Below are positions 1 through 64,000 of a DNA stretch of 64,000 bases, one piece after another; the stretch's first letter is position 1; each line of letters begins with the position of its first letter. The notes beneath the pieces were generated by a model, which saw only the letters and a list, made by a program, of their open reading frames with translations, searched no databases and was not told the origin of the DNA. The stretch comes from Marsupella aquatica (lineage: Eukaryota; Plantae; Marchantiophyta): the NCBI GenBank assembly GCA_973895155.1, contig OZ316898.1, forward strand, positions 13,295,659 through 13,359,658, read 5' to 3'. The translations under genes were made by a program, and so were the position numbers.

Positions 1-994
1 TGCGACACTTCAATATGCCAAGCCTCGTGACTGCTGAAGCCCGCTTTGCAACTGCCGAGGCCCGGTTGGCTCCATGGTCCATGCAGTGCATGGACCAAGA
101 TTGTGCACTCTATTTAAAGAGTCATGGAATTTAGGGTGGGTTGGCCCAAAGAATTTGACAACATCCCAAATCTGAGGGTTTAGGATTTCACCTGATTAAT
201 TTCTAAAACATGATTAGGAGCTACTGTTATAAATATATGTGTACGGTTTACTAACTTTTGTAATCAATCTTTCACTTACTAGGCATTGTTAGGTATTTAC
301 TCAAGGTCTAAGGTTATGATATGTAACCATAGTTAAACTAACCATAGTCGGAGACATGGTTAGGTTAACTAGGATGCACACTATATGCCAAGCGGTGTTT
401 GCTTGAATAAGTGGAACTTAGGCTCATTGTTACGGAGCCACTTGAGAGATGAGGAGAGCTTACACTGTGGAGACTTGGTTTAGCCGACGGGCTTAGAGTT
501 CAGTAAAGCTCTCTTACAATGTGTTCCCATGGACATAGCCTCAAGTAGGTGAACCATATATCTCTTGTGTTGACTACTTGGGAGTTGGATGTGTCATGTG
601 CTTACCATTGCAATTGTCATCTATGCTCAACAGGCAGCCTGTTTAGGTGGCAAAATGGTCAACATTGGGTCAAGCCAAGCGTCAACCACAATTGCAAGCT
701 GCTCCATAGAAGGAGAATGAATGTTTTCTTTCTTGGTAAACAGTTCCTCTTTGACCTCCTTTATTCCATAATCCTAAACCTTGGGAGTGGTCTCCTCCCT
801 CCTGTTTCTCTTCTCCCCCTTTTGATTTGGAACCCTCTTTTCGATCTACACATTCAAGATTTTACAAGATTTATGAATGGTCTTGATGTAATTTATATTT
901 AGCATACTTTTAGAATTTTGCTACTTTGGTTGAATGTAGACCCATCTATTAAAAGAGGTAATCATGTAATACTAGCTCAATACTCGTGCGTTGC

Positions 995-1335
995 ACAAAA
1001 GATGTCGTGACAGCCAAGATGTCGTTCCTGATATTGTTGAGAACAAAAGAGGTCATGTCGGCCAAGCGGTTGTCGAGAATAAAGATGTCGTGTCGGCCAA
1101 GATGTCGTTGCAAAAAAAGATGTTGTGTCGGCCAAGAGGTCGTTGAGAAGAAAGATGTCGTGTCAGCCAAGAGGTCGTTGAGAAGGAAGATGTCGTGTCT
1201 GCCAAGAAATCATTGAGAACAAACGATGTCATGTCACCCAAGATGTTATTAAGAAAAAAGTTGTCATGTCATCTAAGATGTCATTAAGAAAAACAGATGT
1301 TGTGTCACCCAAGATGTTGTTATTTAAGAAAAAAG
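995..1335. repeat. Minisatellite, about 35-bp unit (GATGTCGTGTCGGCCAAGAGGTCGTTGAGAAGAAA), about 9 degenerate copies
   Basis: Unit visible directly in the sequence; it explains the repetitive short ORFs 949-1241. Confidence 0.9.
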
Positions 1336-2215
1336 CTCACGCAAAAAGTGCTCAAAAAATGAGTAACAACAACTACAAAGTATCATCAATCAAGAATCAT
1401 GATTTTTGTCTTTGTATTTTTCATTTTTTAAATCCTTGAAAACCTTTAACTTCCCCCCCCCCCCCCTCTTTTAGGCCTTTTGTACTATTTTTGGTTTTAT
1501 TTTTTCTATTGCATTATGTAATATTTGTAATCAATTAAACTTCTCTTAGGACATAGATTATCATGGGTATAATGTCTAGGCATGGAGAGTACTATTTCTA
1601 TGCATGGGGCTTGGTATGCATGGATAGTACTATACATATATGGTCCATAAAGTATTTGATTATTGTGCATTGGCATTCCCTGACATTCCCCTTTACTTCT
1701 TGCTTGGAAAATGTGTCACCCTTTACTTCACACTAAATATAATTCAATTTTGTTTTATCCCTTCTCTTGGTCAGATTTTTTAATTTTTGTGCCCTGCAAA
1801 TTTGAATGACGACCACTCTAAAAAGTGGCGCAACTGTGTATTATAGGAGTTAATGATTTTGCCATTTTCATTCCACTGTCATGAATACATGGTTCTGTCC
1901 ATTTTTTAAGTTACATACCTGGGTTAATTGATTTCATTGAGAGGCGTCCCTAAGTATGATTATTTAATATGGTCAGACTGCCCTTATGGTTTTGTGGAGT
2001 CTCTAGGTTTAAGTAATTTAAAGAAAACCATGATCATGCCATTGCTATGATTATAAAATTTGGGGCTGGTATGCTTCTTTTATATTTGCCTCAAAAAATG
2101 CATTGAATTACATCCAATAAGATGGAGCCTTAGCCCATTAGCATAGAGCAGTGTGGCCCACATAGTACGTAACCAAAAGGGCAGAGTAATTGTGATTGAA
2201 GCCAAACTTATTTTA

Positions 2216-2596
2216 GGAGATAGTTAATCTCACTAGTTATTAGTCACTTCCATCAGTCAACTTGATCTCAGCTATCATCTCATCTTAGAGAGGCCGCCAA
2301 GTTGCAGTGCAAGGAAAAAAATGGGAAAAAACATTATTTTTTTTTTCAAAATGTGAAAGAAAATTTTGTTTTTGCATTTTTTTCACTATTGGGCATTTGT
2401 ACTATATGGACACCCAACTTGGTGAGGTTAGCCAAGATGGGAGGGTGTCCGTACAGTGTGGACACAAAAATTTCCAATTTTTTTTCCAATTTTTTTCCAA
2501 TTGTTTTTTCCAAAAAAAATTTGGAGCTGAGATTCACAAATTTTTAAGCTAACTGAATGATATCAACCGCTGATAACTGATAATGTTGTGTACACC
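2216..2596. mobile_element. MITE family M1 (8-9 bp TSD; MULE- or hAT-like)
   Basis: TTATTTTA flanks both sides (2208-2215, 2597-2604). Imperfect TIRs carry a CAGTTATCA/TGATAACTG-type core. Homologous to 55351-55785 and 20286-20503. Confidence 0.75.
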
Positions 2597-3272
2597 TTAT
2601 TTTAGGTGTTTGGATTTAGAGGTAAACCTTGTTTTAGATTTTTGGGTCTAAGGAGGGGCTAACCATGTTTAAGTTTTTTGGGAACCCTAATCAAGCCGCC
2701 ATTTTTGGGTTTTGGTGCTCACTCTCTCGTTTGCTTGCTCTCTCGCCATTTCCGGGTTTTGGTGCTCTTGCTTGCTTGCTTGCTGCAATGTTTGTAGTCA
2801 CCCTAAAGTCACTCAGTGCTGATTGCTCACTGCTCCCGTTGCTACTGCTGGTTGTTGTTGCTAGTCAGACGCACATTGCAATTTGTGTGATGCCTAGCCA
2901 GGAATCACTAGGCCGTGTAAGATGGTAAAATTGGGTGGTATACACTAAGACCACTAGTATAAGGAAAAAAATGAGAAAAGATAAACAATTAAGGGTATAC
3001 ATGGAACCCGAGTCGAGGCCGGGAGTAATAGGCATAACGGCCACTAAGGGGCACGATTAGGGTTAGGGCACACTAAGTATTGGCGGCTGCAGGTAATCAG
3101 CGACAAAGACGATTAAACCCTAAACCCAATGGGGGTAAGGGAGGTTCACCAAGAGTGATGGCTCATTCATGCACATTGATTGAGTAGATTGCAAGGAGAA
3201 GCCAACAACTGTCAGCTGCAAAGGTGAACATGGTGGGCGGAAGCACATACCAAGCAACGACATAAGGAGGGA

Positions 3273-6197
3273 ATGAGCAACATCAATCAAGTTGCGCATT
3301 TCTGGGGATGCCTGTTGGAACGGGCAAGTGAGTACATTGGGACCTATGAGGAGGAAAAGTTGGAAAGAGCAGCCCGAGAACGACAAGAGCTTGCTTGGCT
3401 GTGGGAATTGCATAAGTCTGCCTTCCTAGGAGGAAAGCTCATCAAGACTAAATTCCTGTGGACGCCTACTGCCGACAAGCTTGACAATCTTCTATTTTGA
3501 GCCCGATTTTGAGAGAACAAAATCGTTGGCATTTGGTAGGCCATCAACAACTGCAACAACAAACATTGGGACCTAAAGGGTTGCACGGAGGCGTGGACAC
3601 AAGCAACAGTGCTGGGGGAGTCGTCAAGAGCGGCCAAAATGAAGAGGAAGATGGCCAACAACAAAGAAACCACACTGGCCAAAAGAACGAGGTTGGCAGC
3701 ATCAAGAAAACCGGTCGAGCAAGGGAGACAGAGGCAAGAGGAAGCCAAGGAACAAGAGGTCGACCCAGTCAATGTCATCCCCACCAGAGATGATAAATGG
3801 AAGGGTTGGGCAACAATCCTACTATCGACAGTGCAATTACATTTTGCACGGGATTAGGATGCATGCTTTACAACCATGCAAACCAAGAAGTACCAAGGCT
3901 TCATGGCCGGATCAGGCTTGGAAGCCTTTTTTAGATTACTGTGGCTGAAGCCGGAGGTGCCGGAATCAGACTTGTTGGAATTTGTGGGATCATGGGACCA
4001 CAAGTTCAACTCAACCAAGATATACGGGAGAGACTTCTATCTCACTCCCAAGGTGATTGCCAAAGTGTTTGGCTTGCAGATGGGCAACAAGACCAAGGTA
4101 GACACCTGGAAGAACTTTTCAGACAAGGAGTTTAGATCGTTCCCCAGGCCATCAACGAAGAATGACTTCTTCCAAAACACCTGCACCAACCCGCACATTG
4201 GAGAAATGATTGATTTATTGCGAGAGACAATGCATTGCAACCTGCCAAGACCGGAGATTGGCAAGGCGCGGGTTTATTAAATGGCAGAGAGGCCAGACCC
4301 AAGTCGAAACTACAACTGGTACCTCCTTACCCAACTGAAGAAAATCTTAAAGGAGGAACAACAAGTGATAGGCCAGGGGAGCGTGTCCTGGCTTGGTTAT
4401 CACATGTTGCTGTTATGTCGGTATGCCCGGAGTCAAACCTTTGTGCCAGTACGTCCCCTGCAGGCAAGGGCGCCAGAAGAGGAGTCGGAGCTGAGGCCGA
4501 CTGCAAGGAAGCCCGAACCGCCTAGTAGCCCCACAATAGCACAGATCTTTTGGCCGACGCCGGAACCCACGCCGATGCAGCAACCGGCTATGTAGAGTCT
4601 CTTGTAGATGCTGCAAAAGGAGAAGCCGGTAATTGCGGCACATGCATAGGTACAGGCCATGGTTGGGGAAGGAGGCACCACAAGACCCACCAAAGCAAAT
4701 CCCTTTGTCGGGGCTGCGGAGAAAAGGAGGCCCAAAAACAAGCCGTGGGAGCCTCAAGTCCAAAACCCAAGGGGCAAGGACCCAAGGCTCCCAATCATGA
4801 TGAGGAGAGAGGAAGCCGAGCGTGGGAGATGGAAGAGACCCGCACACATGAATAGTTTCCGGCAAGATGCCGCATTTGCGGCTAGCCCCAAAGAAGATCC
4901 ACAGGCACTGGTACTCCAGGTTGGAAGGGAGAGCTTGGAGGAATATCACGAGGACGACCTCGGCTACGGGTCGGATCATTTGGTGTCAGGGGTGCAGACC
5001 TGTGGCCATTTCATTCCCATACTTCCAAGAGTGGTGTGTGGGGACCCGCAACAGTAGAGAAGCCCAGAGTCTCCCCCACAAGACGTCCCTCCGCCAAATT
5101 ACAATGGGAGAAAACAGGCCGACCAAGAGTTGCAAGAGCAACTCCGCGATCTGGAGAGGGCAACCTTGGCCAAAGAGAAAGATTTTCTAGGCGGAGGATG
5201 GCCGAAGGACATTCGGCGGCTTGCAGGGGACCAAGCTGGGCCCTTGCCCATGTTTGACGAGATTCAGAGAGCGACCTGGGAAAAAAGGCCGCATTGGGAG
5301 ATGCCGGCATCTCCTAACTACTCCACCTATGCACGTTCCAGAGCCCTGGAGTACGGGAGGATGTGCAGATTACTTGCAGCCCTTGACGTCTTTGGCGAGG
5401 AGTTAGAGATGGGGCCTTTTCTCAATAGGGAGAGGATGAAGAAGGAGGAGGTCATCCGGTGGCTTAGAGGAAAGGAAGCTGAGGTTGGAGATTTAAAGGC
5501 AACCAAGCAGGCTCAGGACAAGCTGCAGGTTAGGAGGCATGAGATAAGCATCATGCAGGGGCAACTGGCCCAGACCCAGGGGCATTTGGCCGAGGCCCTC
5601 AAGGAAAAGGAGAAGTGGAAGTAGGAGCTCAAAAACACAGAAGCAGCTCACCTAATGGTCTTCAACAAAGCCATGGCCGAGGCGCAGAGGAAGGAGCGGG
5701 CACTAAAGGAGGAGATCAAAGAATTCCGCAGGGCCCTCCATCAGAAAAAGGACGAGTTAGATGAGGCCTACAGGAGCATTGACAAGTTAAAGGAGGACCT
5801 CAAAACCCTATCAGCCAATTGTCAAGCCAAATTGCGTAAGAAGGATGACATGCTCGATCAAACCTATGAGAAGATGAATAAGATAGAGTTTGATATCGTC
5901 CAAGCTAGAGCTCAACACAGAGCTAAAAGCAACCTAGGAGGAGAAGGCGGCCTTACGAAAGGAGTTGGACAACACCTGAAGGAGTTGGAGGAAGCTCGCG
6001 GGGATTTACACGAGACCCTGGAGGAGTTAGAGGATGCCACGCAGAAATTAGAGAACATGCAGAGGTGGGCGGACAACCAAACGGAGCGGCTGAAGAAACT
6101 GTCCGAGGAGTTAAATCGGCAGGCAACAACAAGTGGACCCCCGGTGGTGGCAACAAGGTTGCAGGCCATGGTACTGACTGAGAGACAAGCCGAGGTA
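3273..6197 (+). pseudogene. Family A ORF (Transposase_32-like domain plus long coiled coil), broken by stops and frameshifts; tail continues at about 18366-18762
   Basis: ORF pieces 3273, 3609, 3876, 4281, 4659, 5130 and 5655 align in order with the protein at 41781-45024 (e.g. LLEFVGSW...IYGRDFYLTPKVIAKVFGL). Confidence 0.85.
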
Positions 6198-6272
6198 TGT
6201 GGTGCGTCCCATGGCTCCCTAAACCCAAGAAACCCCCCTGCACAAGCCGATTCCCGCAGGTTTTGCGGCTTA

Positions 6273-8697
6273 TGTGACGCCAATGACATGGTCCTTATTT
6301 TGTAATCTGATTAAGTAGGTTGCTGTATGCAAGGAGTAGCTATTGATATTGCATAACAATTAGCAAGATGGCAAGAATAAGGGCAATCATGGCGTTAAGA
6401 GTAGGGAAATAAAAACTATGTCGCAGGTGGTCGGTGACCATATCTCTTTCAATATGTCACCAAATCCGGATCTGTAAAGAGCATTGGAAAGATCTGGTCA
6501 AGGCGAGTAAAATCGATATAAAACACTCGGGAAACGAAGGTGTATTAAGAAAGATATGGCCTGATTAGTGTGACGGGTTAACTTGTGGCCGAAATTAGCG
6601 GATTCGGCTTCAGTTTCGGGTTAACCCAAGCTCGACCACGGCTTAGCTTATGTGAGCATGGCTTCAGCTTAGCTCAGGTCAGCACGGCTTCAGCTTAGCT
6701 TAGGTCAGCACGGCTTCAGCTTAGGCTTAACCCGGGTTCGGATTAGATTGATCCCGGGTTAGACTTAACTCGGGTTAGCCTAAACTCGGGCTCAGGTTAG
6801 CATAGGTAAGCTCGGGTTCGGGCTCAGCTTAGGCTAGGATAGCGGATAGCGGATAGCGGGTAGCGGCCTAACCCGAGACCACGGGTTAGCTCTACTCGGG
6901 TTAGATAGGATAGCTAGGTTAGCCGAACTTGGGTTAGCTATGTAACTCGGGTTAGCGCAACAGTGAGTACCCCCTCTCGGTTACGGGGGCATAACTCTCT
7001 GTGTATTTGACCAAATCGGCTATAATTGACCTCGTTGGAAAGAGGAGCTCAAGCCGCTTCCAACGCTGTTATCCACGCAGCAAATGGTTGAATACAGAAA
7101 TCGGGAGAGGAGGCATAAGCTCGCAAAAACCATGGAGGAGGGCCGAATCCGAAGTACATAGCCAATTCGAGATAGAAATAAAGTTGTGAGTTAGGGTTCA
7201 GTAGTTAGAGATAGTGGCGGCTCTGTTAGGGCTGGGATGGGGCTCCAGCAGCGTAGCATCCACCCATTTGGGCTCAATGAGAGAGTATATAGAGCAGCCC
7301 TCCGGTAGAGGCAGGGGGGGAACTTCAGTTGTGTGATCTCACTTAGACTGAGCAGCAGGGAGGAGCTCTGTGCAAGCAAGGCTGGACTTGGACGCTGCGT
7401 GTTGGGGAGAGCTTGGTTGTGCTATTACTCAGGGAGTAATCAGCCAAGCTTCACAGCAACGGGTTGCTAGGTTTGCGAGCTGGATTGTGGCTCTTTCTAG
7501 TGGGCAACACAACTGGGTTCTTTTCCCCCGATACAGAGCCTTGGTGAAGGTGATGTGTTGGTGATTGTAAACTGTGGGGAGGATTTCAATGCGATTTGCG
7601 GTGGGCACATTAGGGAGGCTAAGGTACTGATTTAGGGGCAGCAGGAGGAGCATTTACAGTTCAGTCTGGCAAGGCTACATGATCCATGGGGAGTCCCGGC
7701 CTTTGTCTGGTGGAGAGCACTAAGGGATCTATGGCCAGAGCTGAGCTTGCAGGGCAAGCATGAGGCCAGGCCTCATTGTAGTCTGGGGTAGATCGCCGCT
7801 AGGCCTGGTACCAGCTTTGAAGTCGAGTCAACTGTGCATGCGTACTTGACATTCTGAAATGGAGGTGTGAGATCTATACGTGCCCCCAAGAATGAAGTGC
7901 AGTGAAGGAGGTTGAGTTCAGGATTGAGTTTGCAAGGCAAGTACGGGATTGGTTCGAGTCCAATCTGCCATCGCAATCTGGAGTGAGCCGGGCTCAGGTT
8001 CAGGATTGAGCTTGCATGGCAAGCACGGGGCTTGCGGGGCAAGCATGTCGCAATCTGGAGGAGACAGCCTTCGGGCCTAGTGTTCGGATCAAGTGTTCTC
8101 AGTGAACTATTGTGCACATCTTTGAATCCAATTGAGTTTTCCTTTCAGGCCTCATTTCTCTCATGGATGTGTGTGTGTGTGAGGCAATCTGAGTGTATGA
8201 TGAGACTAGCAGCGCCACTGAGAGGTGTACCGGGTGCATTGAAGTGGGTTGGGTGAGGGCTGTCACAGCTCTGATTGCTGAGAGTGGAATGGCAGAGTGG
8301 TGGGGCAATGGCTTAGAAGTCCCTAAGCTGGGAATCAGTTAGGAGTCACTGGTTTATGGGTACATTCCGGTGGTGGAATAGAAACATACCTATGACAGTA
8401 AGCATACGTATAGACCTATGCGCACCGTAGCGCTAGGCCCTGTGTGTACGGGCCCGATATGAAGACCCCTTCTCACCAGAACTATCATGAGCGCAGATCT
8501 GATCCCCAACCTTGGTTCCTTGGGATTGAGCTTGGGTGATGTGTGATAGAGCTTTGCTATGATAGTCTGGTGTTAAGGGCATAAATTGGTGTTTACCGGC
8601 CTTCACAACATCCCTTCGTGATCCTCAGGTACAAGGAGATGGTTTTGGCACCCATAGTGACGTCTTTGGTGTTAAGACCCATGTCAATCGCGTGACA
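6273..8697 (+). mobile_element. Solo LTR family B, copy 1
   Basis: TGTGACGC...GCGTGACA termini with 5-bp TSD GCTTA. Near-identical to 24196-26653. Internal 26-bp tandem repeat; TATA-like AGTATATAG at about 7285. Confidence 0.92.
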
Positions 8698-11246
8698 GCT
8701 TAGCGGCATGGGACGCTGCTAACTCTCTACTAACATTTTACACACATATACTGGACAGATCCTTCATTGGGTCATGAGATACGTAGTCGGCCTCTTCTAT
8801 GCCTCTCGTGGTCTTCCTTTAGGTATGTTTGGATTCCGCCGCCGGAATGATCGCCAACTGGCTTGGGTAAGCCGCTAAGACCTCTCTCAGCTCGACACAT
8901 CCAACTCTTACTGCCTTGCTTACTTTCTTCTCTTCTTGGTTGATGTGGGCAATCTTCAAACAAGTTAATGCGACACACAAATGGCAAAATGACTCCTTCT
9001 GACTGAGTTATACCATGCACTTGCCATACAAATAGTACTTCTCATACACAAGGTCTACAAAAAGCCATGAGGCCAACTCTATTCAGCTCTTAGGCATGAG
9101 GAAACATGAATATACACAAGGGTCACTATATAACTAACCGAGAGCTTCTTTTACTACTTGATCCCAGCCCTGCTAGTGCACTAAAAACTTGCTAAAGAAG
9201 AAGGCCCTTAACTCCCTGTTGCTCAGGTACTTATCCTTGCAGTGAATCCCCCTAATTCCTTGCAACATAAGCCTAATCTATCCTAACTGTAATCTTCCTA
9301 TGTATTGTGAGGCAGGAGCACAAGTGTTGCTCTTACCAGCGGATCCGCAATCTCACTAATCTAAGTGTCAGGGCCGCCTCTTGGTCCTGATCCTAATTCT
9401 AAACTTGGAGATTTGAGCCCGCCCTGCCCACTTATGCCTCATACCTCCACATCCGCCCTTTTTAAAGGGGGTGGTGCCCTTACACGTCACGACACTGGTG
9501 GCTGGTCCTCAATGGACACCCCCAATCCTTCTTTGGCGGTCAATGTGGGCCTCCCATTCTCTGATAGGTTATCCGCTCCTAACCTGGTCAACCCTTTTTG
9601 GCGTGTCCGGGCCCCACCACTACCTCGGCCTCAAGTTCCTCGGCTTTCACTAACCTGGCTTCGGCCTGCCTGGCTTCTATCTGTGGGGGTCCCACCCCTG
9701 CAGCTTCTGTTTTCTCCTTCCCGGCATCGGCTACCTTGCCGTAGTGGTCCTCCTCATAGGCTTGTTCTATGAGTCGGGTTGTCTCGTCCTCCCAAGGTTG
9801 CGGTTGATGCCGATCAATGGTTGGCAACCTTGGGTTGGTGCCTGTCATGGCCTCCCCCAACTAGTCTTCTTGGCCTACCTCTCGGGCTGTTTCCTTGACG
9901 GCCACAACCTCGCATAAGGCTGGTGCCATGCTTTCTACCTCAGCCACAGTGGCCTAGTGAACGGTGTGGCTCCCTAACCTAGAAGGCTTCTGCTTTTTTT
10001 CCTTCCCCACCCAAACCGCTGGTGCCTTCCCCTTGCCACTTTCTTCCGGCAAGGGTGAGGGTACCACGGCTTGTTGCTCAATTAGTACCACGCCTTGAGA
10101 CCCTGTTGCCGCTATCGAGGGTCCACTTGTTGCGGCCAGCCGATTTAGCTCCTCGGACTGCTTCTTCAACCGCTCAGTTTGGTTGTCCGTCTGCCTCTGC
10201 AAATTCTCTATCTTCTAGTTGGCTTCCTCCAGGTCCACCAGGGCTTCGTCCAAATCCCCACGGGCTTGCTCCAACTTTGCTAGGTTGTCTCCAACTCCTT
10301 TTGTAAGGCCGCCCTCTCCTCCTGGGTTGCCTTTAGTTCTGCATTGAGCTTGTGGACAACATCAAACTCGATTTTATTCATTTTGTCGTAGGTTTGATCG
10401 AGCATGTCATCCTTCTTCCGCAGTTTGGCTTGAAAGTTGGCCGACAAGTCCGGCCTCCAGGTCTCCCTTCAACTTGTCGATGCCCCTGTAGGTCTCATCA
10501 AGTTTGGCTTGTTTTTGATGAAGGGCCTTGCGGCATTCTTTGATCTCATCCTTCAGTGCCCGCTCCTTCCTATGGGCCTCGGTCATGGCTCTGTTGCAGG
10601 CCGTTATGTGAGCTACTTCTGCCTTCTTTAGTTCTTGCTTCCACTTCTCCTTCTCCTTGAAGGCTTTGGCCAAGTTGTCCTGAGTCTGGGCTAGTTGCCC
10701 GTGCATGATGCTTATTTCATGCTTCCTAACTCGTAGCTCATCCTGGGCCTGCTTGGCCACTTTTAACTCTCCGGCCTGGGCTTTCTTCTCTCTTAGCCGT
10801 CAAATGACTTCCTCCTTCTTCATCCTCTCCAAGGCTAGTGCGTCCGTCAACCAGCTTTTCTCCAACATCTCCTTATGGACAAAAGGACCTGTCTCCAATT
10901 TTGCCCCAATGATATCGAGGGTGAGTAGCCCGCACATCCTCCCATACTCCAGGGCTCTAGAACGTGCATAGGTGGAGTGGTTAGGAGATGTCGGCATCTC
11001 CCAATGTAGCCTTACCGTTGTCCGAGTGACCGTGTTTTCTGGTAAGAGCATGTTGGTTCTTATGAAGTTAACCTTGCATGCCCATAAGTTCTACACTAAA
11101 ACCAAAATGATAACTCTTGTAAGAAAGGTGGTGGGTATTAAGAAAGATTCAGGTGAAACTAATATACTGTTAAATCATACTTCACCATACTTGCGGATCA
11201 ACACATCTTGGAAACTAATTTTTTTACGACATACAATCCTAATATC

Positions 11247-11608
11247 AGACTGGCTAAGGCTAGGGATCTCATAGCTTTAGAACGACGATAGTGGTTTGCT
11301 AGGAGTACTGGCAGAGTCACCTCTGTGGCTGCGTTGCTGGTCTAGGAGTGATAGCTATTGGAAGAGGTCGAATGGGATACCTCGCTTTACCGGCTCTAGG
11401 GCTCTAGAAGTTGACATGATGTATGGGTCACTCACATTTTGGGCCACTAGGTTTAGTCCCCCCTTTTTTTATTGTGATTCTGGCCTTTGCTTTTGCCGCT
11501 GGCCTCCCTGAGGGAGTTGTTCTGATTTATCTATGGGGCTGTTTGCTTCCCCCCGGCCGTGGGGTTTTCGCGGTCTCACCTTTTTATTATAAAAAATATT
11601 TTCCCAGG
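11247..11608 (+). mobile_element. Short insertion in D1, probably a 5'-truncated LINE 3' end
   Basis: Absent from D2 and flanked by an AATATC duplication (11241-11246, 11609-11614). A Trp-rich ORF remnant is followed by a UTR with an A-rich stretch near the end. Confidence 0.55.
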
Positions 11609-12249
11609 AATATCTCCAAGAGAAAATGAAATAGGAATATCATCTGGACTTCTATTTAGATCCATGACTTCAATAAAGAACAAAGATAATGCACTCCCAC
11701 TCCTCTCGATAAGACATTACTGGGTATACTATTGGCTCATTAGAACTCATAACAGCAGTTGTAAATTGAGCTCCAAAGTGATAAGTTCAATGTTGCCTCA
11801 TGGATGGCTTGTCTAAAAGATGGACTCTAACCAAAAATGGATTACAAAGGGGAAGATTAGGGATATCTCTCCCTCCTGGATTCATGGTGACTCTCTTATT
11901 CCTTTGCTATCCGGGCCAAAGGATGCCCCACCCCTAAGTTCCCAAAGAGACTTTATTCCCTAAGGTCCCATCTATAAGTCTACCACTCACTCCTTTGCTA
12001 TCCAGGCCAAAGGATGCCCCACTACTATGTACATAAGGCAAAGAATAGAAGAGAAAGATGAGAGAAGAAAAGAGGATCACTTCGACGCAAAAATTATCAA
12101 AATGTGGGGATGAGAAGAGAGTGCCCCTCACCACTTTATTTATATTGAATTCAAGAGGGCATGGATTACGCCCAAACGCTTGGATGAAAGCCAAATGGCA
12201 CACATCCAACATAGGAATGTGTGCTAGTACTATTGCAATCAAAATAAAT

Positions 12250-12625
12250 AATGCATGCAAGTAAAACAACTAATGCATGCACGTAAAATAATTTGTGCAT
12301 GCATGCACCTTGTGACTTGCATATTTGCTCACCTTGCATGCAAATAAAATAACTAATGCATGCGCATAAAACACAATTTGCATGCATCTAAAACAATTTG
12401 TGCATGCACCTTATGGCTTGCATATTTACTCACCTTGCATGCACATAAAATAACTAATGCATGCACTTAAAACAATTTCCATGCATCTAAAATAATTTGT
12501 GCATGCACCTTGTGACTTGCATATTTTCTCACCTTGCATGCACATAAAACAATTTGCACATGCATCCAAACAATTTGTGCATGCATCTTGTGGTTTGCAT
12601 AGTTGTTTACCTTGCATGCACATAC
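12250..12625. repeat. CATGCA-rich tandem array (about 80-100 bp units) in LTR D1
   Basis: Repeated AATAACTAATGCATGC...TCACCTTGCATGCACATA blocks. Confidence 0.85.
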
Positions 12626-14048
12626 GTAATAGTCAAATTATTTAGTTACCCCGTAACAAAATATAAATTTAACCTATATACTTACTAATATACTTAGTGG
12701 TAATGATTTCATCATGAATAATTCAATTATCATGACACCGTCCAGACCGCCCTTCTTATCTCCTCAATCGTGGGCAAGGGCACGGCTTGAACCCCTGCCA
12801 GTTGCTGAATGTTCTCTGGCCATACACCGCCTGACAAGTCCTTCTCCTTGGCCAGGGTTGCTTCCTCCAAGTCCATGAATCGTTGCTGCGACTCTTGATC
12901 GGCCTGTTGTCTTCCGTCAAACATTGGTGGAGGTACGTCCGGTGGGGGAGACTCCGTGCTCTCCTGCTGTTGTGGATCCCCCCGCACCACCCTTGGTAGT
13001 CTGGGAATTAAACGGCCGCAGGTCCGCACTCCTGGTACCGAGCGATCCGACCCGTAACCCAAGTCCTCGTGGTATTCCTCCTCGTATTCCCCGTCCTCCA
13101 GGCGTTCTGGTGCCTGTCGGTCCTCTCTAGGACTAGCCGTAAACCCGGCCTCCTGCCTAGGATTATACCGGCGTGCGACTTGCTCTTCCAGCTTACGTAC
13201 CTGACTTCCGCCCTCCTTTTTAGGACTGGGAACCTTGGGTCCTAATTCTTCTGAGTCACTAGAGGCTCCTACATACATCCGCAGCCCCGGCTCGTGTTCC
13301 GGCCTTCTTCTTTCTTTGGCTCCGGTAAAGGGGTTTTCCCTTGACATTTTTCTGGTGCCCGTTGTTGCTACCTCTGGTGCTAGAGCCGCCTTCTCCTTGG
13401 TCAGTATATGTAGGAGGCTCTGCATGGCCGATTGTTGCATTGGTCCAGCTTCCGGCACCTGTCAGAAGACCTGAGCTATCGTGGGATTGCCTGGCGGGTC
13501 GGGCTGCTTTGCTGCCACTCTTGGGTCTGATTCCTATTCAGGCGCTCTAGCCTGCAAGGGAAGAATCGGTGCAAAGATTTGACTTCGAACATACCGGCAT
13601 AACAACGGCATGTGATAACCAAGTCGGGATACGCTTCCTTGGCTGATCACAAGCTGTTCCTCCTTTAATACCTTTTTGAGCTGGTTGAGGAGGTACCCAT
13701 TGTAATCCCGGCTTGGGTCTGGCCTCTTTGCCAGGTAAACCTGTGCTTTGCCGATCTCCGGCCTCCGCCAGTTGCAATGCATCGTTACCCGAAAGAAATC
13801 AATCATTTCTCCTATATGCGGTTGGTGCAGGTGTTCCTGAGGAAGCCATTCTTTGTTGACGGTCTGGGGAACGATCTAAACTCCTTGTCCGACAAGTTCT
13901 GCCGGGTTTCTACCTTAGCTTTAATTGTTGCCCTTGGGCAAGCCAAACACTTTGGCAATCACGTTGGAGGTGAGATAGAAGTCCCTCCCGTAGATTTTTG
14001 TGGAGCTGGTCTCGTGGTCCCATGATCCCACAAATTCTAGTAAGTCCG

Positions 14049-17000
14049 TGTCGGATGCCAAATTAGGTAGTAGTTTTAACTAAAGTTAAAAATGGACTAA
14101 CTATAGTTAGAAGTAACCCCAGTTAGAAGTAGACATAAGGTTAAAGTAAGTAAACTGATGCACAATGGGTCAAGGAGATTAAGTAGGGATAGTTAGGAAG
14201 GTCTTAGTTAAAGTCTAGTTGAACTAGGATAGGTTAGGAAATCTCAAGAAGTAAAAGTAGAAAGTGACAAATGGTCTACTCTGCAGAATTATAGAAAAGT
14301 CTCCAAATAGAGTTAGACCTGGAAATCCAGTAAGTAAATAGTCTTAGGTTCAAGAGATACACTGGCAAAATTTCAGACAAAATGGAGGGCAGGGCACAAT
14401 GCTGGAGATTTATGAAACTGGAGCTTTGTTATAAATACACTTAAGACGGGATACCATAGAAGTACGGGCGAGTTCTGAGTACAAAGCAAGTAGTGCTACG
14501 GAAGTTTGTCTAGGAGCCAGGTGTCATCATGGGAGTCCTTCTCATAAGGATACAAAATGCAGGGACAATCTACGTAGAAGCCAAGGAAGGAGCAGCGACA
14601 ATCAGGCAGAAATTCAAGGGTGTAATTAAGGGAAACGAACATCCTTCTATAAGGACAATGTGAATTGACTCGGGAGAGGCGGAGGAACCACAAAAATTGC
14701 CTGAAGGTAAGGCATGAATTGAATTGAGCTACCGGGAGAAACTCTGTGGTGTTGGAAGGAACTCTTGGGATAAGAAAATCTCATCCCCCGGGCAATCTAG
14801 TGGTGGCAAAAGATTCAATTTTGTGCCGCTGCAATTGAAGCTTGGTTGCTAATGGGGAAATTTTTGGTAATTGCCTGAAGCTTTGTATTGTTGGAGTCTG
14901 CTGTTGGGGAACTCGCTGCTGAAGAGAGTGCTGTTGTGCTGCCATTGAACTCGTTATGGCTGCTGCACTATTGAGAAGTCCTGGTCCTACTTCACTAAAG
15001 CTTGATGCTGCTAAAGAAAATTTGATCCCGCTACTCGCTGCTACTTGAACTTGAAGCTGTTGTCATGGACTTGCTGCTGTGGACTGGAAGCAACCTTACT
15101 GCTGGCTCGAAGCTATTGGAAGATTGAATGTTGCCCTGATGCTGAGGATAGTTTAGTGCTATGAGAAGCTCGATGCTGGAGCTTCATGCTGCTGATCAGT
15201 CGAAGCTCTGATAGGAGAAGCTCTAATCAAGAAATTACTACTGAGCTCTTTGCTGCTAAGCTATGGAGAGCCGCTGCTGCAGCTAAGATTGGCTAAAAAG
15301 CTACACTGCAGGATAGAGCTGACTCATTGCAGCTCCATGCTGCTGAGTAGCTATGGAGAAGTAGAGCTTGGGAGCTAGGCTGATAGAAGTCAATGTTGCG
15401 GCTCAGGGGGGTCACTTCCATGGAAGTGGCATATCATGTGCGACGAAGTATATGGCCATTTAAATGGTTTTGGCGGAAGACTTATTAAGTCTTCTATGGA
15501 AATATATGGTTGTTTAATTGTAAAATGCATACGTGTCATCACATGATTGGTGCTGTACAACTTTCTAGAAAGTGACTTAGGGGGGTCATAAATGACCCAA
15601 ACCGTCGCACGTGATGTATGACCCTTCATATAGTGACCCCCCCGAGTGTTGCGGAGGTGAGCTTGCTGATTTATGAGCTATGGAGTAGCTGCCAGGGAGA
15701 GCATGAAGCAATAGCACTTCGCCGCTACTCACGACTTGTGAAGGGAGGAGAAAAAAAATTGCATTTCGCGAGTAGTCTTCGCGAAAGGAGGAAAAGGGGG
15801 TGGTCTTTGCCAAAACATACCTGGTAGTTGGCTGTCGGCGGCTGGGCTTGAACTTGCGACCTGCTGTTTGCTAGGGACTTCATTCGGGATACCAAGGGAG
15901 CGTTCTTAGCTCTTCGTTTAAGGAGTTCGTAGCAACTCTACTTAAGCTTGCGGCAACATCGGTTCTGAGCCGTTTGAAGGACTTTGAGGCCGGGTCTAGG
16001 CCAGCAGGGGGACCAGGGAGACCAGGGGAGGGCCCAGCAAGGGTGCCTCAACTTCATGGAGGCCCGGGAAACCATTTTTTATCCCAATAATTTATGCTAA
16101 GGAGTTTTCATGAAGGCTTGAAAACCACTATTTGTAATAAGTTGTCGGGCTATTATGAAGCCCAACACTTGAGGGGTGCTGGTATACGATGAGTTGTTGC
16201 TAGATAGCTCGGCCTTGCACTCGCACAGTAGCCATAGAATAACTGCTAATGCCAACATTCTAGTTGGAACCAACTCAAGCGGTAGTTGTACTATTCGGGT
16301 AAGTTTACAACTGTGTAAAAGCTGACCTGTACTTCTGTGGTAACCCGAGTCTCAGCGGCAAAACCCGAGACTCAGTGGTAACCCAAAACTCAATGACGTA
16401 TTAACCCTCAATTGTAGGCCAAACTTGGGGTTGTTACCGTGAGAAATATTGTGTTCCAGTTAGTTTACAACTCGCACGGTTAGTTGTAAGAGTTACCGAA
16501 GGGGGTACCCTGGTTACTCGTCTCGCCGAGAGGTTGCCGCTGTTCAGGTCTTGTGTGGAAACCTGAGTACTGGTTGTAGTTAAGTTAATCTGCGGTAAAA
16601 TAGAGATTTAACCCGGGTTAAACTTTAGCAAGAAAGTAGTAAGTTTGCCGTAACTACTAACCTGAGTTAGCACCTTAGGCTTGGTTTGGTTTGGCGTGGG
16701 TTTGGTTTGGAGCCCTGAGGTGTGGAAATAAAGAGGAGAAGCAAGGGGCTGTCTCCTCACTTGTTTAGTTGTCCACTTTCTTAGAGGCTGGGAGCTTGGG
16801 GGCTGGGCTCTTCCTTGGAGAGCAGTAGCATGAGCTTGAGGCACTAGGAAGGGGGGAACAGTGAACTAGTCCACTAGGTAGGCAGCAAGGAGAAGGTCAA
16901 GGGAGGTGTTGTGATCTGAACTTGTTTCTATTCTCTCTAGTAAAGACTTGCGTGTAACCCTCAGTCTTGAAGCAGCTATCTAGTGAGATGTCGAACCAGT

Positions 17001-17462
17001 GAGCATGTATGTGGACTCAGGTGTGATTTGATACCGGAGAGATGAAGCTTGAAGCTTGAGATGAGAGCAGGGTCAGCACTTGTCTTGTGGGGATAGCAAG
17101 TGGTAATCCTGCAGTCCTTTGTGAAGGAAACAGGGTACTCTCTTGGGTGACGGTTATGTAAGGAGTCTGCAGGGACAGCTTGTGGGTGTCCACTGCCCGT
17201 GTTGAGATCGGGAGTGGGGTGTTGGGAGTGTTTTCCAGTGGGAGAGCAGGGGAGTGATAACCACCCTTCAAGGTTATCTTTCCAGCGGTGGAAGTAAATT
17301 ACCCAGTTGGGTGTGTGAGTGAAGAAGAAGAGAGAGATTAAGGGAAAGTGACCCACTGTCCTGCTATTCGCCCGTCCTAAGAACCCGGACAACGATAAGA
17401 AGGGGAAATAGTGGTAGATTTAACTCTAGTGAAGAGTTAAGCCCCATTGCAAGGTGTTGACA
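14049..17462 (+). mobile_element. Solo LTR family C (about 3.4 kb)
   Basis: TGTC...GACA termini with TSD GTCCG/ATCCG (1 mismatch). Removal restores the A2 reading frame region. Confidence 0.8.
15402..15646. mobile_element. hAT-like MITE family M2
   Basis: 15-bp TIR CTC(A/G)GGGGGGTCACT and perfect 8-bp TSD TGTTGCGG. Confidence 0.88.
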
Positions 17463-20285
17463 ATCCGATTCTGGCACCTCCTTCTTCAGCCACGATAGTC
17501 TTACAAAGCTCTCCAAGCCTGATCCCAGCCATCAAGCCTTGGTACTTCTTGGTATGCATGGCCGTAAAGCATGCATCCTCCTCTCGTGCAAAATGTAGCT
17601 GTACTGCCAGTGGTATCATTGCCGCCCATCCCTTCCAGATGTCGTCTCGGGTAGGGACGGCATTGATTGGGTCGACTTCTTGTTCCTCGGGTTCCTCCTC
17701 CCTTTGCTTCCCCTTTTTGGCTGGCTTCCTTGATACTGCCGACCTTGTCCTCTTGGCCGGTGTGTTTTCTTCATTGTTGGTCATCTTCCTCTTCATTTCA
17801 ATGGCACTTGAAGATTCTCCCAATACTGTTGCTTTTGTCCATGCCGTTGTGCAACCCTTCAGGTCCCAATGTTCATCGTTGCAGTTGTTGATGGCTTGTC
17901 GGATGCCGACGATTTGGTTGTCTTGAATTAGAAGGTTGTCAAGCTCATCGCCAGTAGTTGTCCACAAGAATTCAGCCTTGATGAGTTCTCCTCCTAAGAA
18001 GGCTGTTTTCTGTAGTTCCCACAATCGAGCAAGTTCTTGTCGCTCGCGGGCTGCTCTTTCTGATTCTTCTTCTTTGTAAGTCCCGACGTACTCACTTGCC
18101 CGTTCGAACAGGCATCCCCAAAAATGTGCTGCTTGATTGATGTTGCTCATTCCCTTCTTTGGCCGTGCTTGGTAGCTGCTTATGTCCTTCCCGTGTTCTC
18201 CTCCGTAGTTGACAATCATTGGCTTCTGCTTGCACTTTGCTTGCTTGAGGTGCGAATGTGAGCCATCCTTCCTGGTTTGGCTTGCCTTACCCCCCTGCTT
18301 GGTCAATCTGCCCGTTGGTTATCCACAGCCGCCGGCACTTAGGTTGCCCTAACCCTAATTGTCTTAGAGGTAGACCAAGAAGACCAGCTGGGTGAGGCCA
18401 TGACGGGCACGGACTCAAGGTTGCCAATCATTGATCGACATCAACCGCAACTTTGGGAGTACGAGAGAACCCGACTCATAGGATGAGCCTATGAGGAGGA
18501 CCACTACGGCAAGATGACCGATGTCGGGACTAACAGTGTTGAAGCCGTTGGGGTGGACCCACCACTATTACAAATCGGGGGAGCAGAAGCCGGAGAAGCA
18601 GATGCCGGAGAAGCAAAAGCCGAGGTAGGAGGTGGGCCCGGTCACGCCAACAATGGGTTGACCCAGTCAGGAGTGGGTAACTTGTCAGAGGACGAGACGC
18701 CTACATTGGCCGCCAAGGAGGGATTGGGGGCGTCCATTGAGGGCCAACCACCCGTGTTATGATCGTGGAGGGGGGCCGTCCCTTTTAGGAAGGGTGGACG
18801 TGGAGGTAGGAGGCATGAGTGGGCAGAGCGAGCGCGGACTTCCAAATTTAGGATTAGGATCAGGACCAATAAGTGGCCCTGACACTTATATTAGTGGGAT
18901 TGCGGATCCATTGGTAAGAGCAACACTTGTGCTCTTGCCCCGCTGTACATAGGTAGATTCCAATTAGGGTAGATTTGGATTACGCAGCAAGAAAATAGGT
19001 AGGTGCGTTGCCAAGATAAATACCTATGTAGCGGGGACTTGAAGGCCTTCTTCTTAAGCAAGTTTTTAGTGCACCAGCAAGGTTGGGATCAATTAGTCAG
19101 AGAAGCTCTCGATTAGTTATGCGATGACTTTTGTGTATATTCATGTTTCCTCATGCCTAAGAGCTGAATAGAGTTGGCCTTTTGGCTTGGTTTGCAGATC
19201 TTGTGTATGAGAAGTACTCTATGTATGACAGTTGCACGATATAACTTAGTCAGTATGAGTCATCTTTCTAGTTGTGTGTCGCATCAACTTGTGCGAAGAT
19301 TGCCCACATCAACTACAGGAGAGAAAAGAAGTAAGTGAAGTCATCAGGAGCAGCCAGAGTTGGATGTGTTGAGCTGAGAGGAATCTTAGCGGGGGAAGCC
19401 AAACATACCTAAAGGGAGACCAAGGGAAGAGAGGAAGGAGAGGCCTAGAGTGAGCCAGTTGTATACTCATGACGCAATGAAGGATCTGTCCAGTATATGT
19501 GGGTAAAAAGTTAGTAAAGAAGTTTTAGCCGCGTCCCATGCCAATAAGCCGCGGAACCGGCCTTGGCAAGAGCAAAACCGATGGAAATCGGCTTGTTTAG
19601 GGCGGGTTCTTGGGTTTAGAGAGCCATGGAACGCACCACAATTTGTTGTCACTCTTTCTTTTCCCTGGTCTTTGTTCTGTTGTTTGAGCTTTTGCTATCC
19701 TTGCTGTTGACAATGTGCCAAACAACAATTTTGACAAGTCTCTCTCCTTTTTAAGGGTGTGGTGGTCTTTGGCGCTTTGGCAACACGCAGTTTTGCATTT
19801 AAGTTGGCAACATCCTACACAATGTATGCTCTACATTTTGTATCACCAATGCAAATTAATCCTCTGCTCAACAATCCCCACTACCTCCAAAAAATTCAAG
19901 CTCAGGTTAGTGACTCCCACATATTCCATTACTCTACTAGATAATTTGTCAATTGTGGCTTGTCAAAACAAGTGTTCTTTTTAGATGCAATTCCATACTC
20001 TGGAGTTGTGTTCAGGGGCAAATGGACCTAAGCGGTCTTTAGCGCCGGAACATTGTTCCGAGGCAAGAGGCTGTCCAAAATCAAATATTGACTTCAGTTT
20101 AAACCCTATTCTAGGGCAAATGAGATTTCCCAAACATTGTTCCGCTAGATGTGATATTTTCTAAATCCTCTCTCCTCCTTGGGGTCCTCACTTATTTCCT
20201 TTCTACTTATCACGCAAAAGTAAATATATATGGTTTGTTTGTTGGGTAGAGAAAAATACTTTTAAATTTCTATAGAAGAACATTA

Positions 20286-20503
20286 GGGTACACAAAATTA
20301 TCAGCTATCAATTGTTAGTTTTGACATAATTTGTTTAAAATCTTAGCTGAGATGGGGATTTTGCACCGCATATCTCAGTTGCCTAGGCAGCTAAGATTGA
20401 CTCAATCTTGGCTGACCTTGCCGAGATAGGTGTACGGACAAAAAATCTGGGCCAAAAAATAAGTAAAAATTTGGAAAGACACCCATAGTGAATTACTTAT
20501 TTT
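20286..20503. mobile_element. MITE family M1, deleted copy
   Basis: Shares CATCTCAG..AGATTGACTCAATCT..CTGACC..CGAGAT with 55440-55510. AGAACATTA lies on both sides, but the right TIR is not recognisable. Confidence 0.55.
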
Positions 20504-21540
20504 AGAACATTAAAGTTTTTGAAATCCGATCGGCTGAGAGAGACTGGCGGAGCTCTGTTTTTGGGGGTTTCTTTCTTCTAGTTTTTAGGGGTTGGTGGCT
20601 TGTCTTGGCCTGTCGTTGTTGCTGTTGAATGCTGATTGGTGTTGCTTCCTCTTGGAAGATGTTTCACTCTGTGCGCTGAGTTGATTAACGCTTTTTTTGG
20701 TTACTTTAATGATGATCATCGCCTCCGCTAAGTGCATTAGGGCTGAAAGTTTGTAACATTCTCGTAAGGGTCTGGGTTTTAGAGTTTTACTATCCGGTTT
20801 ATGATCCTTCTGGATCCCAAGAGTGATTTAAACTTGCTGTTTGGAGGATTGATTGTGACCCAGCAGATTGCTGCCTTCACTCCCCCCGGTGGCTGCAGCT
20901 TGCTGCTTGAATCTTGGGATTTGAGGCTGTGCACTGAGGTTGAATAATGTTTCTACTCCTGATTTGATTTTGCCATTTTGGGAGGAAGACCATCTCTCGC
21001 TGCGTGCTTCTGGGGATTGGTGGAGAATCCCCCTCCCCTTTGTTCCTTATGATTTACTACCTACGGTGAGAAATTCTGGACACTTTTGTGAGTGGTTGAC
21101 TCTAATAGCTACTTACTACTTATCTCCCTTTTGGTTACACTTTGCGCATCTGTTTTTGGACTACTATACTTTCGATCCGGTGTTTATCTGGGATGAATCC
21201 TAGTAGGAGGGGAAGTTTGGGTTTTGGCGCTCACATGATTGGCCATGGAGCACTTGCTTTTGGCCCTGCTTACTTAAGGGATGGGCAAGCTTTGAGAGAC
21301 TTGCGAACTGTGCGGGATGTTGAGGGGGGAGCTGGCCACTGGGCTAACTCACCCTCTTCCCTTCCGCGTGCACCGATGGCGTGTCTACCTTAGGGCGACA
21401 ACTCCGGTAGAACCTTTTCTGATCAGGATGTTCATTCGGGCCCTAGTGGCCCCTCAACTGCCATGCCCTCTATCACTTCTGGTGACAGCACTCCGGTCAA
21501 CAATTTGCGGAGTTGGTATGGACTTTGTTCCTCTGTCTGC

Positions 21541-21750
21541 ATGCTGGTGGAGGACGCTGAGGAGTTTGAGGTGGAGGCAATCCTGGACCACCGTTACAAA
21601 CGCAAGTTGGGAAGGCAAATCTTAGAGTATTTGGTGAAGTGGGTTGGCTATGATCATGCCGAGAGTACTTGGGAACCAGAAGAAAATTTTGGGTAATACC
21701 CGAGAGATCCTGGAAGCTATCGTAAGCAAAGCGGTCTACCGCCAGTGTGA
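21541..21750 (+). pseudogene. Chromodomain fragment
   Basis: EEFEVEAILDHR...EYLVKWVGYDHAESTWEPEENF is a canonical chromodomain (PF00385) signature, followed by a stop. Confidence 0.85.
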
Positions 21751-21934
21751 ACTCGTACAGGCAGCTGTAGCTACCTTTGTGAGTTGTATCCTAGTTTCAC
21801 TCCTCCCGACCTCTTGAGGATAAAGTTGGATTGCATGGGCGCTAGAGGTTGTTGGGTGGCCAATTTGCTTTTCACGAGTGGAAGTTGATGGTGTCCGCCT
21901 CACATCTATGGGCGGGCTGGTTCAAACCAAAGGG

Positions 21935-22409
21935 CCCGGGTATGCAACTCCCCTTTTTATAAGGCAAGTTTTTAATTCCTTATAATGGCCTTATATCCAA
22001 TTGACCATCTTAGATTTCATTTTAGTCTACTAAAGTCTTGTACCTCTGAACTCAAGGAATCCAAAAATGTAACTTAAAAAAAAACCAAACATGTTTTGAT
22101 GTACAAAAAGTTGATCAAAACCAAATTATATGGGTTTTTTTTAATACAGGGGTCTACAACCAAACTAGCCAGCTTTTTAGGATTTTTATTAAAATTTTAA
22201 AAATCTTTTAATAAAAATTACAACATGTATAGGAATATTTTTTAATTTCATATGGAAAATGAAGGAAACCAAACCTTTTATATGACTTGAAAATTTTTAA
22301 AAGTGGGAAACCCAGGTTTTTTCAAATTTTAATTATTTTGTATAGCCAACTTTTTAGTCCATATAAAAATGTAGACCCCTGTCTATTATATAAGAGTTGC
22401 GTACTCGGG
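21935..22409. mobile_element. hAT-like MITE family M3, copy 1
   Basis: 16-bp TIR CCCGGGTA(T/C)GCAACTC with 8-bp TSD CCAAAGGG. Near-identical inverted copy at 45511-45986. Confidence 0.92.
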
Positions 22410-24195
22410 CCAAAGGGGAGTACCCCAAGGGGCAAACAATGGGTCCGACAAGTTTGGAGTTAGCTTACCCACTTGATCTGGCATCCTACTTGGATAAGTG
22501 GGATAGGTTGGAATTTCCTAAATCTGGAATGTGCATACCAACCTGGTTTGCATCAGCCTTATGGGAAAACCATTGGTTATCTCATAATATTTTTAAGACC
22601 TAAAGTGGTCTAGGCGTGCTGGAACGTTTACTTAGGTCACACGGACGTACGTGACCATTTTTAAGGGAGGATGCAAGTCGCGGAACTCGACTACCTTAAC
22701 ACTTCGCTTCGGCATCGCTGACTCCGATGTCGAGCTCCCTTATGGTCCAGGCCCGGATAGGCCATCCGGGGAGGACTTAGCATGGGGAAACTTGTCGGCA
22801 ATGAGACGTGGCACTGTCTAGCGAAGGCAAGGCGCCAAGCTGGTGACACACACTAAGGACTTAGACTAGCTGAGTGATGGTTGGGTCAAGGGGAAAGGGG
22901 CTGGGGTCAAGGTCAACCGTCCAGACCCCTGGACGGACTTTGAGTTCTGAGGGCTTGAGTGAGAGCTCCTCTTGGGCCCAATGCCAATGGAGTTGACACC
23001 ATGGGCAAGGGGCGCTTGGGGCGCAAGTTATGGCCTAATCCGGGTTTGGCCGATCGGGGGCCCCAAGCGGCGATGAGATCTGATGGTCTAGGCATGAGCA
23101 TTGGGTCGCTCCAATCACAACGGGCTAAGGCATTCCGCTTGCGGACGCCTAACTACGAAGTTATGGGTGTTGCTAGTTGGTGGCGCGCCCAGACATGCAG
23201 GATAGGGTTCAGGTTGGGGACCAAAAGTTTGGGGACCAAAGTTGGTCCGGGGGTGGCAGGTCTCCAGAAACATATATGAGGGGAGTGGTGTCTCCCTGGA
23301 GGCTAAGGGCGAGCCAAAGTCGTGAGTCGCGGCGGTTGCGACACTAAGGAAAACACCAAACAAAAACGACGATAACTTCCCAATGAGAAGTCCGTTGAGG
23401 GACTTCTTGGGTGCATTGGAAATTTCTCAACAAGGGCTACATCCTCCTGAGCTCAATTGGGTCTAGGGGCACCATAGGTTATTGAGGTTTGTGGGTGTTA
23501 TCTCGCTCGCTTGCCAAATCTTGTCGAAACAGCAGCCAAACCCCGTTCAGTCTCTCAAGGGAGCTTGCATTGGGAAGGCAAGGCCAAGTAGGCATGGATG
23601 TTGAGTTCCAAGGGCACTTGGCCCCTAGAACATCAATGGGGAAAGAACCGGGAGTTAGTTGCTAAAGTCGGGGCCGTTCTGGTCCCAACGTGTTGAGACA
23701 AGCTTGAGACAAGCTTTAGGACAAGCTATGCTACTTGGGCCATGAGCATGTCCTGGGGGCAGGGTGGTCAGTTGGTGATGGATAGGTATGAGGGAGAACC
23801 CGGGTTGTGCCCAATGAAGGAGGTGTTCTGGATGAACAATGGGCGTCAGTTCTGGTTCCGGCTTATGGCATCGGGAGGACCTATTGCTGACCTACTTACC
23901 AAATGAATGTCTGTTGAGCTTGAGTAGGATGCTAGACTTGGGGAGATCTGGATCCTGAAGTGTTATTTACCGAGACGTTTGGTTGCTTATGCATGCAGTG
24001 AGGACCAAACGTTGAGTAGTGGTCATGTTGGAGAGCAAGTGTGGCTTGGCATGGTATGGGAGGGGCCGCTGGTGGTGCAAGGAGCACTAGGTTGCTTGCT
24101 CGAGGTATTCCGTGGAGGCATTTGGGCACTAGGGGCACTTAGGCGTGAGTGTTGGGATTGGTGAGGCGCTAGGTGGCAAGGTCCACCACTAAGAT

Positions 24196-26653
24196 TGTGA
24201 CGCCAATGACATGGTCCTTATTTTGTAATCTGATTAAGTAGGTTGCTGTATGCAAGGAGTAGCTATTGATATTACATAACAATTAGCAAGATGGCAAGAA
24301 TAAGGGCAATCATGGCGTTAAGAGTAGGGAAATAAAAACTATGTCGCGGGTGGTCGACGACCATATCTCTTTCAATATGTCACCAAATCCGGATCTGTAA
24401 AGAGCATTGGAAAGATCTGGTCAAGGTGAGTAAAATCGATATAAAACACTCGGGAAACGGAGGTGTATTAAGAGAGATACGGCCTGATTAGTGTGACGGG
24501 TTAACTTATGGCCGGAATTAGCGGATTCGGCTTCAGTTTCGGGTTAACCCAAGCTCGACCACGGCTTAGCTTATGTGAGCACGGCTTCAGCTTAGCTCAG
24601 GTAAGCACGGCTTCAGCTTAGCTCAAGTGAGCACGGCTTCAGCTTAGCTCAGGTAAGCACGGCTTCAGCTTAGCTTAGGTCAGCACAGCTTCAGCTTAGG
24701 CTTAACCTAGGTTCGGATTAGATTGAACTCGGGTTAGCCTAAACTCGGGCTCAGGTTAGCATAGGTAAGCTCGGGTTCGGGCTCAGCTTAGGCTAGGTTA
24801 GCGGATAGCGGGTAGCGGCCTAACCCGAGACCACGGGTTAGCTCTACTCGGGTTAGATAGGATAGCTAGGTTAGCCGAACTCGGGTTAGCTATGTAACTC
24901 GGGTTAGCGCAGTAGTGAGTACCCCCTCTCGGTTGCGGGGGCATAACTCTCTGTGTATTTGACCAAATCGGCTATAATTGACCTCGTTGGAAAGAGGAGC
25001 TCAAGCCGCTTCCAACGCTGCTATCCACGCAGCAAATGGTTGAATACAGAAATCGGGAGAGGAGGCGTAAGCTCGCAAAAACCATGAAGGAGGGCCAAAT
25101 CCGAAGTACATAGCCAATTCGAGATAGAAATAAAGTTGCGAGTTAGGGTTCAGTAGTTAGAGATAGTGGCGGCTCTGTTAGGGCTGGGATGGGGCTCCAG
25201 TAGCGTAGTACCCAGCCATTTGGGCTCAGTATGAGAGTATATAGAGCAGCCCCCCGGTAGAGATGGGGGGGGGGGACTTCAGTTGTGTGATCTCACTTAG
25301 ACTGAGCAGCAGGGAGGAGCTCTGTGCAAGCAAGGCTGGACTTGGACGCTGCGTGTTGGGGAGAGCTTGGTTGTGCTATTACTCAGGGAGTAATCAGCCA
25401 AGCTTCACAGCAACGGGTTGCTAGGTTTGCGAGCTGGATTGTGGCTCTTTCTAGTGAGTAGCACAACTGGGTTCTTTTCCCCCGATACAGAGCCTTGGTG
25501 ATAGGTGATGTATTGGTGATTGTAAACTGTGGGGAGGATGTCAATTTGATTTGTGGTGAGCACATTAGGGACGTTGAGACACTGATTGAGGGACAGCAGG
25601 AGGAGCATTTACAGTTCAGTCTGGCAAGGCTATGTGATCCATGGGGAGTCCCGGCCTTTGTCTGGTGGAGAGCACTAAGGGATCTATGGCCAGAGCGGAG
25701 CTTGCAGGGCAAGCGTGAGGCCGGGCCTCATTGCAGTCTGGGGTAGATCGCCGTTAGGCCTGGTACCAGCTTTGAAGTCGAGTCAACTATGTATGCATAA
25801 CTTGACATTCTGAATTGGAGGTGTGAGATCTGTATGTGCCCCCAAGAATGAAGTGCAGTGAAGGAGGTTGAGTTCAGGATTGAGTTTGCAAGGCAAGTAC
25901 GGGATTGGTTTGAGTCCAATATGCCGTCGCAATCTGGAGTGAGCCGAGCTCAGGTTCAGGATTGAGCTTGCATGGCAAGCATGGGGCTTGCGGGGCAAGC
26001 ACGCTGCAATCTGGAGTAGACAGCCTTCGGGCCTATTGTTCGGATCAAGTGTTCTCAGTGAACTATTGTGCACATCGTTGAATCTAATTGAGTTTTCCTC
26101 TCAGGCCTCATTTCTCTCATGGATGTGTGTGTGTGTGAGGCAATCTAAGTGTATGATGGGACTAGCAGCGCCACTGAGAGGTGTACAGGGTGCATTGAAG
26201 CGGGCTGGGTGAGGACTGTCATAGCTCTGATTGCTGAGAGTGGAATGGCAGAGTGGTGGGGCAATGGCTTAGAAGTCCCTAAGCCGGGAATCAGTCAAGA
26301 GTCACTGGTTTATGGGTACATTCCGGCGGCGGAATAGAAACATACCTATGACAGTAAGCATACGTATAGACCTATGCGCACCGTAGCGCTAGGCCCTGTG
26401 TGTACGGGCCCGATATGAAGACTCCTTCTCACCAGAACTATCATGAGCGCGGATCTGATTCCCAACCTTGGTTCTTAGGGATTGAGCTTGGGTGATGTGT
26501 GACGAAGTCTTGTTATGATAGTCTGGTGTTAAGGGCATAAATTGGTGTTTACCGGCCTTCACAGCATCCCTTCGTGATCCTCAGGTACAAGGAGATGGTT
26601 TTGGCACCCATAGTGACGTCTTTGGTGTTAAGACCCATGTCAATCGCGTGACA
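24196..26653 (+). mobile_element. Solo LTR family B, copy 2
   Basis: TGTGACGC...GCGTGACA termini with 5-bp TSD AAGAT. Confidence 0.92.
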
Positions 26654-26829
26654 AAGATGAAAGTAAATTCACTATAACCTCACATTTTTGTCTTGGATGG
26701 TGATAATTTAAATAGAAACAATAATGAAAAGACAATTTATAGATTATGCATGATTGTATTATAATTGAAGGAAAGTATATCAATGCTCTTATGGAGCATC
26801 AAAGAGTAAATCACTCAAGAGGATGAAGT

Positions 26830-27440
26830 TGGCAAAGCATCGTAAGAAATGCTATGATGAACCTAGTAATGAACCCAACAAGTATTGGGTATTTGTATTG
26901 ATGGTATAGATCAAAAGAAAACTGAAGTACCACATTATTTTTATTTGCTATCCAAAGAACATGTATGAGAAAAACTTCATCCTAGCCTATACATGTTGTG
27001 GGTTGTCTTATCTTAAATAGAAAGCTTGTGGCAAAAGTTTTTCTCACCTACCCCAACATCCACAATGATGCAAATCTCACCATTCATGTTATTCAAAAAA
27101 ATTTGAATACACAGGATGGGATGCTACCATGGTTATTATATCTTCAATTGGATAATACTATTAGGGAGAACAAGAATAAATTATTGATGACATATCTACA
27201 CTTGTTGGTAGATTTAAAGGTTTTTGACAAGATAAAAATTGGTTTTTTATTGGTTGGTCATACGCATGACCAAATAGATCACATATTTAGCAAGTTCTCA
27301 TCTAGGTTAAACAAGCATAGAGCATTTTGCTTAGATACTCTTGCTGATATCATACAACAGGTATATTCTCCTCAAACAAATGTAACTTTTGTGGCTGAAG
27401 TTGCTGACTTTCAAAATTTTGTGGATGAGACCAACAACAT
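26830..27440 (+). pseudogene. Degraded DUF7869/Sola-like DDE transposase (second lineage)
   Basis: IDGIDQKKTEVP upstream (frameshifted), then LYLQLDNTIRENKN and FLLVGHTHDQID motifs. Confidence 0.8.
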
Positions 27441-27688
27441 CTTTAGGGTTGGGAACCCCTCAAATGTAAGACAAACAATTTATTTTTCAACCCCTATGAA
27501 GTTGGAGTATTCCAAAAATTTGGTTAGAAAGACCCTCATCTTCAAATTATATGTCTCCAAAAATTGGATTCAGAAAAGACCCTATTATGCTTTTGATAAA
27601 ATTCTTAAGTCTTCCCTTCGAACCAAGAAAATGACCATATCCTTTGTCGCACGTGATGTACCATTTTTGTTCAAGTGAAACCCTCAAG
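27441..27688. mobile_element. Partial copy of hAT-like MITE family M2
   Basis: Aligns with 32785-33032 and ends AGTGAAACCCTCAAG; left TIR missing. Confidence 0.75.
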
Positions 27689-28023
27689 AGTGATTGTTTG
27701 AATGGTTTTGGCCACAAAAAATTGAAGGGCCCACAATTGGTGTGTTGACCCAACTTTAGTTGATAAAGTTGCAGGACCACATAGGATTATGTGCTCACGC
27801 CCTTGGTGAAAGCAAGCTAAACTCAGAGATTTTAAAAAAATATGGAACTTAACAATTAGTGATCAATGACATGCGTAGCAGCACACAGATCTAGTCAGAA
27901 GGCAAGTTATTTTCCTTGAAAAGAAGGCAAGTTATTTTGGATGGCGAAGGTGTCAAAGATTTTGACAAAAAGAGAAGACATTTCGGAATGAATCAAAATC
28001 ACGTGGTACATGTAATAGAAAAT

Positions 28024-28300
28024 CACTAGTAGAAAACCACCCATTTCATGACCAGACCAGTTATGACAGGCTTGACCATCAAACTGCTCTAATATAACTT
28101 GAGTCTTATGGATGTGACCCCATATGACTTGTCAATCACTAATAAGTCTATGTACCTGTCTACGTAAGACACTAGAGTATTGAAATTCTGAATAGTGGAT
28201 AGTCATAGTCATGCAGCTTAGTCTTAGTACGTAATATAAATACCTTTGGTCCAACCATGTCCAATATAGTCATAAAATTGACTTGAACATTTTCATTGTG
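28024..28300 (+). mobile_element. Probable CACTA terminus with ATGAC/GTCAT subterminal repeats
   Basis: CACTAGTAGAAAA at 28024 followed by repeated TGAC motifs. The matching right end was not securely found. Confidence 0.45.
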
Positions 28301-29626
28301 GGATTAAATCCCGTTACTCCCACTTGGGCAACTTTCATTTTACCGTGACCATCCATTTAAACAATGTACATGATGTGGTGTGGTTCACATGAACACTACA
28401 AAAGACCTTCAATGTCAATTTTTTGGTTTAGGAAAAGATTATGAAAAGACTCTTGGCTTCCTAGCTACTTTGTGAAGGGTGAACACTAGTCATGATAATG
28501 GGCATATGGGGGGAGGGTGTTGGTTGCACAACTAATTTGCCAACCTCTTTACAGCTAACATCCCGCTATATTGAACATAGACTCCAAAAATCTTCAAATG
28601 CCCTAATGTCTCATTTACACCAAAGTGGGTTGTTTAGGGGGGGTTTATATCTCAAGGCTAGGGGGTGGCCGGGTTGTCACTAAAAGGGGTTTGGGGGGTT
28701 TAGATGTCAAGGGTGGGGGGTTACATCTTAAGGGGATGGGGCGTACGTTTAGGGACCATTGGATGGAGTCCATCCCCACCATCCAAAAATTTCCCGTTCT
28801 TGCGTCCCGTTCCCCCTTTCTGTTTATGGTATGACATGTCGTCCCTTCCTTTGGTCCTGATCCTTTGGTTGCCTAGTGCTAGGGTTTTGGTTTTCTGCCT
28901 CCACGTTTCCTCGTGCTTTTGTTCCACTTTGAGGTCATTCTAGTGTTGTTAGTCCCGTTGCTGCCCGCCCCATTGTTGTGTGTTCCGTTGAAGCCGCTTC
29001 AACAAAGGTGATCACTCCTGATGCGAAAGGCATTCAATTTGAGGGAGCTCATTCTTGCTATTGTGGAAGGTGATTGCTACTCTTTGTAGAAGGTGATGAA
29101 AGCGGACTTGAAGGGAGGTGATCGCTCTGTTCTATAAGGTGGACTATGGAGCTCACAAAGGCAGTGAAAGTTTAGTCAAGGTAGTTGGGAAGGGGGCAGG
29201 AGGAAGTTGGGAAGGGAGCCGGGAAGGGAGCCGAGTTTAGGCCTACAAGATCGGAGCCTGCATTTGCAATAACTACAACATTGCAATTGACATTGCAGGA
29301 TCGGGGTCTGTATTTTGTATCTCCACGTTTGCATAACTCATTCTGCCAATTCATACTCCATTATGCGCCATCGCCCTTGCTTCATTGCTGATTTCTCCTT
29401 GCCCTCAAAGTACTTATGTTCACTGAGCTGCAGTTGGATAGGAGTTGCAATAGTTATGGTCGAGGAGGAGCTGTGAACTTGTTTACTCTTTGAAGTTTTG
29501 GTGGCTGTGGTGCCCTTTTTTTAGGAGCTTTGAAACAGGTAGGTGATCTCTCTTATTTTCAATTTTAAGGTTGCGATGTTGTTGTTTAGTTTATAATTGA
29601 TTCTTTTTCTTAAATTCCATGAGCGT

Positions 29627-30601
29627 TGTCCGGGTGACCGTGTTTTCTGGTAAGAGCATGTTGGCTCTTATGAAGTTAACCTTGCATGTCCATAAGTTAT
29701 ACACTAAAACCAAAATGATAACTCTAGTAACAAGGGTAGTGGGTATTAAGAAAGGTTCAGGTGAAACTATTAAACCCTATTTTACCATACTTGCAGACCA
29801 ACACATATTGGAAATTAATTTTTTTATGACATGTGATCCTAATATCTCCAAGAAAAATGGAACAAGAATGTCATCTAGACTTCTATTCAGATCCATGACT
29901 TTAATAAAGGACAAAGATAATGCACTCTCACTCCTCTTGATAAGATATTACTGGATATACTATTGGCTCGTTAGAACCCATAATAGCAACTGCAAATTGA
30001 GCTCCAAAATAACAGGTTAAATATTTCTAGATTCGTGGTGGCTCTTTTGTTTCTTTGCTATCCGGGCCAAGGACGCCCTACCCCTAAGTTTCCAAAGAGA
30101 TCTTATATTCTAAGGTTCCATCTATAAATCTACCACTTATTCCTTTGCTATCTGTGCCAAAGGACGCCTCACTACTATGTTCAAGGTGCAAAGAGCTTCA
30201 CAACCGTACCTTGAATGATGAAAACTGAGGAATGAGGGGAGAGTGTCTTTCTTCACGTTATTTATAGTGCTCACCAAGAGGACTGGATCAAGCCCAAACA
30301 CTTGGATGAAGGCCAGGTGGAAAGCATCTAAGATACAAGAGTGTGCTAGTACTGTAGCCAAAAGATAGTGGGGAAACTATACACTATACTGTAGCTAGTA
30401 GAGCTACTGTAGTCCATACACTATAGCTAGTGGAGCTACTATAGTCCGTACACTATAACTAGTAAAGCTACTATAGTCCGTACACTATAGCTAGTGGAGT
30501 TATTAAAGTCTAAATCTTATAATCTAACTACTAAATTATTTATATAATCTATAACATATTAAAATAAACAATTTTCTATATATTAAAAGAAAATCAGGAC
30601 A
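29627..30601 (-). mobile_element. Solo LTR family D, copy 2
   Basis: TGTCC...GGACA termini with TSD GCGT (or AGCGT). First about 720 bp homologous to D1. Confidence 0.82.
30380..30510. repeat. 32-bp tandem repeat TACACTATAGCTAGTGGAGCTACTATAGTCCG in LTR D2
   Basis: About 4 visible units. Confidence 0.85.
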
Positions 30602-32738
30602 GCGTGTTTGTAACTCGAGGCGATCAAAGTATGTTTGCAAGCTGTGAACAATCTGGTTGCGCACAATTGCTGCTTGTCCATACTTGGACCCTTTTGCTGC
30701 ATCATTGCCCACATTGCTCAGCTCTGATGACTCAGTTCTCTCCTATGTTTGTTCCTTCGATCCCTCTTTTTGAAGCTGCTCTTTGCATTGTTACTTCATT
30801 TGGCCACATAGGCTCTACACAATTTCTATTGTTGTTTCTGTACTCTGTTTCTCTGTTTGTGTTGCATTGAATGATCCTGTTGATTGCATTCATAGTTCTC
30901 ATTTTTTATATTCATTTTAAGAACAATTTTTGATAAGAGTGCTAATATATATGGCAACTATGTAATGGCTGAATATGAATATTTCCAAAAGTATAATCAC
31001 TGCAGTTTGATTCCATAATCACTTGTACAATTCAAGACTCTTTCTAGATATTGTAATCGGCAAGAGTGTGGCCCTTAGTTGTCAAGTTAGTAACTTGTAC
31101 ATCCAAATGCTGAAAGATCAGCAAGGAAGTCAATCGATACCATTTATTTGGCATGTTTTCCACTCTATGAATGAATAAACAATCTTGAGGAGAATCTCAC
31201 CTTTAATGCATCTACTAGATATATCTCAGGCTAATCCAACATCAACACAAACACAATCAGCGGGCTAGATATATTTCTTTCAAGAGTTATCCAAGACTTG
31301 TGGAAATAGAAGCGTGCAAGATCACGACTATAGACCTTGGGCAAGACTGGAACAAGTTTGACCTCAAAATTGACCAAAATTGATAATTTTGTGAAGTCCT
31401 GCCATGGTCTTGGCTTGCTCTCTGGTCTGGCTTTCTTGCCTTCATGATTATCTGACCATCCCATTTTGCTGAGGTCCCTGGGCCCTCAGCTTATGAAATA
31501 ACAAAACATACGTGCAAACGTCTGACGGGTATTTTAAATCCATTTTGAAAATAATATTAGAACAAGGTTAGAATGAACTATGGCACCATATATGCTTAGT
31601 CTAGGTTAGAAGGAATGGAGACTATTGTGAATTTGGTTGCCCGTTACATTAGCTGGTGGGGTATGTAAAAAATCCATGATAGGTGTCAGCATTTTATTGG
31701 TCCACGTGTTGTAGTCTTATTGGTTTGGGTATGTGATAGGGTCAGTCTCTCGTACCAGTTCTCACACAAGAACCCTAAATCCCCTCCCCAACCCTATCGT
31801 ATTTGGGTGTGACCTGGGTTGAATGTGGGTTTTGGGTTTTGGAGCCATTCAATGGGAGGTTGCCCTAGAATGGACAGCCCAATATGAAGAAGATGCCTAT
31901 ATGCATCCCCTAATTAAACCTTGTTTTTATAACAAATGAAGGGTATTTTAAATTCCACAATATCAAAGATTATAATAACCTAGGAGGATTTTATATAAGA
32001 CTAAAATTTGTTTTTAGAACTAACAAGATAGACTTAAATGTTCCTCCGAAATGTAACAAGGGGTACCTGGGGAGGCTTTGGTCACAGGTATATCTCATTA
32101 CATCACCCTTAGTGAGGGCCCAGGGGCTGAGGTATGTTTCAGCATTCATGAATGAAGTTCAAGTCCGATAATGAGACCTTGTGTGGTAGTTGACTGAGCT
32201 GTAGTTTCCGACAACACAATTTATAGCCTTTACTAAAATCATGTGGCAACTACGTAATGGCTGAATATGAATGTTTCCCTTTGCCCTCAAAGCATGCTGC
32301 TAAGATTGAGTAGCACATACCATTATTAGCCATCTACAAGCTTGTTACATTGTCTATCTTTTGAGCAATGCTGGTTAATTGCCTAAGCTATTGTGTTGCC
32401 TGAGCTGCTTTGTTTGCTGAGCAGCTCAAAGAGTTGCAGTCAAGGAGGTGCTAAAGGCAAGGAGAAGTTGTTGTTGGGGATGACCTGTGTCCCATGCATG
32501 GTTGCAGGTCAGTCAACTACAGCTGGTTGCCAGAGCTACAGGTTAGTCTTCTGCATCTTAAACCAAAACCATGTTTTGTGCTGCTAACTACCACACAAGA
32601 TCTCGTGCCATTGCTTGTTGGTGCAGCGTCAAACCAAGTCTTTAGGTACCATCCTATTCTAAAGGGCTTCCAACAGGGCTAGCTGTGACCAAAACCCCTG
32701 CATTGTCTCCAGCACTAGAGCCCTAGCATGGCTGGAAT

Positions 32739-33032
32739 CTTGGGGGTCTCACTATATGGATGCCTCTTCATCACTTGCGATGTTTTTAGGCCTCAGACCC
32801 CCTAAAATGTAAGAAAAAAATATTTTTCAACCCCTATAAAGTTAGAATATTCTTGGAATATTCCAAAATATTGGTTATAAGGACCCTAATGTTTTTATGA
32901 TTCTCAAAATTTGATTTAAAAGACCCTATTGTTTTTCTCAAAAAATTCTTAAGTTCTCCCTTTGAACCAATAAAATGACCCTATACTTCGTCGCACGTGA
33001 TGTGCTATTTTTGTGGAAGTGAAACCCCCAAG
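32739..33032. mobile_element. hAT-like MITE family M2, full copy
   Basis: 15-bp TIR CTTGGGGGT(C/T)TCACT with perfect 8-bp TSD GCTGGAAT. Confidence 0.9.
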
Positions 33033-33439
33033 GCTGGAATTGCATTTGTTTTGTCCTCTTACACTGAGTAGTTTGTTAGGTCGGTGGCAGTTTTCATTGT
33101 TTTATCCTGTGTGCTCGACCCAGTCAAGGAAAGTCTAATAGAATTATCTCGTCTTACCTATTTTCATGTAAGACTTGTATGCTTGTGCTTTGATTTTAGG
33201 AATGTAATGAGTTAACTTTCACGGGTCTCATGTTGTCAATTATAGTCATGGTTCTAGTCCTATGTGTAGACCGCATTTGCCTGAGGTCGAGTTAAAATTT
33301 TGACCACTTGGTCAAAGAATACTTCAATATGCGGTAGTGAACTAGACTAATGAGTAATTTTGGGTCATAAAGTTATGATCATTATTGTGATACGGGCAAC
33401 ATGTCACTTAACCGAACGCAGGTCATAGATTAGGATTTA

Positions 33440-34295
33440 TACGGCCATTAGGACCATAGCCGTAGCGTCGAATAGCACGAATAGTCGTCTTTGCCATTAT
33501 GAATAGATTAGGAGTAGGTTAGTTGACCAAATGATTACGAATTAAGGAAGAGGATTATTACGCTCGACCGAGGTACGGTGGCGACGGCAGAATAAAAATC
33601 TATTAGGAGAATCATGCTTGGACCAAGACGCCGACTTCAGCTCATTATCAACGACCAAAACGGCCTTGCCCTCTCACGCTCGAGCTCACCCTAGCACCCC
33701 TATAAGAGCGGAGTCGATGGCGCTGTGGGTCATTTGCTCATTTCTACCTTTCGGGATTCGCGGATGCTGCCATTCACTCTCGCCTCTGGCTCAAATCAAG
33801 CTGACCTTTATGAGGAAGTTATCAAGGAATAAGAGCGGATTGTGGCAAGATTTAGTCAGGGCGAGTAAGGCCTCCACCAGCAAGCGGACTGACCGGGCGG
33901 GAACACGGACTCAACGAACCAGACTACAAAGGTTAGTATGACCCTTATAGCCTTGGGATTTTGGGCCTTGTTTGGCGAGGTTGGTGCTAAACTCTCTGAG
34001 ACTTACTGGTACTCTTGCCCCGAGAAAGCCGCTTATGAACGAAGATACGCGAAGCTGGTGGCCAAAGTAGCACAGGTTAACTGTGAGAAGACGGCCACCA
34101 ACAGGGATTCCAGTTACAACGAGCTGTGGGATTACATCACCGAGCTATATATCAGCGAGGAAGGGTTCAGATTGGTGGCAGAGGCAATTCTTGAAATCCT
34201 CGCAAAGTTCTTTAGGCTGAGGGGCAGCCAGAGACTGACTCCAGTGGAGTTCGACAAGATTCCGGGATACATCGACCAGCAGACCCTTGGTTTAG
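33440..34295 (+). mobile_element. Fragment of a G-like coding LTR (promoter plus first ORF, 33938-34295)
   Basis: TATAAGAG at about 33700 upstream of an ORF weakly similar to 60179-60700 (P..YE.ER.Y.....A). No termini or TSD recovered. Confidence 0.35.
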
Positions 34296-34664
34296 GAGGT
34301 GTTTGCCAAGATGGAATTAGACGGCTATTCTAAGGTTAGTGAAGTTACTATGTACAACATCTGGAATAATTCTTTGATAACTTTGACTTTCACAAGGATC
34401 AGTCTATTCATTAAAACTGGAAAATTCTTTGATCTTTGGACATTTAGGCACCAAAAAATATATATTTGGGCACAAGAATTGTACATTTGGGCAGTGGGAG
34501 TTGTACATTTGGGCACCAGATGTTGTACATTTGGAGGATCAAGATTGTACATAGGAGAAAATGAAATATTAATTTGGATTCTAAAGAAAAACATTTGGGT
34601 GATAATAATGTAAAATATATTGGATAAGAAGTAGAACTTACTTACATTGATTCAATCTGACTAA

Positions 34665-34785
34665 TAGAATATAACTGTCTAGTAAAGCTTCAATATGATC
34701 GCTACCCATATAACTAGTAAAGCTTCAATAATTATGATCTCTACCCATATAACTAGTAAAGCTTCAATATGATCTCTACCCTTAG
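34665..34785. repeat. About 35-40 bp tandem repeat (CTAGTAAAGCTTCAATATGATCTCTACCC), 3 copies, downstream of the transposase
   Basis: Direct repeats visible in the sequence. Confidence 0.8.
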
Positions 34786-35207
34786 CTAGCTAAATTAACC
34801 TTCTACTTAGTTACTAATTGAGAGCATTTAATATATTAAATTTGAATGATACCTGGCTTACTATCCATTCAGACATTCAAGTAATTTGTTACATTCTAAG
34901 CAACTCGAGTTGAAACTAAGGTTTACTAGTAAGAGGCAGTCACATCCTATCATGGATATTAAGACTTCATGTAATATATAGTCTGTATTGATATAATAAT
35001 TAATTAAAGCAATTATAAAGGTATCCAAGTCCAATTACCTCCACCTATTCAAACTAGTATCCCAAAATATTATAATAATTAGTTACTTTAAAAATAGATA
35101 TACTACTTAGTACTAACCAACAGTAAGTACTAAAGACATCTCTAATTCCAAACTAATTGACATAGACTCCCTCACTCTGACAGAGTGACTACTAAAAAAC
35201 ATTTGAC

Positions 35208-38200
35208 TTACTCAACAATCCCTTCCATGTAGGTTTTGAGTGTTTTCAAAACATTCTTGGGAATGGTCAAACCTCTATCAATTATATTTTCTTCTCTAGA
35301 GCGTGACTTGAATCCATACATAGCAGAATTAGCAAATTGCCAACGTTCAGTGGCACTGTCAAACCCAGGATCCACCTCCCAAGTCTTAGTGGTCTGAAAG
35401 CAACGTGAATATCGCACATGATCCGGTGCATCATGCTTACCATGTTTAGGCCTCCACCATTGCACTTGGAACATAGGAGCATACCGTATACTAGTAGGAG
35501 AATTCTCATTGCATTACAATTCTCCTGAAGGAACTTCATGGTTTGGGTCCACAACACCCAAAGCTCTCACCAACTAGAAACGTTCTTTCCCATTCTTCTT
35601 ATCCCATTCATCCTCTGGATGGAGAAATACAAAGTGACCCTCTTGAATGTCCTGCAGAGGAATCCAACGTGCAAGTTCTTGCTCGTGTCGAGCGCCAACA
35701 AATGTTGCAGCTTGATCCTCCATCTCTTCCAGGTACTCATTTTGAAGCTCCACCATTTCTGGATTCTGTGTACTACTACTAGGCTCCCCCAATGGTTCAG
35801 AGGTTCCTGTACTATTAACCTTGTAACCAGTTCCGTGGTTGGTTTTTGGCCAGAACTCATATGTCAATGTTAACTGTATTTCTACCTCCCCTTCAATTGT
35901 AAGCTCCCCAGATAATACTTGCACCACCATCTCCCAATATTTCACCAAAGTAAACCGCTCACGATATGCTGTAGAGGTCTCATCCTTACAACTCTTCTTC
36001 AAAAACTCAATGTAATGATTAAGGAATGGGATGGTTTCTTCAACCTTGCCTCGTACATCCCCGGAGATGGGTTTTGCAAACGGTTGACCTTCTGGTAAAA
36101 TGAGAGCATTGGTGTTGGAATCAGTTCTCCAAATGGACCTTCCGGTTGGAGGGTACCAAGGTTGTTTCACATGTGCTTTGTATTGATAAATTGGAACATT
36201 ATCTCTCATAGAGAACAGAAATACCACTGGTTTTGAGTGACCCTCTATGTCTTTTACCTTGAAAGTTTTCAAAAACTCTTTGTAAGCTGCAACCTCTTGG
36301 ATCAATCGTGGGACAAGATGAATGCTTTCACACTCCCAAACCTCACCCATCAACCCCAAGAGGGTAGAAAACTCAGTGTACTTCACTTGGTTGGATACTT
36401 TCAAAAACAATGCATCGACATCCTCATGGGTGTGACCAACCATGAGAAACGACATCTGCACTGTTTCAAAAACCCCTCTACTAACAAGCTCATTGCAAAA
36501 TGCCATCATGTACTGGTTTTTGTTATCTTTCCCTGGATTATCTATTTGCAAGGTCAGGTGCCTTGGCAATGGTTTGAAAGAGGTAGACGTAGCCTTGGGA
36601 TCAACACCAAAGTCGTCATCCACCACATTTGATAACCCAAGATCTTGGTCATCTTCAGCTCCTTGAAATCTAGCAATTGAGACTTTTTTGGGTCCTAAGT
36701 AACCTGCGAGAAATGCTTCAAAGTCCAAAAGAGATTGAAAAATTGGCCTCGTTGCAGCCCAATATAATCCTTCAAGGAGGTCTCCAGATTTTTCCCCCTT
36801 GTAATCCTCCAGATCTCTAAGGCACTTGGCCAATGATGTCACTGTGAAGTTTGCATCTCCCGGCCAAAGCCCAGTGAAACTGAAGTGAGCATACACTCCG
36901 GGATCCCTTCCATGGGTCAACATCCCAGTGAGCGCAATGGGGAGCGGTTGACCACTACCAGACAATGATTTAGGAGTGGGGACCAACCTAGGGATCGAAG
37001 TCTTGGCTTGGTCCATCTTGTCATGTATAATGCAAAGATAGTTCTCAGGATCCTTCTTCGCAAGAACCCTATGAGCATAGTAAACATATCTCCTAGACAT
37101 TTGCTCACGAAGATGGCCAGCTCTTCTTTCCTCAATCTCTAAATGCTCTTTCTTTCTCTTCTCCCGCATCAACTGATCTTTGAACTTAGTGCAAAGTGTA
37201 CACTTTGCAAATGCACTTCCCTTGTGAAAGTCAAAATTCATGAAGGACTCACTCCAGAGTTTATACATAGTGTTTTCACTCACCTTCACGTAGCCATCTA
37301 ATTCCATTTTTGAGTATACCTCCTCAAAAATCTCTTTCTTTGTGAAACAAGATGGAAGTCTGTACTCAATTGTGTCAGTACCATGAGACCCTCCATAGGG
37401 AAGATGCGGCATGGGTTCTCCGTTTTGGGTTAGAATGGACTCCAACAAAGCACAAGCGTGCAAGGTGCTTCCCCGTGTCTTGTGTGAACCCTTGTTTCCG
37501 TGGAATCCAACCGTGCAACCTGCTTCATATTGATTTTTGTAATCATAATACTTGGCAATGCTGAATCCATGCATTTTAATAAATGCACCCTTGCAAACAA
37601 GTCTACTTACAACAAAATATCCTTTTGTCTCCACTTCCTTCTCCCTACAGCCAAAAAGAGTGAGAATGTGACTGGTTTTGTTGTCGCTTGACATCCCATG
37701 GTATTCCCTCCTTATCGCCTGTAGGTCTTCTCTCGGCATGTTGAGGCAACACTTCAACTTACAACAACCATCTCTTTGGATGGAGTCAATTTCCTCCTCT
37801 GTGATTTTCAGTATCGCCCGAGACTCCAAGTGCTTCTTCCTTTTTTCATCTGGGTTAACCTTTGTTCTCTTGATGAAATTATACGGGCGCTTTGAAAACT
37901 TAGTGTCACCTTTCATATCTACCTCTAGATGATCTCGACCATCAATAATTGGTTTCGGAGAAACCTCTTCAATGAGATCCAGAAGAAAAATACCCCTTGA
38001 TATCAGCAGAAGTGAACGGATGGCCCACCTAACAAGACCAGGCACTCTTGGGGAGATATTTGGGAAAAATAGAGGGTCAATCACGCGTGTGACCACAACC
38101 CCAACGTGATCTGGCCCAAGAACCTCATCATCAATTGCACCTGACTTGAAAGGAACTGGGATGATGCCAACCCCCACTTTGGTCCGATTATCCTCAACAT

Positions 38201-38921
38201 ACAATTCCACCTCCTCGGTCATCCAATTAGAACGCAAACTATAATCCTTGAAATTATAATTTCCAAAAACATCCCGTGTGGACAGGTCGTTTAGTATATC
38301 TTGGGAAGAACTCCTCCGAGTATCATCCTTTAAATTCCAGAATACAAAAGTGTCCAATGCTTCCTGAATGGTATCGGCTCCAGCGTGAGGAAAGGGTAAC
38401 CTCTCCCTTCCTTGAAAAACTTCACATATTTTCACACTAATCCTAGAAGTGCTAAGTCTTTCATTGTGACAGGTCTCATCGGGATTCGTCTTGAATACAA
38501 ATCCACGAGCCACAATCTGATTGCCGATACAGAGCTCGACTTCATCGCCAGATATAATCGAGTCTCCCAAAATTCCCACCAAAGATTTTTCTGGTACAAA
38601 ACCGGGAACCGTATCCTTTGTAGAACAAGAGTCATCCATTTGTGTTGTCGCTGGAGTTGACTGTGACTTCAAATATGCAAAAGAGGCATCCCAAATAATG
38701 CAGGAGTCGACAGCATCAAACAGGGTCCGGATCGGCGGCAAAGGGTAAGGAATTTCCCGTGATCCCTCATAGCACTTCTGAATGAGAACTCCAATACGAT
38801 TACTTCCCAAATCAACATTACGCACTGAGTCACCCGGGTCAACCTTGAGGATGGTCCCGCAAGCAACTTCCACTCCGTCGATTACGAGGAAAACCTCGTC
38901 CCCTCGAAAGAAAATCCCCAT
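35208..38921 (-). CDS. DUF7869/Sola-like DDE transposase with three N-terminal Tnp1/En-Spm-like repeats; two premature stops near the C-terminus
   Basis: ORF 35574-39107, likely ATG at 38921. Motifs IIHDKMDQAKT, LQIDNPGKDNKN, FLMVGHTHEDVD, plus CxxC and CCxxxC. In-frame tail 35208-35474 matches the outer copy's C-terminus. Confidence 0.85.
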
Positions 38922-41655
38922 TTTGAAAACGTGGTCCAAACCGTTGGATGTAGTTACCTCGAGATGATCTCGAGGTAAAGTGACTACAAAAACAAACCAA
39001 AAAACCCAAGTGTAGAAGTTTATCCCGCAAAACTGTGTGATAGAGAAAATAAGAAACTCTTCTACCTCGAGACAATCTCGAGGTAGAAGAGGGACCAAAA
39101 ACACCAATATGTAAAAATTCAGAAGTATTTAGCTCAAGACGATCTTGAGGTAGAATATGAAATCTCACTAAATAGCGAATTCAGATTCTATAACTCCGAC
39201 TATCTACAAACCCAATTAGAAGAAGGACAACCGAATGCACGATTAGATAGAAGGCAAAAGTTAATAATTTTGAGGATCAAACTTATGACTCGAGATGATC
39301 TTGAGCCAAAAAGGAAATTGTATTTGACAAAGATACTATTATGAATAATAAGCACCCCAAAATAAGAACATATAAATGGCTCTAGATGATCTAGAGGTAT
39401 GATTTGGTGCAATTAAGAAAGTAGGCTCTCAGTTTACTGAGAAATAGCTTCTAAAAGGCCATCAAATAGAGGGAAAAGGCTTCCAAATGGATTTTGACCG
39501 ACATTAGTATAAGCTAAAAAGGTTTGGGTTTCTAAAAGATAGGAGCTCAATTATTTTAGACCTCCTTCAGAGCTTAAAATGATAATGTCTTGACATATCC
39601 TAAACACAAATGCAGAGTCCACAACCCTTAAAAATAACGATAGAAAGAGATCAGAGCAGAAATCTAGAGCCAGAGAGAGGGAGAGGGAGAGGGAGAGAGA
39701 GCAGAGAGAGGCAAAGGGAGCAACGAGCGAGCAGTGAAACGAAATGAGAAGAATGACCCACGGGAGAGCAAAGAGAAGCAATATATAAAATCCTGACTAA
39801 CAAAAAGGCCAATCAGACGGCTTGGTTGAACTTGTGGCACGGCTAAACTCGCGATAGAGCTGAAGTACGGATAACAATAATGACAACACGTGTGACCATA
39901 ATAATGACTGTACACACCCAGCAAGTTGCATGGCAGCCTGCTTGAGCCTGCACGAGCCCGTGGCACGCTTGGCACGACCCTCAAGGCCGACCCCCGAGGG
40001 GCTTATAGTGGCTTCAGGGGGTTTGAACTCCCCATTTTCACATTCGCCTCCTCGCCTCCTCGCGTCCCTTGCCTCCTTGCCTCTAGATTTTTTTGCGCTC
40101 TTGCCTCGAGATCCTTGTATTAGCCTCAAGATATTAGAGGGCCAAGATTATTTTTTTTCCTCAAGATTTTATAGGGTCAAGATTTTGTGTCTAGGCTCGA
40201 GATTTGATAGGGTTGAGATTTTCTGTTTAGGCTCAAGATTTGTTTTTAAGTTCTCAGCCCGTAGTACATTCCTCTCTTCACCAGCCATGTCGACTGTTGT
40301 AGATTTCTCCAAGGAGGACTTCGCTGAGTACAACCTTGCAACCGTTGGGGATGAGCTTCAGACCCATCTAGACTCAGCGCATCAGATCCATCGCACCATT
40401 AAACGTAATTCATCATCTTTGTTGATTGTTCAGGTTTAACTCGAGATCGTCTCGAGCTTCAATTGGTCCAATTGTTTCTGGATTCCTTGGATGCAGTTGA
40501 GGCTCGAGATCATTTCGAGCCTATTGATGTTTTCTGCATTACTTTGCTTCAAAATTTTGTGATATCAATTGATTTTGCATTTGATGTAAGTGGCATGAGG
40601 CTCGAGATAGCCTCGAGCCAATATGCATTTCCTGCATGTTACCTAGTCAGATTTCTTCAAGCTCTTATAATTCAAAAGTGAACATCATATCCAAAATATC
40701 TAAAATTTCCTTCCTCCAGGGACTTCTCTACCCTCCAACTCGTTCTGATCATTGACATCCGAACGGGTTTGTGGGTATGAGAAGTCAATGGAGAAAGTGG
40801 ATTTTAATCATTGATTGAATATGATGTTCATTGTTGAATATGATATTAGGATCACTCGTTTGAGATGTTAGGCTCGAGATCGTCTCGAGCCAAATATATT
40901 CATCACCAACTTCCATTATGTTCATTCGTATCCCTTGATCGATTTCTTCCAGTTGGAAGGACTCCATGTCGTCTACTTCAATTACTAATATCCTATCCAA
41001 TATGATCCAACATTGCCTTTTGGACCACTTTCTTAGTCCTCCAACTCGTTTGTGAAGATGACAAACCACTGAGTTAGAGGGTTTTGAATGTGGTCAAATA
41101 AGTGACATTGGATCATTTTTGAATGATTTATGATATGCAATGGAATAAAACCTCAACTGATATATCTGAGGATCAAGATCATCTCGAGCCCTTGTATTTT
41201 TCTTTTAAACAGATGGTGGCTCGAGATCATCTCGAGCCTCTTGTAGTTCTTGGCTATTGTGTTCTCTTTTTAGATTTCTGTGATGCCTAGCCAGGAATCA
41301 CTCGGCCAGTTAAGTGGGTAAAGCAGGAATGCACCCTAGAAACACCTTAGTATAAGGACAAAACAAGGAAAATATAAACAATTAGGGGTGACTATGGAAC
41401 CCGGACCGAGGCCGGAGGTAAGGACGCTGGGGGTGAAAACTTGATTAGGGTTAGGGCGCGCTAAGCGTCGGCGGCTAGGAAGGATCAACGGAAGGAAGGA
41501 CCGGAAGAGGAGAGGGGTAAGGACCTCTCGCGAGGAATAGTGGCTCATTTGCAAGAACGAACTGGGCAGACGACTACGGGAGGCCAAATGTTGTCAGCTG
41601 CTTAGACAAGCACTCGGGGTGGGAACAGATACCAACGATCGACTCAAGGAGGGTA

Positions 41656-44600
41656 TGAGCAACGTCAATCAAGCGACACATTTCTGGGGATGCCTGTTCG
41701 AACGGGCAACCGAGTACATCAAGACTTACGAGGACGAAGAATCAGAAAAGGCAGCTCGAGAATGACAGGAGCTCGCTCGATTGTGGGAGCTGCAGAAGAC
41801 GGCTTTCTTAGGAGGCGAACTCATCAAGGCCGAGTTCTTGTGGACTCCTACTTCCAATCAGCTTGACGATCTTCTGTTTTGCGAAGACAAAATCATCGGC
41901 ATTCGAGAGGCCATCAAGAACTGCAATGACATACACTGGGAATTGAAGGGTAGCACGGAGGGGTGGACAAAGGCAACTGTGCTAGGAGAAACCTCCACGG
42001 CAGCCGAAATGAAGAGGAAGGGAGCCGTCAACGATGAAGCCACCCCGGCAAAAAGAACGAGGTCGGCGGCACCAAAGAGGCCAGCCGAGCAGCAGAGCAG
42101 GAGGCAGGGAGAAGCCGAAGAGGAGGAGGTCGATCCCATCAATGCCATTCCAACCAGGGATGACACCTGGAAAGGCTGGGCGGCAACCCTACCAGTGGAG
42201 GTGCAACTACATTTTGCACGGGAGGAGGATGCATGCTTTACGGCCATGCAGACCAAGAAGTACCAAGGCTTCATGGCCGGATCCGGCTTAGAGGCCTTTG
42301 TAAGATTACCATGGCTGAAGCCGGAGGTGCCGGATTCAGACCTATTAGAATTCGTGGGGTCATGGGAACCCGAGACCAATTGCACGAGGATATATGGGAA
42401 GGATTTATATCTTACTCCCAAGGTGATTGCCGAAGTGTTTGGCTTGCCGATAGGCAATAAGACCAAGGTTGATACCAGGAAGACCTTGCCTGACAAAGAG
42501 TTCCGGTCGTTCCCCGGGCCATCAACGAAGAATGGCTTCTTCCGGAACACCTGCACCAACCCGCACATAGGAGAGATGATAGACTTCTTGCGGGTAACCA
42601 TGCATTGTAACTTGCCAAGGGCAGAGATCGGCAAGGCACAGGTCTATCTGGCAGAGAGGCTAGACCCAAGCCGGGACTACAACGGGTACCTCCTCAACCA
42701 ATTGAAGAAAATCTTAAAGGAGGAGCAGCAAGTAATTGGCATGGGGAGCGTGTCGCGGCTTGGCTATCACATATCGCTGTTGTGCCGGTATGCCAGAGGT
42801 CAGACGTTTGCCCCAGTACTTCCCCTACAGGTAAGGGCACCCGAGGAAGCTCCAGCACCGAGGCCGGTAGCAGAGAAGCCTCAACCACCTGTTAACCCTA
42901 CGATTGAGCAGGTGTTTAGGCCAAGGAAGGAAGACTTGCCAATGCAGCAACCAAGCATGCAGAATCTGCTGAAAATGCTGGAGAAGGAAAAGACGGCACC
43001 AGCACCGGCTTTGGCAGCGGCACCAATACAGGACACTGCCCCAAAGGTCAACTTAAGCAGACTTAGAAGGGAAAACTCCTTTACCGAAAACAAGGAGAGA
43101 ATCAAGCCAGAATCCAAGCCGGGTGTTCGAATGTACGTGGGAGTCTCAAGCTCTGAATCTGAGGCAGAATTGCCTGAAGCTCCTACCGACGAGGAGGAGA
43201 GGGAGAAGCCAGAAGTCCAAGAAGTAGAGGAGGCAGTGGAGGACTGCAGCCATGATAACTCCGACTATGGGTCGGACCATCACGTTCCAGGAGTAAGGAC
43301 CTGTGGCCGGTTTATCCCCACACTTCCAAGGGTAGTACGAGGGGACCCCAACCAGCAGAGTAGCCCTGAGTCTCCCCCACCAGATGTTGCTCCCCCGAGC
43401 TTTGACGGCATAAAATAGACGGCGCAAGAATTTCAGGAGTGAATCAGGCAGGAGGAGGAGGCAGCCCTGGCTAGGGAAAAGGATTTGCCAGGAGGAGATT
43501 GGCCGGAGGACATCAGGTGGCTAGCCGAAAAAGGAACCAAACCTCTAGCCACGATTGAAGAGATCCGCAAGACGGCTTGGGAACAGAGGCCGCGATGGAC
43601 GATGCCGATCACTTCTACTTACTCCACCTACGCTAAGAATAGAGCCATGGAGTATGGTGAGATATGTGGGGAACTTGCGCTCGGCATCTTTGGGGAGGAG
43701 TTGGAGGTAGGACCCTTTTTCCATAGGGAGCAGTTGGAGAAGCACCAATTAGAAGAAGCGGTGGCTTTAGAGAGAAGCAAGAAGGACGAGGTCATCCAGC
43801 GGCTTAGGAGGATGGAAGCCGAGATTGAAGATCTAAGGGCGGCCAAGAAAGCCCAAGATGAACTGCGGATTGAGCGGCATGAGCTGAACATCATGCAGGG
43901 GCAGTTGGACACCGCGCAGGCTGATAATCAGATTATCAAGGATAAACTGACTCAGACCCAGGGAGAATTGGCCGACGCAATCAAGGACAGGGAGAAATGG
44001 AAGAAGGAGCTGAGAGACGTAGAGGAGGCCCATATAGCAGTCAACAACCGGGTCACGGTGGAGACTTAGAGAAGGGAGAGGGCGCTGAAGGGAGAGCTTG
44101 AGGTCATCCGCAGAGCCCTTGAGCAGAAGGAGGCCGAGTTAGGGAAATCCTATCAAGGGATTATTGCGCTACAGCAGGAGCTTGCGTCCTTGACGGCCAG
44201 CTTCAGGGCCGACCTGCGGGAGAAGGACGCCCAGCTCGACCAGACTTATGCCAAGATGAATAACATGGAGTCTGAGGTCGTAGCGGAGCTCGACAAGGAG
44301 CTAAGAGCAACCCAGGAGGAGAGGGCTACCACCAAGAAGGAATTGGAGGAAGCCAAAAACGAGCTGGAGGAGGCACGTAAGGACCTGGATGAGACCCAGG
44401 AGGAGTTGGAGGAAATCACGAGGAAGATGGAGAACCTACAGCGGCGGGCCGACAACCAAACAGAGCGGCTGAAGAAACAAGCCACAGTATTTAAATGCTT
44501 AGCTGGATCAGGTCCATCTCCCATTGGGACAAACCAGTTAGTTACCCGGGGTGGTAATTGCCGAAGGACCAGCCGTGACACACGGCCTGGTGCCGGACAT

Positions 44601-45024
44601 TGGCGGCAAGGGGAAGGAACCGACTATGGAGATAGTGAAGAAGAAGAAGCGGAAACCTTCGGGGTCCGGAGGTTATTCGACCCCTCAAGCCGTACTCAAA
44701 CCGGTACCAACCTCCGGCATGAACATGGCAATAGATCCCGCTATCACCAAAGGTGGGGATGGCGCGGCCCAAGCCGAACTACTCAGTAATGAGGCCGGTA
44801 TCCCAGATCTGCCTCTTGAGCAGGCCGGGGAGGCCGTAGCCGAGGCTGAGGCCGTAGCCGTGAATGATTTCCGAGCCGAGGCCGAACCCGAGGGTGGGCC
44901 CAGTCAGGCCGATGGAGAGTTGACTCAGTCAAGGACAGGTAATCTGTCAGGGAACGAACCAACGGCAGTGGCTGAGGAGGAAGCGTTGGGGGCATCCATT
45001 GAGGATCCACCACCGGTGTCGTGA
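41656..45024 (+). pseudogene. Family A protein of roughly 1,100 aa: Transposase_32-like domain, Pro/acidic linker, coiled coil
   Basis: ORFs 41781-43418, 43485-44069, 44190-44789 and 44551-45024 separated by a few stops and one frameshift. LLEFVGSW..TRIYGKDLYLTPKVIAEVFGLP resembles PF20167. Confidence 0.8.
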
Positions 45025-45510
45025 CGGTGCAAGGGCGCCGTTCCTTTTAGGAAGGGCGGACGTGGAGGTAGGAGGCGTGAGTGGGCAGGGCGGGCGCTGA
45101 TCTCTAAGTTTAGGATTAGGATCAGGACCAGGAGGCGGCCCTGACACTTAGCTTAGTGGGATTGCGGTTCCACTGGTAGGAGCAACACTTGTGCTCCTGC
45201 CTTGCTGTACATAGGTAGATCCGGGCAGATAGATTACTGTTAGGTAGATTAGGCTTACGCTGCAAAGAATTAGGCGGATCCACTACCAGGATAAATACCT
45301 GGGCAGCGGGGAGCTCAGGGCCTCTTCTTTAGTAAGTTTTTAGTTTGCACCAGCCGGGCTGGGATCAAGTAGTAAGAGAAGCTCTTGGTTAGTCATACCG
45401 TGACCTTGTGTATATTCATGTTTCCTCATGCCTAAGAGCTGAATAGAGTTGGCCTCACGGCTTAGTTCGCAGAGCTTGTGTATGAGATATACTATTTGTA
45501 TGGCAAGTGC

Positions 45511-45986
45511 CCCGGGTACGCAACTCTTATATAATAGACAGGGGTCTACATTTTTATATGGACTAAAAAGTTGGCTATACAAAATAATTAAAATTTGAAA
45601 AAACCTGGGTTTCCCACTTTTAAAAATTTTCAAGTCATATAAAAGGTTTGGTTTCCTTCATTTTCCATATGAAATTAAAAAATATTCCTACACATGTTGT
45701 AATTTTTATTAAAAGATTTTTAAAATTTTAATAAAAATCCTAAAAAGCTGGCTAGTTTGGTTGTAGACCCCTGTATTAAAAAAAACCCATATAATTTGGT
45801 TTTGATCAACTTTTTGTACATCAAAACATGCTTGGTTTTTTTTTTAAGTTACATTTTTGGATTCCTTGAGTTCAGAGGTACAAGACTTTAGTAGACTAAA
45901 ATGAAATCTAAGATGGTCAATTGGATATAAGGCCATTATAAGGAATTAAAAACTTGCCTTATAAAAAGGGGAGTTGCATACCCGGG
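45511..45986. mobile_element. hAT-like MITE family M3, copy 2
   Basis: TIR CCCGGGTA(C/T)GCAACTC with 8-bp TSD GCAAGTGC. The empty site is present in A2 at about 9015-9030. Confidence 0.93.
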
Positions 45987-47544
45987 GCAAGTGCATGGTA
46001 TGACTCAGTCAGAAGGAGTCATTTTGCTATTTGTGTGTCGCATTAACTTGTGTGAAGAGTGCCCAGATCAACCAACAGAGGAAGGAAAGTAAGCAGGGGA
46101 GTGAGAGTTGGATGTGTCGAGTTGAGAGAGGTCTTAGCGGCTTAACCAAGCCTATTGGGGATCATTCTGGCGGCGGAATCCAAACATACCTAACCAGAAG
46201 GAGAGGAAGACAAGGGAAGGCCTAGATTAGGCCGACTACGTATCTCATGACCCGATGAAGGATCTGTCCAGTATATGTGTGTAAAAGGCTAATAGTAATA
46301 GTAGAAGGAGGTTAGCAGCGTCCCATGCCACTAAGCCGCGGAAACGGCCTCGCCAAGCGCGAAACCTGCGGGAATCGGCTTGCGCGGGGGGGTTTCTTGG
46401 GTTTAGGGAGCCATGGGACGCACCACAATTTCTTGGGGTTGAAATCTCTTTTTAAATTCCCCGAATGAGATGTGGCATTGGAACGTGTCAAACTACAGTG
46501 CATAAAACCGTCGACTCAGCTGTCCTAATAATGAAGGAAGATAGAGATCATCTCGAGCCTCCTATTTGTTTCTTGGTTTTGTGGTACATGTTTCTGACAA
46601 TTGCACCATTTTGGCTGTACCAGGTGCGAAATTGGGATCGCCTAATTTGGTAGTCGAAGATGAACATGCAATTGAGGTTTCCTGCCCTGGACAAGGTCAA
46701 TTTGGATTCTGTTGGGCCATTGAGCTTGCTGAAACTGAAGACATGGAAGGAACTATTATTTGTGTGAAGATGAGGTCTCCATCAGTCGATCCTCTAGTGT
46801 GCAGCCTACTAGGGCCTGTTTTTTCTATTGTGACAAGTAACAGTAAGGACATGGTTTTGACGGTGGAGAACCACGAGACAAGGAAGTGGGCTTTAATTAG
46901 ACTTCATGCCAAAAACTACTCTTGCGATCTTAACATTGAACGTGCAGCCAGGAAACAACTGAGCATGATATCAATGGGGTTCTTCCCCGAGGGTTTTACT
47001 GCAAGTAATTTGCTTGAAGATAGTCCTATATTTGGAGCCGACATAATTTTTGGATTCCTTTATTGTTGAAAGTATGGGTTTGATCGTGATGATGCATTCA
47101 CGACTCCTTTCATGTGGAAGGTTTTGAGACTAATGTCGGAATCAAAATTGGGGGAGTTTGAATCCATATCCCCTGATTTTGTGTTTGGAGCCGGAGAATT
47201 TGACGAGGATGCTTGTAAAAAGTGGGTGTTGTCTCATCGGAGACAAACAGGTAAAGTGAAATCCGTAGCTGCAGGAGACAAGACCTCCGGTTTGGACAAA
47301 AAGGAAGCAAAGGCGTCTCAAAAGAGGAAGAGGGTTGACAAACCCGAAAGCAAAGCGAAGAAGGCTCATCCGCCAAAAAAGTCTGCACCGCCCAAGGTAG
47401 ATCTCATTCCGGCATCTTCCTCGGGTGTGATTGCACATACCGATGATGACGGCACTCCAAGAGATGCTCCGGGAGAAAAGAGCATTAAAGAAGGAGCTGA
47501 AGTTCTTAAGGAGATTGAGGAGTATTACACATTTGGCATGAATG

Positions 47545-47830
47545 AAACTTTTGACATTCCTGTCACTAGTATAGATTCGCCTTCTGCAGTATTGGTATAT
47601 AGGATGTTCAATAAAGACCATGCCATGGAGGTCACGAAATCCATGGTTAGAAACCCTGGAATGGTACCAGCTATGGCGGATATAATTCTGTATTCAAGAG
47701 AGAGTTCACAGTTGCTCCATTATGAGAATACTCCTAAGGATCGAAAGGAGTTTGAGTGGGGTGTTAAGAATAAAAAGGTGCAGTTCCTTGCAATTAGTGG
47801 ACAATACTCGGCAAAGGCAGCTGTTTGGAT
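47545..47830 (+). CDS. ParB/Srx-like domain (within cargo gene)
   Basis: FDIPVTSIDSP...YRMFNKDHAMEVTKSMVRNPG...ADIILY...QFLAISGQYSAKAA follows the ParB N-domain pattern. The GxxR box is divergent (GQYS). Confidence 0.55.
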
Positions 47831-48969
47831 CATAGGTTGGGCTAAGAGCGATGCAAAGTTGAAGGAGGTCGCAAAGAGTCTGCAATATCGAAAGTCACAA
47901 ATTCTTTTGGACAAAACTCCAAGAACAATACTTGCTCAACACTCACAAAGGGCAAATGCTGTTAATAAGACCATGGAGTATGAGTCTTGTTTTCTTGATA
48001 CTATGGTCCATGCCCGTCGACAGTTTGACGAGTGTGGCCGTCCGGAGAGACCCGTGATTGGGTCCAATAGACTAACGGATCATCAAAAGTTCTAGGTATA
48101 TTCGAACTCAAATCCACTTCTAGCTCAAGATTGTCTCAAGCCTCGAGGTCAAGTTTATGTATTTGATTTATCTTCATGTATTCTCTGATAAATTTCAACA
48201 TAGTTCCTTAATTCTACCTCAAGATCATCTTGAGCCTCAGATTTTCTTTGTACTGTTTGGATCAGGATTTTATGGCCTTGGCCAAAATAATGACTGGAAA
48301 ATCCAATCTGAGGAATATTTTTTGGTTGCTTTTTTCGGAAGAGAACCTCTTCCAGTCTTGGAGACAAATGTGCATCGATTAGGTCAAGGGACTTCTTCCG
48401 GATGGTCTAGGGGAGTTAGGTTCAAAAATAAACGGGAAATCCCAGACAACAAAAATGATTACGCCGGCATTGTTTAGATGCTTTGAAGGAGACCTGAGTA
48501 GTGACGACATTCTGAAAGTTTTTACTGCCGTTCAACATCAGAAGGTTTTATTGAAGAAAGACCCAGCCAACAAATCTGATGTTCAATCAATGAGTGATAT
48601 GGCTCATACTTTCAAAGTCATGACCAAGCTGAGGGCAAAAATTGTGGAGTACTTCGTCTTGAAGTATCCGGATCGATTTGCCAATTCACTCACTTGGTTT
48701 GAGCTAACTCAATATTTGTCTGCATTTATGGATCGTGGTGAGTTGCCCAAACTTAGACAACTTGCTAGAGAGGTTTGGATTTCCAACCTCCTAAAAAGAA
48801 ATAGGCCAAAAGACCCATTTCCGCAAAGTCTTATTGTTAGGCTTGAGCAGATATATTGCAAGGTATTTGGCGGGATGCCTTCAATGGAGGATACTCCTTA
48901 TCGCACATTTTTTAGCAATAATTTGATGAGGATAATGAAGCCTGAGATTGTTGACTCGGTGCAAAGGAC

Positions 48970-49680
48970 GTGCCCACTTTTCATTGTCGATTTTGGTCGT
49001 CTTTCACAACGGCAATGGACAGATGCCAAAATTTTTGTCTTGCTGGAGTATTGTTTGTAGATGGCGAACTCGACGGAGCTCTTGGTAATCTTTTTTGTCC
49101 GTCAAGGCCCATTGATAGGCCAGATTCAGAGTGCCTTTGAAAAAATTCATCGTGAGAAGAAAGTCCACACAAAGCTGGAGTATGGGAGCTACTACCGTGA
49201 TCAGCTGCCCAAGGAGGAGGGAGATTTTCTCATTGGAGCCCGAGACTCAATCATCTTTGGGGGAATTTGTTGTGAAGAGGAACCAGACTGGTCCCAAATT
49301 TTCTTTGATGACTTTTATGTGTTTTGGAACTACAGTGAGAAGTGGGACAAAGACTTCACAATCTTGCCTTTGAAGACCCCTACTGGGAACAACAAAGACC
49401 AATCAAAGGGGAAAGATAAGCTCGATGAATCTACTGTTGATGTCAAAGTTTTGGAGAAGATGGCCCCATCTTATGAGATGGTCGGTTGGCGGGGTGGCTT
49501 TGTAAATCTGAGAGCAAAGCCTTTGCGAATGACAAAGCATCTTGTTGATTATTTCTCCTGCCCAGGTCACACAGTGTTGGATTTCTTCTCTGGAGGATAG
49601 ACATTGAAAGCTTGTATCATTCTTGGTCGGGATTGTTTTGTGTATTCGGACACAGCTCAAGAGATGGAATTCACAGAAGC
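48970..49680 (+). CDS. Beta-class N4C/N6A DNA methyltransferase-like domain (within cargo gene)
   Basis: KPLRMTKHLVDYFSCPGHTVLDFFSGG*TLKACIILGRDC matches the PF01555 C-terminal KP..L...LI..fS.pGd.VLDPFxGsGTT..Aa..lGR pattern. Candidate motif IV (PLFIVDFGR) is non-canonical. Confidence 0.65.
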
Positions 49681-50138
49681 CTTTTGCTCAGCTCCTCCAT
49701 GACAACAAGCAGGTTTTATATGTGCCACCCAAAGCGTCGTTAGCATCTCAGGAAATTACTGCCGGTCCCCTCGTTCTTATAGAAGAGGTGGCCTTAGACA
49801 TAGCTCCGGTGGAAGCCAGTGTTTTTGAGGAAGTATTTGCGGAGAATTTAGAGCATCGCAAAACGGAGGGCCCAAAAATCCCAAGCTACATGGAAGAGGA
49901 GGGTGAAATACTGCCTGAATTTGGAAATGATGCTCGAGATGATCTCGACCTTCCAGGTGTTCCTTCATCGGGTGGCCTTGGGGACGCACAACGTGAACAA
50001 CAATCTTCAACCTTGGATGTTGGCTGGGAATCCACCTTGCCGGACGCAGTTAGCCAACCAATTCCAAGCCCTCCTCAACTGGATGAGATTCTCTCTACTA
50101 AGAGAGCTAGTCGCTGCCATACTCCCCCTGAGGGTTTT

Positions 50139-50500
50139 CACCTTGACAGCAAATAGCAAACAGATTTACTATTACAAGCAAAAATTTTCCTGTTACGAGC
50201 AAAAATTTACTGTTACGAGCAAACTAGACAATCTAAAAATGTGTCATTAAAAGTCACAATTTTCAAAGTAGTTTAAAACATGACAATTTTTTGCTAGTGT
50301 AAGGCAATACTATTACTAGCTCCGGGCGCTAGCCAAAAAATATCGACTCACAATTTTTTTTAAATATTTTTTCCCCAAAAAAATTCCAAAAACAAAATTC
50401 CCAAAAACAATTCTAACAAAAAATTCCAAAATTTTTACCACCCATTTGCTGTTACGAGTAACTATTTGTTGTTTGTTGTTTGCTGTTTGCTGTCACGGTG
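50139..50500. mobile_element. MITE with CACC(T/G)TG termini and 5-bp TSD
   Basis: About 24-bp TIR CACC(T/G)TGACAGCAAA(T/C)AGCAAACA. TSD GTTTT/GTTAT. Excision gives in-frame PPEG-YTPPP. Confidence 0.82.
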
Positions 50501-51189
50501 GTTATACCCCTCCCCCTCAGGACGAGGCAGGTGCATCGTCCTCTCCCTTGGACCAAATGTTTTGCGCTTCAGAGAATAAGCTTGTTTTCACAGATTCTTC
50601 TACTGGAAGCCCCGTAATTCTCCCTTTTGTTGGGAAACCGGGGACTGAAATCGGTAGAACTGGTTACAAATCACTCAAAGCAAGTGCTACTCATTATGTC
50701 TGGATTGATGGACTGTCAAAAGGTCAACAAGTCAATATAGAGCAGTCTGAGAAGATTATTTGATCTAGAAAGTATAGGAAGGATAAGTTCAAATTAGTGC
50801 CAGTTTGGTCTGAGCCAGCTCTTGTTGAGACCCTTCCCGGAGGGATAAATTTGGACATCCAAAACCAACTAGGAGATAACCTTCTAGATGAATTTGGGTC
50901 TTTCAGCACGTGAGGTTGAAACCCAAGTTAGTTTGAACAGTCCTGAAATTCAACCGTCTAAATTATTATGTCTACCTTCACAGAAATAGGCGGGCCCTTA
51001 CCAGTTCTGGAGTACGTCGACAATAATCTCCGAAGATGTCCTGAGATTTCTTCAACTACTGACCTTCAACCAACAATAGGTATGATGTTGACTGTTGTTC
51101 ATTCACTTGTGATGCTCGAGATCGTCTCGAGCATTCCTCTGTTTTATCTCCCACAATTCTAACATTGGTGTTCCTTCTTTGCAAGACCC

Positions 51190-52243
51190 TTGCCTCCACT
51201 TCATGGTCCGATCAGACCAAAGCTATTGATTCTTGACCTCAACAAAATGTGTTGGGATTCTGTCAAAACGCCAAGTTCCAGACCGCGTCGTAGTGCGACA
51301 AGTGTCAAGGGTGTCCACTGGGGGAGACGTGGAGGGTTTAACTTTATGTATGTTGAGCGACCCCATCTTCACGAGTTCTTAATCGCAACTTTTTTGTTAT
51401 TTTGATGTTGCCATTTGGACTTGTGCAAGGAAACCCAGGACGGATGAAATGATTCATTTGATCTTTAGTCAAGAAGAGCGAGAGCAATTCAAGTTTATTC
51501 TCACACAAGAAGATACATTTGCTACTGGAATCCAGAGGCCTGACATTACCAATGGGAAGGCAAATATTCATTTGAAGGATTTGAGGGTTGTTTGGAAACG
51601 TTATGGTGGATTATACGACAAAACTAATACACTCCTTCTTGATGACACTCCAATGAAGGCATTTGCAAATCTAGAGAATTGTGGGTTGTTTTCTTCCTCA
51701 TTTTCGCATCACTCCACGGATGATACATTCTTTCCAGAAATACTGTGGCCTCTGCTCAGGAAATTGTATCATGCCTTCAATCTTCAGCACTACCTTTTTA
51801 TCAATCATCCAAAGTGGTCTATGATAAATGTTTTAGCGGACAGGGATCAACAGGCTGCCATTTATGCGTTGTTGACAGAGCGGTGGGGTAGTATGGTATG
51901 GGTTCATTCGGTTATCCATACAGTCTTGGATGTCACAGCGGACAAAATTCCTTGGGATGTCAAGAATGAAGTGCAACAATTATCACCAATGGAGGAATTG
52001 ACGGAGGAGGCGATCAATGACCTTGCAAAGACATTAATTGGATATCAGTACACAGGACCCTACAGAGACAATCATCGGGGATTTGTTTCGGAAGTCCTGT
52101 GGTGTAGGGACCTCACCACAAAGTTCTGGAATAGAAAGCCTCTCGATTTCTGCAATCGCGATATGAAATATGACCCGTCAGGGTCTAGATTTACTTGCTC
52201 AAATGAATTCTGCGGGGTGGAGGAGCATGAGATTTGGGTCTAG
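51190..52243 (+). CDS. FCP1/NIF-family HAD phosphatase-like domain (frameshifted)
   Basis: KLLILDLNK, RPHLHEFL, FDVAIWTCA, KDLRVVW and TNTLLLDDTPMKAFAN are PF03031-type motifs. Confidence 0.8.
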
Positions 52244-52949
52244 ATTATCTTGACCCTACACTGAACAGTTACGATGTGAGTTGTAGATATACATATTCTT
52301 ACTCGAAAAAAGAGTGAAGCTATGCGTACTATCCATTTGAGTCTAGATGCTGTTGATCCTCTTTTACTTGTAGATATGTTCTCAGAAAAAGGTTATTTGG
52401 GTCTCGACCCTATACAAAGGGAATAGCTAGAGATATAGATTCAACAACAGGTCAAAATTATGTGGACCCTATATTTGGGTCGAGATCATCTCGACATAGA
52501 TTTTTACATAGTAATTGATATACATTCAACAACCGGTCAAAACCATCTAGAGCCTGCATTGGGGCAGATGTGGTCTCGACCCTATAAAAATAGGTTTTTT
52601 ACTTTTATAATACATCACCGGTTTACCTTCCGTGTTTGTGTAACTTGGTTATCACGGGTCATTTGAATTTATTATATTGTCTTATTCTATGTTTCATTGT
52701 TTATATTGTATATAATAAGAATAATTTATTGTCTTTTAATTAATAAGTATTAATAATTGATAACTGAATTATTTAATTAATAATTTGGGCATTAGAATTG
52801 TAATTTTAGACCTCAAAAAGTGTATATTTGGCCACTAAAATGTATGCTTTTGGGGAACAAGTTATAGAACTTTTGGGTGTAAAATAAGAAATTTGAAGGT
52901 CAACTTCTGGACTAGAGAAATTCCAGTTTTAATGAATAGGGTGATAAGG

Positions 52950-54786
52950 GAAGTGCATTTGCCAAATGCACATTTTGCACTGAGTTCAAAGATCAATTGA
53001 TGCGAGAGAAGAGAAAAAAAAAGCGTGCAGAGATTGAAGAGACGAGAGCGCGACATCTTCGTGAACAAATGTCAAGAAAATATGTTTACTATGCTCATAG
53101 GGTTCTTGCAAAGAAGGATCCTCAAAACTATCTTTGCATTATTCACGATAAGATGGATCAAGCAAAGACTTGGATCCCCAGGTTGGTCCCCACTCCAAAA
53201 TCCCTCTCCAGTAGTGGTCAGCCTCTGGCTATTGCTCTTATTGGGATGTTAACCCATGGAAGAGATCCCGGAGTGTATGCATATTTCAATTTGACTGGAC
53301 TTTGGCCTGGAGATGCAGACTTTACTGTGACATCTTTGGCCAAATGCCTTCGAGATTTGGAAGATTACACAGGAGACAAAATTGGAGACCTTCTTGAAGG
53401 ATTGAATTGGAATGCAACTAGGCGAGCAACTAGGCCAATATTTCAGTCCCTTCTAGACTTTGAAGCATTTTTGGTCGGTTACTTGGAACCCAAAAATGTT
53501 TCAATTGTTCGATTTCAAGGCATTGAAGATGGTCAGGAGACTCAAAAATCAAGCACAGTGGATGTTGGTTCTAGGGATGATCCTGAGACTACCAAGGGCT
53601 CTTTCAAGCCCTTACCAAGGCACCTAACATTGTAGATGGACAATTCAGGGAAAGATAACAAAAATCAGTATGTGATGGCATTTTGTAGTGAGCTTGTTAG
53701 TAGGGGTGTTTGAAACTGTGCAAATGCCAGGTGAAAGAGATAGAAGGTCACTCAAAACCAGTGACATTTCTTTTCTCCATGAGGGATAATGTGCCAGTGT
53801 ATCAATATAAAGCACATGTCAAGCAACCTTGGCTTCCAACAATGGGGAGGCCCATTTGGAGAACTCATCCCATCACGAATGCACTCATTTTACCGGAAGG
53901 CCAACCATTTGCAAAACCTATATCTGGGGATGTACAAAAGAAAGCCGGAGAAATCATCCCATTCCTTAATTGCTATATTGATTTCTTGAAGAAAAGTTGT
54001 AAGGATGAGACCTCTGTAGCATATTGAGAGAGATTTCCTTTGGTCAAATATTGGGAGAATCTTGTGCAAGCACTGTCCGAGGAACTTACAATAGAAGGGG
54101 AGGGGGAAAGACAATTGTCATTGACAACTGATTTTTGGCCAAAGACTAACCATGGCACAGGTTACAAGATGATTTTGGGGACATCTCAACCGTCAAGTGA
54201 ACCCTCTCAAAATCCAGAGATGATGGACCTTCAAAATGAGTACATGGAAGAGATGGAAGATCGAGCTGCACCCTTTGTTGGTGCACGACAAGAGCGAGAA
54301 CTTGCACGTTGGATTCCCTTACAAGATATTCAAGAAGGTCACTTTGTATTTTTACGTCCAGAGGATGAATGGGAACAGGAAAATGGCAAAGGGCGTTTCT
54401 GGTTGGTTCGAGCTTTGGGTGGTGTGGATCCAAACCATGAGGTTCACTCAACAGATTTGAAATATATTGAAGGGTCTTCTTCAATGTCAGTTGAAAGCAT
54501 CCCTAAGAGGAATGCTCCTATGTTCCAAGTACAATGGTGGAGGCCTAAACATGGTAAGCATGATGCAAAAAATGATGTTCGATATGAACGTTGCTTTCAA
54601 ACCACTAAGATTTGGGAGCTGGATCCTGGGTTTGACAATGTTGCTCAAAGTTGGCAGTTTGCAAATTCTGCAATGTATGGGTTTAAGTCAGGTGCTAAAG
54701 AACATAATATTATGGATAGAGGTTTGACAATTCCCAAGAATGTTTTAAAAAGTCTCAAAATTTACATGGAAGGTATTGATGAGTAG
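52950..54786 (+). pseudogene. C-terminal half of the outer DUF7869 transposase, with stops and an internal deletion removing GHTHED
   Basis: ORFs 52997, 53710 and 54040 are closely similar to the inner transposase. VFETVQM is joined directly to QVKEIEGH. Confidence 0.9.
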
Positions 54787-55350
54787 ATTGATAGAGTAGG
54801 TCACAAGTCTCCACTCAATGTCTTGTGATTAAGAGGGTAAGTAGAGTTGATTCCCATGCATTTGTCTAAGGTGAGAGAACAAGACAATCAAATTAGTACT
54901 CTATGATCATTCTCTCAAAGTTATTGAATGGACTTTCTTATAATTATTATTTTATTTGTCTTAGTACATTTTAATTCTAGAAAATGATGCCATATATCAC
55001 TCCTTCTAGTAGGTTGGATATCATTCTAGTTAACTTTGTCTAGATAGTATAGTCATTCCATTGCATTGTTGTTTAGTTAGATATCTTACCCAAGCTAAAT
55101 GTTTTGAAGATAGATGATATCCAAGTTTATATGTTATTATTAGATTCTATCTATTTTCCAACCAAATGAACACTTTTATCACCCAAATGTTTTTAATATC
55201 ATCCAATTTAATATTTTATTTTCTCAAATTTTCAATTTTTGATACAAAAATTTACATTTAATGATGCTTGAATTTTCATTTTTCATTTTCCAAATTTACA
55301 ATTTTCATGCCTAAAAATATGTTTTTAAATCTTCAAATTTCCCTATATCC

Positions 55351-55785
55351 GGGGTAGCGAGGATCATCAGTTATCAGTTTTTCTGCTGAATTTTTTTTGA
55401 ATGTCAGCTGAGCAACTGAGATGACAACTTTGCACTTCCACGCATCTCAGCTAGGCGGCTGAGATTGACTCAATCTCAACTGACCTCGGCGAGATCAGCG
55501 TGCGGACAAAAAAATGGAAAAAAATAATTAAAAAAATAATTTCTTGAAAATTTCAAAACAAAAAAATAATTTGAAATTTTTTTTTGCCGAAATTTGGTAT
55601 CCGTATCATACGGACATCTGGTCATCTCGGCTGACCCCGCCGAGAGGTGATGTCCGTACGGTACGGACCCCATAGTGAAAAAAATTCCAAAAAAGAACGG
55701 TACGGACCCCATCTGAGATGATGTGGCGACTGATATTAGGTCAACTGATGGAAATGATTGATAACTGATGATGTAACTTTACTCC
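55351..55785. mobile_element. MITE family M1 in the outer transposon's subterminal region
   Basis: Perfect 14-bp IR ATCATCAGTTATCA (55363-55376, 55759-55772). TSD CTATATCC/TTATATCC. Absent from the equivalent region of the inner element. Confidence 0.8.
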
Positions 55786-57266
55786 TTATATCCTTTATAA
55801 TTCTAGTTTTAATGAATAGAGTGATTGTATTGCCTTGATCATTGGGGTGGAGGGGTACCAAGTGCTCAAACAATGTTTATTATAGTTGGTTCACAATGTG
55901 AAATATTATTCCTGGATTATACATAATTATAGTACTCATGAAACTAGAAGTTCAAAGGCACTTTTGCAAACACTGAGAGGAGAGTGCAGGCTTATCTTTA
56001 TACTATAGGAAGAACTATAATTCTTTGGTACTAATTTTGTTTATCTATATAAAATATGTACCCTAAACATGTACACCGGGCGTAACATACAGGTCCCCTA
56101 TGTCTATTACAGTATGATATTTGCAATTTTGAAAATTCAAGGACCGTGTTTTTAATTCCTTGAAAAACTCTGTTTAATTTACAAAAGGATGATATTTAAT
56201 AGGAAAAATTAATATTTTTACATTAACAAGGGATTTTTTTTTGTGAGCAAAAATATTAAGAAGGGGTACACGAGGGGTGTCTGTTCTCAAGGGTGTTCAC
56301 TTAATATAGTAAGAGTGAGGGCTCAGGGATGTTATTACAAATAACAGCAAAATCTTTGGTGGCCAAGTTTCTATTATTCCTCTTCACCCTCTCCAGGCCA
56401 AGTGGCAAGTATGACATCTTTTACGGATCGGGTAGCCCGGTGTGTCTACTAGTCGATCCACAAATTGAGGCCAAGTGTCACAACTAGATTTTGTTGCGTC
56501 GGATGCTAACAATACCTCCTCATAATTGTCGTTAATATAATTAACGACTGCCATGACTACGTTTATAACTATGTCCGACGTAACTAAGATGTCGGAGAAA
56601 TCTTAGCGCCGATTGCCCCCATTTTAACGTTGCTGGAAACACGTTTAAAATTAACGTCTCTGGATGAGCTGTCCTAAATGTCATTTTGGTCGTCGTTCAA
56701 TATTACCGTTGTAGTCGAGGACGTTATGTGTTTAGGGTATCACGACGTCAATTTTTACGTCGTGGAGGGAGCCGTTAAAGTGGTAACGTTGCTCTGTAGG
56801 ACGTTCCAAATGAATCAAGCCATGTTAGACGTTGAGTACATTGGTGTGGACGACTTGAATGAGGAGTAGTCCATGATGACTCGAGTATAGCTTGGGTTTT
56901 CTATGGGAGGATTTTGGTTTAAGAGTGCTGAGACCAAAGTAGGCTTGCGTTTGTGATTTTTGGAGAATGCACTCTTCCTGAGTACAGAGAAATTGCAGCG
57001 TGGGATCTAGACTCAGTGTTCAGTCATGGTGCGCAAGTTCTTCAAGGATGTGCATTGTTGCTTCCTTCCACTTGGTGAAGAGGACAAGACTATATGTGGG
57101 TTCTTTTGTTGGGGAGGTGTTATTGAGAAGTTGTGTACCTCAGAAATAGACTACTTGCTGGCCTATACGTGGAAAGAAGTTGTTGAGCACTTCAGTGACT
57201 ACCATGGATTGATCGAGCACTTTGCAGAGACAATTCATTTCATTTCTATCCGTTGGGTAGAGTGCT

Positions 57267-60200
57267 TGCCACATCGTCAGCCTAGGCCTTAACCCGGGCT
57301 TCGGCTTAGACAGGCACATCCTTCGTCAAAATGAGGGTTCGGGCAGGGAGGGATGCACAGAATGCACCTAACTCACATAAACTAGCGCTAAGTGTGCCTA
57401 TTGTCATATACGGAGACCTCCTAGGTATGGTTTGTGTTCCACCGCCGGAACGTACCTTAGTCGATAGCAGGATCGACCCCGGCTTACGGGCTTCTAAGCC
57501 TTCGTGTTGTCTGCCTTCGATCCGGATTTGATGATATAGGTACTCAACCCTGGCTCGCAACCACTACCCGCAAGCTGCACCCCGTGCCCGACTTGGGTAG
57601 TGCGTTCGGCCAAGCGTTGGTACCTATACACAAGATTCACACATACATACACACACAAGCATACAATCTCGGTTTACACAAAGGAAATAATGGGGAAGGA
57701 TTTTACTACATAGGAGACATATGCGTACACTTAGTTGACCCGAAAGCTCCGGAATGAACAGGTCCAAGGCCGAGGGTGTACACTACAATGGAGCCCGACT
57801 CCGCACTCGCCTAGCGAGCTTAGTCCCACACCCTCCCCTTGGTACTCTTTCACTCCCAGAGGTCGGGACTCCCCGCACATACCGTGGATGTCCAACACTG
57901 AGACTAAAAACCCCCCCCTTGCCTCTACCGAGGGGTGCACTAAATACTAAGGGCTAAGGAACGGAGTGCCCTCACGCCCAAAGATTCGCTAACTAAGGTC
58001 CTAACTAAGTTGGCTGTCAGGCCGGAAAACGGCTTGTTTTATTAGAAGATCCTAATCTACGCCGATTGTATAGCATGGCAGTGTTGTTCTAACTAGGGCA
58101 GGTGCTGTCCCTATAGCCTAATTGAGCTATTCCTAACTCTACTCTAATCCTACTCTACCGCTAATGTCTGGCACGCTTGCCAGAACCGCCTGAGTGGGAG
58201 CGGCTATCCCGCTACCTTCTGAGTCTATCGGCGTCCTGCTTGAGTAGCTGGACCTGGTCCAACAGAGATTTGTTTTCCCGCTTCGCCACGTCTGCCTCTT
58301 CCGCGGCCTCCTGGCATGTCTCCTCCAGTTGCTGGGTGTCGCTCGTCAGCTTGTCCACCAACTGGGCCTGTTTAGTGGCTTCTCCTTGAACCCGTGCCAT
58401 CTTTGCCTTCAGGGCATCAATCTTGGCTATGTCCCGTTGAGACCTGGAATCAGCTTCCTCCAGATCTTTTTGCCAACTGACGGCTTGCCCCTGCAAATTG
58501 TCAATCTTGGTTCGGAGCCGCGCAATCTTGGTGTCCTTTCCGAGCTTGGCCTGTACTGCCAACGCTGCTTGGCCTCTAGCCTCGGTGACCTGGTCCTCCG
58601 TGGCCGTTACCTGAGGCCGAAGTTGTTGGAGTTCAGCCTCCAAGGTTGCCACTTTGTCCTTCAAGTAGGCAGACTCAACCCGATATCGCTCTATTCTCTA
58701 CGCAGTCTCTGCCTGCGCATGTCCTGCCCTTACTGCCGCAACCAACTCCTGGTTGAAGAAGTAGGCCACCCTCTGGGCCATATATTCCCCGGTGTCCCGA
58801 GAGATCTATTGCGAGAAATCTCCTAACAACCCGTTCAGAAAAGTGCCTGATGCAAAGAGTTCCGGATGGTCTAGACTATGTCCCTTTGGATTCGGGCACA
58901 GACAGACTCCAACCCGCGCAGGAGTAGGAGTGGACACATCCAACCCTTGAGGTAAGTCGGTCGAAGGGGCTGGTTCTACTAGAGGTGGGTGGTTCTCCTG
59001 CTCCACCGCGGAGGGTGGTGAAATCTCCCCGACCACCGTGTTATCTGCTTCGGGTACGGCTTCATTCGGCCTGGCTTCAATGGCATTGTCCTAATTGATC
59101 GCATCTAAGGTCGCGATGACATCGATGGGTATGCCTAGCGGGGCGGCAGCGGTCGATTGTAGGGCCGGGGTAGCAGGACTTGCAGCTGCCAGACTTTGGG
59201 CCTCGGGCTGCGGTTGCCTTACCTGGGCTGGGAACACCCATTTTGGTGAGGTCAGCTCGGTCTCATTGAGACGCGGGAGGCTTCGGCGGTCAAAACGAGT
59301 GTACCACTCGAGGATGATTTTGACGTGGCTAGCGAAGTATGCCCGCCCACCAAGGTACAAAGTCTTCCTTCTCCGCTCCATCTCCTCGTGGAACTTCTTG
59401 ACGAAGGATGCCCACTTCCTGGGCCGATAGTTCTCCACCTGGATAACCTGAGCGGCCGATATTTCCCCTCTCGGTTCCATCATGTGGAGGGCATACCGCT
59501 GAAACTCTAGGCATTCTGCTACCTCCAGGATGAGGCACATCCTCATTAAGAACCCATTGTCCACTACCCCTTCGGCAGGGAAGCTAGATGATTGGTATTT
59601 AGCTCCCTTGCCCCCAGGAACCCGCATCTCTACCCGGTTTATTCCCTCGGGTAGGCCGAAAATCATCTTTAGACGTGCCTCATCGAGACACATCACTCTT
59701 CCGTGCGCTCGGGTTTGTTGACGGGCCTCGTCAAAGTTTTGAATGAACTCCGCCATATCCTGTCCATAATACCTGCTTCCGTTCCAAGGGAGAGAGGCAA
59801 GGTGCTCAAACCCCTGAGTCTTCAGATAGCATGCATGCTTGGGGTGGAGGATGTTCTTGTGAACGTTGTCCCCCATGCGATGCATGGTCAGCTTGGCTAA
59901 GGCAACCGTGGCCAAAGGCAACCCGGATACGGCTGCGGGCTCCTTCCTCTTCTTACCCCGAGGCTGATTCCCGGGGTGACTAGAAGAAGGGGACATCTCT
60001 CCATCCTCTCGGTCAGGTGGTGGTAGCGCGACTGCCATGAGTATTGGTGTCGGGGCCGCTAGCGTTACCGTGTTGTCCCCTCGGACTTGCTGGGGTGGTA
60101 CGGGGTTGTTCGCACCCCGCGGTCGTCAATTTAGAGGAGGGTGAGTCTCCTTGTCCTCGGAGCTGATATGTACCGCATTCACCACGGATTGTACTCGGAG

Positions 60201-61223
60201 AGGTGGTGGAACCGGTGGCGGGAACCGGCTTGGCTGAGGCCGAGGAGGTGCAGGTGCGGGTATGGGCACGGTTTGGCTGGCACTGGTCGTTGAGGGTAGA
60301 GTTGCCATGAAGTCTGCAAGTGCCGGTAGAGATTTTCTGACGAAAGTAAAGATGGTCTTGTCAACCAGGTAGTGTTGAATTTGCCATTGATGATAGCCCA
60401 GACCCGAGCGGGGATGTGGTTGAAGTGGTGCCATTGTAAGTCAATTATGCGCAGAATATTGAAGACCTCGTCTAGAAGCCGAAGCAGTGCCTCCCAGAAG
60501 CCGATGTATTTACCTCCGTCAAAGAAGTACCTTGATACCTCTTTGGGTTGATAAAGCTCGCTCTGGGACGGGTACTCAAAGTTAAGGAGATAGTGGTGGC
60601 GGCCTGCTAGGCGGATGGCTCTCTCGTATTTGCGTTCGATCTCATATCGGCGCGGATTGGCGTGTTTCAATGAGTCGGCCAAGTGCCCTCCGATAGACAA
60701 GAACTGAGTCTAGAATCGTATGGCCGAACTAGAAAGGATCGTGTGCGACATTAAGGGAAGATAGCAGGTGACTAAGGAAAAGCGAGAGAGCTGGGATCAA
60801 AGCTGGCGCATGGACTGGAGAGCTTGGTGCACTGCAAAGGATCGGCTCCCTTTTATACCCTGAGAGCTCGTCGATCGCCCGATGCCTCCTTGTCGATTAT
60901 AGGTCAAGCCTTTCACGCTCATAGTGTACCAGCCCTTCTCCAGTCCGGGTCAGCTCGTGTCAGTGGCCGCCTCTCGAAGTTTGTTATACGGACCCGAGAG
61001 AGGGGGAAAAAGGGCCCATTACACGCTCGCAACCTGGTCGTGCAAATGGCGACCCGCCGCCAGCCCGAACTGAATTCCCCTTATTGACTAATGATTTCCT
61101 ACTCATAATGCCTACCTAAATACTATCGTTATGCTAATAATAACGGCCTAAGATACCCCTAATGCGCGTGCTAAGTGCGGTTAGATTGAATTACTCATTA
61201 CCCGCCGTACCGGCGGCGTCACA
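57267..61223 (-). mobile_element. Family G coding solo-LTR-like element
   Basis: TG...CA termini with 5-bp TSD GTGCT (57262-57266, 61224-61228). Removal restores the flanking ORF. Confidence 0.85.
58212..60700 (-). pseudogene. Family G ORFs: upstream ORF (60179-60700), Transposase_32-like protein (59091-60038), coiled coil (58212-58664)
   Basis: LPW..MAEFIQNF..TRAHGRVMCL..IFGLPEG..FP..NGF..C..PRGEISAAQV aligns with family A LPW..LLEFVGSW..VFGLPIG..FP..NGFF..C..PRAEIGKAQV. Confidence 0.8.
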
Positions 61224-62169
61224 GTGCTCAATTCTGGCCAACAAACAGTTGGATCCAGGAGACTTCGTGTTGCATCCAGGTGATGATCAGATGTTGGATG
61301 AGGCGCCCAACCCAGATGATGGGGAGGCATATCCACCTACATTGCCCAAATGTGAGTTGTCTCCGACTGAGCTTCACATTGTCTTGTATGATTACAAGGA
61401 AAGTTGTGTAGCTGAGGTTGAGGCTGAAAGGCTAAAGGCTGGGGAAGAGGTCGTCCGGAAGAAATGGAACCAGAGGCAGAGGCGTGATTCTTACAAAAGA
61501 AGGAAGGCAGATGAGGAGTACTACTGGTCTGGTGAACTCCTTTAGTAGCAACAATCTGGATGTCAGTGGATGAGGCAGTTTAGTGATTCGGCTAGGTTAT
61601 AGTCGCTTTGTGGTGGACATGCAATGTGCTTTGTAGGACCTTTGTATCTCTATATCATACTGAATCTGAATAAAGACTCCCTCATGTTTTTCATTTTGAA
61701 TGCATGTGCCAATTAATGTCACCACTATCATTAACGTCGCGCGGATATAGTAATGTTGCAATACACAACGTCTTTGGTTTAATACGTACCCTAAAACGAC
61801 GTAAGTTAGTGTAACATCATTTTATGTGGAGAATCAACGTCGTGTGGAATAACGTAAACTGGGTCGTGGGTAAATTAACGTCATTGAGGGCTCAATAAAA
61901 CAATGTTAATTGGAATTAACGTCTGCCTGGTACGACTTAGTTTGAAGATACATTGGTCTATTGGACGTAATAGTCATACAACGACGTTACCCACAGATGC
62001 TACAAACCCACATGAAGGTGGCCATAACAAATATATACATGCACTGAATACATTTATGGTCATGGATCCATATCATCTACAATTACTGATGCCATCAAAC
62101 CCTTCCTCCGTCGTGGGAAGATGGAATGACGATGGACCATCCTTTCATAGTGTGCATCGGAACCATAAT

Positions 62170-62331
62170 TGTGGTGCGTCCCATGGCTTCCTAAACCCAA
62201 GAAACCCCCCAGCTCAAGCCGATTCCCGCAGGTTTCGTGCTTGGCGAGGCCGTTTCCGCAGCTTAGCGGCATGGGACGCTGCTAACCTTCTACTACTACT
62301 ATTAACATTTTACACACATATACTGGACAGA
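62170..62331 (-). mobile_element. Terminal about 160 bp of a family A LTR abutting Gypsy pol
   Basis: Reverse complement of 46265-46427. Confidence 0.9.
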
Positions 62332-64000
62332 TTTTACACACAACGAATAGCTCCTCGTCGGGGAATCGATCATCGATGCAATCCGTGGCAGGTTTACCTG
62401 TGATCCTTGAAAAGAAGTCGGCATTGGCATGTAACTTTCCCGGCTTGATCCTCAGCTCATAGTCAAACTCCTGTAATAGCAAAATCCATCTTGCTACTCT
62501 GCCTGTAAGATCCGCTTATTGACTAGGTACTTCAAACTTTCATGATCAGTATGAAAGATTACCTTGTACCCTAGTAAATAATGCCTAAACTTTTTACAAG
62601 AATAAATGACTCCTAATGCTTCTCTTTCCATGGTAGAGTAGTTCCGTTCGGCATCGACAAGCTGACGGCTTGCGAAGTATATGGGATGGTCCCTTCCTTT
62701 CTCATCCAACTGACTTAGTACTGAGCCAATACAGAAGCCCGAGACATCTACAAAAACATGAAAATCTTTGTTCCAGTCTGGTGCTATCATGACTGGGGCC
62801 TCTACTAACATCTGCTTTAATTCTACCACCGCTGTGACTTGTTCGGGTGTGGGTTCGAAGTCTGCTCCTGCCTTGAGCATATTGGTTAATGGTAAAGCTA
62901 GCTTGGCAAAATCCTTGATGAACCGGCGATAGTAACCAATGCATCCCAAGAAGGATCTTACATCCTTTATGTTCTTAGGTTGCATGATATCTAGCCATAC
63001 TGCTAGCTTACCTTTGTCAATCTCAATGCCCTTCCTTGATACCTTGTGACCTAGTAGCACCCCCTCGGTTACTGCAAAAAAACATTTATCTGGGTGTAAC
63101 TTGAGACCCACCTCTCTACATCTCATGAAGGTTTTCCTGAGGTATTTAGCATGTTTCGATGCCTTCCCGAATACTGCAAAGTCATCAATGAAGATTTCCA
63201 TGAACTTTCTCAAGTAATCATGAAAAATGTTCACCATTAATCGTTGGAACATAGCTGGTGCGTTGCAGAGTCCAAACGGCATACGATTGAAGACATAGAT
63301 CCCCCATTCCGTGATGAAGGCCGTCTTGATTTGGTCTTCCTGCCGAATCCTGATTTGGTTATAACCAGAGTATCCATCCATGAATGAATATAGTTCATGA
63401 CTGGCTACCATGTCTAGTACCATATCAGTAAACGGTAAAGGAAAATGGTCTTTTAATGTTGCTTCATTCAGCTTCCTGTAATCCTGACAAACCCGGATCT
63501 TGGGTTTACCATCGGGTCCAGCTTTCTTGGGAACTATCACAATTGGAGACACCCAGTCTGAATGCAGGACTGGAGTGATGAATCCAGCTTCCACTAGTTT
63601 GTCGATTTCTGTTTTGACCAGCAGGGAATACTTCGGGTTCATCCTTCGAATTGGTTGTCGAAATGATTTGGCTCCTAACATGAGATCAATTCGATGTTCC
63701 CCTAGTGTTGGATCTACTCCCTTTAGATCTTGGTGACTCCATGCAAACACATCCTGAAATTCAATCAATAAGTCACTGATCTCTTTCTCGAGCTCAGGTG
63801 CTAGGTTTCTCCCTAAGTTCAGTTCTCTTCCCTCTCCTAAGTCGAGCTTCCGATATTGCCGTGCTTGGATCATATTAATCTGCTTCTTCAAATTCGGGTC
63901 CAGTTCGGCTTCCAGTCTCTCTAATCTCATACCTCCATAAACTGGGATCTCGGCTGGACTAGCCGAGTCGGTCCCTTCCTTGGTGTCCATAGATTGTCCC
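62332..64000 (-). pseudogene. pol: Ty3/Gypsy pol fragment (RT plus RNase H; integrase missing)
   Basis: RVCQDYRKLN, DGYSGYNQI, MPFGLCNAP and FIDD RT motifs. DVSG, EREALG and TDH RNase H motifs. Frameshift at about 62510, then ARWILLLQEFD..NADFFSR. Confidence 0.93.

Follow-up and report, generated by a model that had tools for sequence, protein, structure and literature searches.

The window (the whole stretch of 64,000 nucleotides of Marsupella aquatica DNA that was analyzed) contains a transposable element at 34398-52945, delimited by a pair of 25-bp terminal inverted repeats (TIRs) and a duplicated AAGG (target site duplication [TSD]). Within these limits lie a transposase gene, an accessory (cargo) gene on the opposite strand, arrays of short repeats, and an unrelated nested insertion. 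The features, in order along the window, are as follows.

34394-34397: left TSD, AAGG, read directly; present once in the paralogous empty site
34398-34422, plus strand: left TIR, ATCAGTCTATTCATTAAAACTGGAA; this terminus is also kept at Riccia locus L002 and in the outer copy
34436-34537, plus strand: subterminal array, in which TTGTACATTTGGGCA recurs five times, about every 22 bp; candidate binding sites for the transposase
35211-38921, minus strand: transposase gene, with a DUF8039-like N-terminal region and a DUF7869 DDE core
36423-37022, minus strand: catalytic triad, D634 (37020-37022), D794 (36540-36542), and E833 (36423-36425)
38958-41236: divergent intergenic region, with 11 of the 17 palindromes
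41279-46447, plus strand: nested insertion of an unrelated repeat, R; ends approximate, with an imperfect 16-bp direct repeat on both sides
45508-45986, minus strand: 479-bp insert inside R, 98.96% identical to 21935-22412
46545-48092, plus strand: cargo exon, with a conserved N-terminal region and a domain of predicted ParB/Srx fold (47418-48092)
48093-48262, plus strand: cargo intron, flanked by matches to residues 1-152 and 153-307 of homolog P0066
48263-49699, plus strand: cargo exon, beta-class amino-methyltransferase (MTase)-like domain, with stops at 48380, 49058, and 49598
51163-52240, plus strand: NIF/FCP1-like HAD domain, interrupted near 51385-51395, where the reading frame shifts
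52921-52945, minus strand: right TIR, pairing with the left TIR
52946-52949: right TSD, AAGG, single in the paralogous empty site
52946-55825, plus strand: 3' part of the outer copy, an older member of the family, with transposase residues ~636-1184 and a right TIR at 55801-55825

An earlier note on this DNA had described intact 25-bp TIRs and a 4-bp TSD. Both were present, and the empty site carries one AAGG, but the TIR arms are complementary at 23 of 25 positions and are not strictly intact. An exact 19-nt core, CTATTCATTAAAACTGGAA, was found at both element ends (0.06 chance matches expected). The transposase gene of the element itself, in reverse complement (36700-37340), aligned with the two flanks without a break and contains AAGG once. 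The insertion is proven by this paralogous empty site: as read from the alignment, the element interrupts the transposase gene of an older family member, approximately 80% identical to it, of which the 5' continuation is at 34275-34397. The element spans 18,548 bp, or 13,379 bp after removal of the nested insert of ~5,169 bp (~41279-46447), in agreement with the previous estimate of about 13 kb without nested inserts.

The minus-strand transposase open reading frame (ORF) matched Pfam family DUF7869 (E = 4e-40). It is open from 38921 to 35577, with the homolog P0001 aligned along residues 1-1247, and is followed by two in-frame stops (35574-35576 and 35514-35516) that lie upstream of the conserved C-terminal region, at conserved positions. 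The D634, D794, and E833 columns were invariant in a 22-sequence alignment of the transposase family. Compared by eye with the transposase of Sola1-1_Ec32, as printed in supplement 2 of PMC12477816, the stretch from the second catalytic D to the MVGHTH..D block showed 23 identities in 54 ungapped positions, and the block around the first D was similar; the core common to the two is QxDN..NKN.Y.M...RG..TV..F.MVGHTH..xD..F. Sola elements are described as generating 4-bp TSDs (PMC10741241, PMC3627910, and the Ectocarpus supplement of PMC12477816). The 4-bp TSD and TIRs, together with the homologous catalytic core, assign the element on sequence grounds to the Sola1 superfamily. The term "Sola-like" used in the earlier note was right, because the catalytic-core motifs are common to the DUF7869 transposase and the published Ectocarpus Sola1-1 transposase, and its reading of a DDE transposon bounded by TIRs and a TSD agrees with the Pfam match, the invariant D/D/E residues, and the element ends. 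The name "DUF7869" was found in no paper of the literature searched.

The cargo gene (46545-52240) is on the plus strand, divergent from the transposase gene; it covers 1,898 codons of genomic sequence and has at least one intron (48093-48262). The homolog P0057 aligned along the whole exon 46545-48092 with approximately 50% identity. A divergent, intron-containing gene of up to about 1,900 codons had been proposed, and this layout was found, but the gene is a pseudogene: its frame shifts near 51390 and is broken by at least four in-frame stops (47067 [TGA], 48380, 49058, and 49598). The element copy is dead, and neither protein can be made from it intact.

Three domains were assigned within the cargo. 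An AF2 model of the first (47418-48092) had a pLDDT of 88.7, and the approximately 29 top Foldseek matches to it in the PDB were all ParB, Noc, PadC, Srx, SbnI, or KorB proteins, the best of them modest (E = 2.5e-3, probability 0.99, TM ~0.3); matches in a viral library were ParB, Spo0J, DndB-like, and GmrSD-N proteins. This domain had no sequence-profile match in Pfam or the PDB, and its own profile, searched against the PDB, returned low-complexity proteins only. The conserved GxxR arginine box is missing: the family motif is FLAISGQHS, with Ser in place of Arg, and the window reads GQYS. A ParB/Srx fold is supported by the modeled structure.

For the MTase-like domain, the Riccia homolog P0141 was folded in place of the window copy, because the latter is broken by stops. 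Foldseek matched this region of P0141 to M.RsrI (5.6e-10) and CcrM (3.6e-9), with 49 matches at ≤1e-3, and a profile of the cargo family matched M.RsrI at 4.2e-6 along HPxxK...LDFFSGG. The corresponding AdoMet-binding block in the window is at 49451-49699, where motif I reads LDFFSGG*TLKACIILGRD. Scores against PF01555 were 14.6 to 21.7 bits for the window and nine Riccia proteins and did not reach the gathering threshold (26.7 bits), and single-piece Pfam and PDB searches of the cargo gave no ParB match and a weak MTase hint only. The model of the homolog supports a beta-class N6/N4 amino-MTase fold, with the motif order IV...I and an AdoMet-binding region.

The third domain was matched by Pfam NIF (PF03031) in two parts in the window (6.9e-8 at profile positions 51-155 and 0.01 at positions 1-48). 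Scores were above the cutoff of 21.8 bits in the window (32.8 bits), in Riccia (49 to 54 bits), and at locus L008 (39 bits), and the Riccia match was full length (profile positions 1-160 of 160). At the level of fold or family, all three domain calls of the earlier note stood, the first by Foldseek, the second by Foldseek and the M.RsrI profile match, and the third by Pfam; both folds and the NIF match were recovered, a ParB profile match was not, and PF01555 stayed below threshold.

Homologs were searched with transposase residues 480-1010 as the query. The same gene pair, with order and orientation kept, was found at two Riccia sorocarpa loci (L001 and L002) and on one ENA contig (L008), in keeping with the proposal of a cargo-carrying class of transposons as opposed to a one-off capture, and 53 homologs of the cargo were found in Riccia. 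The TIR was not found at L001; judged from the terminus shared with L002, it is conserved between the window element and Riccia, across species and genera. The same cargo adjoined homologous transposases at these three loci; it was missing beside the DUF7869 transposases of amphioxus and of a JGI contig. The design of the family consists of 25-bp TIRs giving 4-bp duplications, a DDE transposase of ~1,250 amino acids, and a divergently encoded protein with ParB/Srx, amino-MTase, and NIF domains.

A 17-bp palindrome, (GG)CTCGAGATSATCTCGAG(CC), occurs at 17 sites in the window, all within the element (0.05 expected). The sites are in introns, including one at 48218 within the cargo intron 48093-48262, and in the intergenic/promoter region shared by the two genes, and several adjoin splice-site-like GT or polypyrimidine-AG contexts. 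The Riccia elements contain 37 and 34 sites of a GCTTCGGGACGCGTCCCGAAGC-like palindrome, confined to the elements and likewise located in introns and intergenic DNA, and locus L003 has a variant of the motif. Half-sites differ by lineage (TCGAGAT, TCGGGAC, and TGGGGAC): the sequence changes and the symmetry is kept. Loci L008 to L010 had no recurrent perfect palindrome and contained other short repeat arrays that are nonpalindromic. The subterminal repeat TTGTACATTTGGGCA had seven matches in the window (2.7 expected), five of them in the subterminal array.

The element is very probably a nonfunctional copy of a two-gene, cut-and-paste DNA transposon of the Sola1 superfamily in a liverwort. The best overall explanation, which is likely to be correct, is that of a dead two-gene Sola1 copy whose accessory protein would serve the family as an element-specific recognition module. 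The ParB-like domain would bind the element-restricted, lineage-differing palindromes in the intergenic region and introns, and through it the methylase-like and phosphatase-like domains would be recruited to chromatin or transcription complexes of the element itself. The palindromes are put forward tentatively as candidate sites for the ParB-like domain. A further proposal, more doubtful, is that accessory protein and palindromes form a co-evolving self-recognition system, a eukaryotic-transposon counterpart of ParB-parS, in which each ParB-like domain reads the palindrome of its own lineage and coats or bridges the element, while the altered domains tune RNA polymerase (Pol) II transcription or evade silencing for that element only; the conservation of such a system would reach from brown algae to land plants. 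The candidate sites, which differ between lineages and keep their symmetry, make the self-binding idea testable as binding specificity.

It is possible, if somewhat unlikely, that the palindromes are unrelated to the ParB-like domain and are instead sites for the transposase or a host factor, hairpins that give rise to small RNAs, or what is left of tiny palindromic insertions that seeded the introns. Their location in introns and the shared promoter region, the splice-site-like contexts next to several of them, and the nonpalindromic arrays that some family members have instead are consistent with such origins, and either set of repeats, subterminal or palindromic, could serve the transposase. 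However, the separate subterminal array is a better fit for transposase binding, and retention of symmetry while half-sites differ between lineages is expected from a dimeric DNA-binding partner.

In one version of the marking or anti-silencing role suggested in the earlier note, the accessory protein would be a working pair of enzymes that places 6mA or 4mC on element DNA and dephosphorylates the Pol II C-terminal domain (CTD). This is unlikely. The strong Foldseek matches for the beta-class MTase fold, the retained AdoMet-binding region (HPxxK...LDFFSGG), and NIF scores above the Pfam threshold agree with it, and a similar idea has been voiced for algal elements (PMC12477816; bioRxiv 10.1101/2025.02.11.637652), but both catalytic motifs are noncanonical across the family. 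At the strand-loop position where MTase motif IV, (D/N/S)PP(Y/F/W), is predicted, Riccia proteins have LVFLD(V/L)THP and the window has LFIVDFGRL. HAD motif I, instead of DxDx(T/V), reads LLILDLNKM in the window; of 21 Riccia proteins, 18 have LLILD(V/I)EGLL. Since DPPY and DxDxT are replaced family-wide, the MTase-like and NIF-like domains may serve in binding or be enzymes of an atypical kind, not a standard methylase and CTD phosphatase, and the lack of canonical catalytic motifs in both "enzyme" domains is a caution that the system may work through binding and not catalysis.

A single, Pack-type event in which the window copy captured a host or prokaryotic gene as its cargo is highly improbable: cargo without a transposase within 10 kb at locus L004 and a transposase remnant only at L003 would be in line with it, but the three-part gene stands divergently beside transposases that are 35 to 57% identical (L001, L002, L008, and the window), and the TIR is conserved across species. 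The cargo is, as judged from these loci, a family-level passenger and not a one-off capture.

Fusions of ParB-like and beta-class N6/N4 MTase domains (PF02195 and PF01555) occur in phages and plasmids, with M.RsrI and CcrM as structural relatives. The cargo is like them in domain order and in both folds; unlike them, it is eukaryotic, contains introns, has lost the DPPY and ParB arginine motifs, has an added C-terminal HAD domain, and has sequence similarity below Pfam thresholds. The third domain resembles the NIF-type HAD domains (PF03031) of FCP1, SCP1, and TIM50 in its above-threshold Pfam match, full length in Riccia, but its motif I is DxE or DxN, not DxDx(T/V), and it is transposon-borne and fused to ParB-like and MTase-like domains. 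This CTD-phosphatase-like domain points towards transcription.

The architecture had been thought undescribed, but it has already been reported. In the giant Ectocarpus Sola1 element Sola1-1_Ec32, a gene for a ParB-like and then an N4/N6 DNA-methyltransferase domain is on the strand opposite the transposase (PMC12477816); related accessory genes are known from red algal transposons (bioRxiv 10.1101/2025.02.11.637652) and, as cited in the algal transposon literature, from Iyer et al. 2011. Accessory genes of the algal type, defined as lying on the opposite strand within the TIRs and encoding a ParB-like and then an MTase domain (PMC12477816), were found in the window, at Riccia L001 and L002, and at L008. 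The element here and Sola1-1_Ec32 have in common a Sola1-type transposase core, a 4-bp TSD, a length of >13 kb, and the opposite-strand accessory gene. They differ in their TIRs (282 bp with AACCG termini in Ectocarpus; 25 bp starting with ATCAG here), in host (a land plant here), and, as far as reported domain content can be likened, in the accessory protein, for which two domains are reported in Ectocarpus and to which a NIF/FCP1-like domain is added here. The ParB-methylase transposon design, known from brown and red algae, is extended here to land plants (liverworts), with a gene pair and TIR conserved across genera. New here are the 17 sites of an element-restricted 17-bp palindrome, with its own variant in Riccia elements.

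The algal ParB-methylase accessory genes have recently been proposed to bind and modify their own element (PMC12477816; bioRxiv 10.1101/2025.02.11.637652). In the giant Plavaka (KDZ-type) elements of the red alga Bostrychia, accessory gene PAG2 combines an N6-MTase with SET and PAG3 combines ParB with a 2OG oxygenase (bioRxiv 10.1101/2025.02.11.637652). Similar to the family described here, they pair a ParB-like accessory domain with inverted-repeat arrays inside the element and with a DNA- or chromatin-modifying domain, and the same self-binding idea is proposed by their authors (bioRxiv 10.1101/2025.02.11.637652). They differ in transposase superfamily, in the distribution of the domains across two proteins, and in the SET and 2OG partners, with no NIF domain reported.

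The nested insertion R contains an ORF of ~1,000 amino acids (41766-44786), for which Pfam and the PDB gave no match; R also has a tail segment of ~1.5 kb. This ORF was ruled out as part of the cargo because it has independent copies of its own elsewhere in the window, because palindromes are absent from R, and because cargo homologs begin only at ~46626. The further copies of R in the window are at 2881-6197 (plus strand) and 18252-9973 (minus strand).

The element at 34398-52945 is real, and its ends were correctly delimited in the earlier note. The features of the element that were mapped, in window positions, are as follows.

34398-34422, left terminal inverted repeat (TIR), 25 bp, 92% complementary to the right arm
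52921-52945, right TIR, 25 bp, 92% complementary to the left arm
38921 (start), minus strand, transposase coding sequence; residue 1 of the transposase homolog P0001 aligns there
~41279-46447, plus strand, nested insert, an unrelated repeat with an ORF of ~1,000 aa; two further copies in the window
46545-48092, plus strand, cargo exon; the cargo homolog P0057 aligns throughout, including the TGA at 47067
48093-48262, plus strand, cargo intron
48263-49699, plus strand, cargo methyltransferase (MTase)-like region, interrupted by stops at 48380, 49058, and 49598
51163-52240, plus strand, cargo NIF domain, split by a frameshift

A 19-nt core of the TIR was exact at both element ends (0.06 chance matches expected), and AAGG, read directly, lies on either side as target-site flanks. 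A paralogous empty site provided the strongest evidence for the element: when its transposase gene was reverse-complemented, the left flank (34280-34397) and the right flank (52946-53470) aligned to it one directly after the other, with a single AAGG where they meet. The insertion thus took place within the transposase gene of an older family copy (~80% DNA identity to the element). A third match to the 19-nt core is the right TIR of this older copy (55801-55825). The older copy, split by the studied insertion, comprises 34275-34397 and 52946-55825; its transposase was detectable only from residue ~596 on, and the 5' half that should lie upstream of 34275 is either absent or replaced. With the nested insert taken out, the element measures 13,379 bp. 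The likeness of a Riccia sorocarpa element terminus (ATCAGAGTATTCATTAAAAGCGGAAAATCC) to that in the window (ATCAGTCTATTCATTAAAACTGGAAAATTC) shows that the terminus is conserved across genera. Directly after the left TIR, five copies of TTGTACATTTGGGCA (34436-34537, period of ~22 bp) form a subterminal repeat array of the typical kind; at the right element end, no inverted version of it was found.

The transposase contained DUF7869 (Pfam, E = 4e-40), with D634, D794, and E833 invariant across 22 homologs. In a by-eye comparison with the printed Sola1-1_Ec32 transposase, 23 of 54 ungapped residues were common in the core block spanning the second catalytic D through HTH..D, which places DUF7869 in Sola1. 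The ORF ends at a stop at 35574, where homologs have Trp; a second in-frame stop follows at 35514, and conserved sequence extends on to 35211. A third DUF7869 fragment in the window (26986-27675, plus strand; Pfam, 1.5e-42) was only ~34% identical to the studied transposase and is thus assigned to a different superfamily lineage in the same region.

With stops in each gene and a frameshift in the cargo, both transposase and cargo are broken, and the window copy is a fossil. The stop at 49598 falls within MTase motif I (LDFFSGG*TLKACIILGRD). Cargo searches were carried out one exon or one ORF at a time, with exons unjoined and stops not read through; for this reason, P0141, an intact Riccia homolog of that region, served to assess the MTase fold. 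The structural reading of the earlier note, a DUF7869 transposase and an opposite-strand cargo with ParB, MTase, and NIF domains, proved largely right. NIF was above the Pfam threshold in the window cargo (32.8 bits) and full length in Riccia homologs. Sequence-profile searches gave no match for the ParB-like domain. Its AlphaFold model, built with 36 homologs, was confident (pLDDT 88.7), and its top matches were exclusively ParB/Srx-superfamily structures, in PDB and viral libraries alike. The conserved box of this domain, ISGQHS, resembles DGQHR or GxxR without the arginine. Pfam scores for the MTase-like domain were below threshold; the cargo-family MTase profile matched M.RsrI (4.2e-6), and the P0141 model matched N6-adenine and N4-cytosine methyltransferases of the beta class, with values as low as 5.6e-10. 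MTase motif IV (LVFLD(V/L)THP in Riccia, LFIVDFGRL in the window) and HAD motif I (LLILD(V/I)EGLL and LLILDLNKM, respectively) are both non-canonical.

The cargo is a passenger of the transposon family. Its occurrence beside other DUF7869 transposases, raised in the earlier note, was borne out at two Riccia loci (L001 and L002), whose ParB-like, MTase-like, and NIF pieces keep the order seen in the window and are encoded on the other strand from the transposase, and in the same arrangement on an ENA contig (L008). At least 53 Riccia cargo homologs were found. The closest protein relatives of the window came from this liverwort (35-50% identity) and from Logan and ENA contigs (up to 67%). The pairing is not universal: at locus L003 the transposase is reduced to a remnant, at L004 no transposase was present within 10 kb of the cargo, and no cargo accompanied the DUF7869 genes of amphioxus or those of a JGI contig. 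The closest homologs of the two genes, P0001 (1,250 aa, Logan contigs of 3.9-4.5 kb) and P0057 (510 aa, contigs of ~2 kb), are uninterrupted ORFs on short contigs, which may be transcript assemblies and, if so, would indicate expression in a related species.

A 17-mer palindrome, CTCGAGATSATCTCGAG, often extended to 21-23 bp, occurred at 17 sites, all within 37923-52495 (0.05 expected by chance), with none in the nested insert or the remaining 45 kb of the window. Of these, eleven form a cluster between the two divergent genes, and the mapped intron holds one. The palindrome of the Riccia elements is a different one, GCTTCGGGACGCGTCCCGAAGC, with 37 and 34 sites that are confined to the elements and located in introns and intergenic DNA; the L003 variant is TGGGGACGCGTCCCCA, and L008 and a further related locus, L009, have other short repeat arrays in place of perfect palindromes. 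In related elements, short repeat arrays fill introns and the divergent intergenic region. These included five 39-bp units with one palindrome each in a Riccia transposase intron (L001, 11795-12078), a 79-bp tandem array directly upstream of the transposase (L008, 1627-2500), and a repeated motif of a different kind (L009, 1346-3708 and 7681-8308).

The claim that this architecture was undescribed was overstated. An Ectocarpus TE survey (PMC12477816) reported Sola1-1_Ec32, a 21.5-kb element with a 4-bp target-site duplication (TSD) that carries a 1,104-aa ParB-like and DNA-methyltransferase protein encoded opposite the transposase; the TSD length and this gene arrangement are common to both elements. 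In Bostrychia, ParB-containing accessory genes adjoin inverted-repeat arrays, and self-binding was proposed (bioRxiv 10.1101/2025.02.11.637652). Given these reports, the architecture was already known. New here are the land-plant host, the NIF fusion in the accessory protein, the lineage-specific palindromes, the family-wide loss of canonical catalytic motifs, and the conservation of the TIR across genera.

The unclassified repeat nested in the element has three window copies (2881-6197, plus; 9973-18252, minus; 41279-46447, plus), each an ORF of ~1,000 aa followed by a tail segment of ~1.2-1.5 kb. The ORFs share 61% amino acid identity between copies and had no Pfam or PDB match. Further occurrences of the tail are an inverted one at 18366-19648 and a partial one at 62167-62332. 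An imperfect 16-bp direct repeat, TCTCTTTTTARATTYC, borders the copy inside the element. A 479-bp segment (45508-45986 versus 21935-22412, 98.96% identical, opposite orientation) resembles a small non-autonomous element that moved recently. One copy of a 2.4-kb repeat pair (6273-8697 and 24196-26653, 93% identical) interrupts the tail segment of the unclassified repeat. Window self-comparison revealed short tandem-repeat arrays at 1034-1335 and 12234-12624, and an ORF at 62497-63999 (minus), running toward the window end, encodes LTR-type retrotransposon reverse-transcriptase and RNase H domains.
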